In this document: one piece after another, positions 1-64,000 of the stretch | Position numbering within the stretch: position 1 is the first letter of the stretch | Layout of the letters: the number at the start of each line of letters is the position of its first letter | From: Escherichia phage EcS1 | Sequence record: NC_055721.1 | DNA length: 64,000 nt | Direction: 5' to 3' (one strand) | Program-made: the position numbers and the translations under genes | Notes under the pieces: generated by a model | What the model was told of the DNA's origin: nothing | Database searches by the model: none | Seen by the model: the letters and a program-made list of their open reading frames with translations, nothing else

Positions 1-2169
1 TTATGAGCCCAGATTCAATAGTTTAGCAAAGTCAGTAGCTTGTTCAGCAGTCATACCATACCGACCTTTCATGTATTCAGATAGAACTAAGTTTTCTTTT
101 TCAAACTTCTTAATTCGATCTTCTTGTTTTTTAGAAGCCGAGTTAGTAAGTTTATCAAAAATATTTTTAGCTAGTTTATGCTCATTAATCACTTCAGTAT
201 AAGTGTTCTTAAATGACATAGCATAAGTCTTTAATTTAACTGCAGCTTTAGAAGTAACACCGCTTTCATTAAAGAATTTGTCCATTGCAGCCAGACAACT
301 ATGTTTGTTAATATGACGAGAATAAAAAGAATACGTTCCGGTCTCTACTGTATATTCATCGTAGTCAACAGTATCGATAAGTTCGATAAAGTAATCACTC
401 ATACGTTTGTATAATGATTTTAACTCAGTATTCTTGTAAGCGTATTTCCACACTGCAGGACGAAGAACAATGAACTCTTTAACATCATCGATCATTTCTG
501 CACAAGTTTTAATATTATGGAACGCCATACCATAGATACTTTTACCATCTGAATCATGGAAATCATCACGGTTCTGGAAGATGGTCCATTCATCTTTGAG
601 GTCATAAACATCTTTAGCCGATAAGAACAAATCACTAGCAATAAAGTGTCCTTCAGCATTTTTAACGAGACGGTAGCCGTTAGGTGATTTAGGACGAACA
701 GTACTTGGTCCTTTACTAGCTTCTTCTTTAACGGTAATGCCTTGAGCTTCTGTGAGTTCAGACATCTTGTAAGTTTCTACGATATCTTCACCAAAGAATG
801 TTTTAATTAAAGCAAGAGTTTTCATCTCAAGCTCTGAGTTCGCATCAAACATAACGATATCATCGAATGTTTTAAGCTCAGGATAGCCCTTAGGCAATTT
901 ATCTTCACGAGTTAATTTAGCTAAACCACGAATCGTATCAAGCTTCTTATTGCTCTTAACGTCGTTTAGAAGAACAACCAACTTCTCTGTAGAATAGCCG
1001 TACAGTCGATTCGCTGAAGCCGTTTTAGAGTTAGAAGTCCATTTAATGCGCTTACGTGTAGGTGTAGCACACATTTCATAAGCACAACCAACTTCAGCAA
1101 AGTGTTTAGGAATTTCATGCATCTGCTGAAGCTGACGAATATTATAACCTTTGACACCAAATGTAGTAACACGATGCTGTAAGAAGTTTCGTGCATCATA
1201 AGACAAACCATCAATCATACGATGAATCTTACGGGCATTAGTTTCAGCCGCGAAATCTTTCAAGTCTTCTTCTAAAACTTTCTTACCAAGTTCATTAATA
1301 CGTTTACGAACGTTTGCTGCAGTTTGTTCATCAAATGAAAGTTCTTCACGTGATGGAGTGATATCAAGTTCACCAAGTTTAAAACGAATAAACGTGATAT
1401 CATTTTTAATTTGAAGCCATGACTTAGGCAAATCAGGACATTCATTCAATGGGTAAACAATATTACCATACAGAGCATAGATGCCTTTATTTTCAAAACC
1501 TGTATAGTTGTAGGACATACTATAAGTGTCTTCGAATTCAGGGAAGAATTCAATTTCTGTTTTAGTTCCAGTGAGTTCTACTTTACCAGCGAAAGGACGA
1601 AGAACATAACGAATTTCTTTCAACCAAGCTGAAAGGTCATTCATTTTAACTGGGACAGTAATTTCAATACCAGTTTCATCACCTTCTTTCATTTCTTCAA
1701 CGAATGTAGGTTTCAGAACAGGTTCACCACCATCAAGCATTGCGTTGAAACCACGAATCATTCCATCATGATAAGACACAACAGTAAAGGTTTCGGTATA
1801 ACTGAATGGTGATTTAGAACCAAGACCCAACGCACCAATGAAGTCATTACTATTAGACTTAGTTGAAGCAAAATAAGTAGTGTACAGATTCAGAACGTCA
1901 TCTTCACTTAGCCCAGGACCAAAGTCACGAATAACAAATCGTGGGTCTAGCTGTGAAGGAGCCTTAATCGTAAATGGTTTAGTTTGACCATTCAAGAAAT
2001 GAGCATCAATACAGTTACAAGATAATTCGCGAACGATAGCACGAATCTTATTCTTGTAGAGGTTAGAAGACAAGATTTTAAATGCCTTCGCTGAAGTTGC
2101 GATACTAAACTTTTTAGATGCTTGGTTACCTGAACCCAGGATTACTTCATCGTCTGTAACTAATTTCAT
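1..2169 (-). CDS. rIIA: rIIA protein (membrane-associated, GHKL-ATPase-like N-terminus)
   Basis: 722 aa; N-terminus matches my recollection of T4 rIIA (KAFKILSS.LY.NKIRAVVRE...DPRFV.RDFGPG...GLGSKSPFSY); complete ORF, TAA stop at 1-3. Confidence 0.9.
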   Translation of the reverse strand: MKLVTDDEVILGSGNQASKKFSIATSAKAFKILSSNLYKNKIRAIVRELSCNCIDAHFLNGQTKPFTIKAPSQLDPRFVIRDFGPGLSEDDVLNLYTTYFASTKSNSNDFIGALGLGSKSPFSYTETFTVVSYHDGMIRGFNAMLDGGEPVLKPTFVEEMKEGDETGIEITVPVKMNDLSAWLKEIRYVLRPFAGKVELTGTKTEIEFFPEFEDTYSMSYNYTGFENKGIYALYGNIVYPLNECPDLPKSWLQIKNDITFIRFKLGELDITPSREELSFDEQTAANVRKRINELGKKVLEEDLKDFAAETNARKIHRMIDGLSYDARNFLQHRVTTFGVKGYNIRQLQQMHEIPKHFAEVGCAYEMCATPTRKRIKWTSNSKTASANRLYGYSTEKLVVLLNDVKSNKKLDTIRGLAKLTREDKLPKGYPELKTFDDIVMFDANSELEMKTLALIKTFFGEDIVETYKMSELTEAQGITVKEEASKGPSTVRPKSPNGYRLVKNAEGHFIASDLFLSAKDVYDLKDEWTIFQNRDDFHDSDGKSIYGMAFHNIKTCAEMIDDVKEFIVLRPAVWKYAYKNTELKSLYKRMSDYFIELIDTVDYDEYTVETGTYSFYSRHINKHSCLAAMDKFFNESGVTSKAAVKLKTYAMSFKNTYTEVINEHKLAKNIFDKLTNSASKKQEDRIKKFEKENLVLSEYMKGRYGMTAEQATDFAKLLNLGS

Positions 2170-2179
2170 AATTTTCCTA

Positions 2180-2404
2180 TCAATTCAAATGATATTTCAT
2201 AAGTTCTGCCACTTTAAGAAGTTCGTCTTGAGTAGCGGTTTGTTTAATAATTTTATCACGCAATTTAGCAGCATCATCTTTAAATTCAAGAGCCATATGT
2301 CGGTCCCAGAACTTATCAATCTGTCTGAATTCGAGAGCTATTGCTTTGTCGAATAATTCTAGGTTAACATTATATACGCGCATTTGTTGAAGCCTTATGT
2401 TCAA
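2180..2404 (-). CDS. hypothetical protein (rIIA.1 position)
   Basis: 74-aa ORF immediately upstream of rIIA, co-directional; no recognisable motif. Confidence 0.45.
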   Translation of the reverse strand: MNIRLQQMRVYNVNLELFDKAIALEFRQIDKFWDRHMALEFKDDAAKLRDKIIKQTATQDELLKVAELMKYHLN

Positions 2405-2702
2405 TTACATAATCGGATTTAAATGTCCCACACTCAGCGAACGCCTGACGCATAGCTCTTATTGTAGTTTGATTATTGTAATGCATATAAAGAAGTTTAA
2501 TAGCAAACACTTGCATATTAGGAGAAATACGTTCATTCTTACGTAAAGAACCGCATATTGATTCTACCATACGATTAAACGTTTCAAGTTTATCTTGGTC
2601 TTTGCTACCTTTATCAACAACTAATTTAGCTCTGTGTTCAAGTGTATAAGCCATCTGATCAACATCAACTAATGTACACCCATCACTCATTTGTAACCAC
2701 AT
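2370..2702 (-). CDS. hypothetical protein
   Basis: ORF caller start at 2768 is a TTG inside a terminator hairpin; a likelier start is the ATG at 2700-2702 (MWLQMSDG) preceded by GAGGAA. Confidence 0.45.
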   Translation of the reverse strand: MWLQMSDGCTLVDVDQMAYTLEHRAKLVVDKGSKDQDKLETFNRMVESICGSLRKNERISPNMQVFAIKLLYMHYNNQTTIRAMRQAFAECGTFKSDYVIEHKASTNARI

Positions 2703-2723
2703 AATATTTTCCTCAGGTTCAGA

Positions 2724-2760
2724 TACAAAAAAGGACATGGCAATAATACACCATGTCCTT
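2724..2760 (-). terminator. rho-independent terminator-like hairpin
   Basis: 10-bp stem aaggacatgg/ccatgtcctt with A-run on the plus strand (U-run in the minus-strand transcript). Confidence 0.5.
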
Positions 2761-2768
2761 TGTAGCAA

Positions 2769-2921
2769 TTAGTCTACACGACTAACCTGGCCTGTAACCT
2801 TAACGCGAGATCCATCCGCCTTAGTCACAGTGATAGTAACAAGATCACCAGTTAGAGGTTGGTTATCAGCCCACAAGTAGCCGTAAGACCCATCAACGAG
2901 AGTAATCCACCATCTATACAT
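2769..2921 (-). CDS. small hypothetical protein (50 aa)
   Basis: Unlisted ORF MYRWWITLVDGSYGYLWADNQ... with AAGGAG Shine-Dalgarno 7 nt upstream of ATG (2919-2921) and TAA at 2769-2771. Confidence 0.35.
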   Translation of the reverse strand: MYRWWITLVDGSYGYLWADNQPLTGDLVTITVTKADGSRVKVTGQVSRVD

Positions 2922-2966
2922 ATAAAGCTCCTTTTATAGTAGGACGTATTGTCCTACCATTATTTA

Positions 2967-4805
2967 TTACGACATCCAGGCCTTACGAAGTTTAGGGTCA
3001 TCACCTAGAAGCATTTCAAATTGTTCTTTCCAATCATCAGGTAATTGAATAACATCATAGACCGGTTTCATGATTACTCGTTCATATTCATCACGTTTCA
3101 ATGAACCAAGACCTTTAATATATCTGATACTGTAACCCTGGAGACGTTCCTTGGCAGTTTCATATTCAGCCAAGTCATACAACCATTCTTCTTTCTTGCC
3201 TTTAGTAGCAATGATTACAGGTGTCTTAACGAAACGAATACGTCCTTGTTCGAACAGTTCAGGCCATTGAGTAAAGAATGCTAATAATGAAGGATAAATC
3301 GAACCAGTTCCATCTACGTCAGCATCAGTCATGATACCGATATTTCGATAGTTCAGTGAATCAGCCTTTTCACCGATTACTAGACCAGTGATAGCACAGA
3401 TATCAAATGCTTCTTTGTTCTTAAGAATATCACCTGAACTCATACCCCAGGTATTCATGAACTTACCACGTAATGGATATCCACCATGTAGTTCACGGTC
3501 ACGAACTTCAATCAAATATCCGATTGCTGAGTCACCTTCCGTCAAGAACAGAGTAGTTTCAATTTTATCATTGCCATATTTGTTTGGCTTGATATGTTTG
3601 GCTACTTTTGCCTTCTGAGCTTTCTTTTGAGCCTTGGTTTCAGCAGCTTTTTCAGCAGCAATTTTACGTGCTAATGCAGCTTCGATAATAGGCATCAATA
3701 CTTCATCTGATTTCAGAATTTGTTGAGCAATCTTTTTAGTATCAAGCTGGATATGAGAACGAATCTCGCCAAATGGTGATGTCAAACGTTCTTTAGTCTG
3801 TGAATCGAAACGCATGTTCTTCATACCACGAACAAACATAACGAATGTCAGACATTCTTTAACACGAGCCTTAGTGACTTCAATTTTATGTTTACGCTTA
3901 ATAGCTGGAAGAAGTTCTTCACAGATATCATCCATCACACAATCAATATGGTGTCCGCCATTCTTAGTGTGAAGGTTATTCACATAAGTCAGATGACGAA
4001 AACCGTCAGGAGAACGACCAATTGCGATAGAACAATTGTCCACGTCAAAGATAACTGCTTCTTCATCAAACTGTTTCGCGAACTTTTTGAAAATACCTTG
4101 AACTTTTTTACCATTGAATTTAAACTCGATATCAGGATAAATTACAGCTAAAGTTTGAAGTCTGTCAAGAATAATATCCAAATAAACTTGAGAGAGCCCA
4201 TTAGTTTCAAAATGACTAAAATTAGGAATAAATGAAACAATAGTTCCTGTTTTAGAAGTTACATGTTCTTTATTCTTAGCTGGTTTTGTTTCCCAACTAA
4301 TATTCTCTGCGCCATTTGAACAGCGAACTACAATTTCATTTTTACCATCACATGTTGCACCTGCGAAGGTAGTAGAGAAGATATTGGTTAATGAAGAACC
4401 AACACCATTCATCCCACCTGTTTCACGGTCAGCATCTTCACCAAAGTTACCACCTGCCTTAGGACGAGTCCATGCAGCTACTGGACCTGGGATTTCAGTT
4501 CCTTCAGGAGTCATCACTGGAGTCTGAGGAATGCCACGTCCGTTATCTTCAACAATAACTTTAGAACCACGAACTTCTACTGAAATTTTATTAGCATGAG
4601 CAAAACGAGTACGAATCGCTTCATCAACCGAGTTATCAATGATTTCATCAATCAATTTAACAACGCCAGGAACATAGGTTACTTTTTCAAATTTGCCAAA
4701 CAGAAAACGTTCTTGGACTTCATTAGAAGAAGAGCCAATGTACATCCCGCTACGTTTAATAATATGCTCACGGTCAGACAGAATTTTAATTTCGTTCTTA
4801 ATCAT
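2967..4805 (-). CDS. 39: DNA topoisomerase II large subunit, fused 39/60 type (GyrB-like ATPase + TOPRIM)
   Basis: 612 aa; near-identical in long stretches to my recollection of T4 gp39 (MIKNEIKILSD.EHI.KRSGMYIGS, VTGGMNGVGSSLTNIFS, TKNGGHHIDC); C-terminal part continues into gp60-like sequence in one ORF. Confidence 0.9.
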   Translation of the reverse strand: MIKNEIKILSDREHIIKRSGMYIGSSSNEVQERFLFGKFEKVTYVPGVVKLIDEIIDNSVDEAIRTRFAHANKISVEVRGSKVIVEDNGRGIPQTPVMTPEGTEIPGPVAAWTRPKAGGNFGEDADRETGGMNGVGSSLTNIFSTTFAGATCDGKNEIVVRCSNGAENISWETKPAKNKEHVTSKTGTIVSFIPNFSHFETNGLSQVYLDIILDRLQTLAVIYPDIEFKFNGKKVQGIFKKFAKQFDEEAVIFDVDNCSIAIGRSPDGFRHLTYVNNLHTKNGGHHIDCVMDDICEELLPAIKRKHKIEVTKARVKECLTFVMFVRGMKNMRFDSQTKERLTSPFGEIRSHIQLDTKKIAQQILKSDEVLMPIIEAALARKIAAEKAAETKAQKKAQKAKVAKHIKPNKYGNDKIETTLFLTEGDSAIGYLIEVRDRELHGGYPLRGKFMNTWGMSSGDILKNKEAFDICAITGLVIGEKADSLNYRNIGIMTDADVDGTGSIYPSLLAFFTQWPELFEQGRIRFVKTPVIIATKGKKEEWLYDLAEYETAKERLQGYSIRYIKGLGSLKRDEYERVIMKPVYDVIQLPDDWKEQFEMLLGDDPKLRKAWMS

Positions 4806-4850
4806 TTCATTTCCTCATGTAGTGGATGTATCTTACTACTCTCTATAAAA

Positions 4851-4876
4851 AGCAAAAAGGGCCTAAGCCCTTTTAC
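4851..4876 (-). terminator. terminator-like hairpin (bidirectional-looking)
   Basis: aaaaagggc-ctaa-gcccttttt; GC stem flanked by A-run and T-run, between gene 39 start and the upstream ORF. Confidence 0.55.
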
Positions 4877-5087
4877 AAATTTTACAATTCTCGTCGTGGT
4901 GCTTTCCTAATTCATGGAAAGGTATCACTACCCAAGCTTTAGCTTCTTTCTTCAAACGTCGAACTTGTTTATTAGTCAAGCGAACTGGAGAATATTTGGT
5001 TAAAACTCGAGTGCCTATTTGGATTTTAGTTAGAAACGATACACACTCACGATACCGATGAATACCATATAAAAATTCAATTTTCAT
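4863..5087 (-). CDS. hypothetical basic protein
   Basis: 74-aa ORF; its last codons run into the terminator hairpin; start overlaps the stop of the upstream lipoprotein ORF. Confidence 0.35.
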   Translation of the reverse strand: MKIEFLYGIHRYRECVSFLTKIQIGTRVLTKYSPVRLTNKQVRRLKKEAKAWVVIPFHELGKHHDENCKICKRA

Positions 5088-5335
5088 TATCTGAACCTGA
5101 TTGTACTATTCTTGAATAACATACCACTACAAACAGCACCTTCTACCTTAATACCAGTGGGGCCTGTGGCTTTAAAGCCTGTGGACTGTGTGTCTTTCTC
5201 AGAACAAGAGAAGAAACTATATCCAGTGATTTCGATATTAGTGAAACCATTAGCCTGAAGAATGCGTGTTGCATTGTCTGAGTCAGTACAACCTACAGCC
5301 AGAATAGCGACAAGAGCGATCAGAATCTTTTTCAA
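5087..5335 (-). CDS. putative lipoprotein (TTG start)
   Basis: MKKILIALVAILAVGC: signal peptide plus lipobox; initiation codon is TTG (5333-5335) with AAGG 7 nt upstream. Confidence 0.5.
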   Translation of the reverse strand: MKKILIALVAILAVGCTDSDNATRILQANGFTNIEITGYSFFSCSEKDTQSTGFKATGPTGIKVEGAVCSGMLFKNSTIRFR

Positions 5336-5413
5336 ATTTTAGCCTTAATGGTTAAAGTGTAACGTTTCATACCGACACGTATCTTATATACGCCTGGTTT
5401 AATAGGACGAGCT

Positions 5414-5608
5414 TTAGGCAACATTAGGATTTCCTTTATGGTTATCATAGAAGCCACCATGTACATAACCAGGCGCCGTTACAGAACGTTCTGCAATGCC
5501 TTCACACATCAATGCAGTACATTCTACAGGTTCGTCACGTTCTGAAATTTTACGAATCTTTTCAATTTTTTCTGCACAAATAGTACAGTGGTATTCATAA
5601 ATTGGCAT
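5414..5608 (-). CDS. FmdB-family zinc-ribbon protein
   Basis: MPIYEYHCTIC...VECTALMCEG: characteristic MPIYEY + CxxC...CxxC zinc ribbon. Confidence 0.5.
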   Translation of the reverse strand: MPIYEYHCTICAEKIEKIRKISERDEPVECTALMCEGIAERSVTAPGYVHGGFYDNHKGNPNVA

Positions 5609-5613
5609 AGTAC

Positions 5614-6063
5614 CTACTTAAAACGAATTTCATTAAGACGTTCAATAGCCCAAAGACGAGAAGCTTCATCTTCTACATAGATATTGATAGTACCATTGAC
5701 TTCAATAACAGGTTTCTTAGGCTGTGCTTTAGCAACATCAGGGTCCACCCAATGTTTCTCAGGCCATTCATATAAAGCCCGATCAGAAATTAACATGAAA
5801 TGACGACGCAAACTATCTAGAATAGCGCAATAGCTCCACTCATAACTTCCGTCTTTAGTATAAAGCTTGATTTTTAAAACGCGATTTGAAACGTCTTCAT
5901 CATCAGCATCTTTTCTGGTATCACGTTTAATAACTTCAAATGGATTATTTCTTAAGTCTTTAGCCAAGCGACGGTCTAAAGGACTAATGGAAACCATCAA
6001 AGCATGATACCCATCATCAGTTAGAACATAAGTGTGTTTTAAATGAAACATTAGTTTAACCAC
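5614..6063 (-). CDS. hypothetical protein
   Basis: 149-aa ORF in co-directional array between gene 39 and dexA; no recognisable motif. Confidence 0.45.
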   Translation of the reverse strand: MVKLMFHLKHTYVLTDDGYHALMVSISPLDRRLAKDLRNNPFEVIKRDTRKDADDEDVSNRVLKIKLYTKDGSYEWSYCAILDSLRRHFMLISDRALYEWPEKHWVDPDVAKAQPKKPVIEVNGTINIYVEDEASRLWAIERLNEIRFK

Positions 6064-6440
6064 GCTGCAGTAATGGCTTTAATCGCACGTTCAGCTTGCT
6101 CTTGATTAGAGACACTGAACATCATTTCAGATTTGTCTAAAGACTGTTCAACCTGAGCTTCGCTAAGTTCAGTAAAGAATTTAGCTTCTTCGTCTAACAA
6201 CATAAAACTATGGTCAATAGACCCAATAACATCGCCAGCAGCAGAACCGTTTACAAACAAAACGTGGTCGGCATTGTCCATACTATCTAAATGTAAGACA
6301 GTGAATTCAGTGCCATTTTCTGTAATTAATCGAGATGCACTTTTATTGTAAATATGGGCATTGATAAACCCATTCACATCAGCCAGTGCATAGCGAGCAC
6401 CTAATTTAAATTCTTTAGCCATTAAATAGCTTCCTTCCAA
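6051..6440 (-). CDS. hypothetical protein
   Basis: 129-aa ORF; overlaps neighbours by a few codons as typical for T4-like early genes. Confidence 0.45.
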   Translation of the reverse strand: MEGSYLMAKEFKLGARYALADVNGFINAHIYNKSASRLITENGTEFTVLHLDSMDNADHVLFVNGSAAGDVIGSIDHSFMLLDEEAKFFTELSEAQVEQSLDKSEMMFSVSNQEQAERAIKAITAAWLN

Positions 6441-6619
6441 TAAGTTGTACCTTTCGCAGTGATATGACGAACTGCTACATAAATGGCTAAATCACCTTCA
6501 TACACATAAGCATAAGAATGATGTTCAAGACCAGAAGTTACTTCTTTCTGCACAACAGATAAGATAGGGCTGTACAGGATATCTTCAAATTGGTCTTGAG
6601 TAAGTGGTTGTTTAGACAT
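6422..6619 (-). CDS. hypothetical protein
   Basis: 65-aa ORF directly downstream of an early promoter cassette; GGAG Shine-Dalgarno before ATG. Confidence 0.45.
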   Translation of the reverse strand: MSKQPLTQDQFEDILYSPILSVVQKEVTSGLEHHSYAYVYEGDLAIYVAVRHITAKGTTYWKEAI

Positions 6620-6639
6620 TTTATATCTCCAGTTTGTTA

Positions 6640-6680
6640 GTGTAGGAACACTATACCATGTTCCTACACCGTTGTAAACA
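6640..6680 (-). promoter_or_regulatory. T4-type early promoter with embedded inverted repeat (PeSL-like cassette)
   Basis: Minus strand reads GTTTAC-18-TATAGT with TG extension; 10-bp inverted repeat GTGTAGGAAC/GTTCCTACAC flanks the -10. Confidence 0.5.
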
Positions 6681-6687
6681 CTTTAGA

Positions 6688-7086
6688 TTAAATTGTTCCG
6701 AAGTGCTTTGGTTTTGCTTTGCCTAAGTCTTCTAAGTTACTGATTTCAACCCAAGCAAAATCACCTTGGAATACAATGTTAGCATAATCACCATCAACTA
6801 GAGTACACAAAGCATACAATTCCTGGCCTTTTTGATGACCATCATTTGAGACGATGGATTCTTTTGTTTTAACATAATGTCCTTCAAGAGAAGGATTAAT
6901 AAGAGTTGCAAACTTACGACGGACATAACCTACTTGACCATTATCTGCTTTGATAACGAGTTCATCAGCAATACCACCAGCGGTAGCCCATGGACGGATA
7001 TCAAGAACTACACCTTGCAGACCTTTGATGCATGAACGAGAAGCAGAAGAAACTTGTACACGAGAACCAACAATAATATGAGACAT
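6688..7086 (-). CDS. hypothetical protein
   Basis: 132-aa ORF just downstream of dexA; no recognisable motif. Confidence 0.45.
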   Translation of the reverse strand: MSHIIVGSRVQVSSASRSCIKGLQGVVLDIRPWATAGGIADELVIKADNGQVGYVRRKFATLINPSLEGHYVKTKESIVSNDGHQKGQELYALCTLVDGDYANIVFQGDFAWVEISNLEDLGKAKPKHFGTI

Positions 7087-7096
7087 TCAATTCACC

Positions 7097-7780
7097 TTAG
7101 CGAGTTTTAGGAAGAGATAAAGGATCGGCATTACTTTCATCAGGGACTTCATCAAGTCCAAGTGCATACCGTTGAGCATATTTTAACATCAAAATATCTT
7201 TAGCACAATCGTGAATCGAATCATGCATAACGAAACCATTTAACGTGTCTGCTGGCAATGGAGTAGTAGACAAACCACGGACCATCGAATAACATTCAAT
7301 TGCTGTACGGATATCACGTTGATTCCAGAACTTACATGGTTCAGCAGTGAAGGTATCAATTTCTTCTTCAGCTACACCTGCATCACGTTGGATTTCACGG
7401 ATATGGTCAGTAAAGATTGGGAAGTCAAATGACATACCACGGCACCAACCTTGTGAATTCCATGCATCGACGCCTTGTTCTTTTAAGTACATCAAGGCTT
7501 CAGTGATGCCATCTACAATAGTCATATCATTTTCAGATGGGGCCAAGTTAGCTCGTGCTTCTGCTGACTGCCCTTTCCACCATTTGATGGTTCCTTTAGA
7601 GAACGTACGATGACCTTTCTGTGCAGCAAGATTAAATTTAATACGCTTACCACGAGCCACAAGTTCATCAAATGTTTCTACGACAGTCGGATCGGCATTA
7701 AAGGCAATTAACGCAAGGTCAATTACTGCTGCATTAGGTGTTGACCCGAAGGTCTCATAGTCAATTGTAAAATCAATCAT
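7097..7780 (-). CDS. dexA: exonuclease A (DnaQ-like 3'-5' exonuclease)
   Basis: 227 aa, same length and position as T4 DexA; N-terminal DxE-type exonuclease motif (IDFTIDYETFG). Confidence 0.8.
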   Translation of the reverse strand: MIDFTIDYETFGSTPNAAVIDLALIAFNADPTVVETFDELVARGKRIKFNLAAQKGHRTFSKGTIKWWKGQSAEARANLAPSENDMTIVDGITEALMYLKEQGVDAWNSQGWCRGMSFDFPIFTDHIREIQRDAGVAEEEIDTFTAEPCKFWNQRDIRTAIECYSMVRGLSTTPLPADTLNGFVMHDSIHDCAKDILMLKYAQRYALGLDEVPDESNADPLSLPKTR

Positions 7781-8012
7781 CGGTTGCTACCTTAAATTGT
7801 AAAATCAAATCAGCCACATGTTCACTGATACAAATATCAGGAGCTAGACCTGTGAACCAAATGATTGAGTCAGTTTTAGCTTTAATTGCTTCAAGTTTGT
7901 CAATTAATTCCCAGCCTATTCGCTGGGCAGTATCGTTATCTTTTGCTGAACGATGTTGGACTTTAATTGAATTAAGCAAATCAAGAAAATGTTCTTCGTG
8001 TAATCTGTACAT
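7773..8012 (-). CDS. hypothetical protein (dexA.1 position)
   Basis: 79-aa ORF between dda and dexA. Confidence 0.4.
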   Translation of the reverse strand: MYRLHEEHFLDLLNSIKVQHRSAKDNDTAQRIGWELIDKLEAIKAKTDSIIWFTGLAPDICISEHVADLILQFKVATDD

Positions 8013-8019
8013 ATTTCAC

Positions 8020-9345
8020 CTATACAAAATAAACATCATGACGAGCACGGGTAGCTGAAACGTATGCTAATTGCTTAGCTAAATCAATGTCAGCCAATGT
8101 GATGCACGGAGTATAGATGAATGTATTGTCTACGCTTATACCCTGTGACTTATGAATCGTACTACAAGGAAGAGCTTTAACTTTCAAGAAGGTTCGCTTA
8201 GCGTCCCAGAAGTCAGCCCAATGTGGTCGTCTTCCTGCTGATTTTAACTCACGATATGTTGTAGCAACTTTAGCCAAGAACATATCAAATTTCTGTTTCT
8301 CGTTTGCATCAGCAAGGACTTTAATAGTTTCACGTTGATAATCGTCATCTTCGTCTACAGTTTCGACTTCAAGATGCCAATATGAAATCATTTGCTTAAC
8401 AGAAACATCTCGTGCCTTCAAGAAAGTAGAAGTGAGTTTACAATCAAGAATACGAATCATTTGTCCATTATTGAAGATAATCTCATTGAACTTCTTACCA
8501 TCAAATTCGAGTTGCTTCATGTATGGCTCTTGCATAACTAGCACTTCGCCAACGATAAATGGGTTCTCTGTTTCATAAAGCTTACGACGAATAATACCAT
8601 TTAACTTATCGACTGACTTATTAGTATAAGCAAGCATACGAGTTTCAAATAAGTCTTCAGGGCTTTTAACCACATCAAAATACTTCATCATGTATTGTTG
8701 GAGAGGTTTATCACCACCAAAACCATGGAATCCATGACCATCTTCAATACATTCACGGAACCAACCACCAGTACGAATTTCAGTAGCGACTTTAATGATA
8801 GGTCCATTAGAACGTTTCACTTCAGTCAATGTGACTTGTTTGAAACGTGAGTCACTGAAGAAAGGTGACTTGGATGGTAGACTATCACCAGGAGAAACAG
8901 GACGAAGTTGTTCTTCATCACCAATACCAATGACAGTACAATGAGATGGAATAGTGTTCATCAAAATCTTGAACAGAGCGCCATCATACATCGACCCTTC
9001 ATCACAAAACAACACGCGACATTTAGCTAAGTCAGGCATTTCTTTCTGTTCGAAGATGCTTTCAGCTTCGTAAGTTGTTGGTGAAATTTTCAAGACACTA
9101 TGAATCGTAGCAGCTTCATGCCCAGACAATTTAGATAATACTTTTTTAGCCTGGTGAGTAGGTGCAGCCAACATTATCCCTAGCTCACCATTACGAACTA
9201 GATGTTCTAAAATGAATTTAGTCATGGTTGTTTTACCAGTCCCTGCGGGACCGTTAATCATGACATGGAATTTCTTTGTTTTAATAGCTTCAATTACTAC
9301 ATCAAATGCAGATTTTTGACCTACCGTTAAGTCTTCAAATTTCAT
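8020..9345 (-). CDS. dda: Dda DNA helicase (SF1B)
   Basis: 441 aa; Walker A INGPAGTGKTT and overall strong match to my recollection of T4 Dda (LAAPTH.AKK.LSKLSG.EA.TIHS, KALP.ST.HK.QG.SVD, TPCI). Confidence 0.9.
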   Translation of the reverse strand: MKFEDLTVGQKSAFDVVIEAIKTKKFHVMINGPAGTGKTTMTKFILEHLVRNGELGIMLAAPTHQAKKVLSKLSGHEAATIHSVLKISPTTYEAESIFEQKEMPDLAKCRVLFCDEGSMYDGALFKILMNTIPSHCTVIGIGDEEQLRPVSPGDSLPSKSPFFSDSRFKQVTLTEVKRSNGPIIKVATEIRTGGWFRECIEDGHGFHGFGGDKPLQQYMMKYFDVVKSPEDLFETRMLAYTNKSVDKLNGIIRRKLYETENPFIVGEVLVMQEPYMKQLEFDGKKFNEIIFNNGQMIRILDCKLTSTFLKARDVSVKQMISYWHLEVETVDEDDDYQRETIKVLADANEKQKFDMFLAKVATTYRELKSAGRRPHWADFWDAKRTFLKVKALPCSTIHKSQGISVDNTFIYTPCITLADIDLAKQLAYVSATRARHDVYFV

Positions 9346-9644
9346 TACGCTACAGTCACCCTTTTAACGAAAAGTGTATCAAAAATTCGTTTGAAACGAA
9401 TCTGCTCCTCTTCATTATATCTCACATGTTCTGTTACGCGTTTATCGAACCACCACCATCGTGGGTAGAATGTAGTAATAGGTCTACCGACTTTTAAATT
9501 ACGTTCGATAAAACTTTTTTCTAAAGCTAAAATCTCTTCAGCTTTATCTTTATGCTTGAAAATTGTAGCTGTATCGCCATTTTCAAAAGGTAGTTCATAC
9601 CCATCTTTATCTTTCCAGACAAGAGTGTATCCATAATGCATCAC
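9345..9644 (-). CDS. hypothetical protein (dda.1 position)
   Basis: 99-aa ORF, stop/start overlap with dda. Confidence 0.4.
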   Translation of the reverse strand: MMHYGYTLVWKDKDGYELPFENGDTATIFKHKDKAEEILALEKSFIERNLKVGRPITTFYPRWWWFDKRVTEHVRYNEEEQIRFKRIFDTLFVKRVTVA

Positions 9645-10351
9645 ATCTTACCTCTAATCAATTGAATCATATTAGCACTCAGAGGAAGACCTTTCACAAT
9701 TTTCTTTTTGTCTAACCATGAAAGATTTTCAAAACGAGTCAAACCTTTGATTACTATATCATAAGAATGAACAGTTTCTTCAGCTTTAGAAGCCTTAGGC
9801 TTTTTCATAATTGGATTGGCTTTATGGCCTTTCATAAGACGTTTGATTTCAGATTCACCACCAATGATACGGGCCGACAAGCCTTTCTTCATTTCTTCAG
9901 GAAGACCTTTTTGGCTCAGATGTGCCTTACGTTTATCGATATTAGCCTGGATACGATTAATAGTTTTCTTGGCTTGTTTTGAAAGCTCACATGTACCATC
10001 AGAGACTTCAGCTTCTTTAGCATCTACTGAACGAACAATACGGCCAGCGATTTCATCTCGTTTTTGGATAAGTTCAAGAAGTTCAAAGTCACTACGAGCC
10101 TTGTTATACTTTTGCTTAACTGGGATGACATTACCTTCGATATAACCTAAAGCATTGTTGAAACGTTCTAACGTGAGCTTGTCATCTTCTTTATTATCGT
10201 TAAAGAGCTCGCCTGAGTACGCACAGCGGCTTTGAGTGACAACATTTGTTAGATACTTCAATGAAAGATTAAACTCTTTAGAGCGGCGACTAGCGCTATT
10301 ATACGTATTCACTAGACGGTTAGCTATGATAACTTCTTGTGGTTTAGCCAT
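9641..10351 (-). CDS. hypothetical protein with degenerate HNH-like motif and basic C-terminal half (srd position)
   Basis: CAYSG...LTLERFNNALGYIEGNV...N..K resembles an HNH finger lacking the catalytic His; identity with T4 Srd not verifiable by eye. Confidence 0.4.
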   Translation of the reverse strand: MAKPQEVIIANRLVNTYNSASRRSKEFNLSLKYLTNVVTQSRCAYSGELFNDNKEDDKLTLERFNNALGYIEGNVIPVKQKYNKARSDFELLELIQKRDEIAGRIVRSVDAKEAEVSDGTCELSKQAKKTINRIQANIDKRKAHLSQKGLPEEMKKGLSARIIGGESEIKRLMKGHKANPIMKKPKASKAEETVHSYDIVIKGLTRFENLSWLDKKKIVKGLPLSANMIQLIRGKM

Positions 10352-10395
10352 AATATTATCCTCAGATGCTTCAAGTTAAAATGTGGTATAATGAA

Positions 10396-11004
10396 TCAAG
10401 GTCTTTTCGATTCTATCATAACAGTTACTTGGGTGTAAATAGAATCAATAGCTGTTTGATCTAGAATTATCAATTCACTTCCTGCTGGTATCATCCACTC
10501 ATCTTCTCTATTAACCATATCTAACTTATCACCACGGTCAGTAGTTCCAAAAGGTGAACTTCTAGGTCTAAACTCAGATTCTGGCGCAGCCAGCAACATA
10601 TTGATCATTTCTTGTTGAAAGTTAAATGCTTTAGGGGCATCTATAAGCTTTAAAATTGTACGTGTTTCATATACATAAGTGCCTGCGAACTGACGAGCCA
10701 TGGCAAAATCAGTCGTGAACGACGTAACACGATGACCAGTATTAAAAGTATCGCCAATATCAAGGTCTTGGATTTGACGTAATGTAGAGTGACTTATGCC
10801 ACGATACAATTCATCTGGGGCTCTTGATAAACGAGAAGAAATAACTTCATTCAAGTTCTCATGGAACTTAGGCAATAACTTATCATTCATACATTGCCAT
10901 AAGATACTTTGTTCCCAGTCATCATAACCTGAGATTAATTCTTCATAAAATGGGACTTTTGATTCATCAAATTCGATATAAGTATAAAGCATGATGTCCT
11001 CCAC
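10396..11004 (-). CDS. ADP-ribosyltransferase, ModA/ModB-like
   Basis: 202 aa, length and position of T4 ModA/ModB; R-S-E triad context (ELYRG, VTSFTTD, EDEWMIP). Only one mod copy present. Confidence 0.65.
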   Translation of the reverse strand: MEDIMLYTYIEFDESKVPFYEELISGYDDWEQSILWQCMNDKLLPKFHENLNEVISSRLSRAPDELYRGISHSTLRQIQDLDIGDTFNTGHRVTSFTTDFAMARQFAGTYVYETRTILKLIDAPKAFNFQQEMINMLLAAPESEFRPRSSPFGTTDRGDKLDMVNREDEWMIPAGSELIILDQTAIDSIYTQVTVMIESKRP

Positions 11005-11050
11005 AGTTAGGTTAGGAAGACATCATATCATGAGAGGATTTAAATGTAAA

Positions 11051-11245
11051 CTATTTTGCCCAGGGAGCCCAAGGCGGAGGGTCTATAAAGAGAGAAGATA
11101 ATTCTTGAGCTAATGCAGGCGAAATTGTGACACTATGTTTGAGACCTATACCGACAATTTCATCAGCAATTTCTTTAGATGATTTTGGAACCGGCTTTTC
11201 TTCCGGTTCAGACAGCATGTCAAACAAATCCATTACATGTACCAC
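11051..11245 (-). CDS. hypothetical protein
   Basis: 64-aa ORF. Confidence 0.35.
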   Translation of the reverse strand: MVHVMDLFDMLSEPEEKPVPKSSKEIADEIVGIGLKHSVTISPALAQELSSLFIDPPPWAPWAK

Positions 11246-11778
11246 TTCAGAGACATTTCACGATTCACTTCATGTTCATTAAAACATGTACCAATCGCTT
11301 TACGTTCTTTTTGAACAGCTTCAGACCATTCATATTCTAGTCCAATATCACCTAGGAAGTCCCAGATTTTACGAGCTATAGCATCAACATCATTTTCATG
11401 AGTAATAGCAAACTTATTACCGCCTTCATACATTTCACGACTATCATATTTGAATAAACCAGTTTCGCCATTTGGACCAATATACCCACGTCGACTAAAT
11501 GACTGGATGATACTGAACGGCGATCCTGGGATACTTTCTACATCATGAGTGTGCATTATTTCAACTAAGCCATCTTTAGGGAACTTCATATTTTCAAATT
11601 TTCGAAGCACTTGCTCATAATCGTTTCGAGTGGTCTTTAAGATAGCTAGAGTAAAGACAGGACCTTCAAAAGGAATAACACCTGAAGCACGTTTACGACT
11701 TAGTTTGATTTTGTAAATTTTTGCGCTTTCCACAAATAGCACCTTCTTCATAATTAGGATTTTCAAGGAAGAACTCAT
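11233..11778 (-). CDS. hypothetical protein (frame C of a three-frame overlapping set; possible frameshifted gene)
   Basis: 181-aa ORF; no Shine-Dalgarno at candidate internal starts; overlaps upstream ORF by 86 nt. Confidence 0.3.
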   Translation of the reverse strand: MSSSLKILIMKKVLFVESAKIYKIKLSRKRASGVIPFEGPVFTLAILKTTRNDYEQVLRKFENMKFPKDGLVEIMHTHDVESIPGSPFSIIQSFSRRGYIGPNGETGLFKYDSREMYEGGNKFAITHENDVDAIARKIWDFLGDIGLEYEWSEAVQKERKAIGTCFNEHEVNREMSLKWYM

Positions 11779-11920
11779 CAGTCATCTTCATGAGTGCCGT
11801 AGCATTCTTGATGAAGAAAGTTCTCAATTTCACAACACGATAATACATTTCAAAATCTTTAGCTTTAATCACAGCTTCCACTTCCGGAATCGGACGAACC
11901 TGAGTCATATGAACCACCAT
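11693..11920 (-). CDS. hypothetical protein (frame B; open frame extends upstream of its ATG)
   Basis: 75-aa ORF; protein-like sequence continues upstream of the first ATG, suggesting fusion with the neighbouring frame. Confidence 0.3.
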   Translation of the reverse strand: MVVHMTQVRPIPEVEAVIKAKDFEMYYRVVKLRTFFIKNATALMKMTDEFFLENPNYEEGAICGKRKNLQNQTKS

Positions 11921-12248
11921 CGTTTGAACAGCTTCTTGAGCTTGAGTGAGAAGGACTTGAGTAGCCGCCTGTTGAAACGTGAGTCATTGCAACTAGATTC
12001 ATATCATTATCATAACGACGTTGTTCTTGGCGATTCCTAATGGCCTGAGTGTCAAAAGGGCGAGCATTCTTACCTACATTACCTGCCTTTACAGCTTTCC
12101 GTTCAACAGTAACTTCTTCGATCATACCATCACCAACATAAATGTATTCACGAACTGTATTATCGCTTAAATCTAAAAATTGCGCTTTTGGTTCTTCAAA
12201 CAAACTTTTAATCCACTTAATCATAATCACCTCGGTTTTGAATATCAT
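11865..12248 (-). CDS. hypothetical protein (frame A; Ser/Gly-rich out-of-frame-looking tail)
   Basis: 127-aa ORF ending in SSPSHSSSRSCSNDGGSYDSGSSDSGSGSCD, which overlaps the protein-like frame B. Confidence 0.3.
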   Translation of the reverse strand: MIFKTEVIMIKWIKSLFEEPKAQFLDLSDNTVREYIYVGDGMIEEVTVERKAVKAGNVGKNARPFDTQAIRNRQEQRRYDNDMNLVAMTHVSTGGYSSPSHSSSRSCSNDGGSYDSGSSDSGSGSCD

Positions 12249-12260
12249 ATCACTTCTATT

Positions 12261-12292
12261 AAAAGCAAAAAAGGACTCCCAAAGGAGTCCTT
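12261..12292 (-). terminator. rho-independent terminator downstream of soc
   Basis: aaggactcc-caaa-ggagtcctt hairpin preceded on the plus strand by a 10-nt A-run. Confidence 0.6.
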
Positions 12293-12296
12293 ATCA

Positions 12297-12533
12297 TTAT
12301 GGGTTAGGAGTCACTTCAAATAATTTCTTATTGAAAGTAATCCATGCATCCAATTGTCCATCTTCAAACTTGTTAGTGGTATAAAGAGCCGTATCAGATA
12401 GACTCAAATGATACTGAGTACCTGCAATCTGATGAGCTGTAGAATAAACACTAAAAGCGATTGAAACTTCTTGACCTTTGATAGTGCCATCTTTAACAGC
12501 ACGGTCTTTAGTCTTGATATTAACGTAATTCAT
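12297..12533 (-). CDS. soc: small outer capsid protein Soc
   Basis: 78 aa; YVNIKT...GKE.S.AF..YS..H.I.G..Y matches my recollection of T4 Soc; late promoter upstream, terminator downstream. Confidence 0.8.
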   Translation of the reverse strand: MNYVNIKTKDRAVKDGTIKGQEVSIAFSVYSTAHQIAGTQYHLSLSDTALYTTNKFEDGQLDAWITFNKKLFEVTPNP

Positions 12534-12560
12534 AAATTTCTCCTATTTAATTACAGGAGT

Positions 12561-12568
12561 ATTTATAT
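12561..12568 (-). promoter_or_regulatory. T4 late promoter (TATAAATA) for soc
   Basis: Plus-strand tatttata = TATAAATA on the coding strand, about 28 nt upstream of the soc ATG, followed by AGGAG. Confidence 0.55.
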
Positions 12569-13104
12569 TAATAGCCTCTGTCTTGTCGAGCAAAATTCTC
12601 TGCATTTTTCAGATAATATAGTTCGAAGATTTCTTTTGAATCCATACCAAGAGCCATGAACATATTCAACACGAAATGCATGATATCAATCATTTCGAAT
12701 TTAATTTCGAGTTGGTCAGCATTAGTCATATTAGAAATCTTTTTGGCGTTAGCTTCTATGTGACGTGCTTTCCATTTTTTCCATACGGCACTTGCATCTT
12801 TATCACCACGAGACATTTCACCAAGAGATGTAATCAGTTCTTGGAACTCGTCATCAATACACATTTTCTGGTCACGCAACCAATTTAATACTTCACCAGC
12901 AGTTTCTAGCGAATCTGGGTGACGATTAGTGAAAGGTTTATCTTCAGCCAAACGGACTTGTAAAGATTTCTGCATGTCAAGCATAACCTGCAGAGGGTCT
13001 TTATGTTCTTGTACTAATGTGCTGTAATACACTTCTTTAGCTTTATCAGCACCAGCAATCAAACCACTACATTCATTAAAGTGAGCCATTTTATTTCCTT
13101 TCAA
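12568..13104 (-). CDS. 56: dCTP pyrophosphatase gp56 (MazG-like)
   Basis: 178 aa, all-alpha MazG-like composition with acidic E..E..D motifs; position between soc and 61 as in T4. Confidence 0.75.
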   Translation of the reverse strand: MKGNKMAHFNECSGLIAGADKAKEVYYSTLVQEHKDPLQVMLDMQKSLQVRLAEDKPFTNRHPDSLETAGEVLNWLRDQKMCIDDEFQELITSLGEMSRGDKDASAVWKKWKARHIEANAKKISNMTNADQLEIKFEMIDIMHFVLNMFMALGMDSKEIFELYYLKNAENFARQDRGY

Positions 13105-13128
13105 TTCAAGTAGAAATCAATTATACCA

Positions 13129-13428
13129 TTAAAGTTTGTAAGCATCAGTTGTGACATAACCTAAGTCTTCAGAGATTTCACGATACTTTTGAAGCTTATC
13201 TGTTTTGTCTAGGATACGATTCGTTGAAGGAGCGAATTCAAAATCAGAATGCCACTTAACATATTCAATACATGCTAATACATCGGTTAGCTCATTATAA
13301 AGTTTTTCACGATTGGTTTCACCTTCATATTCCGAGTCAAAACCAAACTGAATAATTTTAGAACAGATTTGTGCAACTTCATTGCACTCTTCGGATAATT
13401 TTAACAACGAGTGTTGTAAGCGATTCAT
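13129..13428 (-). CDS. small MazG-like NTP pyrophosphohydrolase-like protein
   Basis: 99 aa; LSEECNEVAQ...EKLYNELTDVLACIEYV fits the MazG EE..E...E..D pattern; sits where T4 has 61.x/sp/dam. Confidence 0.45.
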   Translation of the reverse strand: MNRLQHSLLKLSEECNEVAQICSKIIQFGFDSEYEGETNREKLYNELTDVLACIEYVKWHSDFEFAPSTNRILDKTDKLQKYREISEDLGYVTTDAYKL

Positions 13429-14450
13429 TATACTTTCCTATATCGGCTCATACGCATTTTCGCCATGAGACCTTGTTCAGTGTTGTTACGAATATAACTC
13501 ATAATTTCTTCAGCAGTTGCGCCATCATCTTTAATCATATCGTTGATGTCTTTTGATTTCCAAGGGGATTTATCCCAGAAAACAACACGCTCACCTGCTT
13601 CAATAAGTTTGTTCATACGCTTTACAGTATCTGGATGACGTGGTTCATTATCCATAATCCAAATACGGTTATCTTTATAAGGAACTACATTCAAATCCAA
13701 TGACCCGCCTGTGATGGCAATAGCATTATCGATGAACAATGAGTCTATTGGTCCTTCCATGACGTATATGTCTTTGCGTTCGTCAACTGTATCTGTTCCA
13801 TATATCTTGGTCGCTTGGTCATGTGCTTTAATTGTGATGTACTTTTGAGGTGCATCTTTTCTGAGAGCTCGTCCTTGGAATGATTCGATTTCTTTATTTC
13901 GGTTGAAGATAGGAATAACCAAGCGTGGTTCATTCTTTTCATTCGCGTAGGTCCCAGGATTAATTGTGTTGACCAAAGCAGGCCATTGCATAGTGAACCA
14001 TAATCTATCCCATCGTTTCTTAGGGATGCATCGAGCTTCTACATATTTCACAATTGGATGGTCATCTGGTAAACGATCAAGCCGTACACAGTATTCCAAT
14101 TTTTCGATCTTAGGGAGTTTAGCCTTAAATAAAGGTTCTTCTGATTTTTGAACAGGTCGTTCAGATATTTTAGCCTTACGTTTCTCTAAAAGATATTCAC
14201 GATACAAAGGTTCGTCATAATCTTTAAGATATTGAGACACCCATGAATCATAATCACAGTTAAAACAGTGAAAGCGAACACCATCATTAGCAGGATAAGC
14301 CCAGAAACGAGCCTTATGTTCATCTCTTAACGAGTCACCACAAATAGGACATCTTGCATTTAATTTAAAGTCCGAACCAGTAACACGTCTGAATCTTGGT
14401 AATATACTGAACACTCGTTCTGCATATTCTCTATCAACCCAACTACTCAT
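13428..14450 (-). CDS. 61: DNA primase gp61
   Basis: 340 aa; zinc ribbon CPICGDS...HCFNCDY and extensive match to my recollection of T4 gp61 (PRLVIPI.N, FQGRAL.KDAPQKYITI, LDNEPRHPDT). Confidence 0.9.
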   Translation of the reverse strand: MSSWVDREYAERVFSILPRFRRVTGSDFKLNARCPICGDSLRDEHKARFWAYPANDGVRFHCFNCDYDSWVSQYLKDYDEPLYREYLLEKRKAKISERPVQKSEEPLFKAKLPKIEKLEYCVRLDRLPDDHPIVKYVEARCIPKKRWDRLWFTMQWPALVNTINPGTYANEKNEPRLVIPIFNRNKEIESFQGRALRKDAPQKYITIKAHDQATKIYGTDTVDERKDIYVMEGPIDSLFIDNAIAITGGSLDLNVVPYKDNRIWIMDNEPRHPDTVKRMNKLIEAGERVVFWDKSPWKSKDINDMIKDDGATAEEIMSYIRNNTEQGLMAKMRMSRYRKV

Positions 14451-14460
14451 TGAGCCTCCT

Positions 14461-14492
14461 AAACAAAAATGGGCCTCTTAATAGAGACCCAT
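14461..14492 (-). terminator. terminator-like hairpin
   Basis: A-run then gggcctct-taat-agagaccc hairpin (one G-U pair) between the upstream ORF and gene 61 start. Confidence 0.45.
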
Positions 14493-14496
14493 CTTA

Positions 14497-14964
14497 TCAC
14501 AACTTATTTGGATTAATTTTAAGACGCTTACGCTTTTTAGCCTTAATAACTTCAGGACCTTTATTTGTAATAGCACCGGTTGTAGTTCCAGTAGCAATAT
14601 TAGAAACACTACCACCCGAATCGCCTGCAACCATTTCTTCGAACAATGGAAGAGCTTGGAATATCTCTTTTTGTTCTGATTCAGTTATTTTAAAACGAGA
14701 CGCAACTGCCGACCAGGCGGACATCGCACTGGATATACCAGCAAGCCCTGGGACAGTTGTAATCATTCGTTTCATTGAACGAACAGCAGCATGAAATGGG
14801 GTGTAAGATTCCTTTTCGCCTGGAGTTTGTGGACGCTTCAGGACAGAACCTTTTTCGTCTATAATTCCATTTTTAAAGGCACCCCATTCAGAAAAATCTT
14901 TTTGCATTAATCGCACAAACTTATATGCGTAAACACTATCTACAGCAGTTTTAATAGGTATCAT
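14497..14964 (-). CDS. hypothetical protein
   Basis: 155-aa ORF between helicase 41 and primase 61; Gly/Ser/Thr-rich central region, basic C-terminus. Confidence 0.4.
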   Translation of the reverse strand: MIPIKTAVDSVYAYKFVRLMQKDFSEWGAFKNGIIDEKGSVLKRPQTPGEKESYTPFHAAVRSMKRMITTVPGLAGISSAMSAWSAVASRFKITESEQKEIFQALPLFEEMVAGDSGGSVSNIATGTTTGAITNKGPEVIKAKKRKRLKINPNKL

Positions 14965-14980
14965 AGTACCCTCCTATTAT

Positions 14981-15412
14981 TTAATAGGGCTCAGGTGCTG
15001 CGAAACGAGGAGGCTTCATTTTATCACGTTCCATAAATGCTTCAAAGATTTGGTCATCGACTGATTTTACTTCAGATACGAAGCATTCAAATCCTTCAAT
15101 GAGGTCTACATATTTCTCAGACTCAGGCCAAATAGAAACTAAAGATGCGAATGCATGATGACTAAATGAGACTTTAAAATCGTGTTTATTTGGGTTGCAT
15201 GCTTCTATAAAATCAACAAGCAAATCAAATGACATCTTTTTATTAGTGAATCCACCTATTAGATAGTCTTTTACTTTAGCATAAGCGACACGACCTGTAC
15301 TATGAAATTGAATAATTCCATCTGGGTCTCTGGTTAGATTGTTATTATTCAAATACAGTCCAAAAGTCCAACCACTCATATTAATGATTTTTGCTTCAAC
15401 TAATTGATTCAT
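14981..15412 (-). CDS. hypothetical protein
   Basis: 143-aa ORF. Confidence 0.4.
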   Translation of the reverse strand: MNQLVEAKIINMSGWTFGLYLNNNNLTRDPDGIIQFHSTGRVAYAKVKDYLIGGFTNKKMSFDLLVDFIEACNPNKHDFKVSFSHHAFASLVSIWPESEKYVDLIEGFECFVSEVKSVDDQIFEAFMERDKMKPPRFAAPEPY

Positions 15413-15663
15413 AGGTCCTCTTTTTCATATAATTCAAGAGCTTTCATTTCTTTACGAAATTCTTTTTGTTGACGACGAATTTGACGTTTGGACGGGCGAG
15501 TTACAAAAACTTTAGCTGAAACACAACCGAATCGTAACTTATCAGATGCATCTTGGTCAATAATGAGTTCAAAGGAGGCTTTGAAACTATACTCGGCTTT
15601 AGTGCCTTTTGCGTATACAAAGCCTGGGTAGTAATGAATATAAGTTTTCATCCTAGAATCCAT
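15409..15663 (-). CDS. hypothetical basic protein
   Basis: 84-aa ORF; start overlaps the upstream stop. Confidence 0.4.
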   Translation of the reverse strand: MDSRMKTYIHYYPGFVYAKGTKAEYSFKASFELIIDQDASDKLRFGCVSAKVFVTRPSKRQIRRQQKEFRKEMKALELYEKEDL

Positions 15664-15941
15664 TTAGCGAGTTCAGCGTTATCAAAAGATGCATCGCAGT
15701 ACATGTTGTAGTTCAGATTCATTGCTGCGCCTTCACCACTAATAGCAGCCATAACAGCTTTCAATGAACCTGGGTTATGAATCTCAACATTCTTACGAAC
15801 ATCAGCCCGGATTTGTGTTTCAACATCAGCTTGCGGTTCAGACATAGACCATTCGCACATATCTTTATCTAAGTTAGCCATCGCTGGCGCTGCAGAACAT
15901 GATGCAAGAGCTAAAGATAATACAACTACAATACGTTTCAT
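15648..15941 (-). CDS. sp: spackle-like periplasmic protein (signal peptide)
   Basis: From ATG 15939-15941: MKRIVVVLSLALASCSAAPAMA...DKDMCEWSM; resembles my recollection of T4 Sp; GAGGA Shine-Dalgarno. Caller start at 15971 is less likely. Confidence 0.5.
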   Translation of the reverse strand: MKRIVVVLSLALASCSAAPAMANLDKDMCEWSMSEPQADVETQIRADVRKNVEIHNPGSLKAVMAAISGEGAAMNLNYNMYCDASFDNAELAKWILG

Positions 15942-15995
15942 TTTGTTATCCTCAATTTGTTCAAACATCATACCACATCCTTGTGGTAATGTAAA

Positions 15996-17426
15996 CTAGA
16001 ATTTTAAGTTAGCAGCTAATTCATCAAGAGCACCACGGTCTACACGAGATTGACGACCAACTTCAGCTTGTTTCTGCATAGCGCCAGCAGCTTCATTTAC
16101 TGTGTTCGTCTGTGTAGGCAAATCTGTGTTCTCAACTTCATACCATCGTTGGTTACCTTTCTTAACACCTACTTGGAACTTGTTGATGTAGTTCTTATCA
16201 CCATAACGAGACTTAATCTGTTTGAATAATTGTACACCCATTTGTGCAAATTCTTCTGTCTCAATAATAGCCAGCATAAAGTCTGCTGTCGCTGGAAGAC
16301 CCGCCGATTCTGCAACGTCAGCCATATCGATATCGCTTGCGTCCCAAGCACCACGACCAACCTGAGCGCCAGTCCACAAAATTGTATTAGTTTCCACTGC
16401 GAAACCACGAAGTTCTTCTGCTACAGCTTTAACAATCGCGTAACTATTTTCACTGAATTGCTTGATACGAGAACTACCACAGATAGCCAAGTAGTCAATA
16501 ATGACAACATCAGGAACAAAGTTTGCTTTCAGTTTCAGTTCATTTAAGTAAGCACGGAATGTGTTAGCATTCGCACCACCAGTTGGATATTGTTTAATCT
16601 TTAGACGGCCAAGTGTATTACTTTCACGCCATTTTTCCATCTTAGCTTTGTATTCAGCATAAGAAATATTACCGTCATCAATATCATCTAATGTGACATC
16701 AATAAGGTTTGAGTCGATACGCTTAGCACATACTTCCTCTGCCATCTCCATGGAGATATAGAGGACATTAAGACCAGACTGTAGATAATCAGCAGCTAAT
16801 GAACAAAGTCCCAAGGACTTACCCACGTTAACCCCTGCCATCAATACGTTTAATGTCTTACGTTCGGCACCACCTTTAGTGATACGGTTCAGAATATTCA
16901 GACGGAATGGAATCTTAGCTGTCTTGTTTTGATACGATTCCCAACGTTCTTCATAATCATCCATCCAGTCATGACCAAGTTCAGCATCAAAACAAATAGC
17001 CAATGCGTCACGCATGATGTCTGGTATTGCGCCTACATCAGGAAGTTTTTTATTCTGTTTATCTTTCGGCAGATCGGCATTAGTCTGGATTTCAATAATA
17101 CGAGAAGTGGCATTATACATAGCCGCTTTTTGGACATATTTCTCAGTTTCTTTAACTAACCAATCTTGGTCCTCATTAGTCATAGCCAATGAGCCAAGAA
17201 GATTCTTAGCGCCAGAAACTTCTACTTCAGATGCAGTACTATTGTCTAAAGCGATGTCTAAAGCATTTTTAGTAGGGATGACAGAGTATTCATTTACATG
17301 TTCTTTCATTACTTTGAATAGAGTCTGTGCAGGACCCGAATCAAAATAGTCTGCAGCCATATAAGGCCACACCTTTGTAAAATACCCTTGGTTAAAGAGT
17401 AATTGGGCTAAAATTGTTTCTACCAC
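15996..17426 (-). CDS. 41: replicative DNA helicase gp41 (DnaB-like)
   Basis: 476 aa; Walker A GVNVGKS, RecA-like core; length and position of T4 gp41. Confidence 0.9.
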   Translation of the reverse strand: MVETILAQLLFNQGYFTKVWPYMAADYFDSGPAQTLFKVMKEHVNEYSVIPTKNALDIALDNSTASEVEVSGAKNLLGSLAMTNEDQDWLVKETEKYVQKAAMYNATSRIIEIQTNADLPKDKQNKKLPDVGAIPDIMRDALAICFDAELGHDWMDDYEERWESYQNKTAKIPFRLNILNRITKGGAERKTLNVLMAGVNVGKSLGLCSLAADYLQSGLNVLYISMEMAEEVCAKRIDSNLIDVTLDDIDDGNISYAEYKAKMEKWRESNTLGRLKIKQYPTGGANANTFRAYLNELKLKANFVPDVVIIDYLAICGSSRIKQFSENSYAIVKAVAEELRGFAVETNTILWTGAQVGRGAWDASDIDMADVAESAGLPATADFMLAIIETEEFAQMGVQLFKQIKSRYGDKNYINKFQVGVKKGNQRWYEVENTDLPTQTNTVNEAAGAMQKQAEVGRQSRVDRGALDELAANLKF

Positions 17427-17436
17427 TTTGACCTCA

Positions 17437-17802
17437 TTATAATTGATACCATTTTGGTTTTATTTCACTTAATGCCTGTTGAATCTGTATCATAATACAT
17501 TTTTCAACGTGTTCGGCCAGTTCGGCTTTTCTTTCTTCAGATGGAGTCCCGAAATCAACAGTACATTCACCTTTTGGTGAAATATTAATCCCAGTAACAT
17601 ATACGATATGAGGAGTCCCATCAGGCAAGGTAAGCAATATTTCTTGCTTCACTCGACCCATAGACTCCTTAATTATTTTTAGAGACCTCTCATAGAAACG
17701 AGAGTCCTCGTTTGAGGACTCCTCTTCTGTTTCTACTTCGAAATTACTGAGGTCTGCTAAATCAGCATCAGTAACATTATTCATCTTCACCTGCGAAATC
17801 AT
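17437..17802 (-). CDS. 40: hypothetical protein at gene 40 position
   Basis: 121-aa acidic ORF between uvsX and 41; assignment by position only. Confidence 0.4.
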   Translation of the reverse strand: MISQVKMNNVTDADLADLSNFEVETEEESSNEDSRFYERSLKIIKESMGRVKQEILLTLPDGTPHIVYVTGINISPKGECTVDFGTPSEERKAELAEHVEKCIMIQIQQALSEIKPKWYQL

Positions 17803-18952
17803 CTAATTCGGATTCAATATCAGCAGCACTGACGCCTTTTGATTCAGGCACAATGAACTTTTCAACTTTAGACATAATCAAATCATCAACTTCAGCATCA
17901 ACTGTAGCGTTAGAATCGATTGCACCTAATTGATAATGACGTTTGATTGCTTCACGGAATGGTTCATGTTTGAACAATGGAGACCAGAACTCAGTTGAGC
18001 TTGTGTCTTTTGCTCGCCATGATTTTTCTTCACGAATCATTTCACCCGTTTCGATGTCAAGATATTCACGTGAATACCAACCATTCTTAGGTTTAACAAC
18101 AAAGCCTAAGGTCTGAGCCATATCAAGTAGACCAGAATAAGGGTCAATACCACCATCAAATTTAACGTCAATAAAGAACTTAGATTTCTCTTTAACCGCA
18201 CGAGATTTCTCTGCATTCAATACGAACTGGAAGCCTTCAAGTTCTTTACCGGCTTCTTTAATCTGACGTTTACCAATAATGAATACGGTGTCAGCAGAAT
18301 ACATCACACCGGTACCACCAGTCATGACAGTCTTACTAAACATTTCCATAGTTTCGATGGTATGGTTAACCGCAACACAAGGGATGTCTTTAATACTGAA
18401 GAACGGAGTAACGATACGGAACAGAGACTTCAGCTGCTTAGCACGAGTCATATCGGCTACAGTTTTCTCGTTCAATGCATCTTCTGTTTCTTTCTTAGAA
18501 GCCATATTACCAATTGAGTCGATGAAGATAATAACCTTCTCACCACGTTCAATTGCTTCAAGTTGGTTTACCATATCAATCTTCAGTTGTTCTACTGACT
18601 GGATCGGTGTATGGATAACACGTTCTGGGTCAACTTTCATTGCACGCAGATAAGCTTCAGAGATACCGAATTCACTATCATAGAACAGACAGATAGCTTC
18701 TGGGTATTTGTTCATGTATGCTGAAACCATCGTTAAACCCATGTTGGATTTAAAGTGTTTAGAAGGACCAGCAAAGATTGTTAAGCCTGATTGCATACCA
18801 CCATCAAGGGCACCAGAGATTGCGATATTCAGCATCGGAATCTTTGTACGAACCACATCTTTATCATTGAAGAACTTTGACTTAGTCAGTTCAGCAGTCA
18901 TTTTAGAGGTGGATGCTTTAATCAGACGAGATTTCAGGTCAGCGAGTGCCAT
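17777..18952 (-). CDS. uvsX: UvsX recombinase (RecA-like)
   Basis: 391 aa; long identical runs with my recollection of T4 UvsX (DLKSRLIKASTSK.TAELT.SKFFN.KDVVRTKIPM.NIA.SG, GPSK.FKSN.GLTMVS.YM). Confidence 0.95.
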   Translation of the reverse strand: MALADLKSRLIKASTSKMTAELTKSKFFNDKDVVRTKIPMLNIAISGALDGGMQSGLTIFAGPSKHFKSNMGLTMVSAYMNKYPEAICLFYDSEFGISEAYLRAMKVDPERVIHTPIQSVEQLKIDMVNQLEAIERGEKVIIFIDSIGNMASKKETEDALNEKTVADMTRAKQLKSLFRIVTPFFSIKDIPCVAVNHTIETMEMFSKTVMTGGTGVMYSADTVFIIGKRQIKEAGKELEGFQFVLNAEKSRAVKEKSKFFIDVKFDGGIDPYSGLLDMAQTLGFVVKPKNGWYSREYLDIETGEMIREEKSWRAKDTSSTEFWSPLFKHEPFREAIKRHYQLGAIDSNATVDAEVDDLIMSKVEKFIVPESKGVSAADIESELDDFAGEDE

Positions 18953-19003
18953 TCATTATATTCCATATTTCTCCATTATATTTTTCTCACAGGTTTAAAG
19001 GAT

Positions 19004-19036
19004 AGTTTATATTAACACTAAATGATTAAAGCAGGC
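19004..19036 (-). promoter_or_regulatory. T4 middle promoter-like element (MotA box + -10) upstream of uvsX
   Basis: Coding strand CTGCTTTAA (MotA-box-like TGCTTtA) followed about 14 nt later by TAATAT. Confidence 0.4.
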
Positions 19037-19579
19037 CTATTTGGCCCACTTGATAATGCTTGTGATAATTGAATTGCGAGATGCAGGATAAATGCCTTCT
19101 ACATTATTTGAATCGTCATGTTTCAAGATTTGTCTGATACTTAAATCGTTATCATCTGCGAATTCATGGAATGATTTAATAATTTGGTTAAAGCCAAATG
19201 GGCTCAATGAGATCAAATCATCTTCAAAATCTGTTTTGATTTCATTACGAGTTAGAATCAATGTATAAACTTTGTGATTATCAATTAATCGATTAAAGTC
19301 CACTTCGTACTGTTCAACACATTTCTCATTGCGTAGTTTACCATAAACCCAATTACTGATATAACCACGATCTAATAGATAGATTTTGCTAGAATCGAGA
19401 TAATTTAGCATCGTTTCGAAGCAAGATACTTCATTACGACTTTTGATATCAAATCGACCATCATCTGTACGTTTTGGGAAGTCAATGAGCTCATAACGAT
19501 CAGAAATTTGACAGATATCACGAATCAATGTTGTTTTACCAGCATTGTCAGGTCCGTCAATATAAATTATTTTAGCCAC
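19037..19579 (-). CDS. P-loop kinase-like protein (nucleotide/sugar kinase fold, substrate unknown)
   Basis: 180 aa; Walker A GPDNAGKTT at residues 8-16; sits where T4 has beta-glucosyltransferase. Confidence 0.5.
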   Translation of the reverse strand: MAKIIYIDGPDNAGKTTLIRDICQISDRYELIDFPKRTDDGRFDIKSRNEVSCFETMLNYLDSSKIYLLDRGYISNWVYGKLRNEKCVEQYEVDFNRLIDNHKVYTLILTRNEIKTDFEDDLISLSPFGFNQIIKSFHEFADDNDLSIRQILKHDDSNNVEGIYPASRNSIITSIIKWAK

Positions 19580-20478
19580 AAATCACCTTCAATAATGATG
19601 TCTTCACGTTTAGGAATGTTGTATGGAGAATGAATGTTACACCGAAAGTAAACAAGTTCTGCTAGTCCAGGATGAAACACCTTTTCAGGGTTTTCATTAT
19701 ACAAGATAACAGGAGTTGCTTTTAACACACGATAATATTCTTTCTTGTTCAACTTGATAAGATGTATTTTATCATAGTTATACTCAGAAGCATCATATGT
19801 ATCATTTGGGTCAGTGATATACAAGTCAAGGTTTAAACCCTTACAAGTTCTAATGACCTTTTTGAAGTTATAACATTTATCACTAATACGGAATGGATGG
19901 AATACACCCTTAAACTTGATAGGGTCTGTGTTGCGAGAGAACGTCTGCATGACGTCAGGATTAATTACTCGCTGTGAGACTATAATCTTATCTTCATCTG
20001 CGCCGTATGCAACCAGGGTATCTTTCTGACACTTGTTCAACACAAATGTACGAAGGCTTTGATTCACTGATAGAACATCAAGATCAATAAACTCATCAAT
20101 GTAATACCGTTCTACTTCACGGTCTTTAGTGATATTGAAATTATAGATGACTTCATTTTTACCTGGATAACCTGTGATATCAGTCACAAGATGAGCACAA
20201 TCAAAGTAATCCATTAATGAATCGATGACAAACCAGTTCTCTTCCCAGAAATGCTTACGAGATTCATATGCATTATCTTTATACCAGACAGGACAGAATG
20301 TGATTTCAGGGAACAGTTCTCTCAACTCTTCTTCGTCATCATTATTCTTTGGAATACAAATGATGTCACCGGGACTAGCCCGGTGTAATTGGAGTTGAAA
20401 GTTACCGTCTTTAAGAATAGCATAATTACCAGTTTCGTAAGAACGCATTGAAAAGATAGGAACGATCAATTTAGCCAT
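19567..20478 (-). CDS. hypothetical protein; positional candidate for hmC sugar transferase
   Basis: 303-aa ORF with start overlapping gp42 stop; no motif I can assign by eye; occupies the bgt locus. Confidence 0.4.
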   Translation of the reverse strand: MAKLIVPIFSMRSYETGNYAILKDGNFQLQLHRASPGDIICIPKNNDDEEELRELFPEITFCPVWYKDNAYESRKHFWEENWFVIDSLMDYFDCAHLVTDITGYPGKNEVIYNFNITKDREVERYYIDEFIDLDVLSVNQSLRTFVLNKCQKDTLVAYGADEDKIIVSQRVINPDVMQTFSRNTDPIKFKGVFHPFRISDKCYNFKKVIRTCKGLNLDLYITDPNDTYDASEYNYDKIHLIKLNKKEYYRVLKATPVILYNENPEKVFHPGLAELVYFRCNIHSPYNIPKREDIIIEGDLWLK

Positions 20479-21176
20479 TATTTTAAGAACCTTTTAACAT
20501 AATCAAAGTCACGCTCAAAGACGTGGGCTGACACCATAGAGTGAGTGTATGAACCCATTTTAACACCACATTCATCAGCAATATATTTCATCAATTTCTG
20601 CTGAAGATAAAAATCAAGTTGCATAACTACAGCACAGTTCTGAGAACGCATATGACAGTGAGTATGAAGACGATCATCACGGATATAATACGTTATGGAA
20701 TCCGTGCAAGGGTATTCTAGGGTCTCATCACTATCAAGCAGTGTTTGGTCGCTTGATTCGAGAATCTGGAACACAACACGTCGCGAGTTAGGCTTCTCTT
20801 TAAGTTCTTTGAGAAGGGTTGGTAACTGGGCAACAATACGAGGTCCATAAAAAGTGTTGAAGTTTGCAGGCAATGTGTCACTTTTTGGTTTTGAAATGAA
20901 TTTAGCAACATTAGGATATTCCTTAAATGCTTCTACTGCATCAGTACCACCAGAAATCATGAATTGCCAGAATGATTCAGCGTAATCATAATCGATACGA
21001 TTGATACGTTCGTCTTGGAAGATGGCAGATTCTGGTTCGAACACTTCAATTACTGCCGAGCCAATTTCATGACATCGACCTATACGAGAATCAGTCACAA
21101 AATCTGGTGACTTCAAGATGAGCTCATTCATCTCTTTAAATGCTTCTTCAAACGTCCAGGCTTTAACTGAAATCAT
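20478..21176 (-). CDS. 42: dCMP hydroxymethylase gp42 (thymidylate-synthase fold)
   Basis: 232 aa; PCTDSITYYIRDD and MRSQN...D match the T4 gp42 catalytic Cys region and the cytosine-specifying Asp; NSRRVVFQ resembles the phosphate-binding SRR. Confidence 0.8.
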   Translation of the reverse strand: MISVKAWTFEEAFKEMNELILKSPDFVTDSRIGRCHEIGSAVIEVFEPESAIFQDERINRIDYDYAESFWQFMISGGTDAVEAFKEYPNVAKFISKPKSDTLPANFNTFYGPRIVAQLPTLLKELKEKPNSRRVVFQILESSDQTLLDSDETLEYPCTDSITYYIRDDRLHTHCHMRSQNCAVVMQLDFYLQQKLMKYIADECGVKMGSYTHSMVSAHVFERDFDYVKRFLK

Positions 21177-21517
21177 AGTACCTCTTGTCGTTTTTTACTT
21201 TCATTAAAAATAAATTGATAGATCGATTTTAACTCATCAGGAACTGCAGCGAGTTTAAATGCTTCGACTTCAAGGTTCTCGACAGGAAGATTATGTTTCT
21301 TCTTCAAGGACCCAATAGCATCGGTAACTTTAAATCGACGTTCTAACAACTTATGCATTTCATAATCAATGTCTTCAATTTCATTACGCATTACATTGAG
21401 AAGTCGAGAAGGACTTGGCTTGACATCAAATGGATTATAAGTTGCTGGGTCTTCTCCCGCCTGAATACGGCGGGATTTAATAGAGATTTCGTTCATCATA
21501 TGGTTGATACGTCTCAT
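21173..21517 (-). CDS. AroQ-type chorismate mutase-like protein
   Basis: 114 aa; LLNVMRNEIEDIDYEMHKLLERRFKVTDAIGSLKKKHNLPV...ES...Q follows the CM_2 pattern; start overlaps gp42 stop (ATGA). Confidence 0.55.
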   Translation of the reverse strand: MRRINHMMNEISIKSRRIQAGEDPATYNPFDVKPSPSRLLNVMRNEIEDIDYEMHKLLERRFKVTDAIGSLKKKHNLPVENLEVEAFKLAAVPDELKSIYQFIFNESKKRQEVL

Positions 21518-22773
21518 TCTGGGTACCTCATTGCGTCGTCTGCATTATCAGTAATTGATACAATCTGGATTGAATTCAGTGGCATATCGTTCTTAGATAA
21601 TTGTCGTTTGTAATAACGTTCACAATAAGTACAAGTTGAACCACAGACTTCATTAGCACAATCAAAGTCAGGATGTTTGAACCAACGTTTCTTCAAGAAG
21701 CCATCTAACAATGATGTTTCAATATTCACTGTGTGTTGATAGTCAACTTCAGATTCATTAGTATAGATCGTTTCTAGTGGCTTCCAGAGCTCAAGGAGGT
21801 TACCTTCGAAATGTTCTGATGAATAAGCTTCCAGAACTTTCATGATGTACTCTGTTGACCCTGTACGTCCTGACACTTTGAACTGAGTGATACCAATGTC
21901 ACGATACAACGCTAAATCTTGTGGACGTACAAAACGTGTACGAAGCCAGTTGAATGGGTCAGTGTCTCGTGCTTTGATACAGTGCTGCATCGGATACCCA
22001 TCTAACTTCTGGGCATCTTCTGATGTGATATCAGTAGAGTGGAAAATATAACATGAATCACGATAGCTACAATGAGTGGTATAACCTTTGCCTGCGTTAG
22101 AACAGAATTCATTAACCAGGATTTCAAAGATAATGCCAGCTTCATTACAATATTTCGCAGCTTGTTTCAAGAATGATACGCTACGGTTCTTGTGAATACC
22201 ACAACACACTTTTTTGATGTTGTATTGTTCATGAAGATACTTAATCTGAGTTACCGCATCTACGTGCAGGATAGTCGAGATTTCGAATTCGATTTCAGTA
22301 TTAACTTCACGAACGATTTGCATTACGATTGGGTTAGCAACAGTAATACGATACACACCGATTGACCACAAGTACTGGACATATTCTTGGATAGCTACTT
22401 TCTTCCAATCGTCGAGTTCACGTTTAGAACCAGGGTTAATGCTGTTGAACGTGTAGTTGAAGCAAATACCAAGTTCATTACAACGAGCAACATATTCTTC
22501 TAATTGAGAATTTTTTACATCAGGAAGACGAAAATCAGGGCGAGCAGCAACGAAGGCCATTTCACGAGTTGACCCATAGACTTCATTAATCAATGAATCA
22601 GGGTTCTTAGCATTCAACTCTACAATTTTATCCAGTAGAGCCAAGTCAAAGTTAGTACCAATTTTAAAAGTTTGTTTTTGCATTTTCATCTCTTTTAAGC
22701 AGGAAAAGGATGCGATGTCTTTTGCAGGCTTGTTACAATTAAGGTTTATATGGAGCGTGATGTTCGAAAACAC
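21514..22773 (-). CDS. U32-family protein (putative prephenate-dependent hydroxylase; Cys cluster)
   Basis: ANPIVMQIVRE, FKVSGRTGSTEY and EFCSNAGKGYTTHCSYRDSC align with TrhP/YegQ-type U32 motifs; C-terminal CxxxCxxCxxC. Caller start is GTG; ATG at 22687-22689 (MKMQKQ) is likelier. Confidence 0.55.
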   Translation of the reverse strand: MFSNITLHINLNCNKPAKDIASFSCLKEMKMQKQTFKIGTNFDLALLDKIVELNAKNPDSLINEVYGSTREMAFVAARPDFRLPDVKNSQLEEYVARCNELGICFNYTFNSINPGSKRELDDWKKVAIQEYVQYLWSIGVYRITVANPIVMQIVREVNTEIEFEISTILHVDAVTQIKYLHEQYNIKKVCCGIHKNRSVSFLKQAAKYCNEAGIIFEILVNEFCSNAGKGYTTHCSYRDSCYIFHSTDITSEDAQKLDGYPMQHCIKARDTDPFNWLRTRFVRPQDLALYRDIGITQFKVSGRTGSTEYIMKVLEAYSSEHFEGNLLELWKPLETIYTNESEVDYQHTVNIETSLLDGFLKKRWFKHPDFDCANEVCGSTCTYCERYYKRQLSKNDMPLNSIQIVSITDNADDAMRYPE

Positions 22774-23098
22774 CTTTTTGCATTAATGATTTGAATGTAT
22801 CAGGACGCATAGCTTTGTCATCGATAATCCAATCATACGCAGGTTTGTGAGTCATAAGTTCATGATATCTGAGTCCGATCTTTTCCAGATTCTTGACTAG
22901 ACCAGGAACTATTTCAACAGAGATACGACCAGGACCACATGATGTCATACCACGAGCAGTGTAGAGGACAATTATATGACCTTCATCATAAAGCTTATTA
23001 ATCATAGACACCATGACGGTGTCCGGATGAAAGTTTTCATAATCACGATTACTATTCCAATGAGTAATCGTGTTATCAATATCAAAGCAAATACGCAT
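22739..23098 (-). CDS. HAD-superfamily phosphatase
   Basis: Likely start ATG 23096-23098 overlapping upstream stop (TAATG): MRICFDIDNTIT (DxDxT), YTAR, IIDDKA. Confidence 0.6.
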   Translation of the reverse strand: MRICFDIDNTITHWNSNRDYENFHPDTVMVSMINKLYDEGHIIVLYTARGMTSCGPGRISVEIVPGLVKNLEKIGLRYHELMTHKPAYDWIIDDKAMRPDTFKSLMQKGVFEHHAPYKP

Positions 23099-24777
23099 TA
23101 GATAGGTTCCCACTGATGTTTGATATCACCACCGACAGGACGATATTCTACACCAGTTTCTTTATCAAGCAGAACCCATTTGCCTGGGTTCTTAGTGATT
23201 AACGTAGCCACAACCGGTTCAGCTTCATCAAATGAAACTGTATCATCTTGAAGTCTACGGCCCATTTTACGTAACTGTTTTGTTAGTAGCATCATGCCAT
23301 AATAATATGCAGCAGTTGCTTTCAATGGGTTGTTCTTGAAATAACCACCAAGTGCAATCCAAATAATGGCTACAGCAAGATGATGATATTCATTGAACAT
23401 ATCAGTCTTTTCATATTTGTATACTAAAGGAGCAATATTGACCCAAGCATTTTCATCATCAATGGTAAGGCCACCCCAAGCATGATTAGCATTAAAACTA
23501 TCATAGCCAGAAATAGCATAAAGAACTTTTGCTTCATCATACAAACGAGGGCCATAAATTTCAGTCTCGCCAAAGTAGCCACGAGGGTCAATGAACCGGA
23601 CTTTGCCGTCATATTGAATCATGGTATTGCTAAAGTTAGGGTCACCATGAATAACTGAATACTGACGGCCTTGAGTTTCATGATGATGATAAATCAAATG
23701 AGATAATGCTTGTTTGAGCATTGGTTTCAAACGTCCAAGTTTAACACCATTAACATGGGTTATTTTGCCGAATGAATTCACTACACCTTGAATACTTTCG
23801 CAACGGTCAATAACCTTAGTGTAGAACTCTTTAGTGAAGTCACGTTCAATTGTATTTTCAGAAGCATATACTTCATTACCAAAGTTTAATGCTTCAAGAA
23901 TGTCTTCAATTTTATTAAACTGGTGGTCTGCTGGTAAACCGTACAACCATTCAAATGCTGGAAGACCTTTAATGCGTTCCATTACAAAACTATTTTCTGT
24001 AACGGCTTCGATAAATGGTGTAGCATCAGAACTAACTGAACGATACCAAGATAGTTCTTTCTCTTGGAGTTTTTTACCTTGCTCAGTTACTGCAATCTTT
24101 TCTACAGTATGTTCATGCATTTCAACAGAGTTAAAACTACGGTTCAGTTCACGATCTTTGTGCGCGTCATGAAGCTTAATCATATCACCTAAATCAATAA
24201 GATTTAGAAGTTCAGAATAAGTGAATACTTTAGGGTAGATAAATTCTACAAAGTCTCGTCCACGACAAGCATCATGAATTTCTTCTTTGCTTTCGCCTTG
24301 CCAGAATTCCCAATCTCTGAATTGATAGATTCCAACTACGTTACCACCAGTGTCACCTACGTTTTTAATTGAATCACCGTCGAACTTATAACGACATTCA
24401 TTACCTTTAACATAGATCGCATTTTGGTCCCAAGACCATGAACCAAAGTCAGGAATAATGTCGCACCAGTTAACGATTACATTATGACCTTCAAGGAACT
24501 TACTCATCGTAGCTAATGCATAAGCAGAACCGTATGCTTCATCTACTGTATGAACAATGATATTCAAACCTTCTTGTTCGGCATAAGCCACTACAGTTTC
24601 AGCGAATTTTGAATGCACGACTACATAAATTTCATCTGCACCAAGGTCTGCATAGATGTCATGCAAGTTCTTTAAGATTGTATGTTGTTTGTAGTTAACC
24701 AACACCTTTGGGATATGATGTGTAACTGGATACAAACGAGTTGCTAATCCAGCTCCTAGAATAACTGCCTTTTTCAT
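23098..24777 (-). CDS. bifunctional sugar-1-phosphate nucleotidylyltransferase / APH-type sugar kinase
   Basis: 559 aa; N-terminal MKKAVILGAGLATRLYP (RmlA/MurU-like); C-terminal IHGDPNFSNTM and FIDPRG (aminoglycoside/choline-kinase fold). Confidence 0.65.
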   Translation of the reverse strand: MKKAVILGAGLATRLYPVTHHIPKVLVNYKQHTILKNLHDIYADLGADEIYVVVHSKFAETVVAYAEQEGLNIIVHTVDEAYGSAYALATMSKFLEGHNVIVNWCDIIPDFGSWSWDQNAIYVKGNECRYKFDGDSIKNVGDTGGNVVGIYQFRDWEFWQGESKEEIHDACRGRDFVEFIYPKVFTYSELLNLIDLGDMIKLHDAHKDRELNRSFNSVEMHEHTVEKIAVTEQGKKLQEKELSWYRSVSSDATPFIEAVTENSFVMERIKGLPAFEWLYGLPADHQFNKIEDILEALNFGNEVYASENTIERDFTKEFYTKVIDRCESIQGVVNSFGKITHVNGVKLGRLKPMLKQALSHLIYHHHETQGRQYSVIHGDPNFSNTMIQYDGKVRFIDPRGYFGETEIYGPRLYDEAKVLYAISGYDSFNANHAWGGLTIDDENAWVNIAPLVYKYEKTDMFNEYHHLAVAIIWIALGGYFKNNPLKATAAYYYGMMLLTKQLRKMGRRLQDDTVSFDEAEPVVATLITKNPGKWVLLDKETGVEYRPVGGDIKHQWEPI

Positions 24778-24815
24778 ATGTTTTCCTCATTTAAGTACAT
24801 CCATTGTACCATCAT

Positions 24816-24959
24816 TTAATTAAAGCACTGGAACTTAGCTTGTAACCAAAGCATGACCCAAGCAACCATAAGTGTAGGAATCATTACTGGAGTCATGATA
24901 CTCCAGTAAATAGTTGCGCCAAAGAATAACAATAATAAAAATATGGCTAGATATTTCAT
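24816..24959 (-). CDS. small hydrophobic membrane protein (47 aa)
   Basis: Unlisted ORF MKYLAIFLLLLFFGATIYWSIMTPVMIPTLMVAWVMLWLQ...; ATG overlaps the isomerase stop (TGATG). Confidence 0.35.
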   Translation of the reverse strand: MKYLAIFLLLLFFGATIYWSIMTPVMIPTLMVAWVMLWLQAKFQCFN

Positions 24960-25585
24960 CAGTCACCGCGCAATTGAGCACCTAATGCACCACCTGGATG
25001 GAAGCGTAGGAAGTCGTCAGGAGTAAAGCCACGTTCGGCTGAAAGGTTAATTGCAAAGGTATCAATCAGAGCCAAGAGCAACGTCGTGGACATTGTAGGC
25101 GCCAACTTATGCTCATCAATCTCAACTGCCTTGCCTGTACAGAAAGTATAGTCAAACAAAGCTAGTACACCAGAATTCAAATCAGGATTGCAATGTAAAA
25201 GGATTTGTTTAACACCAGGACGAATTCTTCGTAGATGTTTAACCACCCCAATCATTTCTTCAGTCTTACCAGAACGAGAGATATGAATCAATACATCATC
25301 AGGACCAATGAAACCTGCATCGCCATGAGAATAATGTCCAGTGTTCAAGTAAAGACTTGGAATACCCAACGAGGCCATTGTTTCTGAAGCCTTAGTGGCG
25401 ATATTAGCGTTTTTACCTACGCCGGTGATGATTACACGGCCTTTGTAATCGGAGAGCCCAGGGCCACGCAGGCATTGCAGTATTTGATTATACGAGTTCT
25501 CATGGTCAACTACAATATCAGATAAAGTAATAAGAGCTGAAGTTTGTAGTACTAAAGCATCTCTTGCACGTAAAATAGGATTCAT
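24959..25585 (-). CDS. D-arabinose-5-phosphate isomerase-like SIS-domain protein (KdsD/KpsF-type, no CBS pair)
   Basis: GRVIITGVGKN, HISRSGKTEE, LAPTMSTT, FHPGGALG align with KdsD; likely start ATG 25583-25585 (MNPILRA) overlapping the upstream stop. Confidence 0.75.
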   Translation of the reverse strand: MNPILRARDALVLQTSALITLSDIVVDHENSYNQILQCLRGPGLSDYKGRVIITGVGKNANIATKASETMASLGIPSLYLNTGHYSHGDAGFIGPDDVLIHISRSGKTEEMIGVVKHLRRIRPGVKQILLHCNPDLNSGVLALFDYTFCTGKAVEIDEHKLAPTMSTTLLLALIDTFAINLSAERGFTPDDFLRFHPGGALGAQLRGD

Positions 25586-26001
25586 TAGATATTTTCTTCC
25601 ACACATTTATTAACTGTTGAGTAATAATTACTAGCAGCATTCACATAAGTATTTTTATGGAGTTCTGCAGCTTTATAATCGCCTGATTCAAGAGCAACGG
25701 AATAATTATATTCGATCTTAGATAGTTTAACATCAATTATCTGTTGACATTTACGAGCTAATGCTGAACGTTTCTCTGCATTTGTTGTTCTGAGCAATGC
25801 TTCACGTTCACCTGGAAACTCAACACGTTCTACTTTCATGTTCGCGTACTTATCACAGTTACCACCACATTGATTAGATACACGTTCGTAGATAAGCCCA
25901 GTTCCACCTTTGAATTTAAGATTCCCGTCATAAGGCTGGTTGATATTTGTTCCAGCACATCCTACAAGACTTAATGATAATGCAATGATTAATAGTTTCA
26001 T
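25585..26001 (-). CDS. putative lipoprotein (imm/imm.1 position)
   Basis: MKLLIIALSLSLVGCAG: signal peptide with lipobox; 138 aa, Cys-containing mature part. Confidence 0.5.
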   Translation of the reverse strand: MKLLIIALSLSLVGCAGTNINQPYDGNLKFKGGTGLIYERVSNQCGGNCDKYANMKVERVEFPGEREALLRTTNAEKRSALARKCQQIIDVKLSKIEYNYSVALESGDYKAAELHKNTYVNAASNYYSTVNKCVEENI

Positions 26002-26049
26002 AATATTCCTTAATTTTTATAGATACTACCACGTCCTTGTGGAAGCAAA

Positions 26050-28761
26050 TTAGAAATCAAACATATCAAACAATGTTGCTTTCTTCTCGTAGTCAATCTT
26101 AGCAGCATCAGTGAATGATGTCAGAGGTTTAGTGAATGTCTTCGCGAACAGAGCTGGGAAGTCAATCCACTTCAGAACTTCAGAACGAATCTCTGGTGTG
26201 ATGTCTGAACCTGATGGCCAACTGATGCATGTATCACCAAATGGGTTCTGTTCTTTAAGTGGAAGAACCATAACCTTTTCACCTTCAGTAATAGAAGGAA
26301 CGTTAGGCATACCTTTGGTTGCACGGTTATAAGTCAAAATGCCACGAATATGATACGGACATTTAGGACCAGGATAACCTTGGTTGTCATACTTCATGAT
26401 GTTGTTCGCACTTGACACTGCAGCGATCGTTTTATAGTTTTGCTGACGGAATTCGTGTTCGAATTCTTTAAAGTAAGTTTGTAACGATTCTTCACCTTCT
26501 TGAAGCATACGTCTGATACATTCTTTCAATGCTTTCTGACATGCTTTAGGAGTACTTGATTTCTGAGTTTCTAGACCCATGATTTTGAGTTTAGGTTCAG
26601 CGTATCGGGTCCCTTCCATGTCCCACACATTCAGTGCATATCGTTTCTTAGCAGTCCAGAAACCGCCAATACCTTTAGAACCAAGTGGTGGTCCTGAAAT
26701 AGCTTCACGGTCCATGAACATCAAATGTTCTTTGTTGTTCATGTATTCACACATTTCACGGAAACCTTTATCAATAGCTGGTTCGAGTTTATCTTTACCA
26801 AACTTATCTAGGAAGTCTACTAAATGGTTCGTATCACGGAAACGATCTTCACCTACTTTTTCTACTAACTTATCAACACAAATATAAACTGAGTCAGTGT
26901 CACCAGCGATAACATAACTATGACCTTCAGTTCCTACAACCGAGTTCATATATTCGTTAATCTTACGTTCAATCCATTGGATTGCCATTTGACCAAACAA
27001 TGTGATTGCAGATGCATTACGCAAGTCGTAATAACGGAACCATACGTTACCAAGTGCACCATAAAGTGAGTTGATAAGTAACTTACGGTTAATCTGTGCT
27101 GTGTTACCTGCGATAGAAGCACGGTCGCATTTATCAAGCAAGGCTTGTAATGATTCTTTGGTCAGACAACCTAGAAGTTCTTTCATTTCATCAGTGAAGT
27201 CTTTATTGTATGTGAATTCTTCGATACAATCTTCATTACCAAACGAAGTATGTTGTAACTTCTCTTTAACAAGTTCCATGTTACGCTGAGCGCCAAGCAT
27301 ATAACCTTTATGCTCTTTACGTTGTAAGAACACCTTAGTGATTTCTTCTGGGATAACACCTTGGTAAGTCTTGTCATACATCCAGCCATTAGGAGAACAT
27401 GAATATTCATCCGAAGGACGTGGTGCAGTCTTATTGATGTAATCATGAATAGGATGTAATTGGAACTGTCCAGCCAATGTTTCTGGGCTGATATTAACTT
27501 GACGAATGATACTTGGGTACAGAGATGTTAAGTCACAAGACATAATGTACTTGTAGCTATTCGGAACAGGTTCTTTTACGTACGCACCTGGATAGCTTTG
27601 CTTAACATGTGAACGACATTGTGGAATAACTTTCTTCTTGGTCTTCAATGAGTTGAAAATGATTGCGTCCCATGTTTTAATAGGACTAAACACAGATTGA
27701 ATCTGCATCTTAGCATAATAACCCATTGACAAGCTCAAGTTAATGAACTGTCGTTTCTGGTCAATTCGTTGCACACGTTCAACGTCAATAATGTTATAAG
27801 AAATATATCGTTGATGGTTTGTTTCACGCAACTTATTAATTGGACCATCATAAGCCAGCTTACCTTCACCTAATTCATATTCTGCTACATAGTCAAGTGA
27901 ATATGAAGGTTGGTTTGTGAAACTGAATTTCTTATAGAGTTCGATGTAATCTAGATGGCTGATACCATAAATCTGAATTACTTCACGTTCACCATACATG
28001 TTCTGGATAATTTTAGACTTAGTACGTCGATGTGGAGATAACCGATTCGCAGTCTTTTCACCAAACACATTTTTAATGCGGTTATAGATGTAAGGGATAT
28101 CAAATGATTCGGTGTTCCAACCAGTGAAAACAACTGGAGTCTTTTCAGTCCAGAGGTTCAGATATTGAAGTAGAAGTTCTTGTTCATCTTCACATGGGAT
28201 GTAAACAACCTTATCAAGAATTCGTTGTGGAACTGCATCGCCACCTTCGCTTTCAGGAAGACCAGCTCGTTTAATGTCCCAACGAGTTACGTTGCCATAA
28301 GGAGAATTCAACAGGTCGAACACATAGTAACGGTCGTCAATTGAGTCATAGTGTGTAATAGCATCAATTGGATAGTTCGCCTGGGATGGATCAGGGAACT
28401 CAGGAGCAGTTACTTCGATGTCACAGTTAGCAACACGAATCAAACGATCGTCATAATGAATGTCTTTGCTATAAGTGTCAGACAGATAGGCTAACTTAAA
28501 GTCATCCATACCCATCGCATCTAGACCCATGTCTTCCATACGACGAATCCAGTTATTTGCATCACGCATATTAGGGAACGTTTTCTTAACACAGCCCTTA
28601 CCATAGATATCAAGATATTTTGTAGCTTGCCCTTGTGGACCATGCATGAACAGATTAGGTTCATATTTCACTTCACGAGAACGTTCTTTACCTGAAGAGT
28701 CAATATAACGTTCGTATAATGTGTCACCAACTTGTTCGATAGTTAAATAGAATTCTTGCAT
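26050..28761 (-). CDS. 43: DNA polymerase gp43 (family B)
   Basis: 903 aa; closely matches my recollection of RB69/T4 gp43 (MKEFYLT.EQ.GD...ERYID, YGDTDS, KKRYA, SLYPSII). Confidence 0.95.
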   Translation of the reverse strand: MQEFYLTIEQVGDTLYERYIDSSGKERSREVKYEPNLFMHGPQGQATKYLDIYGKGCVKKTFPNMRDANNWIRRMEDMGLDAMGMDDFKLAYLSDTYSKDIHYDDRLIRVANCDIEVTAPEFPDPSQANYPIDAITHYDSIDDRYYVFDLLNSPYGNVTRWDIKRAGLPESEGGDAVPQRILDKVVYIPCEDEQELLLQYLNLWTEKTPVVFTGWNTESFDIPYIYNRIKNVFGEKTANRLSPHRRTKSKIIQNMYGEREVIQIYGISHLDYIELYKKFSFTNQPSYSLDYVAEYELGEGKLAYDGPINKLRETNHQRYISYNIIDVERVQRIDQKRQFINLSLSMGYYAKMQIQSVFSPIKTWDAIIFNSLKTKKKVIPQCRSHVKQSYPGAYVKEPVPNSYKYIMSCDLTSLYPSIIRQVNISPETLAGQFQLHPIHDYINKTAPRPSDEYSCSPNGWMYDKTYQGVIPEEITKVFLQRKEHKGYMLGAQRNMELVKEKLQHTSFGNEDCIEEFTYNKDFTDEMKELLGCLTKESLQALLDKCDRASIAGNTAQINRKLLINSLYGALGNVWFRYYDLRNASAITLFGQMAIQWIERKINEYMNSVVGTEGHSYVIAGDTDSVYICVDKLVEKVGEDRFRDTNHLVDFLDKFGKDKLEPAIDKGFREMCEYMNNKEHLMFMDREAISGPPLGSKGIGGFWTAKKRYALNVWDMEGTRYAEPKLKIMGLETQKSSTPKACQKALKECIRRMLQEGEESLQTYFKEFEHEFRQQNYKTIAAVSSANNIMKYDNQGYPGPKCPYHIRGILTYNRATKGMPNVPSITEGEKVMVLPLKEQNPFGDTCISWPSGSDITPEIRSEVLKWIDFPALFAKTFTKPLTSFTDAAKIDYEKKATLFDMFDF

Positions 28762-28800
28762 TGTATATCCTTTAGTTTATTGTCCGAGTTATTAGGACAT
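28762..28800 (-). promoter_or_regulatory. gp43 translational operator (RNA hairpin + Shine-Dalgarno)
   Basis: mRNA GUCC-UAAUAACUC-GGAC carries the AAUAACUC loop known from the T4 gene 43 operator, followed by AAGGA and AUG. Confidence 0.6.
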
Positions 28801-28813
28801 TATACCCCGAAAG

Positions 28814-28833
28814 GATGGGAGCGAACTCCCATC
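28814..28833 (-). other. stable RNA stem-loop with UUCG tetraloop between regA and 43
   Basis: mRNA GAUGGGAG-UUCG-CUCCCAUC; 8-bp stem; no U-run, so probably a processing/stability element rather than a terminator. Confidence 0.4.
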
Positions 28834-28836
28834 ATA

Positions 28837-29208
28837 TTATGCACCAATAGTGTATTTGGATTTCAATGTCCATTCATCTTTCTGTTTGAAAGAGATAACA
28901 CGGAAATTGTTTTGCATTGAAGCAAGAGTCTGTCCACGTCGTAGAGTTAATAGACCCCAGTCAGATAGTAATTGAGCAATTGAATCACGACGAATTTCAT
29001 CTTCGAGATCAATATTAACTTGACGTCCGTCCATCTTCAGCATTTCTTTGAAGTGGACAATATAATAATGACCTTGTTTCTGAAGGATATGACAACTCTG
29101 ATATAATACTTTATCTTTGTTGTTAGCAATACCCATACGAGTCAAGGTTTCTTTTACTTTCAGGAAGTCTTCTGGTTGTTTCAGTTCAATTTCAATCATT
29201 TTTACCAT
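28837..29208 (-). CDS. regA: translational repressor RegA
   Basis: Near-identical to my recollection of T4 RegA (KPEDFLKVKETLTRMGIANNKDKVLYQSCHILQK, NNFRVISFKQK). Confidence 0.9.
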   Translation of the reverse strand: MVKMIEIELKQPEDFLKVKETLTRMGIANNKDKVLYQSCHILQKQGHYYIVHFKEMLKMDGRQVNIDLEDEIRRDSIAQLLSDWGLLTLRRGQTLASMQNNFRVISFKQKDEWTLKSKYTIGA

Positions 29209-29780
29209 TCCAATGCTTGTTTTTTAAATTGTTTTTGTTCTTTCACGTTTTTAGTCACGGTCTTTAAGAAATCGTCAGTAACTAGTCCTTTCATTTTCTT
29301 AAGCATTTCAGGCAGATGTTCTTTAGCTTTATAAGTGTCAAGATACATCCGAGCATCATCTGCATTAATTGTATGATACTTCATCAATAATTTAATAACA
29401 AAGACTATATTGATATTATCGGTTTGAGCTTTAGCCCATTTGCTAAATCTCTTAGCTTTTGGGATTGAATTCAAATAATAGTTGTAATGAGCTTGATCAG
29501 ATAACCCACTACCTAATAGATTCATTCGATATACTGAAATCATACAATCGACATGTTGACTCAAAGAATTATCTATAAAGAACTTACTATAACTCTCTGA
29601 AGTTGCTAGGTTACGTTGGGCCTTTCCAAATGTAATATCATTCATTATTGCGAACAATTCGTTCTCAGCCTTCTCTTTGAACGAATCTGCCAACTCTTGA
29701 ATTTTAACTTGATCGCGTGATTTCCAAGCGACCTCATGTTCGTTAAGTTCAACATCATCATCAAAAAGACTTACAGCCAT
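29202..29780 (-). CDS. 62: clamp loader small subunit gp62
   Basis: 192 aa; position between regA and 44; length as T4 gp62. Confidence 0.75.
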   Translation of the reverse strand: MAVSLFDDDVELNEHEVAWKSRDQVKIQELADSFKEKAENELFAIMNDITFGKAQRNLATSESYSKFFIDNSLSQHVDCMISVYRMNLLGSGLSDQAHYNYYLNSIPKAKRFSKWAKAQTDNINIVFVIKLLMKYHTINADDARMYLDTYKAKEHLPEMLKKMKGLVTDDFLKTVTKNVKEQKQFKKQALEW

Positions 29781-30730
29781 TGTAGCTCCAATGCCAATTG
29801 AATAAAGAGATAGGTCATATGAATTTCAGCATTAGCCGCTAATCCATGATATTGGTTATTTTCGCCTATGATTTCATACATACGAACAATACTTGGGGCA
29901 GGCAATTTAGTATACAAATCATTAGCCAGTTTCTCAAGGAAGTTAGCATAATCATTGACATGTTGTGGTGCTAATGAACGAAGAGTTTTAAAGTCTTTGC
30001 CTTTCAAAGAATCTACGACATCATCAATAGGCGAACGAGTGTTCATGACTAAGCTTAAAATACCAGCATCAATTACACCTTTCTGAGAATATTGGTCTAA
30101 TTGGTTAACTACACGTCTGAAATCAGGAAAGTTTTCTTTAACTAAAGCTGCAATAACTTTAAGTTCTTGCACTTCAATATTTTCATTCTTACAAATTGCA
30201 ATTGAACGATGAATCATTTCTTTCATCATTGTGTTTTTATCTTCTGGAGTTGCTTCACCAAAAGTAATGACACGGCAACGAGATTGAAGTGGTCCAATGA
30301 TTCCATCAATGCTATTCGCTGTAATAACTACCGAACAGTTTGAAGAATACGCATCAATAAATGAACGCATATAACGTTGGGATTCTGCTACGCCATTTGA
30401 ATCGTATTCATCGATAACAATTACTTTACGTTTGCCACTAATTGTTACAGATGATGCAAAACGAGTCAATTCATTACGAACAAAGTCAATACGACAATCA
30501 GAACCTTTAACAAAAAACATATCTGAATCAGTATCAGCACATAATGCTTTAGCTACAGTTGTTTTACCTGTGCCTGGAGAAGATGATACAAGAATCAAAT
30601 TAGGGACAAGACCTTTGTTCACAATACCTTGGAACATTTCTTTGTCATGCGCTGGTAGAATACATTCTGAAAGAGTTCCTGGACGATATTTAAGTTCCCA
30701 CATAAATTCAGAATTATTGACTGTCAACAT
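29771..30730 (-). CDS. 44: clamp loader ATPase gp44 (AAA+)
   Basis: 319 aa (same as T4 gp44); Walker A SSSPGTGKTT, Walker B VIVIDEYD. Confidence 0.9.
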   Translation of the reverse strand: MLTVNNSEFMWELKYRPGTLSECILPAHDKEMFQGIVNKGLVPNLILVSSSPGTGKTTVAKALCADTDSDMFFVKGSDCRIDFVRNELTRFASSVTISGKRKVIVIDEYDSNGVAESQRYMRSFIDAYSSNCSVVITANSIDGIIGPLQSRCRVITFGEATPEDKNTMMKEMIHRSIAICKNENIEVQELKVIAALVKENFPDFRRVVNQLDQYSQKGVIDAGILSLVMNTRSPIDDVVDSLKGKDFKTLRSLAPQHVNDYANFLEKLANDLYTKLPAPSIVRMYEIIGENNQYHGLAANAEIHMTYLFIQLALELQWL

Positions 30731-30787
30731 TATTATTTTCCTCAGTTAGTTAAAATTATTACTCCATGGGGAACAAGTCCCCATATC

Positions 30788-31477
30788 TTAGAAGCCGTGT
30801 GTAGATGTTGCTTCCATTGCGATAACGTAAGAAGACTGACCACCTTCAAACTTACATGCAAACTTCTTATCTTGAGCCCATAACATAACTTTATAATCGG
30901 CTGGAATCATTTTCATGTTCGACATATTGATAACGAAGTTGAAATCAGTAGTGCCATCATATTCACCTACTTGCAGAGAATAAAGCACATTAGTCAAAGA
31001 TGAATCAGAAACACCGTTATAACCACGGATTTCAATATTACCATCTTTATTAGTGATAGCAAGTGTGTCAATTTGTAGACCACGTGAAACACGCATCAAC
31101 TGTTGAAGGTCTTCACCTTTAAGTTCGAAGATGACCTTAGCCATCGGGAATGGAATAGGTTTATTTGGGAACGCGATTGTACTTGCATCAGCGATTGGCC
31201 AATGAATTGTTGAACGTTGGTCTTTAATAACCAAAGTGGTTTGATCATTAGAGATACTGATGTTAGCATCTTCACCAACTAGACCAAGAATACTTAAAAA
31301 GCCTGGCAAATCATAAATTGCTGCTTCGATATCAATTTCATCAGAGATAGTTGAGTCACCATAAATTGTACCTGTTACAGAACGAGTCATGATGAATTTA
31401 CCTTTCTTCAACATAATACCAGAGTTAATAGAGGAAAAGTTTTTCAGAATATTCAGTGTGTCTTTAGAAAGTTTCAT
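30788..31477 (-). CDS. 45: sliding clamp gp45
   Basis: 229 aa; MKLSKDTLNILKNFSSINSGI matches my recollection of T4 gp45. Confidence 0.9.
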   Translation of the reverse strand: MKLSKDTLNILKNFSSINSGIMLKKGKFIMTRSVTGTIYGDSTISDEIDIEAAIYDLPGFLSILGLVGEDANISISNDQTTLVIKDQRSTIHWPIADASTIAFPNKPIPFPMAKVIFELKGEDLQQLMRVSRGLQIDTLAITNKDGNIEIRGYNGVSDSSLTNVLYSLQVGEYDGTTDFNFVINMSNMKMIPADYKVMLWAQDKKFACKFEGGQSSYVIAMEATSTHGF

Positions 31478-31522
31478 TTCAATACCTTATTAAGAAGAAA
31501 TATAATTATACAATAATAATCA

Positions 31523-31909
31523 TTAAGCCATTTCAGCAATGACTTCGTCCACAACGATCTCTGCTGCTCGGACCAATTGGTCATCAGCATCAACGCAATA
31601 ATCATCTTCAAGACGATCAGAACCAGAAGCAGACTGAATTACTTTAGCACCAGCTTTAATTGAATCATTATAATGAGCACGCATGATTTCAATCCATTTT
31701 TCATTCACTGCATCATCGATACCTGCATAGTAGGCCCAACGAACTTCAGGTTGTTTCAATTTAGCTTTGATACGTTCTTGAAGTTCTACAGGCATTTGTA
31801 GGACCCATGCACGACGAATTTTATTATCATTATTCGGGTTCGAATCAGTACGTACGTTTTTAGGAGCGATATCTTTAGCAGTAATACCAGTAGCAGTCAT
31901 ATAAGTCAT
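31523..31909 (-). CDS. rpbA: RNA polymerase-binding protein RpbA (by position)
   Basis: 128 aa between 46 and 45, length as T4 RpbA. Confidence 0.5.
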   Translation of the reverse strand: MTYMTATGITAKDIAPKNVRTDSNPNNDNKIRRAWVLQMPVELQERIKAKLKQPEVRWAYYAGIDDAVNEKWIEIMRAHYNDSIKAGAKVIQSASGSDRLEDDYCVDADDQLVRAAEIVVDEVIAEMA

Positions 31910-31918
31910 AATTTTCTC

Positions 31919-32113
31919 TCAATCAAATATTTCTTCAAGGAACCAGGCGACAGATCGTCCGGAATATATTTTTTGTAACTCAGAAGGATTATCTTTAAAT
32001 CCTTCCTTTAACATCGTATCAGTTACCATTATTTCGGTATCTGAAAATAAGCTAACTAATTTATAGCGCCTTATTTCAGGCGCACATAAAAGGTGTTGGT
32101 TTTGAAGTATCAT
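31919..32113 (-). CDS. hypothetical protein (45.2 position)
   Basis: 64-aa ORF. Confidence 0.4.
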   Translation of the reverse strand: MILQNQHLLCAPEIRRYKLVSLFSDTEIMVTDTMLKEGFKDNPSELQKIYSGRSVAWFLEEIFD

Positions 32114-33792
32114 TGCATTACCGTAAAGCGACCTACCTTCAACATTTGAAGATGTTGGCCATAAGCTTGTGGGTCATGGTCTCGATGACTTATTATAAAC
32201 ACGTTTGTGTTCTGCAAACTATTCAAAATAGTCGATATTGATTTAACACCATCAACATCAGTAGCAGAATCGAATACTTCATCCAAAATCAGAGTGGATA
32301 TATTAACACCAGAAACACGAGAAGCAATATCACGCCATGTAAACAAAAGAGCGATATCAATACGTGCCTTTTCACCTTGACTAAATGAAGCATAACTAAA
32401 GTCTTCACGGCCACGAGATTTAATAGTTTCATTAAACTCTTCGTCCAATGTGAACGAGTAATCGGCTTCCATAATTTTCAAATACATATTAATCTGTTTA
32501 TTAAACAGTGGAATGTACTTTTTAATAATGGCACCTTTAATTCCAGAATCTTTCAACATCTCGGTTATGATACCACGATGATATTTTTCCATTACTAAAG
32601 ATGTTTTAGACTTAACTATTTTATCAAGTTCTGTTTGAAGCTTAGCAATCTCATCAGCATGGTCAATGAACTCGGCTGCTGTTTGGTCAATAAGAGCTTT
32701 AACTTTCTTAGCTTTATCGACAGCAGTCAGAACAATACTCTTCTGACCTTGGATGTTGTTTTTAATATCAACTGCTTTACCACGTTGAAGATGATATTCG
32801 TCTTGAATAGCTTTCAAGTCACGTCTTTGTTGTTGTATTGTATCAATATTTTTTTGAAGCTCTTTGTTCTTATCTTTAATCTGAGAAACAACATTACCAT
32901 GAGCTTCAAGATGTTGCATACATGTAGGACAATCACCGCCAGCTTCGTACAAACCGATAACCTTAGTAAAGGTTCTGAGTTCATTTTGAAGTGTGTATGT
33001 TTTGCCATCCAGCTTATCTAGGGAGTCGCTAGGGTCATCACCAATGACTACCTCAAGTAAATCATCAGTTAACTTTTCTATGTTCGCCTTGGCAGTCCTG
33101 GCTTCACTTAATAGTTCATCATACATATTCTGAAGACGAGCAACATTATCACCAGACAATTTCTTCTGACGTTCGACGTTGTCTTGATAAATCTTAACTT
33201 GTTGAACAACTCCATCATGACGTGTGTCAAGAACGTTCACTTGACTATTCACTTCACGAATCATTGTTTTGTTCAGTTTGTCCATATCAGCCAGCATAGA
33301 CACTTCGAGCAAATCTTCAACGAGTTTGCGTCGAGCGGGTGTCGATAAGCCCATGAACGGAGTATATCCCGCCGTTCCAAGTACGACAATCTGCTTAAAT
33401 GATGAATATGACATTCCAATGAGCTTTTCGAATTGGTCTTGGAAGTCTCGTACACTTGCGGACTCGTCAAGTTTTGCACCATCACGCTCAATTTCAAAGA
33501 CATTAGGTTTTTGTCCACGTTTGATATAAAACTGATGTCCGTCAAATTCCATCCAAAGTTCGACTAACATATCTTTCTTATTAGAACTGTTTACTAATTG
33601 TCCTTTCTTAATATCACGGAAAGGTTTGCCAAATAAAGCAAATGTGATTGCTTCAAGCATTGTACTCTTACCACCACCGTTCTTGCCAGTGATAAGAGTC
33701 TTTTGGACTTTGTCAAGTTCAATCTCAATAGTCTGTTGACCTACCGACATAATATTCTTGTACTTGACTTTTTTGAGTTTAAAAGTCTTCAT
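32110..33792 (-). CDS. 46: recombination nuclease subunit gp46 (SbcC/Rad50-like)
   Basis: 560 aa (as T4 gp46); Walker A GKNGGGKST, long coiled-coil middle, signature/Walker B LILDEVFD near C-terminus. Confidence 0.9.
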   Translation of the reverse strand: MKTFKLKKVKYKNIMSVGQQTIEIELDKVQKTLITGKNGGGKSTMLEAITFALFGKPFRDIKKGQLVNSSNKKDMLVELWMEFDGHQFYIKRGQKPNVFEIERDGAKLDESASVRDFQDQFEKLIGMSYSSFKQIVVLGTAGYTPFMGLSTPARRKLVEDLLEVSMLADMDKLNKTMIREVNSQVNVLDTRHDGVVQQVKIYQDNVERQKKLSGDNVARLQNMYDELLSEARTAKANIEKLTDDLLEVVIGDDPSDSLDKLDGKTYTLQNELRTFTKVIGLYEAGGDCPTCMQHLEAHGNVVSQIKDKNKELQKNIDTIQQQRRDLKAIQDEYHLQRGKAVDIKNNIQGQKSIVLTAVDKAKKVKALIDQTAAEFIDHADEIAKLQTELDKIVKSKTSLVMEKYHRGIITEMLKDSGIKGAIIKKYIPLFNKQINMYLKIMEADYSFTLDEEFNETIKSRGREDFSYASFSQGEKARIDIALLFTWRDIASRVSGVNISTLILDEVFDSATDVDGVKSISTILNSLQNTNVFIISHRDHDPQAYGQHLQMLKVGRFTVMQ

Positions 33793-34004
33793 GTATTGTT
33801 CTCACGAATATATTGTTCAGACCATTTTATCATATCTTCAGTATGCCCAAAACCCGCATTAAGACTGTCCATCCATACAATGCCTGGAGCGTATTCAGAA
33901 GTTACGTATAATGTTCCATTGAACCAAGTTCCTTCTTCAGTCCATTCAATATTACCAATATAGCCATCACCTAATCTGAATTCATGATAATAAGTTTTCA
34001 TCAT
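33789..34004 (-). CDS. hypothetical protein (46.1 position)
   Basis: 71-aa ORF with start/stop overlaps on both sides. Confidence 0.4.
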   Translation of the reverse strand: MMKTYYHEFRLGDGYIGNIEWTEEGTWFNGTLYVTSEYAPGIVWMDSLNAGFGHTEDMIKWSEQYIRENNT

Positions 34005-35026
34005 TGGTTCTGTACCTCAACATAAAGTTGCTTAGATAATGCTTTCAAAGATTTAATATCTTCTTTAGATGCATCAGGCAGAGCTTCAATATATTCTTCC
34101 ATTAGTTCAAACAAACTCTTGACTTCGATTTCTTCATCGTCATCTGATTCGACAGAGTTATCAACCTTTGAAACAACACGTAATGAATGAACTACTTTTT
34201 CAAGTTCTGATTCGAACTTAGTAAGCTCTTTATCGACTTTTTCAACGATAACACGAACTGCAAGATTTTTAAAGTCTTCGAAGTTTATTGTGTCGTTTGG
34301 ATAGAAGATTTTTCTGTGCCAAGTAGTTTCATTGGGAATGAAATCCATGGAGCCCTTGGTTGTATCTTGAACCCAGAAACCTCGAGGGTCGTTTTCGTCA
34401 CCTGCTGTAAGGGTCCAAGGAGTACCGATATATTTGACGTTAGAAGCTTCACTGATAGTGTGGAAATGACCGGACCACACTTGTTTGTATTTTTTGAGGA
34501 AGTCTGGTTCGAGCCCATGAGATTTCATTCCTTTATAGAAGTAAAAGCCATTCAGCTCCCAGTGACCAATACAATATTCAGCAGAAGATGTACGAATATG
34601 CTCTAAGATTTCGGTTGTGTTTTCATCGCACATCCATGGAATCAAGTCAATCAGCGTACCGTCGAATTCCATTGTCATTGGTTTTTCAACAACAGTGATG
34701 TTTTTATACTTACCAAGAACTTCTGTTGCAGCATTAGGCGTCAACGTGTTCTTATAATGCATGTCGTGGTTTCCGACAATAGTAATTAAATGAATATCTG
34801 CTTCATCTAATCTTTCAGCAATTTCACGAGCGAATTCCATACACTTATGAGTAATAGCTTTTCGGACATCAAATATATCACCATATTGGATAATAGTTTT
34901 AATGTTGTGTTTCTTTGCGTAATCGATATGGTCTTGAATACCTTTACGCTGAATTTCTTGGACCCATGGGTCATCTGCCTTTACACCTAAGTGCCAATCA
35001 CCAGAATGTATAATTTTCATGTTCAC
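34001..35026 (-). CDS. 47: recombination nuclease subunit gp47 (SbcD/Mre11-like)
   Basis: 341 aa; calcineurin-like phosphoesterase motifs (HSGDWHLG, GNHD, GHWE/GHFH). Confidence 0.9.
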   Translation of the reverse strand: MNMKIIHSGDWHLGVKADDPWVQEIQRKGIQDHIDYAKKHNIKTIIQYGDIFDVRKAITHKCMEFAREIAERLDEADIHLITIVGNHDMHYKNTLTPNAATEVLGKYKNITVVEKPMTMEFDGTLIDLIPWMCDENTTEILEHIRTSSAEYCIGHWELNGFYFYKGMKSHGLEPDFLKKYKQVWSGHFHTISEASNVKYIGTPWTLTAGDENDPRGFWVQDTTKGSMDFIPNETTWHRKIFYPNDTINFEDFKNLAVRVIVEKVDKELTKFESELEKVVHSLRVVSKVDNSVESDDDEEIEVKSLFELMEEYIEALPDASKEDIKSLKALSKQLYVEVQNQ

Positions 35027-35062
35027 CTCTTAGTTGGTTCATTATATCTAACGCCCTAGATA

Positions 35063-35085
35063 GCAAAAAAGGGCCGAAGCCCTTA
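35063..35085 (-). terminator. rho-independent terminator
   Basis: A-run then aagggc-cgaa-gccctt hairpin upstream of gene 47. Confidence 0.55.
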
Positions 35086-35376
35086 AATTGGTTTAGTCAA
35101 TACCCAGCCATTTGCTTCTGCTTCTTTACGAAGAGCTTCAAATTTTCTGAGCATATGTTCTTTAGACTTTCTAATTTGTTCGAAATCTGGTACTTTAGCC
35201 TTAGCAGCTGTTTCGCAGACATAGCATCTCATTGAAAGTTTAGGACCAGTATATTGAGTAGAGCAAGTCATACACTTACCCATATACCACCCATCAGGCC
35301 AATCATTCACACTACGCCATTCGTTAGAGATCAGGTCTTTCATCGAAAAAATCCACGTCTTCGGCTGATTTAACAA
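35083..35376 (-). CDS. zinc-ribbon protein
   Basis: CMTCSTQY...CYVCE; likely start MKDLISNEW. Confidence 0.4.
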   Translation of the reverse strand: MLNQPKTWIFSMKDLISNEWRSVNDWPDGWYMGKCMTCSTQYTGPKLSMRCYVCETAAKAKVPDFEQIRKSKEHMLRKFEALRKEAEANGWVLTKPI

Positions 35377-35509
35377 TGATTTCAGTAATCACACGTTTTC
35401 CTTTTTCTGTACGATGATAATTCTCGGCAGCCTTTTTCAAGGCCTCTTTAGAATAGACAATACCATCACGATTAATAAAATCTGATTTAGCAATTACCAC
35501 TTGTACCAT
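35324..35509 (-). CDS. hypothetical protein
   Basis: 61-aa ORF in the interval where T4 has alpha-glucosyltransferase. Confidence 0.35.
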   Translation of the reverse strand: MVQVVIAKSDFINRDGIVYSKEALKKAAENYHRTEKGKRVITEIIVKSAEDVDFFDERPDL

Positions 35510-35691
35510 GGTTTCACCTGTACATCATCAACCCAAACAACTTCTTTAGGATTAGCTTTAATGATCGTACCTTCAGTGCCTAGAACGCGGTAGTGTGTCT
35601 CGGAGAGCTTCACTGCCATAACACCATTAGATACAGATAGAGTGAACCCTGCGTTCACCTGGAGTCGTTTAAACTTTGCTTGAATGAGCAT
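35494..35691 (-). CDS. hypothetical protein
   Basis: 65-aa ORF. Confidence 0.35.
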   Translation of the reverse strand: MLIQAKFKRLQVNAGFTLSVSNGVMAVKLSETHYRVLGTEGTIIKANPKEVVWVDDVQVKPWYKW

Positions 35692-36022
35692 TGATGATGT
35701 CCCAAATCTGTTTACGAGTTGTCTGCCAGCCTACAGTAATGATTTCATCATTAAATGGCTGACGTAAGATAGTACGAGATTTTTCAATAGCGTACTTATA
35801 TGCAGCAAAATTATTTTCCAGAACAGCAGCCTGAGCATGGAGGTTCAGACGGTCAAGTTCACGTTTGTTCTTACGATAAATCTTTTGAGCTTTAGCATTA
35901 GCTTCTACGCGAGCAGCTTCTTGCATACGAGCAATTTCTTCTTGATATTCATTTTCGCTATGTTCAAGTTCTTCACGAAATGCTTCACCTGGTGCTAGGT
36001 CATTCTGATATTCTGGAGTCAT
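35669..36022 (-). CDS. hypothetical protein
   Basis: 117-aa ORF, helical/charged. Confidence 0.4.
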   Translation of the reverse strand: MTPEYQNDLAPGEAFREELEHSENEYQEEIARMQEAARVEANAKAQKIYRKNKRELDRLNLHAQAAVLENNFAAYKYAIEKSRTILRQPFNDEIITVGWQTTRKQIWDIINAHSSKV

Positions 36023-36024
36023 AA

Positions 36025-36330
36025 TTATTCCGGTTTATAATTTAATTCAACGAAGAAACCTTCGTCATTAACTTGGTACTCGTAAGAAAGGACTCCCGAT
36101 TCGGTCGTTATTTCTTCTATACCAGGATTCTTGGGGTCAATAATAATAGGTAACTTTTCGATATCCCTTAGATACATTTTAAGTAAATAAGGAATAACGT
36201 TTTGGTCACCTACTTCTTCTAGGAACCCATTGAGGTTAAGCTTGAGCCTCATATAAAAAATCCAATGCATTATCATCTTCAAGATCAAGTGCTTTATCTG
36301 ACCCTGGCACTTTAACAAGAGATGATTCAT
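36025..36330 (-). CDS. hypothetical protein
   Basis: 101-aa ORF directly downstream of gene 55 (overlapping its 3' end). Confidence 0.35.
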
Positions 36331-36769
36331 ACTGCGTCATTTTATCGTAGATGTCCTGAATAAAGGTTTCATCTGCTAACGCAACCATATCATCGTCACG
36401 TGCGTCATACACATTGTGAACGAAATAGCTGTATTTCTTCGCGACTTCACGACGTTCTTTTTTGATACGTTGAACAAAGGCGTTGAAACAAGCCTGGGTT
36501 ATATACGCATGTGGGTTGTTGTACTTAGTTTCGTCGAAGTTTTTAAGACCTTTAATTGCAGCCTCAATACCGTCTTCAATCATTTCTTGCTTCCAGGATT
36601 GGGTATATCCAGAGAAGTTAAAACGTTTTGAAAGACCTTCTGAAATAAGCATAATAGCTTCACCAATCTTATCTGTCATTCGAACTAACGAATCAGGTTC
36701 GAGAGCACATCGTCTTTTCCAATCACAGATTTCAAGATAAAGCTCTTTATTATTTACATAGTTTGCCAT
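36236..36769 (-). CDS. 55: late sigma factor gp55
   Basis: Near-identical stretch to my recollection of T4 gp55 ([72 protein letters not shown]). Confidence 0.9.
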
Positions 36770-36835
36770 TTGTTTCTTCCGTCACTCAATATTAATATCT
36801 ATTATATCATTCAAAGGCGGAAGCAGTTTAAAGCA

Positions 36836-37102
36836 TTAACCTTTAATAACGTAGTACAGTTGAAACACCTTTTCAAGAATCTTGCAGAATTCATCGAATG
36901 TGATTTCGAATTCAGCAGCTTCTTCATAAGCAGTTTCTTTAAAGTTTTCCCAAAGAGAAGGATATTGTTTAACGTTCAACATTGAGACATGAGTTTCCCA
37001 ATAAACACCATAGTCTTCTTCATCAAACCAAACACCCATATCACCATCAACTGTGAACTGGCCAAGGCCTAATACAACTAATGAAGCAGTATTAATTTTC
37101 AT
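36836..37102 (-). CDS. hypothetical acidic protein
   Basis: 88-aa ORF. Confidence 0.4.
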   Translation of the reverse strand: MKINTASLVVLGLGQFTVDGDMGVWFDEEDYGVYWETHVSMLNVKQYPSLWENFKETAYEEAAEFEITFDEFCKILEKVFQLYYVIKG

Positions 37103-37356
37103 GCAATTACCTCATGCAGTCGAACGATTTTATCAACTAATTGAGAGAAGCCATAAGCATTCATATCATATTCGATGACATCATTCTCGATTTCAGAATT
37201 AAACTCAGCCAACAAATCAATAGCAGGAGTATCAAACAAATGAGAGACTGTGGTTTCCCAAGTTGCTCCTACTAATGTATCAACACTCACTTGGCCATCT
37301 TCGAAAATAGAAATCAGGATATCAAGTTCATCTTCATGGAAATCAATTTTATTCAT
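37099..37356 (-). CDS. hypothetical acidic protein
   Basis: 85-aa ORF, stop/start overlap. Confidence 0.4.
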   Translation of the reverse strand: MNKIDFHEDELDILISIFEDGQVSVDTLVGATWETTVSHLFDTPAIDLLAEFNSEIENDVIEYDMNAYGFSQLVDKIVRLHEVIA

Positions 37357-37583
37357 TGTAAGTTCTTAGCGCAATCGTATGCGTCGTCAAATCCACCAAA
37401 AGCATCAACTGAAATATAATTGCCAGTTGTCGTAGCTTCATATACCCAGAAGGCTTCAAAGTCTTCTTCAATTAGATAATCAAGGCCAGCAGGAGATGTC
37501 CCTTCAACTAACACTCGGTCGTCATCAAGTTCTTTAACAAATAGACCAGCTAGTTGCAAGTCCATGATTTCTTGCTTAGTCAT
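37353..37583 (-). CDS. hypothetical acidic protein
   Basis: 76-aa ORF; ATG embedded in the AATGAC junction shared with the upstream stop. Confidence 0.4.
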   Translation of the reverse strand: MTKQEIMDLQLAGLFVKELDDDRVLVEGTSPAGLDYLIEEDFEAFWVYEATTTGNYISVDAFGGFDDAYDCAKNLQ

Positions 37584-37824
37584 TCAAATATTCCTCAAGT
37601 TCTTCAAGAGTTCGACCATTATCCCAAGCTTCTTCAGTTGTTACATGAGTATACTTGATTTTAGAATCAATTAAATAAATTCTAATTTCTGGCCAAAATC
37701 TTTGAACTTCTTTGATAACATTGTTTAAGAAAACAGATTGAGAAATCTTTTGAGAACGATCGATGCTTCCGTCTTCGCATTTAGCTGTTAAAATGGCTGA
37801 TACACCTTCAGGTAATTCAATCAT
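37576..37824 (-). CDS. hypothetical protein
   Basis: 82-aa ORF ending ...ELEEYLND. Confidence 0.4.
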   Translation of the reverse strand: MIELPEGVSAILTAKCEDGSIDRSQKISQSVFLNNVIKEVQRFWPEIRIYLIDSKIKYTHVTTEEAWDNGRTLEELEEYLND

Positions 37825-38084
37825 TCAAATATTCCTCAAGTTCTGTTCTAGTTAACCCTTCAGTCCACATATATTCTAGTGAGTACTTAGCTACTTCATT
37901 AGTCCCTACTGGGAAATATTTGAAGTGATCATTAAGGTCACTTCAAATAATTATTGGATAGAACTCTTCTGGCTTGTGAAAGAGATTCTGCATCAGTGTA
38001 GGCTCTGCACGTCTTTATAGTCGAATGCCATCCACTTGATTTAGAATGCATAACAATGATAGTTATGCCGTTTTCATGTCGCAT
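37817..38084 (-). pseudogene. frameshifted paralog remnant of the 82-aa ORF
   Basis: 48-aa ORF (37938-38084, MRHENGITII...) followed in another frame by an open segment ending ...TELEEYLND, mirroring the neighbour's C-terminus; 24-bp junction repeat at 37580-37603 and 37821-37844. Confidence 0.3.
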
Positions 38085-38371
38085 AGCCATTCCTCTTTAT
38101 AACCTGGAACTCGGATTAGCAAATCATAACCTTTGCCGGTATTTGCTTCAATATCCATTCGCACAGAACAATTAGAAAATATTTCAGCGAACTTTTTGAT
38201 ATCCATATCACAACGAATATCAGTTGGCAAAGAATAAAGAATACCTCTGCCACCTAGATTAATCATTTTTAAAGTAGGACCAAACTCGCGACAGAGTCGA
38301 TGTCCTACTTCATTATATCGTGTGTATGGAAGAAAGCCATTATCAGCTTTAAAGAACACATGAAATTTCAT
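38063..38371 (-). CDS. hypothetical protein
   Basis: 102-aa ORF. Confidence 0.4.
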   Translation of the reverse strand: MKFHVFFKADNGFLPYTRYNEVGHRLCREFGPTLKMINLGGRGILYSLPTDIRCDMDIKKFAEIFSNCSVRMDIEANTGKGYDLLIRVPGYKEEWLCDMKTA

Positions 38372-38733
38372 CGTGCATTCTTCACAATTTTGAGATCACA
38401 GAAGCCTTTCTTGCGTTGGTTCTTCATGCGACGAATAGTCTTATCAGAAATAACGCCTTTCTCTGGATCGTAGACACCTACACCAAATGCGGGAGTACCA
38501 AATTCAGACAAAATATAGCCAACTACAAGTTCACGGATACGAGCTTTACCAATCTTTTGTCCATCTTCTTTCATGGTGCCATGAAGAGACTGTTCCCAGA
38601 CATCAAGATGTTCAGGCGTAACATATTTCTCTGCAGCCAAAAGAGATTCGACTTTAGCAAATGCAAAAGAGTTCAGAACGTTTTTAATAGCTTGAGACAT
38701 TATGTTTTCCTCAGTTTGTTTTGACATAGGCAT
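38368..38733 (-). CDS. hypothetical protein
   Basis: 121-aa ORF. Confidence 0.4.
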   Translation of the reverse strand: MPMSKQTEENIMSQAIKNVLNSFAFAKVESLLAAEKYVTPEHLDVWEQSLHGTMKEDGQKIGKARIRELVVGYILSEFGTPAFGVGVYDPEKGVISDKTIRRMKNQRKKGFCDLKIVKNAR

Positions 38734-38761
38734 CTTAATTCAAAATGCCTATAGCAAATCA

Positions 38762-38995
38762 TTATCTAGTTAAAAGGTACAACAAACGCACGGCTTCATT
38801 ATTACTTACATTAATGCCTAGTTTTTTAAGTCCTATAATAAATGGTGTTTTGTTTACCGTATTATCCAGCATAAAACTATCTAAAATATAACCAACTGTA
38901 ACAACATCAGAAAGAAGGTCATATGTCAAATAAACGATAGAACCATTATGTTCGACCTGCATGTTTTTTGTTGAACGTTTGATTTCAAAGGTCAT
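38762..38995 (-). CDS. hypothetical protein
   Basis: 77-aa ORF. Confidence 0.35.
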   Translation of the reverse strand: MTFEIKRSTKNMQVEHNGSIVYLTYDLLSDVVTVGYILDSFMLDNTVNKTPFIIGLKKLGINVSNNEAVRLLYLLTR

Positions 38996-39002
38996 AAAGT
39001 CC

Positions 39003-39299
39003 TCACATCAGATGCTTGTAGACTTCACGAACAAGAAGGTCTAATTCTGTAGGAAAAACATCGCTAATTAAAGCACAGCAAGCATTAGCAATACGTTGAG
39101 GGTTTTGATGAGCTTGTATAGTACAGACTTCAGTCATGCAAGAACGAGCACGCAAAACAACTTGAGTGTCATCAATTTCAACATACAAACGTTCTTGTCC
39201 ACGGGATTCAGAGCGAATCAAGATAGATAATTCAATTTTCTTGGATTTAGATATGATGACCATGTTAACTCCTTTGTTTATGTAGGAACATCTTAACAT
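39003..39299 (-). CDS. hypothetical protein
   Basis: 98-aa ORF; likely start MVIISKSK. Confidence 0.35.
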   Translation of the reverse strand: MLRCSYINKGVNMVIISKSKKIELSILIRSESRGQERLYVEIDDTQVVLRARSCMTEVCTIQAHQNPQRIANACCALISDVFPTELDLLVREVYKHLM

Positions 39300-39328
39300 G
39301 AAGAAGGGTGCTTGTAAACACCCTTTGA

Positions 39329-39640
39329 TTAGTCTTCTATGAGGTCTTGGTCGTAGCCAAGTTCGATGAGTTTGTCTTTGAAGTATTTGATGTTGTACAT
39401 CTTTTCATCATTAACAAATATGACAGGATAGCGTATAGAGAGCGTAGGGAACCCTGCTCTCTTGGCTAGTGTAACAATAAGAGGTCTATTATGAACTATC
39501 CCCTGCTCCGTCTGACCAACAACTGGATAGAAAGTAAAGGGGATCTCAAGTTCTTTTAGGAGCTTAGTAGCCGTAAGACAGCCTGGGCATCGCCAGACTG
39601 TTTCAGGAATACCATAGATTTCAACTTTCAATTTGTCCAA
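39329..39640 (-). CDS. nrdH: glutaredoxin-like protein NrdH
   Basis: 103 aa; CPGC redox motif; position next to nrdG/nrdD. Confidence 0.65.
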   Translation of the reverse strand: MDKLKVEIYGIPETVWRCPGCLTATKLLKELEIPFTFYPVVGQTEQGIVHNRPLIVTLAKRAGFPTLSIRYPVIFVNDEKMYNIKYFKDKLIELGYDQDLIED

Positions 39641-39956
39641 GGTTCACCAACCCTACATTGAAGTCCCATTGTTGTTCGCCAATATAAACAGCAACAACAA
39701 AACCTGTTTCAGCCCATTGGATAGCAACAATAATATCATTAGTATCTTCGGCTTCAAGAGCTTCTTCAAAGATGCCCATTTGAACATCGCTAAAGAACTC
39801 AGGATTCAAGGTGCAATTATAAAACTGCATGCCATCATCAAGTTCGTCCCAACCAACATTTTTAGTAATTACAAATTCTTCAATACGTTTCATATTAACC
39901 TTTGATTTTGATTTCAAACTTACCAGTTTTGTCAATAGACTTAGTAGCGTCTTCAA
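39621..39956 (-). CDS. hypothetical protein
   Basis: 111-aa ORF. Confidence 0.4.
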   Translation of the reverse strand: MKTLLSLLTKLVSLKSKSKVNMKRIEEFVITKNVGWDELDDGMQFYNCTLNPEFFSDVQMGIFEEALEAEDTNDIIVAIQWAETGFVVAVYIGEQQWDFNVGLVNLGQIES

Positions 39957-40137
39957 GTTTCTTAGTCAGAGCTTCAAGTTTCTCTTTAGTGAGGATTTTA
40001 TCAGCTGAAGGACTAATCAAACCAACAAGCATAATAAGCAGTCCAATTGGAATCAGACACAATACACCAGCTGTCATTGCGATAGCTAGAAGAATCATTG
40101 CAATAGCGATACGGATTTTATCGAAAAACTTTTTCAT
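39895..40137 (-). CDS. small membrane protein
   Basis: 80 aa with one long hydrophobic segment (IAIAMILLAIAMTAGVLCLIPIGLLIMLVGLI). Confidence 0.4.
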   Translation of the reverse strand: MKKFFDKIRIAIAMILLAIAMTAGVLCLIPIGLLIMLVGLISPSADKILTKEKLEALTKKLEDATKSIDKTGKFEIKIKG

Positions 40138-40262
40138 TATTTACCTTAGTAAGCTAGAAAGAAAAGGAAAGAATACATGCTTGGGAACTCTTCACCCGCA
40201 GCAATTACATAGTTGTACGTGATTTCAGCTACTGCTTCAACTACTTCATGAATAACACTCAT

Positions 40263-40736
40263 TTAAATTTCCTCAGACCATTTATTGTCGTGGTTTCGCC
40301 ACATTGTTTGATTGTCACTACCACGCCAAGGCTTCAGAGTAGGTAATGATTGTTCGTATTTACCATCAATAATAACATCAACATTTTGAAGCAACTCAAG
40401 ATGTTTTATTTCTTCAAACTTATACCCAGTCCAAATCCAGATGTCTTTGTGCGGATGAGAATTATACAAACATTTTAATAAAGCATCAATTGTTTCTCGG
40501 TTATCAGGATAAAGTGGGTCACCACCAGTGATAGTTAACCCTTGAATATACTCAGGCTCAAGAAGCTCTCTGATTTCATCAATTGTTTCGCCTGTGAACT
40601 TCTTTCCATTACGTGGGTTCCACGTGCTCTTGTTATAACAACCTTCACATTTATGCGAACAACCTGTGACAAAAAGAACGACCCTGCATCCAGGGCCATT
40701 TACGAAATCATAAGGATAGATTCTATCGTAGTTCAT
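40263..40736 (-). CDS. nrdG: anaerobic ribonucleotide reductase activating protein NrdG (radical SAM)
   Basis: 157 aa; GPGCRVVLFVTGCSHKCEGCYN cysteine cluster. Confidence 0.9.
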   Translation of the reverse strand: MNYDRIYPYDFVNGPGCRVVLFVTGCSHKCEGCYNKSTWNPRNGKKFTGETIDEIRELLEPEYIQGLTITGGDPLYPDNRETIDALLKCLYNSHPHKDIWIWTGYKFEEIKHLELLQNVDVIIDGKYEQSLPTLKPWRGSDNQTMWRNHDNKWSEEI

Positions 40737-42546
40737 GTTTTGTACGATTCACCATTTCTTTGTTCTTACCTACGTTGAAGCCTCGAACTGATGGATTGCC
40801 TAAGTAGCCACACGTACGACGAACGGTATTCATTTTGGTAGGGTCTTTCTCGCCACAATGACGACAAATAAAGCCTTCTTCGGTAGGTTTCATCTCGTCA
40901 TGACTACCACATGTAAAGCATTTATCAACAGGCATATTAACACCAAAATAATCAAGCTTCTCTACAGCGTAGTCCCAAACGGCTTCAAGACCCTTAAGAT
41001 TATCTTTCATGTTAGGCAGTTCAACATAACTGATATGACCACCTTTAGCAATAAAGTGGAATGGTGCTTCACGATCAATCTTCTCGAATGGAGAAATCTT
41101 TTCTTCTACTGAAACATGGAAACTATTAGTGTACCAGCCTTTATCAGTGACACCAGGAACGAGTCCATGAACTTCAGTGTCAATCTTACAGAACCGATAA
41201 CAAAGATTCTCAGCCGGTGTTGAGTAAAGGCTAAATGAGTATCCTGTTTCTTGTGTCCAAAGTGTAAGGTAGTCATTAATAGTTTTGAGAACTATTTCGC
41301 CAAAACCTTTATAAGTCAAGAGGTCTAATTCGTGAAGTCCAATATAACCTAATGAGATAGATGATCGACCATTTTTAAAGAGCTCAATAATCTTATCGTC
41401 AGGTTTCATTCGAACACCAAATGCACCTTCTTGATACAAAATAGGAGCAACAGAAGCAGTCGTATTTTCTAATGAAGTGATACGACTCATTAATGCTTTA
41501 CGACAGATATGAAGTGTATCGTCTAAACGATGCATGAACTCAGTGAGATCCATACCACCTGCTTTAATAACATCAAGAGCAATGCGTGGCAGGTTTAATG
41601 TCACTACGCCAAGGTTATTACGACCATCAAGAATTTCTTGGAACTTATCGTTTTCCCATACGCTCAAGAAGCTACGACAACCCATTGGTGATACTGGAAC
41701 AAATGAACCTGTAATCTTTCGGTTGTTCTTAGATGAAATGATATCAGGATACATACGCTTTGAAGCACATTCTAACGCAAGTTGTTTGATATCATAGTTC
41801 ATATCGCCAGGATTCAGGTTGATATATTTTTCAACAAACATCACAAGTTTAGGGAACACCGGAGTAATTCCGTCTCGACCTAGTCCACGGATACGGTTCT
41901 TCAGAATAGCTTTCTGAATCATTCGTTCAGTCCAAGAAGTCCCGGTTCCGAATGTAACAGTCACGAAAGGAGTTTGTCCATTAGAACTAAACAAAGTGTT
42001 CACTTCATATTCATACGCCTGGAAAGCATCAAATACATCTTTCTCTGTTTTAGATTGAGCGTAATTAATCGAGTCTTCAACTTTATATTCTAAAGAATCA
42101 GCTAGATGCTTCAAATAAGTTTTAGAGACATAAGGAGCAAGTACTTTATCTACATTAGCGAAAGTAGTTCCACCATATTGATGAGAAGCAACCTGTGCAG
42201 TGATTTGGGACATAATAGCACAAGCAACACCAATTGATTTAGGCGTTTCAATTTGTGCATTACCAAGTTTGAAGCCGTTCTTTAACATGCCTTCTAAATC
42301 GACAAGACAACAGTTAGTAAACGGAAGAGCAGGGCTATAATCCATGTCATGAAAATGAATTAGGCCCTGCTCGTGTGCGGATAGTACATCAGCTGGAAGA
42401 ATACTCTTAGCAATATGCTTTGAAGCAATCCCAGCCATTAAATCTCGTTGCGTCGGAAAGACATTTCCGTCTTTATTAGCATTTTCATTAAGAAGGTCTT
42501 TATTTGACTTATTAATGACCGAGAGAATATCTTGTTCGATTGTCAT
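40723..42546 (-). CDS. nrdD: anaerobic ribonucleoside-triphosphate reductase NrdD
   Basis: 607 aa; C-terminal zinc ribbon CFTCGS...CRHCG and glycyl-radical tail RTCGYLG. Confidence 0.9.
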   Translation of the reverse strand: MTIEQDILSVINKSNKDLLNENANKDGNVFPTQRDLMAGIASKHIAKSILPADVLSAHEQGLIHFHDMDYSPALPFTNCCLVDLEGMLKNGFKLGNAQIETPKSIGVACAIMSQITAQVASHQYGGTTFANVDKVLAPYVSKTYLKHLADSLEYKVEDSINYAQSKTEKDVFDAFQAYEYEVNTLFSSNGQTPFVTVTFGTGTSWTERMIQKAILKNRIRGLGRDGITPVFPKLVMFVEKYINLNPGDMNYDIKQLALECASKRMYPDIISSKNNRKITGSFVPVSPMGCRSFLSVWENDKFQEILDGRNNLGVVTLNLPRIALDVIKAGGMDLTEFMHRLDDTLHICRKALMSRITSLENTTASVAPILYQEGAFGVRMKPDDKIIELFKNGRSSISLGYIGLHELDLLTYKGFGEIVLKTINDYLTLWTQETGYSFSLYSTPAENLCYRFCKIDTEVHGLVPGVTDKGWYTNSFHVSVEEKISPFEKIDREAPFHFIAKGGHISYVELPNMKDNLKGLEAVWDYAVEKLDYFGVNMPVDKCFTCGSHDEMKPTEEGFICRHCGEKDPTKMNTVRRTCGYLGNPSVRGFNVGKNKEMVNRTKHELR

Positions 42547-43022
42547 TTAATACTTTTCCTGAGTTGTTTCTTGTATTCTTTTACAAGAGCAGCCTTAGAA
42601 TCAGACTCTTTGAAGATGAAGCTTTGGGCTTTCATTTCAGCAATCATTTCATCTTTGCCTAATCTTGAGAACCATTTGGCTTTGTCAGTGACATAATTTG
42701 GATGGATATTGTTTTTAGAATAGTCAGTTTTCAGATAGACAAGCAAATTCTCAAGCCACTCGAGGTAGTCAACATCTTGACCTTTCAAACCAGAGCGGTT
42801 GAACTTATGCTTCATTTGTCCTTCTGCAGCGTTACATAGATTACACAACAAACCACGAACCTTACCGGCTTTTGGTCCAGTCAGTTCGTGGTCATGGTCA
42901 AGATGGTTAGCTTGGATGTCAGAAGAGAGCTCGCGTTTACAGAGCAAACACTTACCGTGTTGTGCATCATAAAAGTTTTGTTTTTGTTCTTTGTACAGTT
43001 TGCCAGTTAATAACATGTTCAC
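42543..43022 (-). CDS. 49: endonuclease VII gp49 (Holliday junction resolvase)
   Basis: Near-identical to my recollection of T4 gp49 (LLTGKLYKE.KQ.FYDAQ.GKCL.C.REL...QANHLDHDHEL.GPKAGKVRGLLCNLCNAAEGQMKHKFNRSGLKGQ). Confidence 0.9.
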   Translation of the reverse strand: MNMLLTGKLYKEQKQNFYDAQHGKCLLCKRELSSDIQANHLDHDHELTGPKAGKVRGLLCNLCNAAEGQMKHKFNRSGLKGQDVDYLEWLENLLVYLKTDYSKNNIHPNYVTDKAKWFSRLGKDEMIAEMKAQSFIFKESDSKAALVKEYKKQLRKSIK

Positions 43023-43046
43023 CTCAATATAAGATGAACATATTTA

Positions 43047-43349
43047 TCAAATTAAAACAAAGACTTCATTTTCACATTTATCTGAACCTTTAATACTAGA
43101 TTCAGTGAACAAGGCCCAACGATCGTCTATATCTTTCACGCCAAGAGTTGTGTTTGATTTAGAAACTAAAATCTTATACACACCAAAATATTTTCCACCT
43201 ACGACATGTTCATAGTCACCTTCTAAGATGACGATTTCATCGCCAGGCTCTACTAACTTTGCAAGTTCAATATAAGCATCCTTCATTAGGTCATAAATCA
43301 AAGTTGCTTGGTTAAACATAGGCGATACTATCAATTTACGATTTAGCAT
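43047..43349 (-). CDS. hypothetical protein
   Basis: 100-aa ORF. Confidence 0.4.
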   Translation of the reverse strand: MLNRKLIVSPMFNQATLIYDLMKDAYIELAKLVEPGDEIVILEGDYEHVVGGKYFGVYKILVSKSNTTLGVKDIDDRWALFTESSIKGSDKCENEVFVLI

Positions 43350-43797
43350 TTAATAGACCTTCTAAATGAACAATATATTCAGCAGCTTTCTGCATAGTGT
43401 CATATTCTTCTGAATCACAATTTTCTTGTCCAGCGAATGCACGTAATGCCATACTGATAGGAACGATTTTACCACCAAAATGATTAAGCTTAATCTCATT
43501 CATACCAGCAACTGGATCCCCATGACCAATTTCTTGAAGCTCTGACAAAATATTATCGTTACACCAGAAACAGTAGAACCAAGAATCAGGGTTATCAATA
43601 ATACGAATGACTTTAGCTGTGTCTAAACAAATGACAGATGTAATAACTAAACGAGTTCCGCTATAGCCATCTTCAGCATCAGTTAAGACTTGGAAACGAA
43701 AGCCTTTAACAAGTTCAGGGAACTGTTTAATAAGTTCTTCGTCTTCTTTAATAACTTCGTATTGTTTACCAACTAAAGATTCCATTTTTATCCTCAT
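43336..43797 (-). CDS. hypothetical protein (pin/49.x position)
   Basis: 153-aa ORF. Confidence 0.4.
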   Translation of the reverse strand: MRIKMESLVGKQYEVIKEDEELIKQFPELVKGFRFQVLTDAEDGYSGTRLVITSVICLDTAKVIRIIDNPDSWFYCFWCNDNILSELQEIGHGDPVAGMNEIKLNHFGGKIVPISMALRAFAGQENCDSEEYDTMQKAAEYIVHLEGLLNAKS

Positions 43798-43905
43798 AAT
43801 CTAAGAGTTCATTTTCTGTAGGCTCATCATAACACACTTCAGAATCTTTGTAAACCTCTTCAGGCTCTGGCTCGACAGTTTCCCATCGAGCCGAATACCA
43901 TGGCT

Positions 43906-44208
43906 TTAAACCTGCACCCATGACGTTACTGTGTGAGTCACAACTTTTTCTTGTTTCTCTACGATATAGACATCAGGGTCGCTATAGTACCAGTCGCTAT
44001 GATAAGAACCAGAACGTGATTCACATACTTGGATATAAACATTATGCTTATGAGACCAGTAAATCATATTACGATATTGGTACTTATGATTTTGAGTCCA
44101 TTCATCGTCTTCAATTTCTTCTAAGTATTCAGTATCATCGAAATCGTAGTTTTCAGAATAACCATTATGGTCTTCAAGGATTTCTTTTAAAATTTCAGCA
44201 TTAGTCAT
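43906..44208 (-). CDS. hypothetical protein
   Basis: 100-aa acidic, Tyr/Trp/His-rich ORF. Confidence 0.4.
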   Translation of the reverse strand: MTNAEILKEILEDHNGYSENYDFDDTEYLEEIEDDEWTQNHKYQYRNMIYWSHKHNVYIQVCESRSGSYHSDWYYSDPDVYIVEKQEKVVTHTVTSWVQV

Positions 44209-44395
44209 TTAGTTTCACCATACAATCGCCATATTTCCACTTACTCATAACCTTATGGCCATTAGTGTAAGTGACTTCGACAATTGCTTTATGATTTTTA
44301 ATTTTCATGATTACACCTGTTTCAAGTGCACCATACCCATAATAAATGGCGACTACATCGCCTACGTTCAAAAGAGAACCGCGATAGTCGTTCAT
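44201..44395 (-). CDS. hypothetical protein
   Basis: 64-aa ORF. Confidence 0.35.
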   Translation of the reverse strand: MNDYRGSLLNVGDVVAIYYGYGALETGVIMKIKNHKAIVEVTYTNGHKVMSKWKYGDCMVKLND

Positions 44396-44544
44396 TTAAC
44401 CTCGAAGCTTTTGGAGCTCTTCATCATCAATCCAGGATTCAAGACCACTTGGAAGAGCACATTCTACTTCCCATAGAAGAGATTCAATCTTTTGGAGACG
44501 TTCTAGTTCGTCAAGCTTAATGAGCACTTCTTTATCTGTAACAA

Positions 44545-44868
44545 TCATTTATTCGCCTCGTAGTTTTTATCAACACACCAACTACAATCAACTTGGAAAT
44601 CAGGTTCACCATATTCCCAGCGATGCCCTACAACATTACCTTCAACATCGTATTCTTCTTCAACACCAACGTAAGACCATTGGATTGTATGAAGTTCTTT
44701 ACCTTGAAGAACATTGGTTTCACCCCATTGATTATTAAAAGCAAACCAAGGATTTGCAATTGCATTAGCAATCATATGAGATTCAAAAGCAGATTCTAAA
44801 TCGGATTGGTCACCAGCAGGTAAAACTAATTCAATCAACATTTTTAAAATTCCAGAATGAAGCAACAA
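44545..44868 (-). CDS. hypothetical protein
   Basis: 107-aa ORF. Confidence 0.4.
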   Translation of the reverse strand: MLLHSGILKMLIELVLPAGDQSDLESAFESHMIANAIANPWFAFNNQWGETNVLQGKELHTIQWSYVGVEEEYDVEGNVVGHRWEYGEPDFQVDCSWCVDKNYEANK

Positions 44869-44997
44869 TGAGCCATACAGGCCATAAGATTAAAGCAATA
44901 ACATTCACACCAAATTCATTCTCTTTGATAAGAGATGCTAATGTCTTAGCATATCCTATACCCATAATGATATAAGCAACTAAACAAATACCTTCGA

Positions 44998-45276
44998 TCA
45001 TTTCAAATATTCTCTGAGTTCGGTGAATCCACCAATTGCTGCACCTTTAGGGTCAAAGATTTGAGGCATTGTCAAACCTGATTGAGAAGGACGATTCAGT
45101 CGTACCAACAGTTCAGAAATGACTTCAGGGTCAAACAGAAGACCGTCAGGACCTTTTCCACTAACAACTGAGATAAACTCATATGAAATTTTCTTTGCGT
45201 CCAGCAGACGTTTAGCGTTGATACATGGGATACATTTATGAATGCTTTCGTCGTAACCAAAAATCTTGTACATCAC
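44998..45276 (-). CDS. nrdC: thioredoxin/glutaredoxin NrdC
   Basis: 92 aa; KIFGYDESIHKCIPCINAKRLL...GLTMPQIFDPKGAAIGGF matches my recollection of T4 NrdC. Confidence 0.8.
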   Translation of the reverse strand: MMYKIFGYDESIHKCIPCINAKRLLDAKKISYEFISVVSGKGPDGLLFDPEVISELLVRLNRPSQSGLTMPQIFDPKGAAIGGFTELREYLK

Positions 45277-45595
45277 TTTCTATTTCCTTAATCGTATCTT
45301 TAAGCCCGGCATCAAAATCAGGATGATTTGCTACATGATAAAGATGACGATCTGATTGAATACGTTGATGAACATCACTATAAATCATGCTGATAGCTTT
45401 ATCTCGACCTATAGTGCAGGTTCGTTTTAATTGAGAGTCAGTGGGCATCACACCCATCTCTTTATAATAACTTACAATGAGTTCAAGCATCATTCGCTCA
45501 GCGACGTTCAGATATTCTTTACGCTTTTTCTGTTTCGTCATTACCAATACTTCCTTTAACAGAGATAAGCATAGTTTTATCGCCAAGCATTTCAA
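45236..45595 (-). CDS. hypothetical protein
   Basis: 119-aa ORF. Confidence 0.4.
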   Translation of the reverse strand: MKCLAIKLCLSLLKEVLVMTKQKKRKEYLNVAERMMLELIVSYYKEMGVMPTDSQLKRTCTIGRDKAISMIYSDVHQRIQSDRHLYHVANHPDFDAGLKDTIKEIESDVQDFWLRRKHS

Positions 45596-45673
45596 TCAAA
45601 TCTTTAATACAACTATCAGGCATTGGTTGAACCGATACTAACATTTTAGCCAATTCATTAGGGTCTAGAATTT

Positions 45674-45961
45674 TCATTGTGTAGCTCGTTTATATGCTTC
45701 GTGAGCAGCTACTGCAACTTTGTCGTCTTGACATAATTTCGTTTCTGGTTGTTTAGCCAGATAATGAAACGCTAGTGACTTAAGCTTGATTATTGAAAAT
45801 GCTACATTAGTCTGGGTAGTAGATAATAAATTAATGAAATCAGCATGTTCGCCATTATCTTCGGCTTCTTGCAAGAACATTTTGCAAACAACACTGTCTA
45901 ACTCTTTAAAAAGAGCATTCATTTCATCAGAGCGCTTGAGATTAGTATCAAATGGATTCAT
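45674..45961 (-). CDS. hypothetical protein
   Basis: 95-aa ORF. Confidence 0.4.
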   Translation of the reverse strand: MNPFDTNLKRSDEMNALFKELDSVVCKMFLQEAEDNGEHADFINLLSTTQTNVAFSIIKLKSLAFHYLAKQPETKLCQDDKVAVAAHEAYKRATQ

Positions 45962-46485
45962 TACTTCACCTCTGGAAATACTTGAGCGATACGAACCTTG
46001 ATAGCTTCATCAAGAATAGTTGTCCACGCATTATTGATGCGATTACGAATCAGTTCATCAATTTTATTTTCGTTTTGACTGATGACATGCAGAATATGAT
46101 GCTCAAGCTTTTTATTAGCTCGTTGGGCTTGGTCAACAAGATAATCTTGAATTGCATTAGATGCAATCTTTTCAGCTTCTTCGCGAATCTTAAAATTAGC
46201 AATATCAGAAGCTTGAATACCTTTCCAACCTTGGTCAGACAGTAGTTTATTCATTTGCTTATTGACTTCATCTTTAACAGAAGGAATATCAACAGGGTGT
46301 GCCTTAATTTCTTCTTTAATTAAGGTAGACACACGGTTATTTGTGTCTTTCAAAATCAAGTCTTTAGTGATGTTCTGAATAACAGAACGACGAAGGTTAA
46401 CTTGAGCTTCAGTTCCTTCAGGGAACAATTGGCGTACTGCATGTGTATCAAGAGACATACTAATCATTTTAATCCTCGAAATCAA
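45961..46485 (-). CDS. hypothetical protein
   Basis: 174-aa ORF; caller start is TTG, ATG at 46465-46467 is likelier; its start lies in copy 1 of the 126-bp tandem repeat. Confidence 0.4.
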   Translation of the reverse strand: MISRIKMISMSLDTHAVRQLFPEGTEAQVNLRRSVIQNITKDLILKDTNNRVSTLIKEEIKAHPVDIPSVKDEVNKQMNKLLSDQGWKGIQASDIANFKIREEAEKIASNAIQDYLVDQAQRANKKLEHHILHVISQNENKIDELIRNRINNAWTTILDEAIKVRIAQVFPEVK

Positions 46486-46716
46486 TTTTAATATCAGGGC
46501 GACCCATTTTACTCATAATAAGTTTAAGCAAATCACCTTCGTTAAAAGATGAACTACTACAACACGAAGCATGAGGTGTGAGATCGTCATCATTTTAATC
46601 CTCGAAATCAATTTTAATATCAGGGCGACCCATTTTACTCATAATAAGTTTAAGCAAATCACCTTCGTTAAAAGATGAACTACTACAACACGAAGCATGA
46701 GGTGTGAGATCGTCAT
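46465..46716. repeat. perfect 126-bp tandem duplication (2 copies)
   Basis: 46465-46590 and 46591-46716 are identical base for base; the unit spans the 3' end of ORF 46595-46852 and the start of ORF 45961-46485. Confidence 0.9.
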
Positions 46717-46852
46717 ATTCTACGCCATCAATTATAATGTTGTATCCTTCGGCATCGTTACTACAGCCTAATTCGCATTCACTATAATCATAAAGTTTCT
46801 GTACTTTAATATTCATCATTGTCCTCAAAAGCAGAAGGTTTAGCAATACCAA
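46595..46852 (-). CDS. hypothetical Cys-containing protein
   Basis: 85-aa ORF; C-terminal about 40 codons lie in copy 2 of the tandem repeat. Confidence 0.4.
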   Translation of the reverse strand: MVLLNLLLLRTMMNIKVQKLYDYSECELGCSNDAEGYNIIIDGVEYDDLTPHASCCSSSSFNEGDLLKLIMSKMGRPDIKIDFED

Positions 46853-47219
46853 TCAGACACACTATACCGCCTACAATAGATATAGACCATAATATAACAC
46901 CACCAAAGAACCAGATAAGATTCTCCATAGGAGTTTGCTTAATGTCCATAGGGCGTAAATCAAATACGACCTTTTCACCAACCTTCAATTGAGAATAAGT
47001 AGAAGGTTTTAGGCGCAAATCGAAATAAACATTATCTTCTGTTTTAAAAACACCAATAAATTCCGTACTCGCATATCGCCCTGTTCCTTGTCCTGAATAG
47101 AGTTGAGTTGTTTCTACAGTATATGACTTCTCGGACATGTAATCATTGTTATGACTAAATGTAAACATTACGCTGATAATGATACATAAAGCAATTAAGA
47201 ACTTAGAGCGAGTTGTCAT
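46806..47219 (-). CDS. membrane protein
   Basis: 137 aa; N- and C-terminal hydrophobic segments. Confidence 0.4.
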   Translation of the reverse strand: MTTRSKFLIALCIIISVMFTFSHNNDYMSEKSYTVETTQLYSGQGTGRYASTEFIGVFKTEDNVYFDLRLKPSTYSQLKVGEKVVFDLRPMDIKQTPMENLIWFFGGVILWSISIVGGIVCLIGIAKPSAFEDNDEY

Positions 47220-47452
47220 TTTAATTCCTTCACAAATTTATGGTGACATTCACGACATTTCATTTTAAGGACTGGAGTTGACCAGTCCACTAATTGTACT
47301 TGCATAGTACCACACTTTGGGCATGGTGTTACTTGCTTACAGGCTGCTTCACGCCTGTCTACCATTGCAATAGTAGCACCCCAGTCGATTTCAAATACTT
47401 CTTCATCGCCTAAAGCTTCTAACTTATCGATTAAATTCTGTGTCTTAGGCAA
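47216..47452 (-). CDS. zinc-ribbon protein
   Basis: 78 aa; CPKCG...CRECHH. Confidence 0.4.
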   Translation of the reverse strand: MPKTQNLIDKLEALGDEEVFEIDWGATIAMVDRREAACKQVTPCPKCGTMQVQLVDWSTPVLKMKCRECHHKFVKELK

Positions 47453-48491
47453 TTAACACCTCGATAGCATTTTTCAGCACATCGCGTTGAACTAAAAGAT
47501 TTGCATCTTGATGCGCAAGTTTTTGCAAACGCTTTTCAATTTCAATACGTTCTTGGCCATTTTTCTCTAGCTTGTCATCAATAGTCTTAATTGATGCACG
47601 CATCAAATTAGCATGATGAATTTCAATTTTAACTTCTTGCGGGTCGAAAGTATTAAATGACGCTGGTGTAGCTAATGAGCTTGCAGTGTAAGTTCCTGAC
47701 ATTTCTTTTGACACGGTATCGCCTTTTGGTGAAAGAATAAAGTCTGCACTATGTATATTGCGTTTATCGTATTGTTCTATTGTGCAAATATCAAGTTGAG
47801 TGAAAGCATTATATAACTGAGCAGCAAAACGGTCGCGAATTCTGGTGTAATTGTAAGCACTTTGGTCTTTATAATTACGAGCCTGAATCCGACAACGAAT
47901 CTGAGTGCCTTCAACAGTAAAGATAACACTTGTCATGTATTTGTTAGAAGGAGACTCAGTTCTAGTGTATGGCAAAATTTGACGGTCTTCACCTTCGACC
48001 AGTCGAGAGCCTTGCTCAAGAAGCCATTTAAGATTCAAATGCAAATTACCACATACGGTTTCAATATGAGATGGAGCTTGAGTAGATGGAGAAACCATAA
48101 AACGATTAGTAAAACTAACACCCTTACCATATTTTAAATTAACAATAGGCTTCAATTTATAATCTTTCAACTTGCATTGTGCTTTAATAGCACCTGCAGC
48201 ACGTGAACGACATAATGCTTTATAGAAGCCTTCAGCAGTATTACCAATTGAATGAAACTCAATCTTAGGTTTGAACTTATGAATAATAGGAAAATCTTCA
48301 GCAACTTTATTGATGAATGTAGCGCCAATGAAAGCTTGAGAAGAACTATTAGCCAAAGGTTTGAACATAGTCTCCATATCTGCATCAAGAGGATATTCAA
48401 TTTTCAATTGATTCGCCATTGGCCCACGAAGAATAAAACGCAAAGTGTCTAGTACATATTGACGCATTTCTTTAGAAGTTTTAATAATCAT
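47445..48491 (-). CDS. hypothetical protein with C-terminal coiled coil
   Basis: 348-aa ORF. Confidence 0.45.
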   Translation of the reverse strand: MIIKTSKEMRQYVLDTLRFILRGPMANQLKIEYPLDADMETMFKPLANSSSQAFIGATFINKVAEDFPIIHKFKPKIEFHSIGNTAEGFYKALCRSRAAGAIKAQCKLKDYKLKPIVNLKYGKGVSFTNRFMVSPSTQAPSHIETVCGNLHLNLKWLLEQGSRLVEGEDRQILPYTRTESPSNKYMTSVIFTVEGTQIRCRIQARNYKDQSAYNYTRIRDRFAAQLYNAFTQLDICTIEQYDKRNIHSADFILSPKGDTVSKEMSGTYTASSLATPASFNTFDPQEVKIEIHHANLMRASIKTIDDKLEKNGQERIEIEKRLQKLAHQDANLLVQRDVLKNAIEVLIA

Positions 48492-48593
48492 TTTCTCACC
48501 TTACTGGCGCAGCCAGTATCTATTATCGTCGGATTTAAATAGGCCTTAACTAAAAGACCTTGATTCATTATACCGTACTCTTTATTAAAGCAA

Positions 48594-49406
48594 TTAGGCC
48601 TCATTAAACACTACTGAAGAAGGACGTTTGAAGAAAGAATGAGTGTTATCATCTTTAGCATGTTCAAACGTTGCTTTGAATTCGATTTCACCACGATAAT
48701 CAGCTGGAACTGCCTTTGGCAGAGAACCATAAACCGTGGCACCATTTTCTAAACGAACTGTCATCTTAAAGACAGGACCGTAGATATCCATCCAATCTTT
48801 AACTGAGACAACAATTCCTTTCACCACTAATTTACCCACAGGAGCTTCGCCTTTGTTGGCTTTCAATGATTCATAATAGTTATTGAACCATTGTTCAGAG
48901 TGTGCCTGAATCGCTTTCAGGATGTTCTTGTGGGCTCTTACTTCAACCATACCCACACGAGTTTCACCTAAGTCCCATAGTTTGTATGGAGCTTTCATTT
49001 CAATAAAGTTGAATGCTTTAAGTTCTAAGTACATATTAAAAGTTAAGCGCAGCTTCCACCAACCATGATCGCCTGTGTACTCAGGTTTATCCATTGACTC
49101 AAGTTCAGTAACATATGGAAGATAACTACCAGCATGATATGCTTCAACTTCACCTAATTCATTTTCCCACAAGTAGCCATCAAATGGAGCATGTGGACGA
49201 TCATCTTTACCCCAAGTAGGGCTAACACAACGATCAAATGAATCACGGCCATATTTTGATTTAGTCCAACCTGCATTTAATTCATATGCACGTTGTTCAA
49301 CACGTTTTCGTTGAGCTCTGTAAGCTGCACGATTTTCTTCGATTAAATCAGAAACGATTTTAGTTAGCATTTTATTCTCCTTGTTGGTGTAGGAGCATAA
49401 TACCAC
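48594..49406 (-). CDS. hypothetical protein
   Basis: 270-aa ORF; likely start MLTKIV at about 49369 with GGAG upstream. Confidence 0.45.
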   Translation of the reverse strand: MVLCSYTNKENKMLTKIVSDLIEENRAAYRAQRKRVEQRAYELNAGWTKSKYGRDSFDRCVSPTWGKDDRPHAPFDGYLWENELGEVEAYHAGSYLPYVTELESMDKPEYTGDHGWWKLRLTFNMYLELKAFNFIEMKAPYKLWDLGETRVGMVEVRAHKNILKAIQAHSEQWFNNYYESLKANKGEAPVGKLVVKGIVVSVKDWMDIYGPVFKMTVRLENGATVYGSLPKAVPADYRGEIEFKATFEHAKDDNTHSFFKRPSSVVFNEA

Positions 49407-49426
49407 GTTCCTACACCATTGTAAAC
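49385..49426 (-). promoter_or_regulatory. T4-type early promoter with embedded inverted repeat (PeSL-like)
   Basis: Coding strand GTTTAC-18-TATTAT; inverted repeat GGTGTAGGA.../...TCCTACACC, same arms as the 6640 site. Confidence 0.5.
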
Positions 49427-49428
49427 AC

Positions 49429-49635
49429 TTAGTTCACTACTATGTAAATCATCCATCCAGGCCAGAAGAACATCATAGACAGAGTCAATAGGTTACGTTT
49501 AAGTTTTTGATGCCATTCACGACACATGTGATCAGGCATACCTAAAGCCCAAGCACTAAGACACATGAAGTAAAAACCTGTGCCTAGATACACACATACA
49601 CCAAGGAAAATCAAAGCCATAATAATTGGAGTCAT
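49429..49635 (-). CDS. small membrane protein
   Basis: 68 aa, two hydrophobic segments. Confidence 0.4.
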   Translation of the reverse strand: MTPIIMALIFLGVCVYLGTGFYFMCLSAWALGMPDHMCREWHQKLKRNLLTLSMMFFWPGWMIYIVVN

Positions 49636-50000
49636 TAGTAAAAAGTCCTGTTTAAAGGTTCACCGGTGAACCAAGCTGAAGTCATCAGCTCTTGACCTTT
49701 AAGAGCAGTATCGCGTGATGCTACGATAACAATCTTTCTTGCATCAAGAAACTCTGTAGCCTTGATTTGAGCTCGGTCCATTTCGATAAGGTCTAAAGTG
49801 TTGCACTTTAACTTGAATCGCTTATGCTTTGGTTGGAACGAATTGTTCTCAAGTTCTTCATCTACGATAACCGAAGTAATCCATTTCTCGTTTTCATATT
49901 TGTCAATAGCTTTTTGCATTTCAGCCCTGAAATCTTCACGAGCCTCATTCAAAAAGTGTTCACATTGTCTAATGATTGAATCTGCAAAGTTCATTACCAA
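49635..50000 (-). CDS. hypothetical protein
   Basis: 121-aa ORF. Confidence 0.4.
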   Translation of the reverse strand: MVMNFADSIIRQCEHFLNEAREDFRAEMQKAIDKYENEKWITSVIVDEELENNSFQPKHKRFKLKCNTLDLIEMDRAQIKATEFLDARKIVIVASRDTALKGQELMTSAWFTGEPLNRTFY

Positions 50001-50159
50001 GGGTCCTTTTGTGAAAGTGGAATGTCATCAGCCCAGATAGACGCTATAGCAATTTCTTCGCCTTCAAGCAAGAGTTCAATGCGTAAAGTTGAATCCTTAT
50101 AGCTTGGAGACATGACATTGAAGCTTAAATTTTCTTTTAGATATTCTTTTAATTCTTCT

Positions 50160-50642
50160 TTAGTCATGAGAAACCTCTTTAGGGTGATACTTTAATTGTA
50201 AGGCATCATGGACCTTAATAGCTTCGACATAAATTGTTGAGACTGTGAAGTCATAAACCCATTGAACAATTTCTTTATCTTTAAGCATCCATGGCTTATA
50301 GAATGACCATACGTCTTGGTGCTGTTTAAAAACATGGTCCATCTCGCGACGTGCTTCACGAGCCCAATACAAGAACGTTCCGATAACTTGAGCCCAATAT
50401 TCAGGTCGAACACTAATATGAGCTGGGCCTAAGTGGTGCATCTTTTCAGTAACTAACAGTTCTCGCCAGGCGTTTCTGAGTTCACCCAGAACGTTTGGTT
50501 TTGTACCGTGATTAAACTTATACAGGTCTTCACAGATACGTACTGCAGCCTTCTCTGGCTTACCTTGTGGCTTCCCAGCGTAGATATGAGCTGGAGGATA
50601 GATGCTGGTGTTTTGGACCCAATTGTTCATTAAAATAGACAT
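50160..50642 (-). CDS. hypothetical protein
   Basis: 160-aa ORF. Confidence 0.4.
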   Translation of the reverse strand: MSILMNNWVQNTSIYPPAHIYAGKPQGKPEKAAVRICEDLYKFNHGTKPNVLGELRNAWRELLVTEKMHHLGPAHISVRPEYWAQVIGTFLYWAREARREMDHVFKQHQDVWSFYKPWMLKDKEIVQWVYDFTVSTIYVEAIKVHDALQLKYHPKEVSHD

Positions 50643-50733
50643 TAGTAACCACCATGAGGACTGTTATCATTGACGCCTTGACTCATTTTATAGAGCATGA
50701 AAGCAAAAGCTATTACTATAATCGATAATGAAG

Positions 50734-51225
50734 CTATAAGCATGTTTTCACCGTTTCGTTAGATTGGACACTGATATAATTATCAGAATACTTACGCTGC
50801 ATAATATAATCGTATGGGTCATCAATATCATAACGCATCCAGAATACGCCCATATTAACGTTATATGGGTCATTGCCAGAAGAACCAGTAGCACGTCCTA
50901 CATCACGACGAGAATAACGATGATGTCCATGTTGGTCATATGCTGTTTCGTAAGAAGTACCAGTGCCAGTGATACCTTCAATAGTGATTTCTTCACCGCC
51001 ATTAGTGATGAACTTAGCACCTTTAGCGAAATGATTTGGGTTACCATTTTCAGATGAGACCATCACGATAACATCTTCAATATTTGGGTCATCATTGTAT
51101 GTTCCAAGATGCCATACTGCTTGATATTGATTTTCTGCAGTAACCGTTGTGATTCGGAACTTCTCGTCCCATACGCCATTAACAAAACGTTTGAACTTAA
51201 TATCATATTTCACTAAAGCACTCAT
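50734..51225 (-). CDS. hypothetical protein
   Basis: 163-aa ORF. Confidence 0.4.
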   Translation of the reverse strand: MSALVKYDIKFKRFVNGVWDEKFRITTVTAENQYQAVWHLGTYNDDPNIEDVIVMVSSENGNPNHFAKGAKFITNGGEEITIEGITGTGTSYETAYDQHGHHRYSRRDVGRATGSSGNDPYNVNMGVFWMRYDIDDPYDYIMQRKYSDNYISVQSNETVKTCL

Positions 51226-51527
51226 GCTGGAACCTTTTTAGTTTTTAAACCATGAACTAAAACAATAATTGCTGCAATAGCACCACCCACCATAATCATT
51301 AACAATGGGTCAATAAAGAAACGTTCTAAAGCTTGATGCCATTCAAGCCATTCCATACGCATACGGAAGAAAGCCATGAATTGTTCACCTTCACGGTCAA
51401 TGAACAGATTCACTATCCACCAATAAGCAAATACAATTGTAGCCATTTTATTTTCCTCGCTTATACGAGTAGAAACGAGCCTGATAGTTATTATCGAAGA
51501 ACTGCCAACCTTGCCAGATTGCATCAT
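51222..51527 (-). CDS. membrane protein
   Basis: 101 aa, hydrophobic segments. Confidence 0.4.
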   Translation of the reverse strand: MMQSGKVGSSSIITIRLVSTRISEENKMATIVFAYWWIVNLFIDREGEQFMAFFRMRMEWLEWHQALERFFIDPLLMIMVGGAIAAIIVLVHGLKTKKVPA

Positions 51528-51654
51528 CAGGCTGAAGATTCAGTTCAAAGCCACCTTCTACTTTAGAGATTTCAGTTACGACTGCTGACCATTCAGCAAC
51601 CACTCCAAACCAAATTACATCACCAACTTTAACTTCATTGATAGGCTTTAACAT
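51448..51654 (-). CDS. hypothetical protein
   Basis: 68-aa ORF downstream of an early promoter cassette. Confidence 0.4.
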   Translation of the reverse strand: MLKPINEVKVGDVIWFGVVAEWSAVVTEISKVEGGFELNLQPDDAIWQGWQFFDNNYQARFYSYKRGK

Positions 51655-51671
51655 TTTATTCTCCGGTTCGT

Positions 51672-51713
51672 TTCAGTACAGCCATCATACCATGTACAAT
51701 GGCTGTTGTAAAC
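51672..51713 (-). promoter_or_regulatory. T4-type early promoter with embedded inverted repeat (PeSL-like)
   Basis: Coding strand GTTTAC-18-TATGAT; inverted repeat ACAGCCAT/ATGGCTGT flanks the -10. Confidence 0.45.
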
Positions 51714-52007
51714 TTATAAATTCACTAATCTTTCTCGATCACCACGCCAACTAAGATCAATAGGAATCTTGTGATAAGAAGCAATATCATTTCTATTAGC
51801 CAATAATTTAGAGACCTTAACTTGGGTGTCTTTAATCAATTCCTGAAGTCTTTCACTTGTGGCTGATGGGTTATATTCCTTTTCTATAAAAGAGTCCAGA
51901 ATCATCTTCTCAACTAACGATTTGAACTGTTCTTCAATAAGGTCCGATAAAGGACCTTTTTCGTATTGAGCTTTATTACCAAATACATCTTTACCAGTTT
52001 TAAGCAT
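51714..52007 (-). CDS. hypothetical protein
   Basis: 97-aa ORF. Confidence 0.4.
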   Translation of the reverse strand: MLKTGKDVFGNKAQYEKGPLSDLIEEQFKSLVEKMILDSFIEKEYNPSATSERLQELIKDTQVKVSKLLANRNDIASYHKIPIDLSWRGDRERLVNL

Positions 52008-52013
52008 AAATCC

Positions 52014-52992
52014 TCATTTCAACATTGTTACTTCAGCGATTTCCATCCAGTTATCATGGTCAGTAGCTACGAAGTCTGCTACATAAAGAGCCGTACGGAG
52101 TGAGACGTTACGAAGACGATTAACGTTAGACTTCATCCATTGTAAAGCTTCGATTGTTTCACTGTTTGATAAGCCACGTTTCTGCAACATATCTGTGTTC
52201 ATGATTACATCTTCAACGCGAACCATGATTTCTTCGTTTGAATGAACACCAAGGTCCAAATAAACAGAACGTGAAACCAGAGCTGCAAGATGTGGAGCAA
52301 GTTTAGAACCACGTTCTAATTCTTTGTCAACATCAACGTTAGTGATGAACACAACAGTTCCAGCAAATTCGAATTCTTTATCGATGTCTTTGTCATCAAG
52401 ATAAGACGAAGCAGTGCTCCAACAAACTTTACGAGTCTCACCAGTGTCTAAAGCAGCTTTCAGAAGGTTCAGGATATCCATGTCAGAGAAGATATCAACA
52501 TCATCAATCAGAAGCACATTACCTTCTTCTTTATTGTTCCAGAGTTGTTCGTAGAGACCGATACCTGAAATTTTGCCATTAATGCTTTTGAAAACAATAT
52601 CACCTTTTGCATCAGCACGTTTTAGAGCTTTCTCAAGGCTGTATGTCTTACCAATACCTGCAGCACCAGAGATGATTAAAGAACGAATGTTACCATTTAT
52701 GATACCAGTTGTCATCATGTTCATTACGTTAAAGCGCTTAGTGATACGAGCTTTCATTTCTTCAACTGATTCAACTTCCAGTGGAGAAGTTTCAACACCT
52801 TCCATTTCGATATCAGTTTTGAACACCCATACACCACGTTCTTTGCCATCGATTTGAACGAATACTTTGCCATCTCCCAAGTGTGCTTCATGAGCTGGAA
52901 CCATGTCCGGGAACCAAGTACGAGAAGCAATGTATTTACCAGAGATTTCGTTACCGCGGTAAGTACCTTTATTGATTTGAACGTTGAACATT
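52014..52992 (-). CDS. P-loop ATPase (AAA-like) with N-terminal unknown domain
   Basis: Walker A ISGAAGIGKTY, Walker B LLIDDVD; likely start ATG 52990-52992 (MFNVQINKG) with GGAG upstream. Confidence 0.5.
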
Positions 52993-53012
52993 TTATTTCT
53001 CCAAGTAAGTCT

Positions 53013-53057
53013 GTTTTGTTTCGATGTAGCTATAATAACATGTTTGAAGCAGATGTA
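53013..53057. repeat. 45-bp conserved upstream element, copy A (MotA-box-like TGCTTCA)
   Basis: Differs at one position from copy B at 53509-53553; lies upstream of ORF 52014-52992. Confidence 0.7.
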
Positions 53058-53062
53058 CACAC

Positions 53063-53491
53063 TTATTTGCAAAGATTCCACTGAATCAAAGTATATTTTT
53101 CGTTGTAACCAGCTTTTTCCATTTGAGCAGCAAATTCTTCAAAGTTTTTAGAAGATTCAAAGAAATTCACAGCCAATTTAGTAGGCTTAGCAACACGTTT
53201 TTCAGATTTAACTTCAACTGCTTTAACAACTTCAACCACTGGAGCTGATTCAATGATATCACATGAACCATCTGAATAACGAGCCCATACTTCGTTACCA
53301 ACTTTAAACATTGCTGCTTTACGACCGTTAGGCATTTCTACCATTTTACCTTTCAACTTAGTTACTTCAGTAATAACTTTGTCACCATACTCTTCAAAAC
53401 GATCTTTAGCCATTACGCCATCAGTAGAAGCAATCATTGGGAAGTTGAAATGGTAATAAGCAAAATTACGAATTGCATAATAAGTTTTCAT
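53063..53491 (-). CDS. hypothetical protein
   Basis: Likely start MKTYYAIRN at 53489-53491. Confidence 0.4.
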   Translation of the reverse strand: MKTYYAIRNFAYYHFNFPMIASTDGVMAKDRFEEYGDKVITEVTKLKGKMVEMPNGRKAAMFKVGNEVWARYSDGSCDIIESAPVVEVVKAVEVKSEKRVAKPTKLAVNFFESSKNFEEFAAQMEKAGYNEKYTLIQWNLCK

Positions 53492-53508
53492 TTTTAACTC
53501 CATTTACT

Positions 53509-53553
53509 TGTTTTGTTTCGATGCAGCTATAATAACATGTTTGAAGCAGATGT
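53509..53553. repeat. 45-bp conserved upstream element, copy B
   Basis: tgttttgtttcgatgcagctataataacatgtttgaagcagatgt; upstream of ORF 53063-53491. Confidence 0.7.
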
Positions 53554-53569
53554 GTACTTTTATTTTTGC

Positions 53570-53612
53570 AAATCTAAAAATAAATGCCCGAAAGGGACCA
53601 CAAAGGTCCCTT
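53570..53612 (-). terminator. rho-independent terminator
   Basis: A-rich run then gggacc-acaaa-ggtccc hairpin downstream of ORF 53615-53896. Confidence 0.5.
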
Positions 53613-53614
53613 TA

Positions 53615-53896
53615 TTAAGAGTGTTTATTAATCTGATTATGAGCTAGTTTTTTAGGTAAGAACCAAATAGCTTTAAACAAAGATACAATACCAATACAGA
53701 TAGCAATCCATAACCATAACGTCAAGAAGAACCAGAAATCAGTAGCTGTATCAACTACACCACGTTTAATCAGTTGACGAGTAATAATGTAGCCTACTAT
53801 AAAGTAGACAATAAGGATGAACCCAAATAATACCATAAGTGTTATACTCATATTTCGTCCCAATATAACTTGAACTCTATTTGATGACGAGCCCAT
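53615..53896 (-). CDS. membrane protein
   Basis: 93 aa with three hydrophobic segments. Confidence 0.4.
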   Translation of the reverse strand: MGSSSNRVQVILGRNMSITLMVLFGFILIVYFIVGYIITRQLIKRGVVDTATDFWFFLTLWLWIAICIGIVSLFKAIWFLPKKLAHNQINKHS

Positions 53897-54093
53897 CTTT
53901 TAAATTTACGAACTTGATTCTTAGTAGGTTTACAAGCAAACTTACTATTCACTCTGAAACCAGTTTCTCTGCAAACAGCTTCAAGATACCAACGTCTGCC
54001 TGTTCGAGGATGAGCTCTCCCGTAAGAGAGCCAGGTTTTCATTATACTATCTGTTGTAATAAGCATCATGGTTTTCAAGATAAACCTCTTCAA
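53848..54093 (-). CDS. hypothetical basic protein
   Basis: 81-aa ORF. Confidence 0.35.
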   Translation of the reverse strand: MKRFILKTMMLITTDSIMKTWLSYGRAHPRTGRRWYLEAVCRETGFRVNSKFACKPTKNQVRKFKRWARHQIEFKLYWDEI

Positions 54094-55060
54094 CGAATTT
54101 GTCCCAAAAGCTCATATCGACTTTAGAAGGCATACCGTTCTTGTGAGCCTGAACAGATAAACGCTCTACATCATCTACACAGATTTCTAACCATTCTTGA
54201 ACTTGTTTAAACGGAACAGTACCAGTTTTAACTTTAGTCAAGAATTCAGCATCTTTCAAAGGATATTTCAAGTCGCCAGTTGAATAGATTTCTTGAAGTT
54301 GAATACCACCACGTAATGCATGACTCAAAGCTTTCCAATCGATACCTTGGTTAGCTTCGGCCTTACGAGCACGTTCGCCATATTCGTCCCATAGTTTCAT
54401 GAGAGAATGTTTCATTTCTTTAATTGTGATAGTTGTCTGGAACTTACGGCCCAACACTTCATAGAAATGTTGTTGACCTGATTTATGGTCTGTAAACGTT
54501 GTCCATTCCAGGAATTCACCTAATGGAAGTTGAGAAGCAAAGTCAGACACACGCCAACGATCATTGATACCTTTCTGTTCTGGACGGTCAGAGTATTTCC
54601 ATTCAGGGATAGGTTCGATGACTTCGATTACTTTACGTAGGTCGGCCAGTCTTGAACCCTTTACACCATATTTCGCAGCTTGCTTACGGACATAACCAAG
54701 ATAGGCTTTCATGTCTGTCGTATAGAACTTGCTACGGTTGTCTTGGATAAACTTCCAGATATCAGGCAGGTCAGACTTAACTACAAGATTGCTAGGAGTA
54801 TGAAGCATGTCAAGAGCAACAGTTTCTCCTTCAGCAGCGAGTTTGAAGAAATACTTGAGAGAAAAGAGTTCATGGTCAACGTCATCTTTAGAGTTCTTAG
54901 AAGAACTGTTGTTAGTGTTCAAGTTAGTGTGATTCATTGCCTGGCACATCAAGATATCACGTGGATGTGGCACAAAGATTTCTTTATAGTCGACATCACT
55001 TTCTGGAGTAGATGTGCCATAAAGATGTGAGCCAAAATAACCTTTCATTACTGTTTTCAT
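54047..55060 (-). CDS. Pol-beta-superfamily nucleotidyltransferase
   Basis: 337 aa; N-terminal GSHLYGTSTPESDVDY fits the hG[GS]-x(9-13)-DxD NTase core. Confidence 0.5.
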   Translation of the reverse strand: MKTVMKGYFGSHLYGTSTPESDVDYKEIFVPHPRDILMCQAMNHTNLNTNNSSSKNSKDDVDHELFSLKYFFKLAAEGETVALDMLHTPSNLVVKSDLPDIWKFIQDNRSKFYTTDMKAYLGYVRKQAAKYGVKGSRLADLRKVIEVIEPIPEWKYSDRPEQKGINDRWRVSDFASQLPLGEFLEWTTFTDHKSGQQHFYEVLGRKFQTTITIKEMKHSLMKLWDEYGERARKAEANQGIDWKALSHALRGGIQLQEIYSTGDLKYPLKDAEFLTKVKTGTVPFKQVQEWLEICVDDVERLSVQAHKNGMPSKVDMSFWDKFVEEVYLENHDAYYNR

Positions 55061-55500
55061 AAGTAGATATGTTCCCGTTTAGCGAATTTAACCAGCTCAT
55101 TAGCTTGTTTAATCTTGCCTTCAATTTCAGCTTTATCTGTACTTTTTTTAGAAGTTACTTGAATATTTCCAATTTGCTTATACGTATAGAAATATTCTAC
55201 TTCATGCTGGTGATACATTTCGCCGTCAGGATGTTGTTCACGATTCACTACAGAACGCATCTTAGTTTCAATAATAGGCCAAACCGCCCAATCAGATGGA
55301 GTCTTAATGATTGCAACAGAGATTTTATATTTCTCATACTTGTAGTCATTAATATAACCTAAAATACGTGCAGCAGGATCCATCATCGCAAAACGAATAT
55401 CAGCATGACTTGCACGAGGCATTTGATTCACGATGCTCATTGTGAGCTTCTTTTTAGTCGTTACGATTTCAATATCCACGGATGAATTCCCATTGACCAT
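55057..55500 (-). CDS. hypothetical protein
   Basis: 147-aa ORF. Confidence 0.4.
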   Translation of the reverse strand: MVNGNSSVDIEIVTTKKKLTMSIVNQMPRASHADIRFAMMDPAARILGYINDYKYEKYKISVAIIKTPSDWAVWPIIETKMRSVVNREQHPDGEMYHQHEVEYFYTYKQIGNIQVTSKKSTDKAEIEGKIKQANELVKFAKREHIYL

Positions 55501-55771
55501 TATGATAACGAATCATTGACTCAGGGTCTAATCGACCTTCAGTCACAGAAGTATTGCCTGTAATAATATTATGCTTAACTTTAATTACTTCACCGTTTTC
55601 AAAAGTGAAAATAGCAATAGGGTAAAGAGATATTAAACCTCTTTCGACTGAAGCATTAAACACGGCCTTACGGTCGTTTACTACACAATTACTATATTCT
55701 TTAAGCATTTTGAAGTCCAAAGGCTGCAATAGCTGTGTTATCACGAGGGTTAACCATAGAAGCTTTGCCAC
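55469..55771 (-). CDS. hypothetical protein
   Basis: 100-aa ORF. Confidence 0.4.
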   Translation of the reverse strand: MAKLLWLTLVITQLLQPLDFKMLKEYSNCVVNDRKAVFNASVERGLISLYPIAIFTFENGEVIKVKHNIITGNTSVTEGRLDPESMIRYHNGQWEFIRGY

Positions 55772-56255
55772 GAGGGTCTGTCAAGAACAGAGTACCGTCT
55801 GGAGCTACAGCAACAACTGTATAACACTTACTATCTTTAAACAAAATATCAGAGGCCACTACAGGAGTGAATTCAGGTTCAGACACGCGTTTCATTTTAC
55901 AAGGCATCATAGCTTCGTTGAATGTAACTTTCTCATTGCCAATAGAGTCAACAGACATTTCGCCTAAGTTACTAGCATTCATTGAAGTACTATTAACCAT
56001 AGTGTATGTCTTACCCATAAGGTCAATAATAATCAAATGATTATCGTTAGATGAAAGATGTTGAGCATACATCACAGTTTTACTTGGTGTTTTATGAATC
56101 AAGCGGATAATATACTTAGTCCAATCAGAAATAGAATATCGTCCTCGATCAAGATAGATATTATCACCAACAGCGAACTCTACTAATTTAGTTTTTGATA
56201 CGTTTTTAGAATGACCAATCATTTTGTGTTCCTCAATGAGGGCCTTGCGGCCCAT
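55701..56255 (-). CDS. hypothetical protein
   Basis: 184-aa ORF. Confidence 0.4.
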   Translation of the reverse strand: MGRKALIEEHKMIGHSKNVSKTKLVEFAVGDNIYLDRGRYSISDWTKYIIRLIHKTPSKTVMYAQHLSSNDNHLIIIDLMGKTYTMVNSTSMNASNLGEMSVDSIGNEKVTFNEAMMPCKMKRVSEPEFTPVVASDILFKDSKCYTVVAVAPDGTLFLTDPRGKASMVNPRDNTAIAAFGLQNA

Positions 56256-56260
56256 TTTAA

Positions 56261-56749
56261 TTATTTAGATTTTTCTACATCAATGAATTCAAGGCTCGGG
56301 CAGTATTTAGACTTTTTAGCCTTAATAAAACTTACCAGCAAAGATGGTTCTTTTTCAGGCACGCCTGATTCAATACGTTCACGTCGTTTACGATAGCGAC
56401 GTTCTTCAAAATAATCTTTAATATATTCATAGACCCAATGGGTACCAAATGCAATACCTAAACCCACTGCGATTGTAGTAGCTAACATGATAGCGCCGAC
56501 AATAACACCTGGAACAATAGCACCAATTGTACCTAAATGAATGCCAATATAACTTGCCAGCCAAATAGCTATTTCATGACCTAAGAACCAAGCAAAGAAT
56601 CCAATAATCAAAGCTTTAAATGATGCAAAGCAAGTAAAGAACAAAGTTTTCCAGAAATAAGGACATAATGAAGTAGGAATACGCCATTCACTGTTATTAC
56701 AATAGAACATATTCAGTTTGTAGTGCCAAGAATTACGTTTAATTTGCAT
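56261..56749 (-). CDS. membrane protein
   Basis: 162 aa; several TM-like segments and a basic RYRKRRER patch. Confidence 0.4.
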   Translation of the reverse strand: MQIKRNSWHYKLNMFYCNNSEWRIPTSLCPYFWKTLFFTCFASFKALIIGFFAWFLGHEIAIWLASYIGIHLGTIGAIVPGVIVGAIMLATTIAVGLGIAFGTHWVYEYIKDYFEERRYRKRRERIESGVPEKEPSLLVSFIKAKKSKYCPSLEFIDVEKSK

Positions 56750-56966
56750 TTAATGCCTCTTTCATTGAAGGAATAACTGAAGTCAGATAACGAACCATTG
56801 CTTCTGCTTCTTGTTTAGTAAATGTAATCGTATCTCGGTCTTGACCAATTATAACGATATCAACGTTTTTAAATTTAGAACGGCTCAAATGAGTCGTTTC
56901 ATTTTTGAAAGGTCCTACATCCGATTTGATTACGGCTTTAGTTCCAATTCCAGTCCATAACAACAT
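56739..56966 (-). CDS. hypothetical protein
   Basis: 75-aa ORF. Confidence 0.35.
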   Translation of the reverse strand: MLLWTGIGTKAVIKSDVGPFKNETTHLSRSKFKNVDIVIIGQDRDTITFTKQEAEAMVRYLTSVIPSMKEALNAN

Positions 56967-56974
56967 AATACACC

Positions 56975-57238
56975 TTAGAGCAAGTTATATTCGGGATCAT
57001 TAGCTTTGATAGCTTCGAGAATGTTATTATAACCTTCAGAATCTTTACGCACAATAGTCATACAATATGGTAATGATTCAGTTTGTTTCACGAAACGTTC
57101 GAGATAATGAACATTAGGTTGGTTCATACCATACATCAATGAACCAGTAGCGCCTTCATATTGGCAAACTTCAACTAGCATTTTATTGTTATATTGGCGA
57201 GATAAAATAAAGTCGCCTACATGAATTTTAGTTGTCAT
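56975..57238 (-). CDS. hypothetical protein
   Basis: 87-aa ORF. Confidence 0.35.
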   Translation of the reverse strand: MTTKIHVGDFILSRQYNNKMLVEVCQYEGATGSLMYGMNQPNVHYLERFVKQTESLPYCMTIVRKDSEGYNNILEAIKANDPEYNLL

Positions 57239-57410
57239 TGAAAACCTCTTTAAGCATCAAATAGAGCTCTTTAGTTTGCTGCTCATCTAGAACAACAAGG
57301 TCTTTAACTTGTTCTAAGGTAATTTTAGGACCACGGTCCATTATGTTGTATTGGCTAACAGAACAAGTAAAATTAGCATCATATGATTTATTGAATATAA
57401 CTTTTTTCAT
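57228..57410 (-). CDS. hypothetical protein
   Basis: 60-aa ORF. Confidence 0.3.
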   Translation of the reverse strand: MKKVIFNKSYDANFTCSVSQYNIMDRGPKITLEQVKDLVVLDEQQTKELYLMLKEVFNDN

Positions 57411-57411
57411 A

Positions 57412-57705
57412 TTACCTCAATTGTGAGTCTTTTGACCCACGGCGGTTGTAGTAGCTTTTAACCATGTTATCAGCCTTGCTTTGACATTCAACACAAAGTA
57501 GACAACCACGAACAGCCTGACGACGAGCCAAAGGAATAGGTTCATCACAATCCTCACAGAATTCATTACTTTCACGTTTTGAAGCAATTTCTAATTCAAG
57601 GCGAGCCCAAGAAACTGCATCATCGATAACGGCTTCACGAGTAGCAAAACCTTCATCACTTGGACCCCATCCGTTCATTATAAGTTCTCCTGATTGAGAG
57701 GACAT
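57412..57705 (-). CDS. DksA/TraR-family C4 zinc-finger protein
   Basis: CEDCDEPIPLARRQAV.GCLLCVECQ; real start probably the second ATG (MNGWGP, about 57678), since the first ATG lies inside the promoter -10. Confidence 0.55.
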   Translation of the reverse strand: MSSQSGELIMNGWGPSDEGFATREAVIDDAVSWARLELEIASKRESNEFCEDCDEPIPLARRQAVRGCLLCVECQSKADNMVKSYYNRRGSKDSQLR

Positions 57706-57745
57706 CTTATAATGACCTCTCTGTGTTGTAAACTAGTCTTCGTAC
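57700..57745 (-). promoter_or_regulatory. T4-type early promoter (GTTTAC-18-TAAGAT) with inverted repeat
   Basis: gtaaac at 57728-57733, -10 at 57704-57709; inverted repeat GAGAGG/CCTCTC around the -10. Confidence 0.45.
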
Positions 57746-58200
57746 CAAAAATCAGACCAATCGTTCATTTCTTGTTGCTCAAAATGGTCTTGAGCAGTTA
57801 TACGTTCAGCATAAGCAGCATCATCAGGGTCACTGAACTTGTCATCACGAAGTTCCTGAAGGAACATCATAGCATCTTCTTTAGAAGGCATGACTCGGTT
57901 CAAGTTATGAGCAGAACGATGTTGATGAGCACCATCAAATACACCACAATCAGCAATTGATGTTTCGGTTTCATAAGAACGTTCTTCACCATCTGACATA
58001 TAAACACAGATAATCTTAACAAACATAGCAGTATATGGTGTTGAACTATGAGTACCTAAAGCAACTGGATAAGGCTTACTCAAGATAATGTATTTGCTGA
58101 TTTCAGATTCATCAACTTTAGTGTTAGTACGATTAACTCCGTACACATGATACATGATACGACCTGGGTAGAACTCGGAAACAGATTTGATACGTTTCAT
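57733..58200 (-). CDS. hypothetical protein
   Basis: Likely start ATG 58198-58200 (MKRIKSV); the caller's longer ORF runs through promoter and terminator. Confidence 0.4.
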   Translation of the reverse strand: MKRIKSVSEFYPGRIMYHVYGVNRTNTKVDESEISKYIILSKPYPVALGTHSSTPYTAMFVKIICVYMSDGEERSYETETSIADCGVFDGAHQHRSAHNLNRVMPSKEDAMMFLQELRDDKFSDPDDAAYAERITAQDHFEQQEMNDWSDFWYED

Positions 58201-58230
58201 TTTAATTTCCTCAGTTTGTTTCAGTAGGTC

Positions 58231-58260
58231 TATAGTATCACGTCCCTCGAGGATGTAAAC
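58231..58260 (-). promoter_or_regulatory. T4-type early promoter (GTTTAC-17-TACTAT)
   Basis: gtaaac at 58255-58260; CTCGAGG palindrome in the spacer. Confidence 0.4.
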
Positions 58261-58264
58261 ATCT

Positions 58265-58297
58265 AAACAAAAAGGCACTCCTCTTTTGAGAAGTGCC
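58265..58297 (-). terminator. rho-independent terminator
   Basis: A-run then ggcactcctc-tttt-gagaagtgcc hairpin downstream of ORF 58303-58683. Confidence 0.5.
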
Positions 58298-58302
58298 GAT
58301 AA

Positions 58303-58683
58303 TTATTCCAACGAAAGCAAATATTTCGTTTGGTAACATACGCCTACGATCTCATCGACCGTGTTCTGGATAGCGGATGGTAACGTTTTGTGAATAGTGT
58401 TGGATTCATTTACTATCATGTCCAACATCTTGATTGTGTCAGTCGGGAATGCAGGTTGAGGTGCAGGCACGAATTTTTTGCCACTGAATCCTAACCATTG
58501 TTCGCCAAACTTGTCGGTTAACTCTGGGATTTCACTAAAGAACTTATCATAAGCTTTATGTCTTGAATAGTTCTTAGTTTCGAAATGTGCTGAATGGAAG
58601 TATGATGCTGAAGCAAGCAAAAGACTAATATATGAATCAGCTGGTTCTACTTTCCCATCCTTTATGAACTCATTAAATTTCAT
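58303..58683 (-). CDS. hypothetical protein (rI.1 position)
   Basis: 126-aa ORF immediately downstream of rI. Confidence 0.4.
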   Translation of the reverse strand: MKFNEFIKDGKVEPADSYISLLLASASYFHSAHFETKNYSRHKAYDKFFSEIPELTDKFGEQWLGFSGKKFVPAPQPAFPTDTIKMLDMIVNESNTIHKTLPSAIQNTVDEIVGVCYQTKYLLSLE

Positions 58684-58963
58684 TTTCTAAAGGAACCTTC
58701 ATACGATTAGCGTATTCTTGACCTGCACTTTTCCCATCAATAGAACAGTTGTTATAGCACTCACCTTCTTGTTCTTGCCATTTAGCACTAATAAAAGCAA
58801 AGAACTTTTCGGACTGTTGTTTACTCGGTTCTTTGAACTTAGAATAAACTGTTAATGCTCCTTCAACGTATTGATTGAAACTAGCATCTTGTGCCGATGA
58901 AACTGATGGAGCCAAACAGGCTCCAATTAATATTGTTGTTGATAAAACACGAATAAGGCCCAT
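58673..58963 (-). CDS. rI: lysis inhibition regulator RI (periplasmic)
   Basis: 96 aa with N-terminal signal anchor; EKFFAFI...GQEYANRMKVPLENEI parallels my recollection of the T4 RI C-terminus. Confidence 0.6.
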   Translation of the reverse strand: MGLIRVLSTTILIGACLAPSVSSAQDASFNQYVEGALTVYSKFKEPSKQQSEKFFAFISAKWQEQEGECYNNCSIDGKSAGQEYANRMKVPLENEI

Positions 58964-58972
58964 AAGGACTCC

Positions 58973-59185
58973 TTATTTTTGCCCTGTATTTTTCTTATGC
59001 TGCAGAACAGCCTTAACCGTAACGAGGTATTTTTCTAGCAATCGACAGTGAATGTAATCAGCTTCGAATCCGTTATCTTTGAAATCTTGTTTAGAAGCAG
59101 CGATAGCCGTTCCTAGCTCACGACGGATTTCATCGAGAGATTCAGTGCGTAGATTACGAAGTTTCTTTTCGCTCAAATATTGCAT
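58973..59185 (-). CDS. hypothetical protein
   Basis: 70-aa ORF with late-promoter motif and AAGAGG upstream. Confidence 0.4.
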   Translation of the reverse strand: MQYLSEKKLRNLRTESLDEIRRELGTAIAASKQDFKDNGFEADYIHCRLLEKYLVTVKAVLQHKKNTGQK

Positions 59186-59212
59186 GTAGACCTCTTAGGT
59201 TAGTTACACAAG

Positions 59213-59220
59213 TATTTATA
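59213..59220 (-). promoter_or_regulatory. late promoter motif TATAAATA
   Basis: Plus-strand tatttata about 27 nt upstream of the ATG at 59185. Confidence 0.4.
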
Positions 59221-59231
59221 TTCTTTTACAG

Positions 59232-59576
59232 TTAGTCCCACATCATCTGGGCGACGCCTTTTTCGTACTTACGAGCAGCAATTTCGTCCCAGTTGTAGTC
59301 GGTACCATTTTTCAACGAACTTTTTATTTCCATTTTATGCATATTACGAGGAATAGGCATTGAATATTGAGACCAACGAAGAGTTTTCCAAAAGGAATCA
59401 CGATGGCGTTCTTTCTGAAGCTTCTCAGCTTGAGCAGGCATTTCTAAATTATCTTCAATGTAACGTTTAATGCAATAAGAATCTTTACGTACATGATAGA
59501 AGATATTTGTGTTCTGGTCATTCCACTTTGAAGATGTAGTGCAATGCCAGCCTTTACGACGGATAGTTCTTGACAT
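59232..59576 (-). CDS. hypothetical protein
   Basis: 114-aa ORF; AGAGG Shine-Dalgarno. Confidence 0.4.
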   Translation of the reverse strand: MSRTIRRKGWHCTTSSKWNDQNTNIFYHVRKDSYCIKRYIEDNLEMPAQAEKLQKERHRDSFWKTLRWSQYSMPIPRNMHKMEIKSSLKNGTDYNWDEIAARKYEKGVAQMMWD

Positions 59577-59634
59577 ATTAACCTCTGAGTTTACATTAAA
59601 GTAGCTCAGTGGTAATAGAATCCTGATTTAAACA

Positions 59635-59757
59635 TTAGCTGTTCCTTACGATTTCTACAACTATCATAATCATTGCTAGAAAACCCATAGCAGCATAATC
59701 ACTTGTACCAAGTGCAATAAGCGATAGGATAAGCATAGCAATGGAATAGATAATCAT
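59635..59757 (-). CDS. small hydrophobic peptide (40 aa)
   Basis: Unlisted ORF MIIYSIAMLILSLIALGTSDYAAMGFLAMIMIVVEIVRNS with AGAGG upstream. Confidence 0.3.
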   Translation of the reverse strand: MIIYSIAMLILSLIALGTSDYAAMGFLAMIMIVVEIVRNS

Positions 59758-59758
59758 A

Positions 59759-59929
59759 TTAACCTCTGTCAATTATTTCATAGATTTCATTTAGCGAATC
59801 ATTACCGTCTCGAGCTATAATAAGTTCTTCAAGACTGATTTCTTTTTCACCACAACCTAACTGTACAAAATGTTCTTTTAAGAGAGAACGTAAAGCTTCT
59901 AGAGCTTCTTGTTTAGTTTGTACTGTCAT
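59759..59929 (-). CDS. small hypothetical protein (56 aa)
   Basis: Unlisted ORF MTVQTKQEALEALRSLLKEHF...; stop abuts the next ATG (TAATATG); start overlaps the tk 3' end. Confidence 0.3.
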   Translation of the reverse strand: MTVQTKQEALEALRSLLKEHFVQLGCGEKEISLEELIIARDGNDSLNEIYEIIDRG

Positions 59930-60506
59930 ACATACCTACTTTATCACACCAATGTTTTCTGCACAATGAAACATACTTATCATTACCACCCATTACTACT
60001 TGGGCTCCATCAATAACAGCATTACCTTCTTCATCGAGACGAGCTACCATTGTTGCTTTACGTCCGCAATGACAGACACCTTTAAGTTCTACTAACTTAT
60101 CGGCTACGGCTAACAATGCTTTAGAACCTTCGAACAGATCGCCACGGAAGTCAGTTCTGAGCCCGTAAGCCATCACAGGGACATCATATAAATCAACAAT
60201 ACGACACAGTTGGAACACCTGTTCAGCCATTAAGAACTGTGCTTCATCAATCAGAACACAATGAATATCTCGTTGAGCTTGAGCCCATTTAAAGAATTCA
60301 AGGATGTCCATATCACGTGTGATAATGTTAGCTTCTTGACGAAGACCAATGCGAGAAACAACTTCAGAGGCCGAATCACGATCATCTAAAGCAGGTTTCA
60401 TTACTAGCGTACCCATACCACGTTCTTTGTAGTTATGAGCTACCGAAAGAAGCGCAGTACTTTTACCAGCGTTCATTGATGCAAAATTAAAATAAAGTTG
60501 AGCCAT
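59913..60506 (-). CDS. tk: thymidine kinase
   Basis: 197 aa; P-loop SMNAGKST, Walker B VLIDEAQF, C-terminal zinc-binding Cys pairs; as T4 Tk. Confidence 0.9.
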   Translation of the reverse strand: MAQLYFNFASMNAGKSTALLSVAHNYKERGMGTLVMKPALDDRDSASEVVSRIGLRQEANIITRDMDILEFFKWAQAQRDIHCVLIDEAQFLMAEQVFQLCRIVDLYDVPVMAYGLRTDFRGDLFEGSKALLAVADKLVELKGVCHCGRKATMVARLDEEGNAVIDGAQVVMGGNDKYVSLCRKHWCDKVGMYDSTN

Positions 60507-60718
60507 TATTTAGGTTCCTTTGATTCAATCCATTCAGGGGTAGTTTGAAAGAACCCTTCACCAGCATGGTTTTTGCAGGTCTTATTGGAACAATACAACC
60601 ACCAGTCCCATTCGCTATAAGGTAGTTGATTAAACATACCGTCATTACATAAAGTGAATACAATAGGCCAATGACAATCTTTACAACGACATTTATCTTT
60701 TGTATGAGCTTGTGGCAT
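60506..60718 (-). CDS. Cys-rich small protein
   Basis: 70 aa; CRCKDC...C...C..C. Confidence 0.4.
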   Translation of the reverse strand: MPQAHTKDKCRCKDCHWPIVFTLCNDGMFNQLPYSEWDWWLYCSNKTCKNHAGEGFFQTTPEWIESKEPK

Positions 60719-60918
60719 TATAGTTTACCTACTTCACATCCAGCTGGAGGAGTCCAAAAATTCTCTTGGACAAAGTCAATTAAAGCCTGACGTTGAAAAT
60801 CAGCTTCAGTTTCGCGAGTTCGCCATTCCATATCTGAAATTTCTGAATCGCAATTAGCTTCTTCTGCTGCACGAGCTGCATCTTCGAAACGCTTTAATAC
60901 TGCAAAGAATTCTTTCAT
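60718..60918 (-). CDS. hypothetical protein
   Basis: 66-aa ORF. Confidence 0.35.
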   Translation of the reverse strand: MKEFFAVLKRFEDAARAAEEANCDSEISDMEWRTRETEADFQRQALIDFVQENFWTPPAGCEVGKL

Positions 60919-61093
60919 TCTGATATACTCTCAAGAAATTGGTTTAATGCGAATTGAGCATTATTTTTGTATTCAAGGGCTTTATCATACCCATCCATAT
61001 CACCTTGTGAAGACTCATAACAAAGGTCTCCTTCGGCTTCTACAACATCAGCGACTAAATCAAGAATAACTCGAACATGTTCTTTAGTAATCA

Positions 61094-61291
61094 TTATACA
61101 CCTATTACGTCAAGAAGCTCTTTATACACAGAAGCTAATTCATCAGCGGATTCTTTAACTAATTGACTAGGCCCTTCCATTGATTGATACTGATGGTCTT
61201 TAGCTGCATCAATTAGTCGATCAATAACTTCACAAATCATAGCATGTTCTTCATCAGATCGTGTGCTCATATCCATTGGACCCTTAAACAA
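61094..61291 (-). CDS. hypothetical protein
   Basis: 65-aa ORF (TTG start per caller). Confidence 0.3.
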   Translation of the reverse strand: MFKGPMDMSTRSDEEHAMICEVIDRLIDAAKDHQYQSMEGPSQLVKESADELASVYKELLDVIGV

Positions 61292-61506
61292 AATTCTTCA
61301 ATATGTTGTGTTCGTTTCTTTTTATCAATATAATTATATTCGATAAAAGTGCCAAGATATTCTTTTTCTTGAACTTTAGAAATAATAGGACAACGAGTTT
61401 TGCGGACTTCTTGCCATTGTCTAATTATTGTTGCTTTATTTTTTGGATCAAATGGGTGTGGATAGTGTATTTTCATTAGGAGCCCAATCAACAATAACCA
61501 CGTCAA
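61267..61506 (-). CDS. hypothetical protein
   Basis: 79-aa ORF. Confidence 0.35.
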   Translation of the reverse strand: MTWLLLIGLLMKIHYPHPFDPKNKATIIRQWQEVRKTRCPIISKVQEKEYLGTFIEYNYIDKKKRTQHIEEFCLRVQWI

Positions 61507-61939
61507 TATTAGGTGTGAACATATTGATTAATGCTTCAACTTTAGTCCAATCACCACCTGCAATACCACATCCAATACGAGGCATATAGATTTGAGGAAT
61601 ACAAATCTGATTCTCGGCCCATTTGTTCAATTCTATCAAAGAATCTACTAATGCACCATAGCGTAAATCAGGCCCAGCATAATATTGAGTATAAAGATTA
61701 AAGCAAATATTTTCTTGCTTATTGAAGCGAGTGCTTAATACGGCTTTAGTAAAGGTACCAAGTTTTCGGATATCAGCAAAATCTGTATCTTTGTCAATAG
61801 CTTCAATAGGATAATAAGCTTTAGCTAATTGACCCGCTATGCCACCACCCATTGTATGGAAACAGTTACAGCCATGAGCGATATTTTTACCTGAAAGAAA
61901 CAAGGCGACGATGTCGCCTTTAATATATTTTGTAATCAT
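61448..61939 (-). CDS. macro-domain protein (ADP-ribose binding/hydrolase-like)
   Basis: 163 aa; HGCNCFHTMGGGIAGQ and RIGCGIAGG resemble the macro-domain glycine-rich motifs. Confidence 0.5.
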   Translation of the reverse strand: MITKYIKGDIVALFLSGKNIAHGCNCFHTMGGGIAGQLAKAYYPIEAIDKDTDFADIRKLGTFTKAVLSTRFNKQENICFNLYTQYYAGPDLRYGALVDSLIELNKWAENQICIPQIYMPRIGCGIAGGDWTKVEALINMFTPNIDVVIVDWAPNENTLSTPI

Positions 61940-62289
61940 CTTTTACTCAATCCACGGTTATAAGAATCAACTAATCTATCTACCATTGAAGCACACATAT
62001 CTTTATAATGTGCTTGTGCTGGTATACATTCTAGCGTCATCAATCGACCTTCATATCGACGAATTAGCGTATCGTTTTTAAAACGAGACTTACTATCCCT
62101 TTCGCCATCTTTATATGAAGACATCATTTGTAAAGAAAAACCATTGATGCAGTCGATATTAGTAGGAGAACAGTAATCCTTCGCTGTTCGCGTAACATAT
62201 TCTAATACCTCAGTCGGTTCAGTCGACTGTTCTGCATGGACTCCCAGACCCACGGTTAACCCAAGGATTAGAACTGTTTGTTTTAGCAT
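61936..62289 (-). CDS. secreted/periplasmic protein
   Basis: 117 aa; MLKQTVLILGLTVGLGVHA signal peptide; four Cys in mature part. Confidence 0.45.
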   Translation of the reverse strand: MLKQTVLILGLTVGLGVHAEQSTEPTEVLEYVTRTAKDYCSPTNIDCINGFSLQMMSSYKDGERDSKSRFKNDTLIRRYEGRLMTLECIPAQAHYKDMCASMVDRLVDSYNRGLSKR

Positions 62290-62927
62290 TATTCCACCGT
62301 TTGATGTAACATCTTATTTGATTTAAGATAGTTCGCTTTAGATAGAACATCAGAAGCATATTTGTTTCCGGCCTTTACTGCCCAACCTGCATTATAACTA
62401 GACAGAGCCTTACGCATATCACCTTTATGAATTTCAAGCCAATAGCTTAATTCAATATATGCCCATGCTGCAGAATTTTCTCTACTCTTGACCATTCGAA
62501 TAATTTCACGGTCAGACATGTTGTAGCCTAATTGCTTAGTACGACTACGTAACGTTGGAAGATAATTCTGAAACATTCCATACGCATGATGTTCTTTCGA
62601 CTTTTTTGTAAGAACTCCAGCAGAAGATTCTTGCCAAGCCAAACCGGCCATAATATACCCAAGGCCATTATTATTGTATCGAGCGTTGTGCTCTTTGAAC
62701 TTACCCGACTTCTGATATTGTTCACCAAAAGCATACGCGAATTGTAAATTATCGAGTTGTTCATTACTGAAGTTAGGCGTAGACCCATGGGCCATAGAAC
62801 TAATAGCCAATAGAACTACTGCTATTGCTTTTTTCATGATTTCTCTCTTATAGGTCAATAACTTTTGTGCTAATTTTTCCTTCAAGACGTTTGTTGTTGA
62901 TGAATGCCATACGACATGTGAGCCCAT
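62289..62927 (-). CDS. lytic transglycosylase (SLT domain) with signal peptide
   Basis: Likely start MKKAIAVVLLAISSMAHG; SLT motifs AGLAWQESS, YGMFQ, SYNAG. Confidence 0.6.
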   Translation of the reverse strand: MGSHVVWHSSTTNVLKEKLAQKLLTYKREIMKKAIAVVLLAISSMAHGSTPNFSNEQLDNLQFAYAFGEQYQKSGKFKEHNARYNNNGLGYIMAGLAWQESSAGVLTKKSKEHHAYGMFQNYLPTLRSRTKQLGYNMSDREIIRMVKSRENSAAWAYIELSYWLEIHKGDMRKALSSYNAGWAVKAGNKYASDVLSKANYLKSNKMLHQTVE

Positions 62928-63306
62928 AAGAGCTAGCCGTTTGACCTTTGTCTACTGTCATACCAAGCCACAAGTTGCGGTCAGTAATTTCGAGACGGAG
63001 TGGACGATATTCTACACCAGGAAGAATATGATCTTCAATATCAGGCAATGGTTTCAGACGTAGATATTCTACGACATCAACCACTTTTCTGTGAAGTTTA
63101 TGGAACAAGTTGAACACATAAGTTTCGTCGATTTCACGTTGGATAGCACGGTCCAATAGATGAGGTGAATACTTAAGGTGAAAAACTTCTTTTATACCAT
63201 ATTCTTTACAGGCCTTTTTAAGTTCAGCATTGATTGAGTTAAACTCCGTTTCAAAGATACGACGGAGTTTGTTACGACGGATATAAACACTAGAATCAAT
63301 AGACAT
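62848..63306 (-). CDS. regB: endoribonuclease RegB
   Basis: 152 aa; VYIRRNKLRR.FE.EF..IN.E...A.K..G...FHLKYS.HLLDRAIQREIDETYVF.LFHK matches my recollection of T4 RegB. Confidence 0.9.
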   Translation of the reverse strand: MSIDSSVYIRRNKLRRIFETEFNSINAELKKACKEYGIKEVFHLKYSPHLLDRAIQREIDETYVFNLFHKLHRKVVDVVEYLRLKPLPDIEDHILPGVEYRPLRLEITDRNLWLGMTVDKGQTASSYGLTCRMAFINNKRLEGKISTKVIDL

Positions 63307-63333
63307 TTTCTTCTCCTTTGTTTGTGTAAGGTC

Positions 63334-63362
63334 ATCTTAACACATCCTTAGGAGAAGTAAAC
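63334..63362 (-). promoter_or_regulatory. T4-type early promoter for regB (GTTTAC-17-TAAGAT)
   Basis: gtaaac at 63357-63362, -10 at 63334-63339, about 28 nt upstream of the regB ATG. Confidence 0.45.
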
Positions 63363-63679
63363 TAGTAAGATTCTACTGGTTGGAATACTGCACGACAGGC
63401 CCACATGCTTGCTTCTTTCAGACGTTCTTTAGCAGTAGAAACTTGGTGCACACGGTCCATAAGATCATCTAAGACCTTAACATCTTCATTATATGCTTTA
63501 GAGTATTGATCAGAGAGTTCAGTTTCAATTTCAGTAAACAATGCACCTAACTCAACTTCAAGAGATTTGATACGATTTACAGTTTCGATCTTTTTATTGG
63601 TATGAGGCTTATAGCCTTTGATGTCTTCAATCATAATGAATTTCCTCATTAGTTTCTTTATCATATTCAACAAGTTCAA
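63362..63679 (-). CDS. hypothetical protein
   Basis: 105-aa ORF, helical/charged. Confidence 0.4.
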   Translation of the reverse strand: MNLLNMIKKLMRKFIMIEDIKGYKPHTNKKIETVNRIKSLEVELGALFTEIETELSDQYSKAYNEDVKVLDDLMDRVHQVSTAKERLKEASMWACRAVFQPVESY

Positions 63680-63878
63680 TAGGTTCTAAGTGACCATAAC
63701 CTCTGGTACCGAGATAACTATTGCTATCTTCATATGTCATGGTTTTAGGATTCCAGCCTGAATCAGCCCAAGCTTCCATTAAACCTTGTTCACCTGAATT
63801 ACTGAACCAGCTACAGAATTCAGCTATTGCTTTTTCACTACCCTTTATAATAACTTGCGCCATGTAGGCTCCATACAA
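63627..63878 (-). CDS. hypothetical protein
   Basis: 83-aa ORF; likely start MAQVIIKG. Confidence 0.35.
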   Translation of the reverse strand: MYGAYMAQVIIKGSEKAIAEFCSWFSNSGEQGLMEAWADSGWNPKTMTYEDSNSYLGTRGYGHLEPIELVEYDKETNEEIHYD

Positions 63879-64000
63879 ATGATTCGTTGGTCATAAGTGA
63901 TAAGACTTGATGTTCTAAGTCCGTCGAGTTTGCCGCCTAAAAATACGACAGAAAAATGTGGATGCTTATTCATCAAACTCACATCAGGAGATGTACATAA

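Follow-up and report, generated by a model that had tools for sequence, protein, structure and literature searches.

Early-promoter cassettes with promoter-overlapping stem-loops in the T4-like Escherichia phage EcS1

We analyzed a 64,000-nucleotide stretch of the Escherichia phage EcS1 genome (NC_055721.1; hereafter the window), which represents a T4-like Tevenvirinae genome with ~80% identity to the Winklervirus Serratia phage X20. The pattern GTTTAC-N16-19-TANNAT was found 10 times in the window compared to 0.96 occurrences expected, an approximately tenfold enrichment, and all 10 matches were on the minus (coding) strand. Site 6679, whose -10 element (TATAGT) lies outside the TANNAT pattern, was an eleventh motif site. 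Together with sites 53060 and 53557 (GTGTAC / GTACAC variants), 12 T4-type early-promoter cassettes were predicted. The initial annotation had named a similar frequency inside genes as an outcome that would speak against its reading, and the motif is not equally frequent there: a single match, 23939, was within coding sequence, and all 12 cassettes were intergenic, located between the stop codon of the preceding gene and the Shine-Dalgarno (SD) sequence and ATG of the next. Nine of the 12 were found at 39–64 kb, amid the small ORFs of the nrdC-tk-vs-regB region. A Pfam scan of nine downstream or flanking proteins gave no match for seven of them, and an Rfam scan of the whole window gave no family match.

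Each cassette fills an entire short intergenic gap. The promoter consists of GTTTAC at -36..-31 and an extended -10 element (TAnnnT, often with a TG extension), separated by a spacer of 17–18 nt, in agreement with the T4 early-promoter consensus and with its numbering, in which GTTTAC occupies -36..-31 (PMC1524935). Downstream of the -10 element come the conserved start region CCTACA, a leader rich in A and C, GGAG and finally ATG. Start sites were predicted from spacing alone, with +1 placed 7 nt past the -10, and the predicted leaders are 19–34 nt long and terminate in GGAG/GAGG and ATG. With this +1, a cassette would read, in order, stop codon, early promoter for host sigma70 RNA polymerase, CCT-A(+1)-CA, A/C-rich leader free of structure, GGAG SD and ATG. 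The distance from the stop codon to the -35 ranged from -1 to 57 nt. The AT content at -60..-37 was 0.42–0.88 (mean ~0.66, compared to 0.63 for the window); this tract is mostly the end of the upstream coding sequence, and it is only weakly AT-rich because that sequence extends to the -35. The GGAG SD of the cassettes often fits the RegB/S1 cleavage consensus, GGAGRAYARAA (PMC1702504), and a sequence matching it, GGAGAAUAAAA, forms the SD of cassettes 49426 and 51713.

Stem-loops were detected in 11 of the 12 cassettes: over the -10 in four, over the -35 in one, within the spacer in one (weak) and upstream of the promoter in three, and in the remaining two the spacer or the -10 was paired with the SD. 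Gaps of 42–57 nt between stop codon and -35 accommodate a hairpin upstream of the promoter; if the stop codon instead lies directly against the -35, the spacer and the discriminator/+1 region hold the two arms, and the extended -10 is in the loop. All features described below are on the minus strand.

The initial annotation reported an 8–10 bp inverted repeat bracketing the -10 at each of six sites. We found such a repeat at four of these (6679, 49426, 51713 and 57733), clearly at the first three and loosely at 57733; the pairing at 63362 has a different form, and 58260 has none. Cassette 6679 (6617..6690) extends from a TAA stop codon (6688-6690) to the ATG (6617-6619) of a cef homologue (Pfam T4_Cef, E=2.8e-29). 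Its -35 GTTTAC (6674..6679) is followed by the 5' arm GTGTAGGAAC (6660..6669, about -26..-17) within the promoter spacer, by the -10 TATAGT (6650..6655) in the hairpin loop, and by the 3' arm GTTCCTACAC (6640..6649, about -6..+4), which includes the CCTACA start motif and, judging from spacing, the predicted +1 (A at 6643). The GGAG SD (6627..6630) precedes an A-rich tract and constitutes a RegB/S1-type site. The stem comprises 11 perfect base pairs (GTGTAGGAACA/TGTTCCTACAC, P=0.0005), and the RNA of this cassette folds at -23.8 kcal/mol (z=-5.4).

Cassette 49426 (49368..49437) has its -35 at 49421-49426, the -10 TATTAT at 49397-49402, a 5' arm GGTGTAGGAAC (49407-49417), a 3' arm GCTCCTACACC (49386-49396), a predicted +1 at 49390, the SD GGAGAATAAAA (49370-49380) and ATG at 49368-49370. 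Its stem contains 10 perfect base pairs plus additional pairs (P<0.0005; fold z=-5.3). The arms of 6679 and 49426 had been called identical, which holds for one arm (GTTCCTACAC when read on the plus strand); the other has a single difference in 10 positions (GTGTAGGAAC versus GTGTAGGAGC). Cassette 51713 (51652..51716; -35 at 51708-51713, predicted +1 at 51677, ATG at 51652-51654) contains a perfect 8-bp repeat, ACAGCCAT (51699-51706) with ATGGCTGT (51678-51685; P=0.0005). As RNA, this helix reaches 13 bp when G.U pairs are counted (51694-51706 with 51678-51690; z=-4.8), so that the -10 TATGAT (51684-51689) falls in the 3' arm. In cassette 57733 (57676..57733; -35 at 57728-57733, -10 TAAGAT at 57704-57709, ATG at 57676-57678), which precedes a gene for a DksA/TraR-type zinc-finger protein, the arms GAGAGG (57716-57721) and CCTCTC (57696-57701) form 6 perfect base pairs, or 10 bp with one mismatch (P=0.05; z=-2.1). 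In all four cassettes the predicted start falls within the 3' arm or at its end, and roughly 5–20 nt separate the end of this arm from the SD, which is not sequestered.

Pairing that would sequester the SD was present in two other cassettes. In the regB cassette 63362 (63304..63362; -35 at 63357-63362, -10 TAAGAT at 63334-63339, predicted +1 at 63327, ATG at 63304-63306), the spacer arm CTTCTCCT (63350-63357) is complementary over 8 bp, including the SD, to AGGAGAAG (63310-63317; z=-3.9), and the pairing extends beyond the interval first assigned to it. Each of the 10 distinct regB orthologue variants examined, the T4 type included, showed spacer-SD pairing, and the paired sequences differ among them. 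RNAalifold applied to MAFFT-aligned regB cassettes missed this pairing; the stems shift register between phages, and the sequences were instead folded singly. No description of regB spacer-SD pairing was found in the literature searched, which stopped short of the primary regB papers. In cassette 11051 (10990..11051; -35 at 11046-11051), the -10 and discriminator, TATGATGTCTTCC (11015-11027), pair over 13 bp with the SD and start codon, GGAGGACATCATG (10990-11002; fold z=-2.8). This hairpin is less certain because the pairing is not kept in X20, where it falls to 5 bp.

The other cassettes have hairpins elsewhere or none. In cassette 39319 (39261..39325; -10 at 39290-39295, ATG at 39261-39263; z=-3.9), AAGGGTG (39319-39325) and CACCCTT (39304-39310) bracket the -35 (39314-39319), an arrangement identical in X20 at 38975. 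Cassette 15996 (15939..15996; -10 at 15967-15972) has a small hairpin within the spacer, CCACA (15982-15986) with TGTGG (15973-15977), which is weak (z=-1.3); CCACAaggaTGTGG of this cassette also occurs at two X20 promoters. Cassette 58260 (58198..58297; -35 at 58255-58260, -10 at 58232-58237, ATG at 58198-58200) contains a canonical intrinsic terminator upstream of the -35, GGCACTTCTC-AAAA-GAGGAGTGCC followed by T5 (58274-58297), and no repeat straddling its -10 (3 bp; fold z=+0.1). Cassette 53557 (53489..53613; -10 at 53529-53534, ATG at 53489-53491) is the upstream copy of a direct repeat, and its upstream hairpin, AAAGGGACC/GGTCCCTTT (53591-53613), is followed by a T-rich tail and is loosely terminator-like. 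The downstream copy, cassette 53060 (52989..53068; -35 GTGTAC at 53055-53060, -10 at 53032-53037, ATG at 52989-52991), precedes an nrdC.10 homologue and has no hairpin (z=-0.1). Cassette 43855 (43783..43892; -35 at 43850-43855, -10 at 43826-43831, ATG at 43783-43785) has an upstream stem-loop, GGCTCGATGG/CTGTCGAGCC (43869-43892).

The structures exceed chance expectation. Perfect stems of at least 8 bp over the -10 occurred at three sites compared to 0.04 expected from spacer shuffles, folds of -18.8 kcal/mol or lower were found in 6 of 11 cassettes and in 3.8% of 72-nt background windows, and z was between -2.8 and -5.4 at six cassettes. Across 20 orthologous or paralogous cassettes, compensatory changes preserve the helix: of the 20 distinct orthologue variants upstream of the same gene, 14 kept a helix of 6–13 bp, with at least five arm sequences, and many T4-like genomes have the 49426 helix in front of its gene. 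In the cassette alignment, 80% of cells were paired compared to 30–46% with slid partners, 8 of 12 helix pairs changed on both sides, and 39 cells were compensatory compared to 1–17 in slid controls; none of 500 shuffles reached the observed values. Among the orthologue variants, non-Watson-Crick helix positions were more often G.U (15) than A.C (7). Compensatory changes were also seen in the X20 orthologues of 6679 (A-T to G-C) and 51713 (U.G to C-G, opposite the G of the -10), and an internal T/T mismatch of 57733 was replaced by G.U. Covariation with such varied arm sequences argues for a conserved structure and against a sequence-specific operator. The promoter-overlapping helix is nevertheless dispensable: it has been lost from six orthologue variants, and no repeat spans the -10 of cassettes 53060 and 58260.

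Strand asymmetry was considered as evidence for RNA rather than DNA structure and proved uninformative: sense RNA of the cassettes folds ~2.4 kcal/mol better than antisense, and random windows show the same bias (2.0), which comes from base composition. The possibility that a repeat straddling the -10 is a general property of this promoter pattern was likewise set aside. Among 145 unrelated IMG/VR matches to GTTTACA-N14-TGGTATNAT, such repeats were barely enriched, with stems of at least 8 bp over the -10 in four compared to 1.15 expected, and two of these four came from the window itself. Judged from these matches, the repeat is specific to this lineage.

Comparison with X20 also bears on the origin of the cassettes. 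Two pairs are similar over 50–57 nt, 6679/49426 (88% identical) and 53060/53557 (91%, repeat family D5). A recent cassette transfer had been proposed for the first pair, and we reject it because 6679 and 49426 each group with their own X20 orthologue in the -10 and leader; the X20 orthologues of both have the same arms, and each cassette is nearer to its orthologue than to its paralogue. An IMG/VR search for 6679-cassette orthologues with the upstream gene and cef as queries found none, and this comparison is limited to the X20 orthologue. In the comparison with X20, the breakpoints of three indels coincide exactly with cassettes, and one of these events leaves a chimeric cassette. Of 58 gap edges, 4 are at cassettes compared to ~1.2 expected by a rough estimate, and ~26 of 29 indels are not at a recognised cassette. 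An ORF at 53078-53508 is flanked by the 91%-identical cassettes; X20 has a single chimeric cassette at this location, and PEi20 retains the ORF. Another ORF, 51714-52006, is inserted relative to X20 and abuts the -35 of cassette 51713 (breakpoint 51713/51714). At a third breakpoint, 6613/6614, identity drops sharply at the cassette. Replacement of the gene by a different one was dismissed in this case, since both phages encode Cef there, with 44% amino-acid identity. Shared cassette sequence thus probably provides sites of homologous recombination that insert or delete small ORFs between cassettes, and the ORF between 53060 and 53557 is a clean natural case of gain or loss by recombination between flanking cassettes.

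The initial annotation likened these sites to PeSL (promoter-early stem-loop) cassettes, and our results support this identity: the genome is T4-like, the make-up is the published one (stop codon, sigma70-type promoter, stem-loop, SD, ATG), and indels break at cassettes. Very probably, then, these are composite regulatory cassettes of the PeSL type in a T4-like (Winklervirus-like) phage, with a proposed role in read-through RNA and in recombination. They are a solid example of an already described kind. A stem-loop is fitted wherever room exists, the arms taking low-constraint parts of the promoter and the constrained extended -10 being left in the loop. Motif, position, stems, covariation and breakpoints are direct observations; the start sites and an RNA-level role in attenuation, stabilisation or masking are inferences. 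The predicted +1 is downstream of every 5' arm, and since it falls within the 3' arm or at its 3' end, a transcript from the cassette's own promoter would lack the hairpin, which only read-through RNA would form. In such RNA, the hairpins straddling the -10 probably punctuate the upstream message. One route could be attenuated read-through, as for one RB49 PeSL; alternatively, the hairpins could shield the 3' end against exonucleases once the leader or SD has been cleaved. Where the 3' arm is the SD (regB, possibly 11051), read-through RNA would hide both the ribosome-binding and the RegB site, and the masked gene would be translated only from its own promoter, the same principle as in T4 genes e and I-TevI.

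It is also possible, if somewhat doubtful, that the stem-loops are true terminators of upstream transcripts and that each cassette is an insulated terminator plus promoter unit. This is the published reading of PeSLs, one RB49 stem-loop having cut downstream lacZ as much as rrnB T1 (PMC2839356), and at both 58260 and 53557 a terminator-like hairpin with a T-run immediately precedes the promoter. These are, however, the only cases in which a G+C-rich hairpin is followed by a U-run (58274-58297 and, loosely, 53591-53613). The promoter-overlapping hairpins are followed by A-rich leaders (AACAAA...) in place of T-runs, and none of them passes a simple intrinsic-terminator scan. Because no T-run follows, the hairpins straddling the -10 are not canonical intrinsic terminators, and they should not be labelled as terminators in annotation. 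The SD-pairing stems, with loops of ~32 nt in the window or 26 nt in X20, are not terminator-like either, and the drop in lacZ with RB49 could equally be an effect of RNA processing or translation. The attenuator role derives from that single RB49 reporter experiment, in which the stems were G/C tracts unlike those of the window.

An unlikely alternative is that the repeats act as single-stranded or cruciform DNA, as recombination hot-spots or endonuclease VII-type targets that serve gene shuffling rather than expression. Arms of 8–11 bp with loops of 8–10 nt extrude poorly as cruciforms, and pairing with the SD is sensible only as RNA. The breakpoints at cassettes and the chimeric cassette in X20 would fit such a role, and the authors of the PeSL study suggested a possible recombination protein that binds stem-loops (PMC2839356). 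However, the clean event (53060/53557) involves two cassettes without a promoter repeat, with the crossover in common promoter/leader sequence, so plain homology suffices.

Very unlikely is a duplex-DNA operator, raised in the initial annotation, in which a dimeric phage or host protein would bind both arms around the -10 and shut off or activate early promoters. A site straddling the -10 is the classic repressor position, the arms at 6679 and 49426 are nearly identical, and the mechanism by which T4 early promoters are shut off has been described as incompletely understood (PMC3014915). Yet the arms vary between sites (GTGTAGGAAC, ACAGCCAT, GAGAGG, CTTCTCCT) and between orthologues (GGTGTAAGAT, GGCGAGGC, TACGAGATT, GAGGAC), while compensatory changes keep the complementarity. 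With at least five unrelated arm sequences, neither the half-site sequence nor the spacing recurs: the loop is 3 to 14 nt long, or ~32 nt in the SD-pairing form, positions of the G.U type are tolerated, and a repeat over the -10 is absent from half of the cassettes. What the 3' arms have in common is the general start-site motif (T)CCTACA, and cassettes without a repeat carry this motif too, with no partner. Finally, that the repeats are a functionless by-product of conserved promoter sequence is highly improbable: the 3' arm does coincide with a conserved promoter and start motif, the unrelated IMG/VR promoters show hardly any excess of stems over the -10, and some orthologues have lost the helix, but there is no known reason for the spacer to be complementary to the start region (P<=0.0005 at three sites) or for two-sided changes to keep this complementarity across genera.

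Returning to the reading of the cassettes as composite regulatory units that act in read-through RNA, an early promoter inside a hairpin could conceivably be a general device of T4-like phages that marks the origin of a transcript, with regB the clearest case, its spacer-SD pairing being preserved through compensatory changes in every T4-like genome examined; we advance this only tentatively. RNA from the cassette's own promoter would be open and translated as well as sensitive to RegB, and in read-through RNA the hairpin would mask the SD or cap the upstream message. If true, such masking would add a layer of regB control over the known self-cleavage of the regB SD. Unless this reading proves right experimentally, the advance beyond what is known is modest. 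The PeSL architecture of RB49/phi1, PST/T4 and nt-1/KVP40 is now extended to a Winklervirus-like branch. Comparative evidence is also added, in that compensatory changes across genera point to selection on the promoter-overlapping helix itself, which is unreported in those parts of the original PeSL descriptions that were available to us. The cassettes may represent strong, portable promoter/leader modules, and they mark likely breakpoints for comparing or engineering related phage genomes.

The closest known systems are the PeSL cassettes of RB49/phi1 (Arbiol et al. 2010, PMC2839356), for which five stem-loop positions and attenuation by one RB49 stem-loop were reported. The order of intergenic stop codon, sigma70-type early promoter, stem-loop, SD and ATG is the same, as are the G-T pairs in stems, the small ORFs of variable regions downstream, and recombination between flanking cassettes, by which an ORF is lost or gained and a chimeric cassette remains. 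In RB49/phi1 the stem-loop is mostly between the -35 and -10 or over the -10, and also over the -35, upstream, or downstream of the -10; all five published positions occur in the window. The promoters differ (T4-type GTTTAC in the window, near-perfect TTGACA in RB49/phi1), and so do the stems, which consist of (T)CCTACA and its spacer complement in the window and of polyG/polyC tracts in RB49/phi1. Unlike in RB49/phi1, the AT-rich upstream tract is weak in the window, where the upstream gene reaches the -35, and the pairing of spacer or -10 with the SD in two window cassettes is outside the five published subclasses. The PeSLs of PST/T4 and nt-1/KVP40 (Comeau et al. 2014, PMC4122927) share the promoter consensus of the window (TTTACW-N17-TAYWAT), a stem-loop just upstream of the promoter (as at 58260, 53557 and 43855) and an association with indels between close relatives. 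However, the stem-loops of PST/T4 were described upstream of the promoter, whereas those in the window mostly overlap it. Compared to Rho-independent terminators, the stable hairpin at the end of a cistron is a common feature, present next to promoters at 58260 and 53557, but the promoter-overlapping hairpins lack a T-run, and the loops of some are very large.

In T4 gene e and I-TevI (and Aeh1 mobE), the ribosome-binding site is masked by a hairpin with a promoter in its 5' strand, and RNA structure is known to protect against RegB (PMC3014915). By analogy, regB 63362 and 11051 would share the geometry of e and I-TevI, upstream transcripts being masked and those from the internal promoter open. 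T4 e and I-TevI use late (gp55) promoters, TATAAATA, which delay expression, whereas the internal promoters in the window are early and sigma70-type (GTTTAC...TAnnnT), and the four hairpins straddling the -10 differ from those of e and I-TevI in stopping short of the SD. If the analogy holds, the SD-pairing cassettes are similar in operation to the T4 e / I-TevI family and are not members of it.

All long ORFs of the window lie on the minus strand. From its start at rIIA, the window is collinear with the initial ~62 kb of Serratia phage X20 (Straboviridae, Tevenvirinae, Winklervirus) at ~80% nucleotide identity, and Serratia, Erwinia and Kosakonia relatives are at a similar distance from it. 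The window is therefore the early-gene arm from a T4-like phage genome without a close representative in the phage collection. When window 39001-64000 was searched by megablast, one phage record was at least 99% identical at its best place, presumably over a short piece only. A tandem duplication in perfect register (46454-46705, two copies of a 126-nt unit, 97% identical) was also present among small ORFs (45961-46485 and 46595-46852 are nearby).

The promoter pattern GTTTAC-N16-19-TANNAT had 10 matches in the window compared to 0.96 expected, and all 10 were on the minus strand. Cassette 6679 (cassettes are named by the minus-strand start of the -35 element) has TATAGT as its -10 and is outside this count; the total number of cassettes, including the GTGTAC/GTACAC variants 53060 and 53557, was 12. 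Each of them begins with the stop codon of the preceding gene and ends with the SD and ATG of the following one, and in 8 the stop codon overlaps the -35 or lies within 2 nt of it, e.g., taGTTTAC. The initial annotation would have been contradicted by an equal frequency of the motif in coding sequence, where we found a single exact match (23939). The cassettes share a TG-type extension before the -10, (T)CCTACA beginning 2-3 nt past it, and an A/C-rich leader (aAACAAA) followed by GGAG and an A-rich tract. In T4 numbering, GTTTAC occupies -36 to -31 and the -10 element -12 to -7 (PMC1524935), and this spacing predicts the A of CCT-A-CA as +1. The SD regions of cassettes 49426 and 51713 are GGAGAATAAAA, the exact T4 RegB/S1 target consensus (PMC1702504).

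RNA folds of the cassettes were compared with dinucleotide shuffles. The strongest z-scores were those of 6679 (-5.0, and -5.4 with a second folding tool), 49426 (-5.3) and 51713 (-4.8), followed by 63362 and 39319 (both -3.9), 11051 (-2.8), 57733 (-2.1), 15996 (-1.3), 43855 (-0.8), 53060 (-0.1) and 58260 (+0.1). Folds of -18.8 kcal/mol or lower were found in 6 of 11 cassettes versus 3.8% of 72-nt minus-strand windows. In a stricter test, the spacer alone was shuffled and a perfect stem was sought with its 5' arm in the spacer and its 3' arm at or after the -10. Such stems measured 11 bp in 6679, 10 bp in 49426, 8 bp in 51713 and 6 bp in 57733; those of at least 8 bp occurred at 3 sites versus 0.04 expected. 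Other cassettes were arranged differently. The spacer of 63362, CTTCTCCT, pairs with the SD (AGGAGAAG) across a loop of ~32 nt, and 11051 has a 13-bp pairing (two G.U included) of its -10 plus discriminator with its SD plus ATG. A 7-bp hairpin surrounds the -35 in 39319, a 5-bp hairpin lies inside the spacer in 15996, and the hairpin is placed upstream of the -35 in 43855 and 53557. Folding of cassette 53060 revealed no hairpin. Neither folding nor the stem search detected a stem spanning the -10 in 58260, which has a textbook terminator (10-bp stem and T5 tail) 14 nt upstream of its -35. Thus, the inverted repeat initially described around the -10 at six sites is a real kind of feature, but it is not uniform, as 63362 pairs with the SD and 58260 has no stem over the -10. 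Similarly, the arms of 6679 and 49426, described as identical, are so on one side only, with 1 difference in 10 positions on the other.

Two further structures were seen elsewhere in the window. The most stable 72-nt fold (about 2729-2800, minus strand, AAAGGACATGG...CCATGTCCTTTTTTG, -28.4 kcal/mol) resembles a strong intrinsic terminator near ORF 2769-2921, and a hairpin at 61902-61920 (AAGGCGAC-ATC-GTCGCCTT) inside a co-directional gene array scored terminator-like on both strands.

Most window cassettes have orthologues in X20, several of which differ within the helix. In the 6679 orthologue GGAAC/GTTCC is replaced by GGAGC/(a)CTCC (A-T to G-C), in that of 57733 an internal T/T mismatch by G.U, and in that of 51713 a U.G facing the G of the -10 by C-G. 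For cassette 49426, we retrieved the downstream gene from 21 T4-like loci in IMG/VR and read the cassette before it. In 14 of 20 distinct variants the -10 was spanned by a 6-13 bp helix, whose arms were GGTGTAGGA..., GGTGTAAGAT, GGCGAGGC, TACGAGATT or GAGGAC; the other 6 had no helix. Covariation was counted in a gapless alignment of all 20 sequences, helix-less ones included, with 3' partners slid by 1-3 columns as the control. Paired cells amounted to 80% versus 30-46% in the slid controls, compensatory cells to 39 versus 1-17, and the covariation score was 0.48 versus 0.06-0.18; 8 of 12 pairs had changed on both sides. None of 500 shuffles equaled the observed value for four of the five measures, and 30 of 500 did for pairs changed on both sides; as the sequences are related, these are counts and not probabilities. 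The alignment nevertheless differs strongly from the slid controls, and arms of unrelated sequence are found at one and the same place in different variants. Complementarity rather than sequence is conserved, and the feature is real, non-random and evolutionarily maintained. Promoters of the form GTTTACA...TGGTATAAT straddled by inverted repeats were also seen in two unrelated environmental viral contigs, one with 13 bp (AAGCTCCCATAAT/ATTATGGGAGCTT; L088, 4279-4340, plus strand) and one with 7 bp (L101); such hairpins therefore occur sporadically outside the EcS1 lineage too.

Cassette 63362 (63304-63362, minus strand) precedes a regB homolog. We compared 10 distinct variants of it, from the window, X20/CHI14 (X20 61120-61180) and IMG/VR (eight, loci L191-L203). 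In all 10, a stem of 8-15 bp joins the bases that directly follow the -35 to the SD region, and the pairs differ: besides that of the window, they include ATCCTCATTTG/CAAATGAGGAT, ATCTCCTTTTAGT/ACTAAAAGGAGAT, CTCCTCTTG/CAAGAGGAG and TTTCTCCTCT/AGAGGAGAAA, as well as TTTTCCTCTTGACTG with CAGTTAAGAGGAGAA, which matches Tequatrovirus genomes at 100% identity, among them the T4 derivative T4_ev240. Because the register shifts between phages, this pairing is concealed in an alignment by sequence only. Pairing with the SD across loops of ~26-32 nt makes sense only as RNA. G.U-type positions outnumbered A.C positions in the helices (15 versus 7), which is no more than suggestive of action at the RNA level, and strand asymmetry of folding did not discriminate between RNA-level and DNA-level action.

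The 5' arms are located at about -27 to -17 or directly after the -35, and the last base of the 3' arms falls somewhere from -1 to +6 or at the SD. With the start site predicted from spacing, RNA from a cassette's own promoter would lack the 5' arm and form no hairpin, so that the hairpin could form only in upstream-derived RNA. Hairpin position tracks the room available upstream of the -35: in the three cassettes whose stop codon is 42-57 nt away from it, the hairpin lies inside this gap, and in those whose stop codon abuts the -35 it lies on the promoter. The spacer and the discriminator/+1 region are the least constrained segments of a σ70 promoter; promoter-borne hairpins have their arms in these segments and the extended -10 in the loop. 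Each gene junction may thus carry one punctuation hairpin, functionally part of the upstream transcript, which genome compaction would have superimposed on the promoter.

The published view of PeSLs (promoter-early stem-loops) is one of attenuation or termination, which a lacZ reporter showed for a single stem-loop of RB49 (PMC2839356). An intrinsic-terminator scan found no T-run after the promoter-overlapping hairpins of the window cassettes, and canonical intrinsic termination by them is therefore unlikely. We favor a role in read-through RNA, where the hairpins may act in attenuation and/or protect the 3' end of the upstream message once the leader or SD has been cut. The SD-pairing form corresponds to a scheme that is well documented for T4 e and I-TevI: the promoter lies in the 5' strand of a hairpin masking the RBS, only promoter-proximal transcripts are translated, and RegB is also blocked by RNA structure (PMC3014915). 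The most interesting point is that promoter-embedded hairpins, above all the regB spacer-SD pairing, might tell read-through from locally initiated transcripts.

The arms shared by 6679 and 49426 had initially been taken to suggest an operator for a sequence-specific regulator or recent cassette transfer. The operator is disfavored mainly because complementarity is kept while arm sequence varies; moreover, the common 3' arm is a general start-site motif, also found without a complementary spacer at 39319, 43855, 58260 and 63362. Recent transfer is rejected, since 6679 (TATAGT and ACTGGAG leader) and 49426 (TATTAT and shorter leader) each group with their own X20 orthologue, and their resemblance is therefore old.

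BLAST comparison with X20 left ~29 unaligned gaps, 3 of which coincided with cassettes; 4 gap edges fell at cassettes versus ~1.2 expected by a rough estimate, a modest excess, and most indels are elsewhere. A 142-aa ORF (53078-53508) lies between two 91%-identical cassette copies (53012-53068 and 53509-53565), where X20 has one cassette and no ORF. The left part of the X20 cassette (upstream hairpin and TTTCGGGCATTTA) matches the upstream copy of the window and its right part (...AAACAAAACAGACTT...GGAG) the downstream copy, the chimera expected from direct-repeat recombination. Homologs with 81% amino acid identity occupy the same place in PEi20 and PEi26 (Kanagawavirus) and Klebsiella phage KLB31, and X20 most likely lost this ORF, in what would be a textbook case of direct-repeat deletion. 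Another ORF missing from X20 (51714-52006) is an insertion bounded exactly by the nrdC.10 stop codon and the G of GTTTAC. Nucleotide identity to X20 is ~82% in the promoter and the flank upstream of the cef ATG (6613/6614) and falls abruptly at precisely this start codon; the Cef homolog (6425-6619, minus strand, Pfam T4_Cef) is 44% identical to X20 Cef.

The initial assignment to PeSL-type cassettes was correct: the structural features tested were all present, apart from an upstream AT-rich tract that was weak, and all five published stem-loop positions (PMC2839356) occur within the window. The PeSLs of RB49/phi1 differ, as the window has a T4-type -35, stems built on the start motif rather than on G/C tracts, and an additional SD-pairing form; those of PST/T4 (PMC4122927) differ in stem-loop location. 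The SD-pairing form, found at two sites, is similar to the masking hairpins of T4 e/I-TevI, but the promoter within these is late and that within the window cassettes early, and the cassettes were therefore not placed in that family. The EcS1 cassettes are a further instance of the already known PeSL kind.

Follow-up and report, generated by a model that had tools for sequence, protein, structure and literature searches.

What does a T4-type phage carry between uvsX and gene 43 when it lacks the T4 glucosylation genes, and which base would that gene set place in its DNA? In T4 the equivalent interval holds segA, b-gt, 42, imm and imm.1, of which an earlier note on the present DNA had named bgt, 42 and imm; the note proposed that arabinose-activating genes had taken over this slot, with hydroxymethylcytosine (hmC) as the acceptor. 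No homologs of T4 a-gt, b-gt, imm or imm.1 were found in the whole 64-kb window, the full stretch of DNA analyzed here. The gap between gene 47 (34013-35020) and gene 55 (36245-36763), from which the note had reported alpha-gt to be missing, indeed contains only ORFs of 117 aa or less.

Gene content of the interval

Nine co-oriented minus-strand genes lie between uvsX and gene 43, in gene-for-gene synteny with RB69 gp45-gp55 and Serratia phage LC53. The ORFs named in the note are present there on the minus strand and contain the motifs it quoted, i.e., FHPGGALG, LAPTMSTT and SRSGKTEE (SIS protein), DIDNT (HAD protein), and GAGLATRLYP and HGDPNFSN (559-aa fusion). Its inventory was incomplete, since three ORFs were overlooked: a chorismate mutase (21173-21517), a U32 protein (21514-22689) and a 47-aa membrane ORF (24816-24959).

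12571..13089, minus strand: gp56 dCTPase, outside the reported interval (tblastn with RB69 gp56, 70% identity over 173 aa)
17777-18952: uvsX, flank of the cassette
19037..19579, minus strand: P-loop, thymidylate-kinase-like nucleotide kinase, 180 aa; RB69 gp45 ortholog (PHROG)
19567..20478, minus strand: predicted GT-B fold glycosyltransferase, 303 aa; ortholog of RB69 gp46:47, 'arabinosyltransferase 1' (PHROG, AlphaFold2/Foldseek)
20478..21176, minus strand: predicted 5-hydroxy-dCMP synthase, thymidylate-synthase superfamily, 232 aa; RB69 gp48 ortholog (PDB match, signature residues)
21173..21517, minus strand: AroQ-class chorismate mutase, 114 aa, domain at residues 37-113 (Pfam CM_2, 5e-12)
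21514..22689, minus strand: U32-family protein, 391 aa from the ATG at 22689, open frame to a GTG at 22773 (Pfam Peptidase_U32, 7e-11)
22739..23113, minus strand: HAD phosphatase, 124 aa; RB69 gp51 ortholog, HY126 AfhF analog (DIDNT motif, profile)
23098..24777, minus strand: bifunctional enzyme, 559 aa, N-terminal sugar-1-P nucleotidylyltransferase and C-terminal kinase (Pfam, PHROG)
24816..24959, minus strand: small hydrophobic membrane ORF, 47 aa, RB69 gp54-like (read directly from the sequence)
24959..25606, likely start 25585, minus strand: single-domain SIS arabinose-5-phosphate isomerase, 215 aa; RB69 gp55 ortholog (profiles)
25585..26001, minus strand: lipoprotein-like protein, 138 aa (signal peptide, lipobox-like Cys)
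26050-28761: gene 43, flank of the cassette

The cassette is of the RB69 type, a sugar-nucleotide and DNA-glycosylation gene set in which NDP-arabinose is made via an arabinose-5-phosphate (A5P) isomerase, a HAD phosphatase and a kinase/nucleotidyltransferase fusion. RB69 gp45-gp55, the HY126 Afh genes and LC53 share these genes and their order between uvsX and gene 43, namely kinase, GT-B protein, 5-hydroxy-dCMP synthase, small ORF or chorismate mutase, U32 protein, HAD phosphatase, kinase/nucleotidyltransferase fusion and isomerase. The encoded proteins are 62-82% identical to those of RB69 and 70-93% identical to those of LC53, whereas DNA identity to the nearest deposited phages is only about 82%. 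A seg-type homing endonuclease, present between U32 and HAD genes in LC53 and CHI14, is absent here, and RB69 gp3, a second transferase, has no homolog within the window. LC53 DNA has been reported to contain arabinosylated 5-hydroxycytosine (PMC13326640). Because of the synteny with RB69 gp45-55 and LC53, the signature residues of the thymidylate-synthase homolog, the GT-B fold of the transferase and the lack of a-gt/b-gt homologs in the window, the interval is predicted, with a probability of about 0.9, to be an arabinosyl-5-hydroxycytosine DNA hypermodification locus of a Winklervirus-like T4-type phage. The cassette is real and corresponds to an already described set of genes by which cytosine in DNA is exchanged for 5-hydroxycytosine bearing arabinose. 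The best explanation taken whole, which joins to this locus a proposed second route to the 5-hydroxyl, also appears very probable.

The 138-aa lipoprotein-like protein begins MKLLIIALSLSLVGC, as read from the sequence, and is 67% identical to its LC53 neighbour; it matches PHROG 1754 (2e-26) and, weakly and under the cut-off, a T6SS-immunity lipoprotein family (1e-3), and it probably stands outside the modification pathway. The 47-aa ORF shows 66% identity to RB69 gp54 (tblastn), and LC53 has an annotated 47-aa transmembrane ORF in the matching position. The dCTPase is listed as a pathway member in Table 1 of PMC13326640, and gp56 is predicted to remove dCTP such that the modified nucleotide alone is incorporated. 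An anaerobic ribonucleotide reductase, NrdDG, is also encoded within the window.

The acceptor base and its sugar

The earlier note had described gp42 as kept, with its Asp context. The dCMP-specifying Asp is present, and the protein belongs to the thymidylate-synthase superfamily (Pfam Thymidylat_synt, 7e-15), but identity to T4 gp42 (1b49) is only 26% (E=3e-8), versus 78% to RB69 gp48 and 79% to PDB 9iqu (9iqu/9iqc, E=4e-122). The alignment retains Cys146 (YPCT) and shows L143E, D169N (MRSQN) and N177D (QLDF); T4 gp42 keeps D169 and lacks the D169N signature of 5-hydroxy-dCMP synthases. On sequence grounds, the homolog is assigned to the flavin/O2-dependent 5-hydroxy-dCMP synthase branch and not to the dCMP hydroxymethylases. 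This activity has been demonstrated for RB69 gp48, and NMR, MS and 18O2 data showed that the RB69 sugar is ether-linked to 5-hydroxycytosine (PMC13326640). RB69 was first reported as carrying arabinosyl-hmC (PMC6024577), an assignment since called erroneous (PMC13390438); work of 2025-2026 established arabinosyl-5-hydroxycytosine in its place for RB69-type phages (PMC13326640; PMC13390438). The predicted acceptor in the present phage is likewise 5-hydroxycytosine with an ether-linked sugar, and the note's hmC acceptor does not hold. A gp42-type dCMP hydroxymethylase yielding arabinosyl-hmC, with a donor made from A5P through free arabinose and Ara-1-P to NDP-Ara, is highly improbable: superfamily membership and the Asp would suit it, but the residues just described and the RB69 chemistry contradict its base, and the HY126 enzymes contradict its donor route.

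In the HY126 route, as PMC13326640 summarizes it, a kinase converts A5P to Ara-1,5-P2, a HAD phosphatase yields Ara-1-P, and UDP-Araf follows; phosphorylation precedes dephosphorylation and free arabinose is no intermediate. The note's enzymes for making NDP-arabinose stand, but their order and the free sugar do not. Since this A5P to UDP-Araf route is published, the donor route is already assigned, contrary to the note. Searches against Pfam and NCBIfam profiles backed the note's domain calls. The SIS isomerase matched TIGR00393 KpsF/GutQ (1e-32) and KdsD (8e-31), both under the curated cut-offs, which fits coverage of only ~155 of 268-328 profile positions; it also matched PHROG 5670 (9e-106) and is 73% identical to RB69 gp55. 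The HAD phosphatase matched the capsule-biosynthesis phosphatase profile TIGR01689 (EcbF/BcbF; 3e-13), is 64-73% identical to the RB69, JS98, AM101 and MY02 copies, and would convert Ara-1,5-P2 to Ara-1-P by analogy with HY126 AfhF, whose function is given in PMC13326640. The 559-aa enzyme is orthologous to RB69 gp52:53, and its predicted function follows that of its HY126 analog, AfhE (PMC13326640). It matched NTP_transferase (8e-9, residues 3-100), weakly EcKL and fructosamine-kinase families (residues 307-407), and PHROG 4098 (3e-267).

The 303-aa protein, an orphan according to the note, had no Pfam match but belongs to PHROG 3891 (1e-145), and is 90% identical to its LC53 counterpart, 60% to that of JS98 and 62% to that of RB69, whose gene is frameshifted. 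Its AlphaFold2 model (pLDDT 93.6, pTM 0.90) retrieved GT-B proteins from the PDB by Foldseek, namely MshA 3c4q, sucrose-phosphate synthase 6kih and UDP-GlcNAc 2-epimerases; identical templates were reported for RB69 gp46:47 (PMC13326640). Sequence and model identify it as a putative GT-B arabinosyltransferase orthologous to RB69 arabinosyltransferase 1, which presumably attaches the first arabinose to the 5-hydroxycytosine of DNA. The adjacent kinase matched PHROG 761 'thymidylate kinase' (4e-35; 64% identity to RB69 gp45, 73% to the LC53 copy), and in unrelated phages it adjoins or is fused to a transferase of the same family as the 303-aa protein (GT303), as in one 605-aa protein.

By orthology with steps demonstrated in relatives, gp56 would supply dCMP, the thymidylate-synthase homolog would hydroxylate its C5 with flavin and O2, and kinases would raise 5-hydroxy-dCMP to the triphosphate for incorporation by the polymerase. 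In a parallel branch, the isomerase would convert ribulose-5-P to arabinose-5-P, the kinase half of the 559-aa enzyme would form Ara-1,5-P2, the HAD phosphatase would remove the 5-phosphate, and the nucleotidyltransferase half would give UDP-arabinofuranose, from which the GT-B enzyme would place arabinose on the 5-hydroxyl in DNA. The T4 glucosyl-hmC system (gp42, alpha-gt, beta-gt) occupies the same genomic slot and shares the logic of a dCTPase, a thymidylate-synthase-family enzyme acting on dCMP and post-replicative DNA glycosylation. It differs in hydroxymethylating with folate, in D169 (N here), in a-gt/b-gt, which have no homologs here, and in drawing on host UDP-glucose where the present phage makes its own donor.

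A chorismate mutase and a U32 protein beside the glycosylation genes

The chorismate mutase and U32 genes together fill 1.6 kb of the 7-kb interval, the start of the former overlapping the stop codon of the latter. The mutase matched chorismate mutase 1ybz (8e-8), and copies from five phage genera keep the E. coli catalytic residues R11, R28, K39, E52, S84 and Q88; the mutase is intact here, whereas gp49, the small ORF after U32 in RB69, is not recognizable as a chorismate mutase. By hhalign, the U32 family aligned with E. coli RlhA/TrhP/UbiU/UbiV (probability 96.3%, E=1.7e-9), although the relationship to characterized hydroxylases is remote (14-23% identity; BLASTP to RlhA E=0.023), and its model (pLDDT 91.3) had the U32 protein 5d88 as best PDB match. 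Ten Cys are invariant across 41 homologs, four of them in the motif region, which suggests metal clusters, and a Glu matching E161/E162, essential in characterized members (PMC6599085), is conserved. Compared with TrhP, UbiUV and RlhA, the phage proteins form a separate, very divergent subfamily that has not retained the canonical CX6CX15CX3/4C spacing and has an extra C-terminal CX4CX3CX2C motif. U32 is more conserved than any other protein of the region, gp43 included; its 79-93% identity across genera, with synonymous divergence equal to that of gp43, indicates purifying selection and not recent transfer.

A CM_2 gene adjoins U32 in LC53, MY02, Pm5461 and Thanatos-2, and mutases with intact catalytic residues accompany it in five T4-like genera. 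In unrelated phages and MAG contigs, U32 is accompanied by DAH7P-synthase/chorismate-mutase fusions or standalone mutases, and its neighbours in other phages are the same glycosyltransferase and kinase, to which a mutase or DAHP-synthase/chorismate-mutase fusion is often added. Among non-T4-like viral loci, 33 had U32 without the thymidylate-synthase homolog, 20 the homolog without U32, and none both, where metagenomic loci were covered for ~10 kb on each side and the homolog was found by pattern, so that a distant copy could escape. The GT303-plus-kinase module was present at 23/33 and 11/20 of these loci, respectively. For the viral contigs, hosts are inferred; among cellular genome assemblies, anaerobe lineages (Phocaeicola, Tannerella, Romboutsia, Lachnospiraceae, Erysipelotrichales) account for most of the close U32 relatives. 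By tblastn, the 559-aa enzyme matched 370 phage records. AfhE matches include 57 records from Acinetobacter phages, of which there are apparently none among 220 U32-carrying records. Acinetobacter phage DLP3/AM101 and Dhakavirus JS98 share the thymidylate-synthase homolog, GT303-family transferase, kinase, HAD phosphatase and kinase/nucleotidyltransferase fusion, but have neither U32 nor a chorismate mutase; two further glycosyltransferases are present in the Acinetobacter phages, and JS98 also lacks the isomerase. Dhakaviruses infect E. coli, which shows that a phage of a facultative anaerobe can dispense with the U32-mutase module.

Possible roles of the U32 protein

Characterized U32 members are associated with O2-independent, prephenate-dependent hydroxylation, including at C5 of C and U in RNA (PMC6599085, PMC10990095), although direct hydroxylase activity of RlhA and TrhP was not demonstrated in vitro (PMC6599085). 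In E. coli, TrhO/TrhP (tRNA ho5U) and UbiIHF/UbiUV (ubiquinone) each pair a U32-family member with an unrelated O2-dependent hydroxylase for one product; these systems and RlhA (rRNA ho5C) resemble the phage locus in the chorismate mutase/prephenate link and the pyrimidine C5 target. The phyletic split is similar as well, anaerobes having the U32 route only and facultative organisms both (PMC6599085, PMC10990095). We tentatively propose, at close to even odds, that the phage protein is an Fe-S, prephenate-dependent, O2-independent cytosine C5 hydroxylase that forms, with the mutase, a second route to the 5-hydroxyl, acting on a deoxynucleotide or DNA instead of RNA or a quinone. The mutase would raise prephenate, and the U32 enzyme would use it as oxygen donor.

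It is also conceivable, if unlikely, that U32 tailors the arabinose donor or another small molecule beside an unrelated metabolic mutase gene: RB69 gp50 is labelled 'sugar or heterocycle reductase' (PMC13326640, Table 1), U32 lies amid sugar-activation genes, and its TIM-barrel fold is common to many sugar enzymes. However, six viral loci carry kinase, GT303 and U32 genes without AfhE or isomerase within ~7 kb, hence U32 goes with the transferase and not with the sugar pathway; the Acinetobacter and Dhakavirus clusters do without it, and its repeated, independent linkage to chorismate mutase or DAH7PS fusions points to prephenate chemistry. Quite unlikely is an RNA role of U32 and the mutase in which, as with RlhA or TrhP, C or U would be hydroxylated, either in rRNA of the host or in tRNA of host or phage, so as to tune translation. 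T4-like phages commonly carry tRNA genes of their own. The sole characterized pyrimidine-directed U32 proteins act on RNA (PMC6599085), yet the phage protein has 391 aa against 653 aa in RlhA, whose long C-terminal extension it does not share, is mutually exclusive with the dCMP hydroxylase outside T4-like phages, and is embedded beside the DNA glycosyltransferase-plus-kinase module and arabinose-donor genes across unrelated lineages, the sampled viral loci placing it there and not in T4-type hmC loci. The 'peptidase' and 'collagenase' annotations of its homologs, like the Pfam family name, merit almost no credence as evidence of a protease, considering that every genetically characterized member is tied to hydroxylation (PMC10990095), that the invariant Cys suggest metal clusters, and that the genes conserved around it belong to nucleotide and sugar metabolism.

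The proposed hydroxylase and its mutase may thus represent an unreported O2-free route to 5-hydroxycytosine, though the 2025-2026 literature may already cover the role of U32. If such a route exists, phage DNA modification would be possible during anaerobic growth of the host.

Gene order and identity of the interval between uvsX and gene 43

An unbroken row of minus-strand genes, often overlapping, spans the interval from uvsX to the DNA polymerase gene 43 of EcS1, and its order corresponds gene for gene to RB69 gp45-gp55 and to Serratia phage LC53.

Genes of the EcS1 cassette, its borders and gp56, with the basis of assignment
12571-13089, gp56 dCTPase, outside the cassette
17777-18952, uvsX, cassette border
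19037-19579, minus strand, P-loop kinase (domain searches)
19567-20478, minus strand, 303-aa GT-B transferase-family protein (RB69 gp46:47 homology and AlphaFold2 model)
20478-21176, minus strand, thymidylate-synthase homolog (domain searches; match to PDB 9IQU/9IQC)
21173-21517, minus strand, predicted chorismate mutase (Pfam CM_2)
21514-22689, minus strand, Peptidase_U32 protein, hereafter U32 (Pfam)
22739-23113, minus strand, HAD phosphatase (domain searches)
23098-24777, minus strand, 559-aa nucleotidyltransferase/kinase fusion (domain searches)
24816-24959, minus strand, 47-aa hydrophobic ORF
24959-25606, minus strand, single-domain SIS isomerase (domain searches)
25585-26001, minus strand, lipoprotein-like 138-aa protein, adjoining gene 43
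26050-28761, gene 43 DNA polymerase, cassette border

The equivalent slot of T4 holds segA, β-gt, 42, imm and imm.1. Within the 64-kb window, no homologs of α-gt, β-gt, imm or imm.1 were found (tblastn for α-gt and β-gt) and the stretch from gene 47 to gene 55 holds nothing but small ORFs, in agreement with an earlier note on this DNA that had reported α-gt, β-gt and imm as lacking. The same note recognized a sugar-nucleotide cassette and its enzyme classes, which domain searches and synteny with RB69 and LC53 bear out, and every sequence motif it quoted is present. Missing from its description are the mutase and U32 genes, which account for 1.6 kb of the 7-kb interval.

The interval is very probably an arabinosyl-5-hydroxycytosine DNA modification locus, a further example of an already known pathway. 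In RB69 and Acinetobacter phage DLP3, cytosine is replaced by mono- and poly-arabinosylated 5-hydroxycytosine, with the sugar ether-linked directly to C5 (Lee et al., NAR 2026, PMC13326640). The thymidylate-synthase homolog of RB69, gp48, converts dCMP to 5-hydroxy-dCMP with O2 and flavin (PMC13326640), and LC53 is counted among the arabinosyl-5-hydroxycytosine phages where that paper cites Mahler et al. 2025. The acceptor proposed in the earlier note, hydroxymethylcytosine (hmC), thus has to be replaced, since relatives carry arabinosylated 5-hydroxycytosine (PMC13326640) and the former arabinosyl-hmC assignment of RB69 has been termed erroneous (PMC13390438). Nor is gp42 kept, as had been supposed: the EcS1 homolog matches PDB 9IQU/9IQC with an E-value of 4e-122 and 79% identity, vs. 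only 3e-8 and 26% identity for T4 gp42. When aligned with E. coli ThyA and T4 gp42, it shows the catalytic Cys (E-Y-P-C), L143E, D169N (MRSQN) and N177D (QLDF). D169N is the proposed diagnostic of the hydroxylating branch (Lee et al., PMC13326640), whereas T4 gp42 retains Asp at this position. A T4-type glucosyl-hmC system is rejected on the basis of D169N, the 26% identity to gp42 and the lack of α-gt and β-gt by tblastn in the window.

Genes for the sugar donor are all present, with an isomerase, an AfhE-like and an AfhF-like protein that are 64-73% identical to RB69 gp55, gp52:53 and gp51. AfhE and AfhF are enzymes of phage HY126; in the account of He et al. 2026 given in PMC13326640, the kinase half of AfhE converts arabinose-5-phosphate to the 1,5-bisphosphate, the HAD phosphatase AfhF removes the 5-phosphate, and the other half of AfhE uridylylates the product. 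This published sequence reverses the phosphatase-before-kinase order suggested previously, and the donor route, described in the earlier note as not fully assigned, is to that extent already in print. The SIS isomerase scored 1e-32 against TIGR00393 and 8e-31 against KdsD, both short of the curated cut-offs, as the 215-aa chain spans just ~155 of the 268-328 positions in the profiles. Cellular KdsD/GutQ enzymes also bear tandem CBS domains. We predict from its sequence that the protein is an arabinose-5-phosphate isomerase of the KpsF/GutQ subfamily; a GmhA-type (sedoheptulose) heptose isomerase, the case that would have pointed to a different sugar, received no support from family scans. The clusters of JS98, MY02, Pm5461 and Thanatos-2 (L011, L013, L014 and L015 of the loci compared) have no arabinose-5-phosphate isomerase, and these phages presumably draw on host KdsD/GutQ.

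The 303-aa protein, regarded earlier as an orphan, is a homolog of RB69 gp46:47. For this protein AlphaFold2 predicts (pLDDT 93.6) a GT-B fold with matches to MshA (3c4q) and sucrose-phosphate synthase (6kih), the templates also reported for RB69 gp46:47, and by homology and modeled fold it is a predicted DNA arabinosyltransferase of that family. No homolog of the second RB69 transferase, gp3, was found in the 64-kb window, and the rIIA-topoisomerase gap where gp3 is located in RB69 measures only ~0.8 kb in EcS1 (2169-2967). EcS1 may add a single arabinose, or further transferases may be encoded beyond the window. As one more case of a 2025-2026 pathway, the locus itself is chiefly an annotation correction, namely 5-hydroxycytosine rather than hmC and a transferase in place of an orphan.

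The nearest deposited relatives, ~82% identical in DNA across the cassette, are Kosakonia phage Kc304, the Erwinia phages Vettismorki, Gravdalen and Virsaitis27, and the Serratia Winklerviruses CHI14, X20 and LC53. A seg-type homing endonuclease gene separates U32 from the HAD gene in LC53, CHI14, X20 and the Erwinia phages (6483-7121 in L001), whereas the corresponding EcS1 gap (22689-22739) is ~50 bp and has none. At the other end of the cassette, the lipoprotein-like protein (25585-26001) occupies the position of T4 imm/imm.1 and matches a periplasmic lipoprotein family of T6SS immunity weakly and below threshold. It might serve as an analog of superinfection-exclusion proteins.

The chorismate mutase and U32 proteins

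The small ORF that follows U32 contains a CM_2 domain (46 bits vs. a Pfam cut-off of 27; PDB 1ybz, 8e-8) and keeps R11, R28, K39, E52, S84 and Q88 (E. coli PheA numbering) in five phage genera, among which overall identity falls to 34%. We predict that it is an active AroQ (type II) chorismate mutase. In contrast to the intact mutases at the same place in five other genera, RB69 gp49 (L003, 10170-10409) is unrecognizable as a mutase, with no CM_2 domain or catalytic residues detectable, and RB69-type phages may depend on host PheA/TyrA.

Of all proteins in the region, U32 is the best conserved. Its identity to other T4-like genera is 79-93%, compared with 62-91% for gp43, 72-91% for the thymidylate-synthase homolog and 41-76% for the kinase/nucleotidyltransferase fusion. 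Recent horizontal transfer could produce such conservation and is rejected, since identity at four-fold degenerate third positions is 0.40-0.48, the same as or below that of gp43. Because these sites are as diverged as those of gp43, the conservation reflects purifying selection, and the constraint on the mutase-U32 gene pair exceeds that on DNA polymerase.

Assignment to the family is supported by a Peptidase_U32 domain (42 bits vs. a Pfam cut-off of 22) and by an hhalign comparison with E. coli RlhA/TrhP/UbiU/UbiV (96.3% probability, E = 1.7e-9, 207 columns). The U32 model (pLDDT 91.3) has 5D88 as its best structural match, which we take to be the sole solved structure of a U32 protein; a PDB sequence search with U32 gave no significant match. 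E189 aligns with RlhA E161 and TrhP E162, and this Glu, essential in both enzymes (PMC6599085), is conserved in the phage family. A 41-sequence family alignment contains ten invariant Cys, four in the U32 Fe-S motif region and four in a C-terminal CX4CX3CX2C motif. The invariant Cys of the Fe-S motif region are C196, C207, C213 and C237; their spacing is unlike CX6CX15CX3/4C, and MAFFT and hhalign pair the Cys differently. Phage U32 thus differs in Cys spacing from the characterized members, to which its similarity is remote.

In the RB69 work, gp50 (the U32 ortholog) is labeled only "sugar or heterocycle reductase"; gp49 is not discussed, and there is no mention of U32, chorismate or prephenate (PMC13326640). 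Full-text literature searches returned no paper tying U32, prephenate or chorismate mutase to phage DNA modification or arabinosylation.

Distribution of U32 and the thymidylate-synthase homolog

We queried IMG/VR with the U32 family and, as the reciprocal scan, with the family of the thymidylate-synthase homolog, and searched ~10 kb on each side of the matches with the window proteins. Both genes occur at 15 T4-like loci, and the thymidylate-synthase homolog alone at 12, six of them JS98-like and six resembling Acinetobacter-phage clusters. Among non-T4-like viral loci, 33 have U32 only, 20 have the thymidylate-synthase homolog only, and none has both within the ~10-kb flanks examined; the two sets have no contig name in common. 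A relative of the 303-aa transferase (GT303 family) lies nearby in 23 of the 33 and 11 of the 20, respectively. The pattern resembles a non-orthologous displacement in which one hydroxylase has taken over from another upstream of a shared transferase. The GT303-family gene mostly adjoins a P-loop kinase gene and is sometimes fused to it, as in the 550-606-aa proteins of four metagenomic phages (L041, 2594-4411; L047; L052; L061). Fusion argues that the two act together.

Sugar-donor genes are also frequent at U32 loci, with an AfhE-like enzyme in 16, a KdsC-like HAD phosphatase in 16 and the isomerase in 9. DAH7P synthase is encoded at six U32 loci, with a chorismate mutase fusion in at least four. 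Mutase-fused copies lie directly beside U32 in L042 (8344-9399) and L053 (11070-12188), and L032 (9384-10130) has a DAH7P synthase beside U32 without a chorismate-mutase domain. Reading this DAHP_synth_1 neighbor as a KDO-8-P synthase that uses arabinose-5-phosphate is rejected by the NCBIfam scores (221 bits for DAH7P synthase vs. 67) and by the mutase fusion; these phages carry it as an auxiliary gene of the shikimate pathway. Among named cellular homologs of the fusion, the closest all belong to Bacteroidota.

A second U32 context, kinase-GT303-U32-DNA polymerase III alpha (L037, L038, L043, L049, L060, L007), comes with a dCMP deaminase in the vicinity and lacks sugar-activation genes. This arrangement may represent a different sugar or a modification based on 5-hydroxyuracil; with dCMP deaminase near some U32-only loci, the base could be uracil instead of cytosine. 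A Pfam search of the small ORFs beside U32 in L007 and L008 gave nothing useful.

With each prokaryotic species represented by a single genome, a scan yielded eight close U32 relatives, one in a Phocaeicola faecalis isolate and the others in MAGs of Tannerella, Romboutsia (two), Lachnospiraceae, Erysipelotrichales, unclassified Bacillota and candidate division BRC1. Mutase and transferase genes accompany U32 at three of the eight loci, two of which also have the kinase, and the thymidylate-synthase homolog occurs at none. On scaffold 17 of P. faecalis FXJYN30E22 (L116), a U32-only element, no glycosyltransferase was recognized next to U32. The organism tally of 220 U32 records leaves no room for Acinetobacter, a genus with 57 phage records carrying an AfhE-like enzyme. 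Taken by taxon names, from which host physiology is inferred, the contigs of these cellular relatives belong mostly to lineages of anaerobes.

A possible O2-independent route to 5-hydroxypyrimidine

The genetically characterized U32 proteins take part in O2-independent hydroxylations that require prephenate: RlhA forms 5-hydroxycytidine in rRNA, TrhP forms 5-hydroxyuridine in tRNA, and UbiU/V hydroxylate precursors of ubiquinone, a reaction for which prephenate has been demonstrated to donate the oxygen (PMC6599085, PMC10990095). Prephenate is the product of chorismate mutase. Cells with RlhA, TrhP or UbiU/V also possess an unrelated O2-dependent enzyme that makes the same product, and the EcS1 arrangement, with U32 and mutase genes beside that of an O2-dependent cytosine C5 hydroxylase, fits this bacterial dual-enzyme pattern. 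Keeping this in mind, it is conceivable, with a probability that we place at about 0.45, that phage DNA can acquire 5-hydroxycytosine, or 5-hydroxypyrimidines in general, by a route made up of the mutase and U32 that depends on prephenate and needs no O2. The mutase would supply prephenate, and U32 would hydroxylate the pyrimidine without O2. EcS1 also encodes an anaerobic ribonucleotide reductase, NrdDG (nrdG and nrdD at 40269-42008; the nrdD match is 42% identical over the part compared).

We propose that both the U32 route and the O2/flavin-dependent homolog occur in phages whose hosts are facultative anaerobes, that strict aerobes such as Acinetobacter have phages with the thymidylate-synthase homolog only, and that a large set of phages infecting obligate anaerobes (Bacteroidales, Clostridia, Erysipelotrichales; many of them jumbo) has U32 only, beside the same glycosyltransferase. 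A strict rule of U32 in every phage of a facultative anaerobe is rejected, since JS98-type coliphages do without the mutase-U32 pair. With U32 and the same glycosyltransferase, the DNA of obligate-anaerobe phages would therefore be glycosylated at 5-hydroxypyrimidine. The distribution of U32 suggests that phages may meet the O2 dependence of cytosine hydroxylation in the way that bacteria do for tRNA and ubiquinone.

The overlooked mutase-U32 pair, which has no assigned function in the literature examined, is a more valuable result than the locus itself. If the proposed route is true, U32 proteins would act on DNA precursors in addition to RNA and quinones, and the family, whose hydroxylation chemistry has been characterized by genetics, would gain a small soluble substrate. 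It would also explain how gut-phage DNA is protected without oxygen, and would predict that many phages infecting anaerobic bacteria of the gut have DNA glycosylated at a 5-hydroxypyrimidine.
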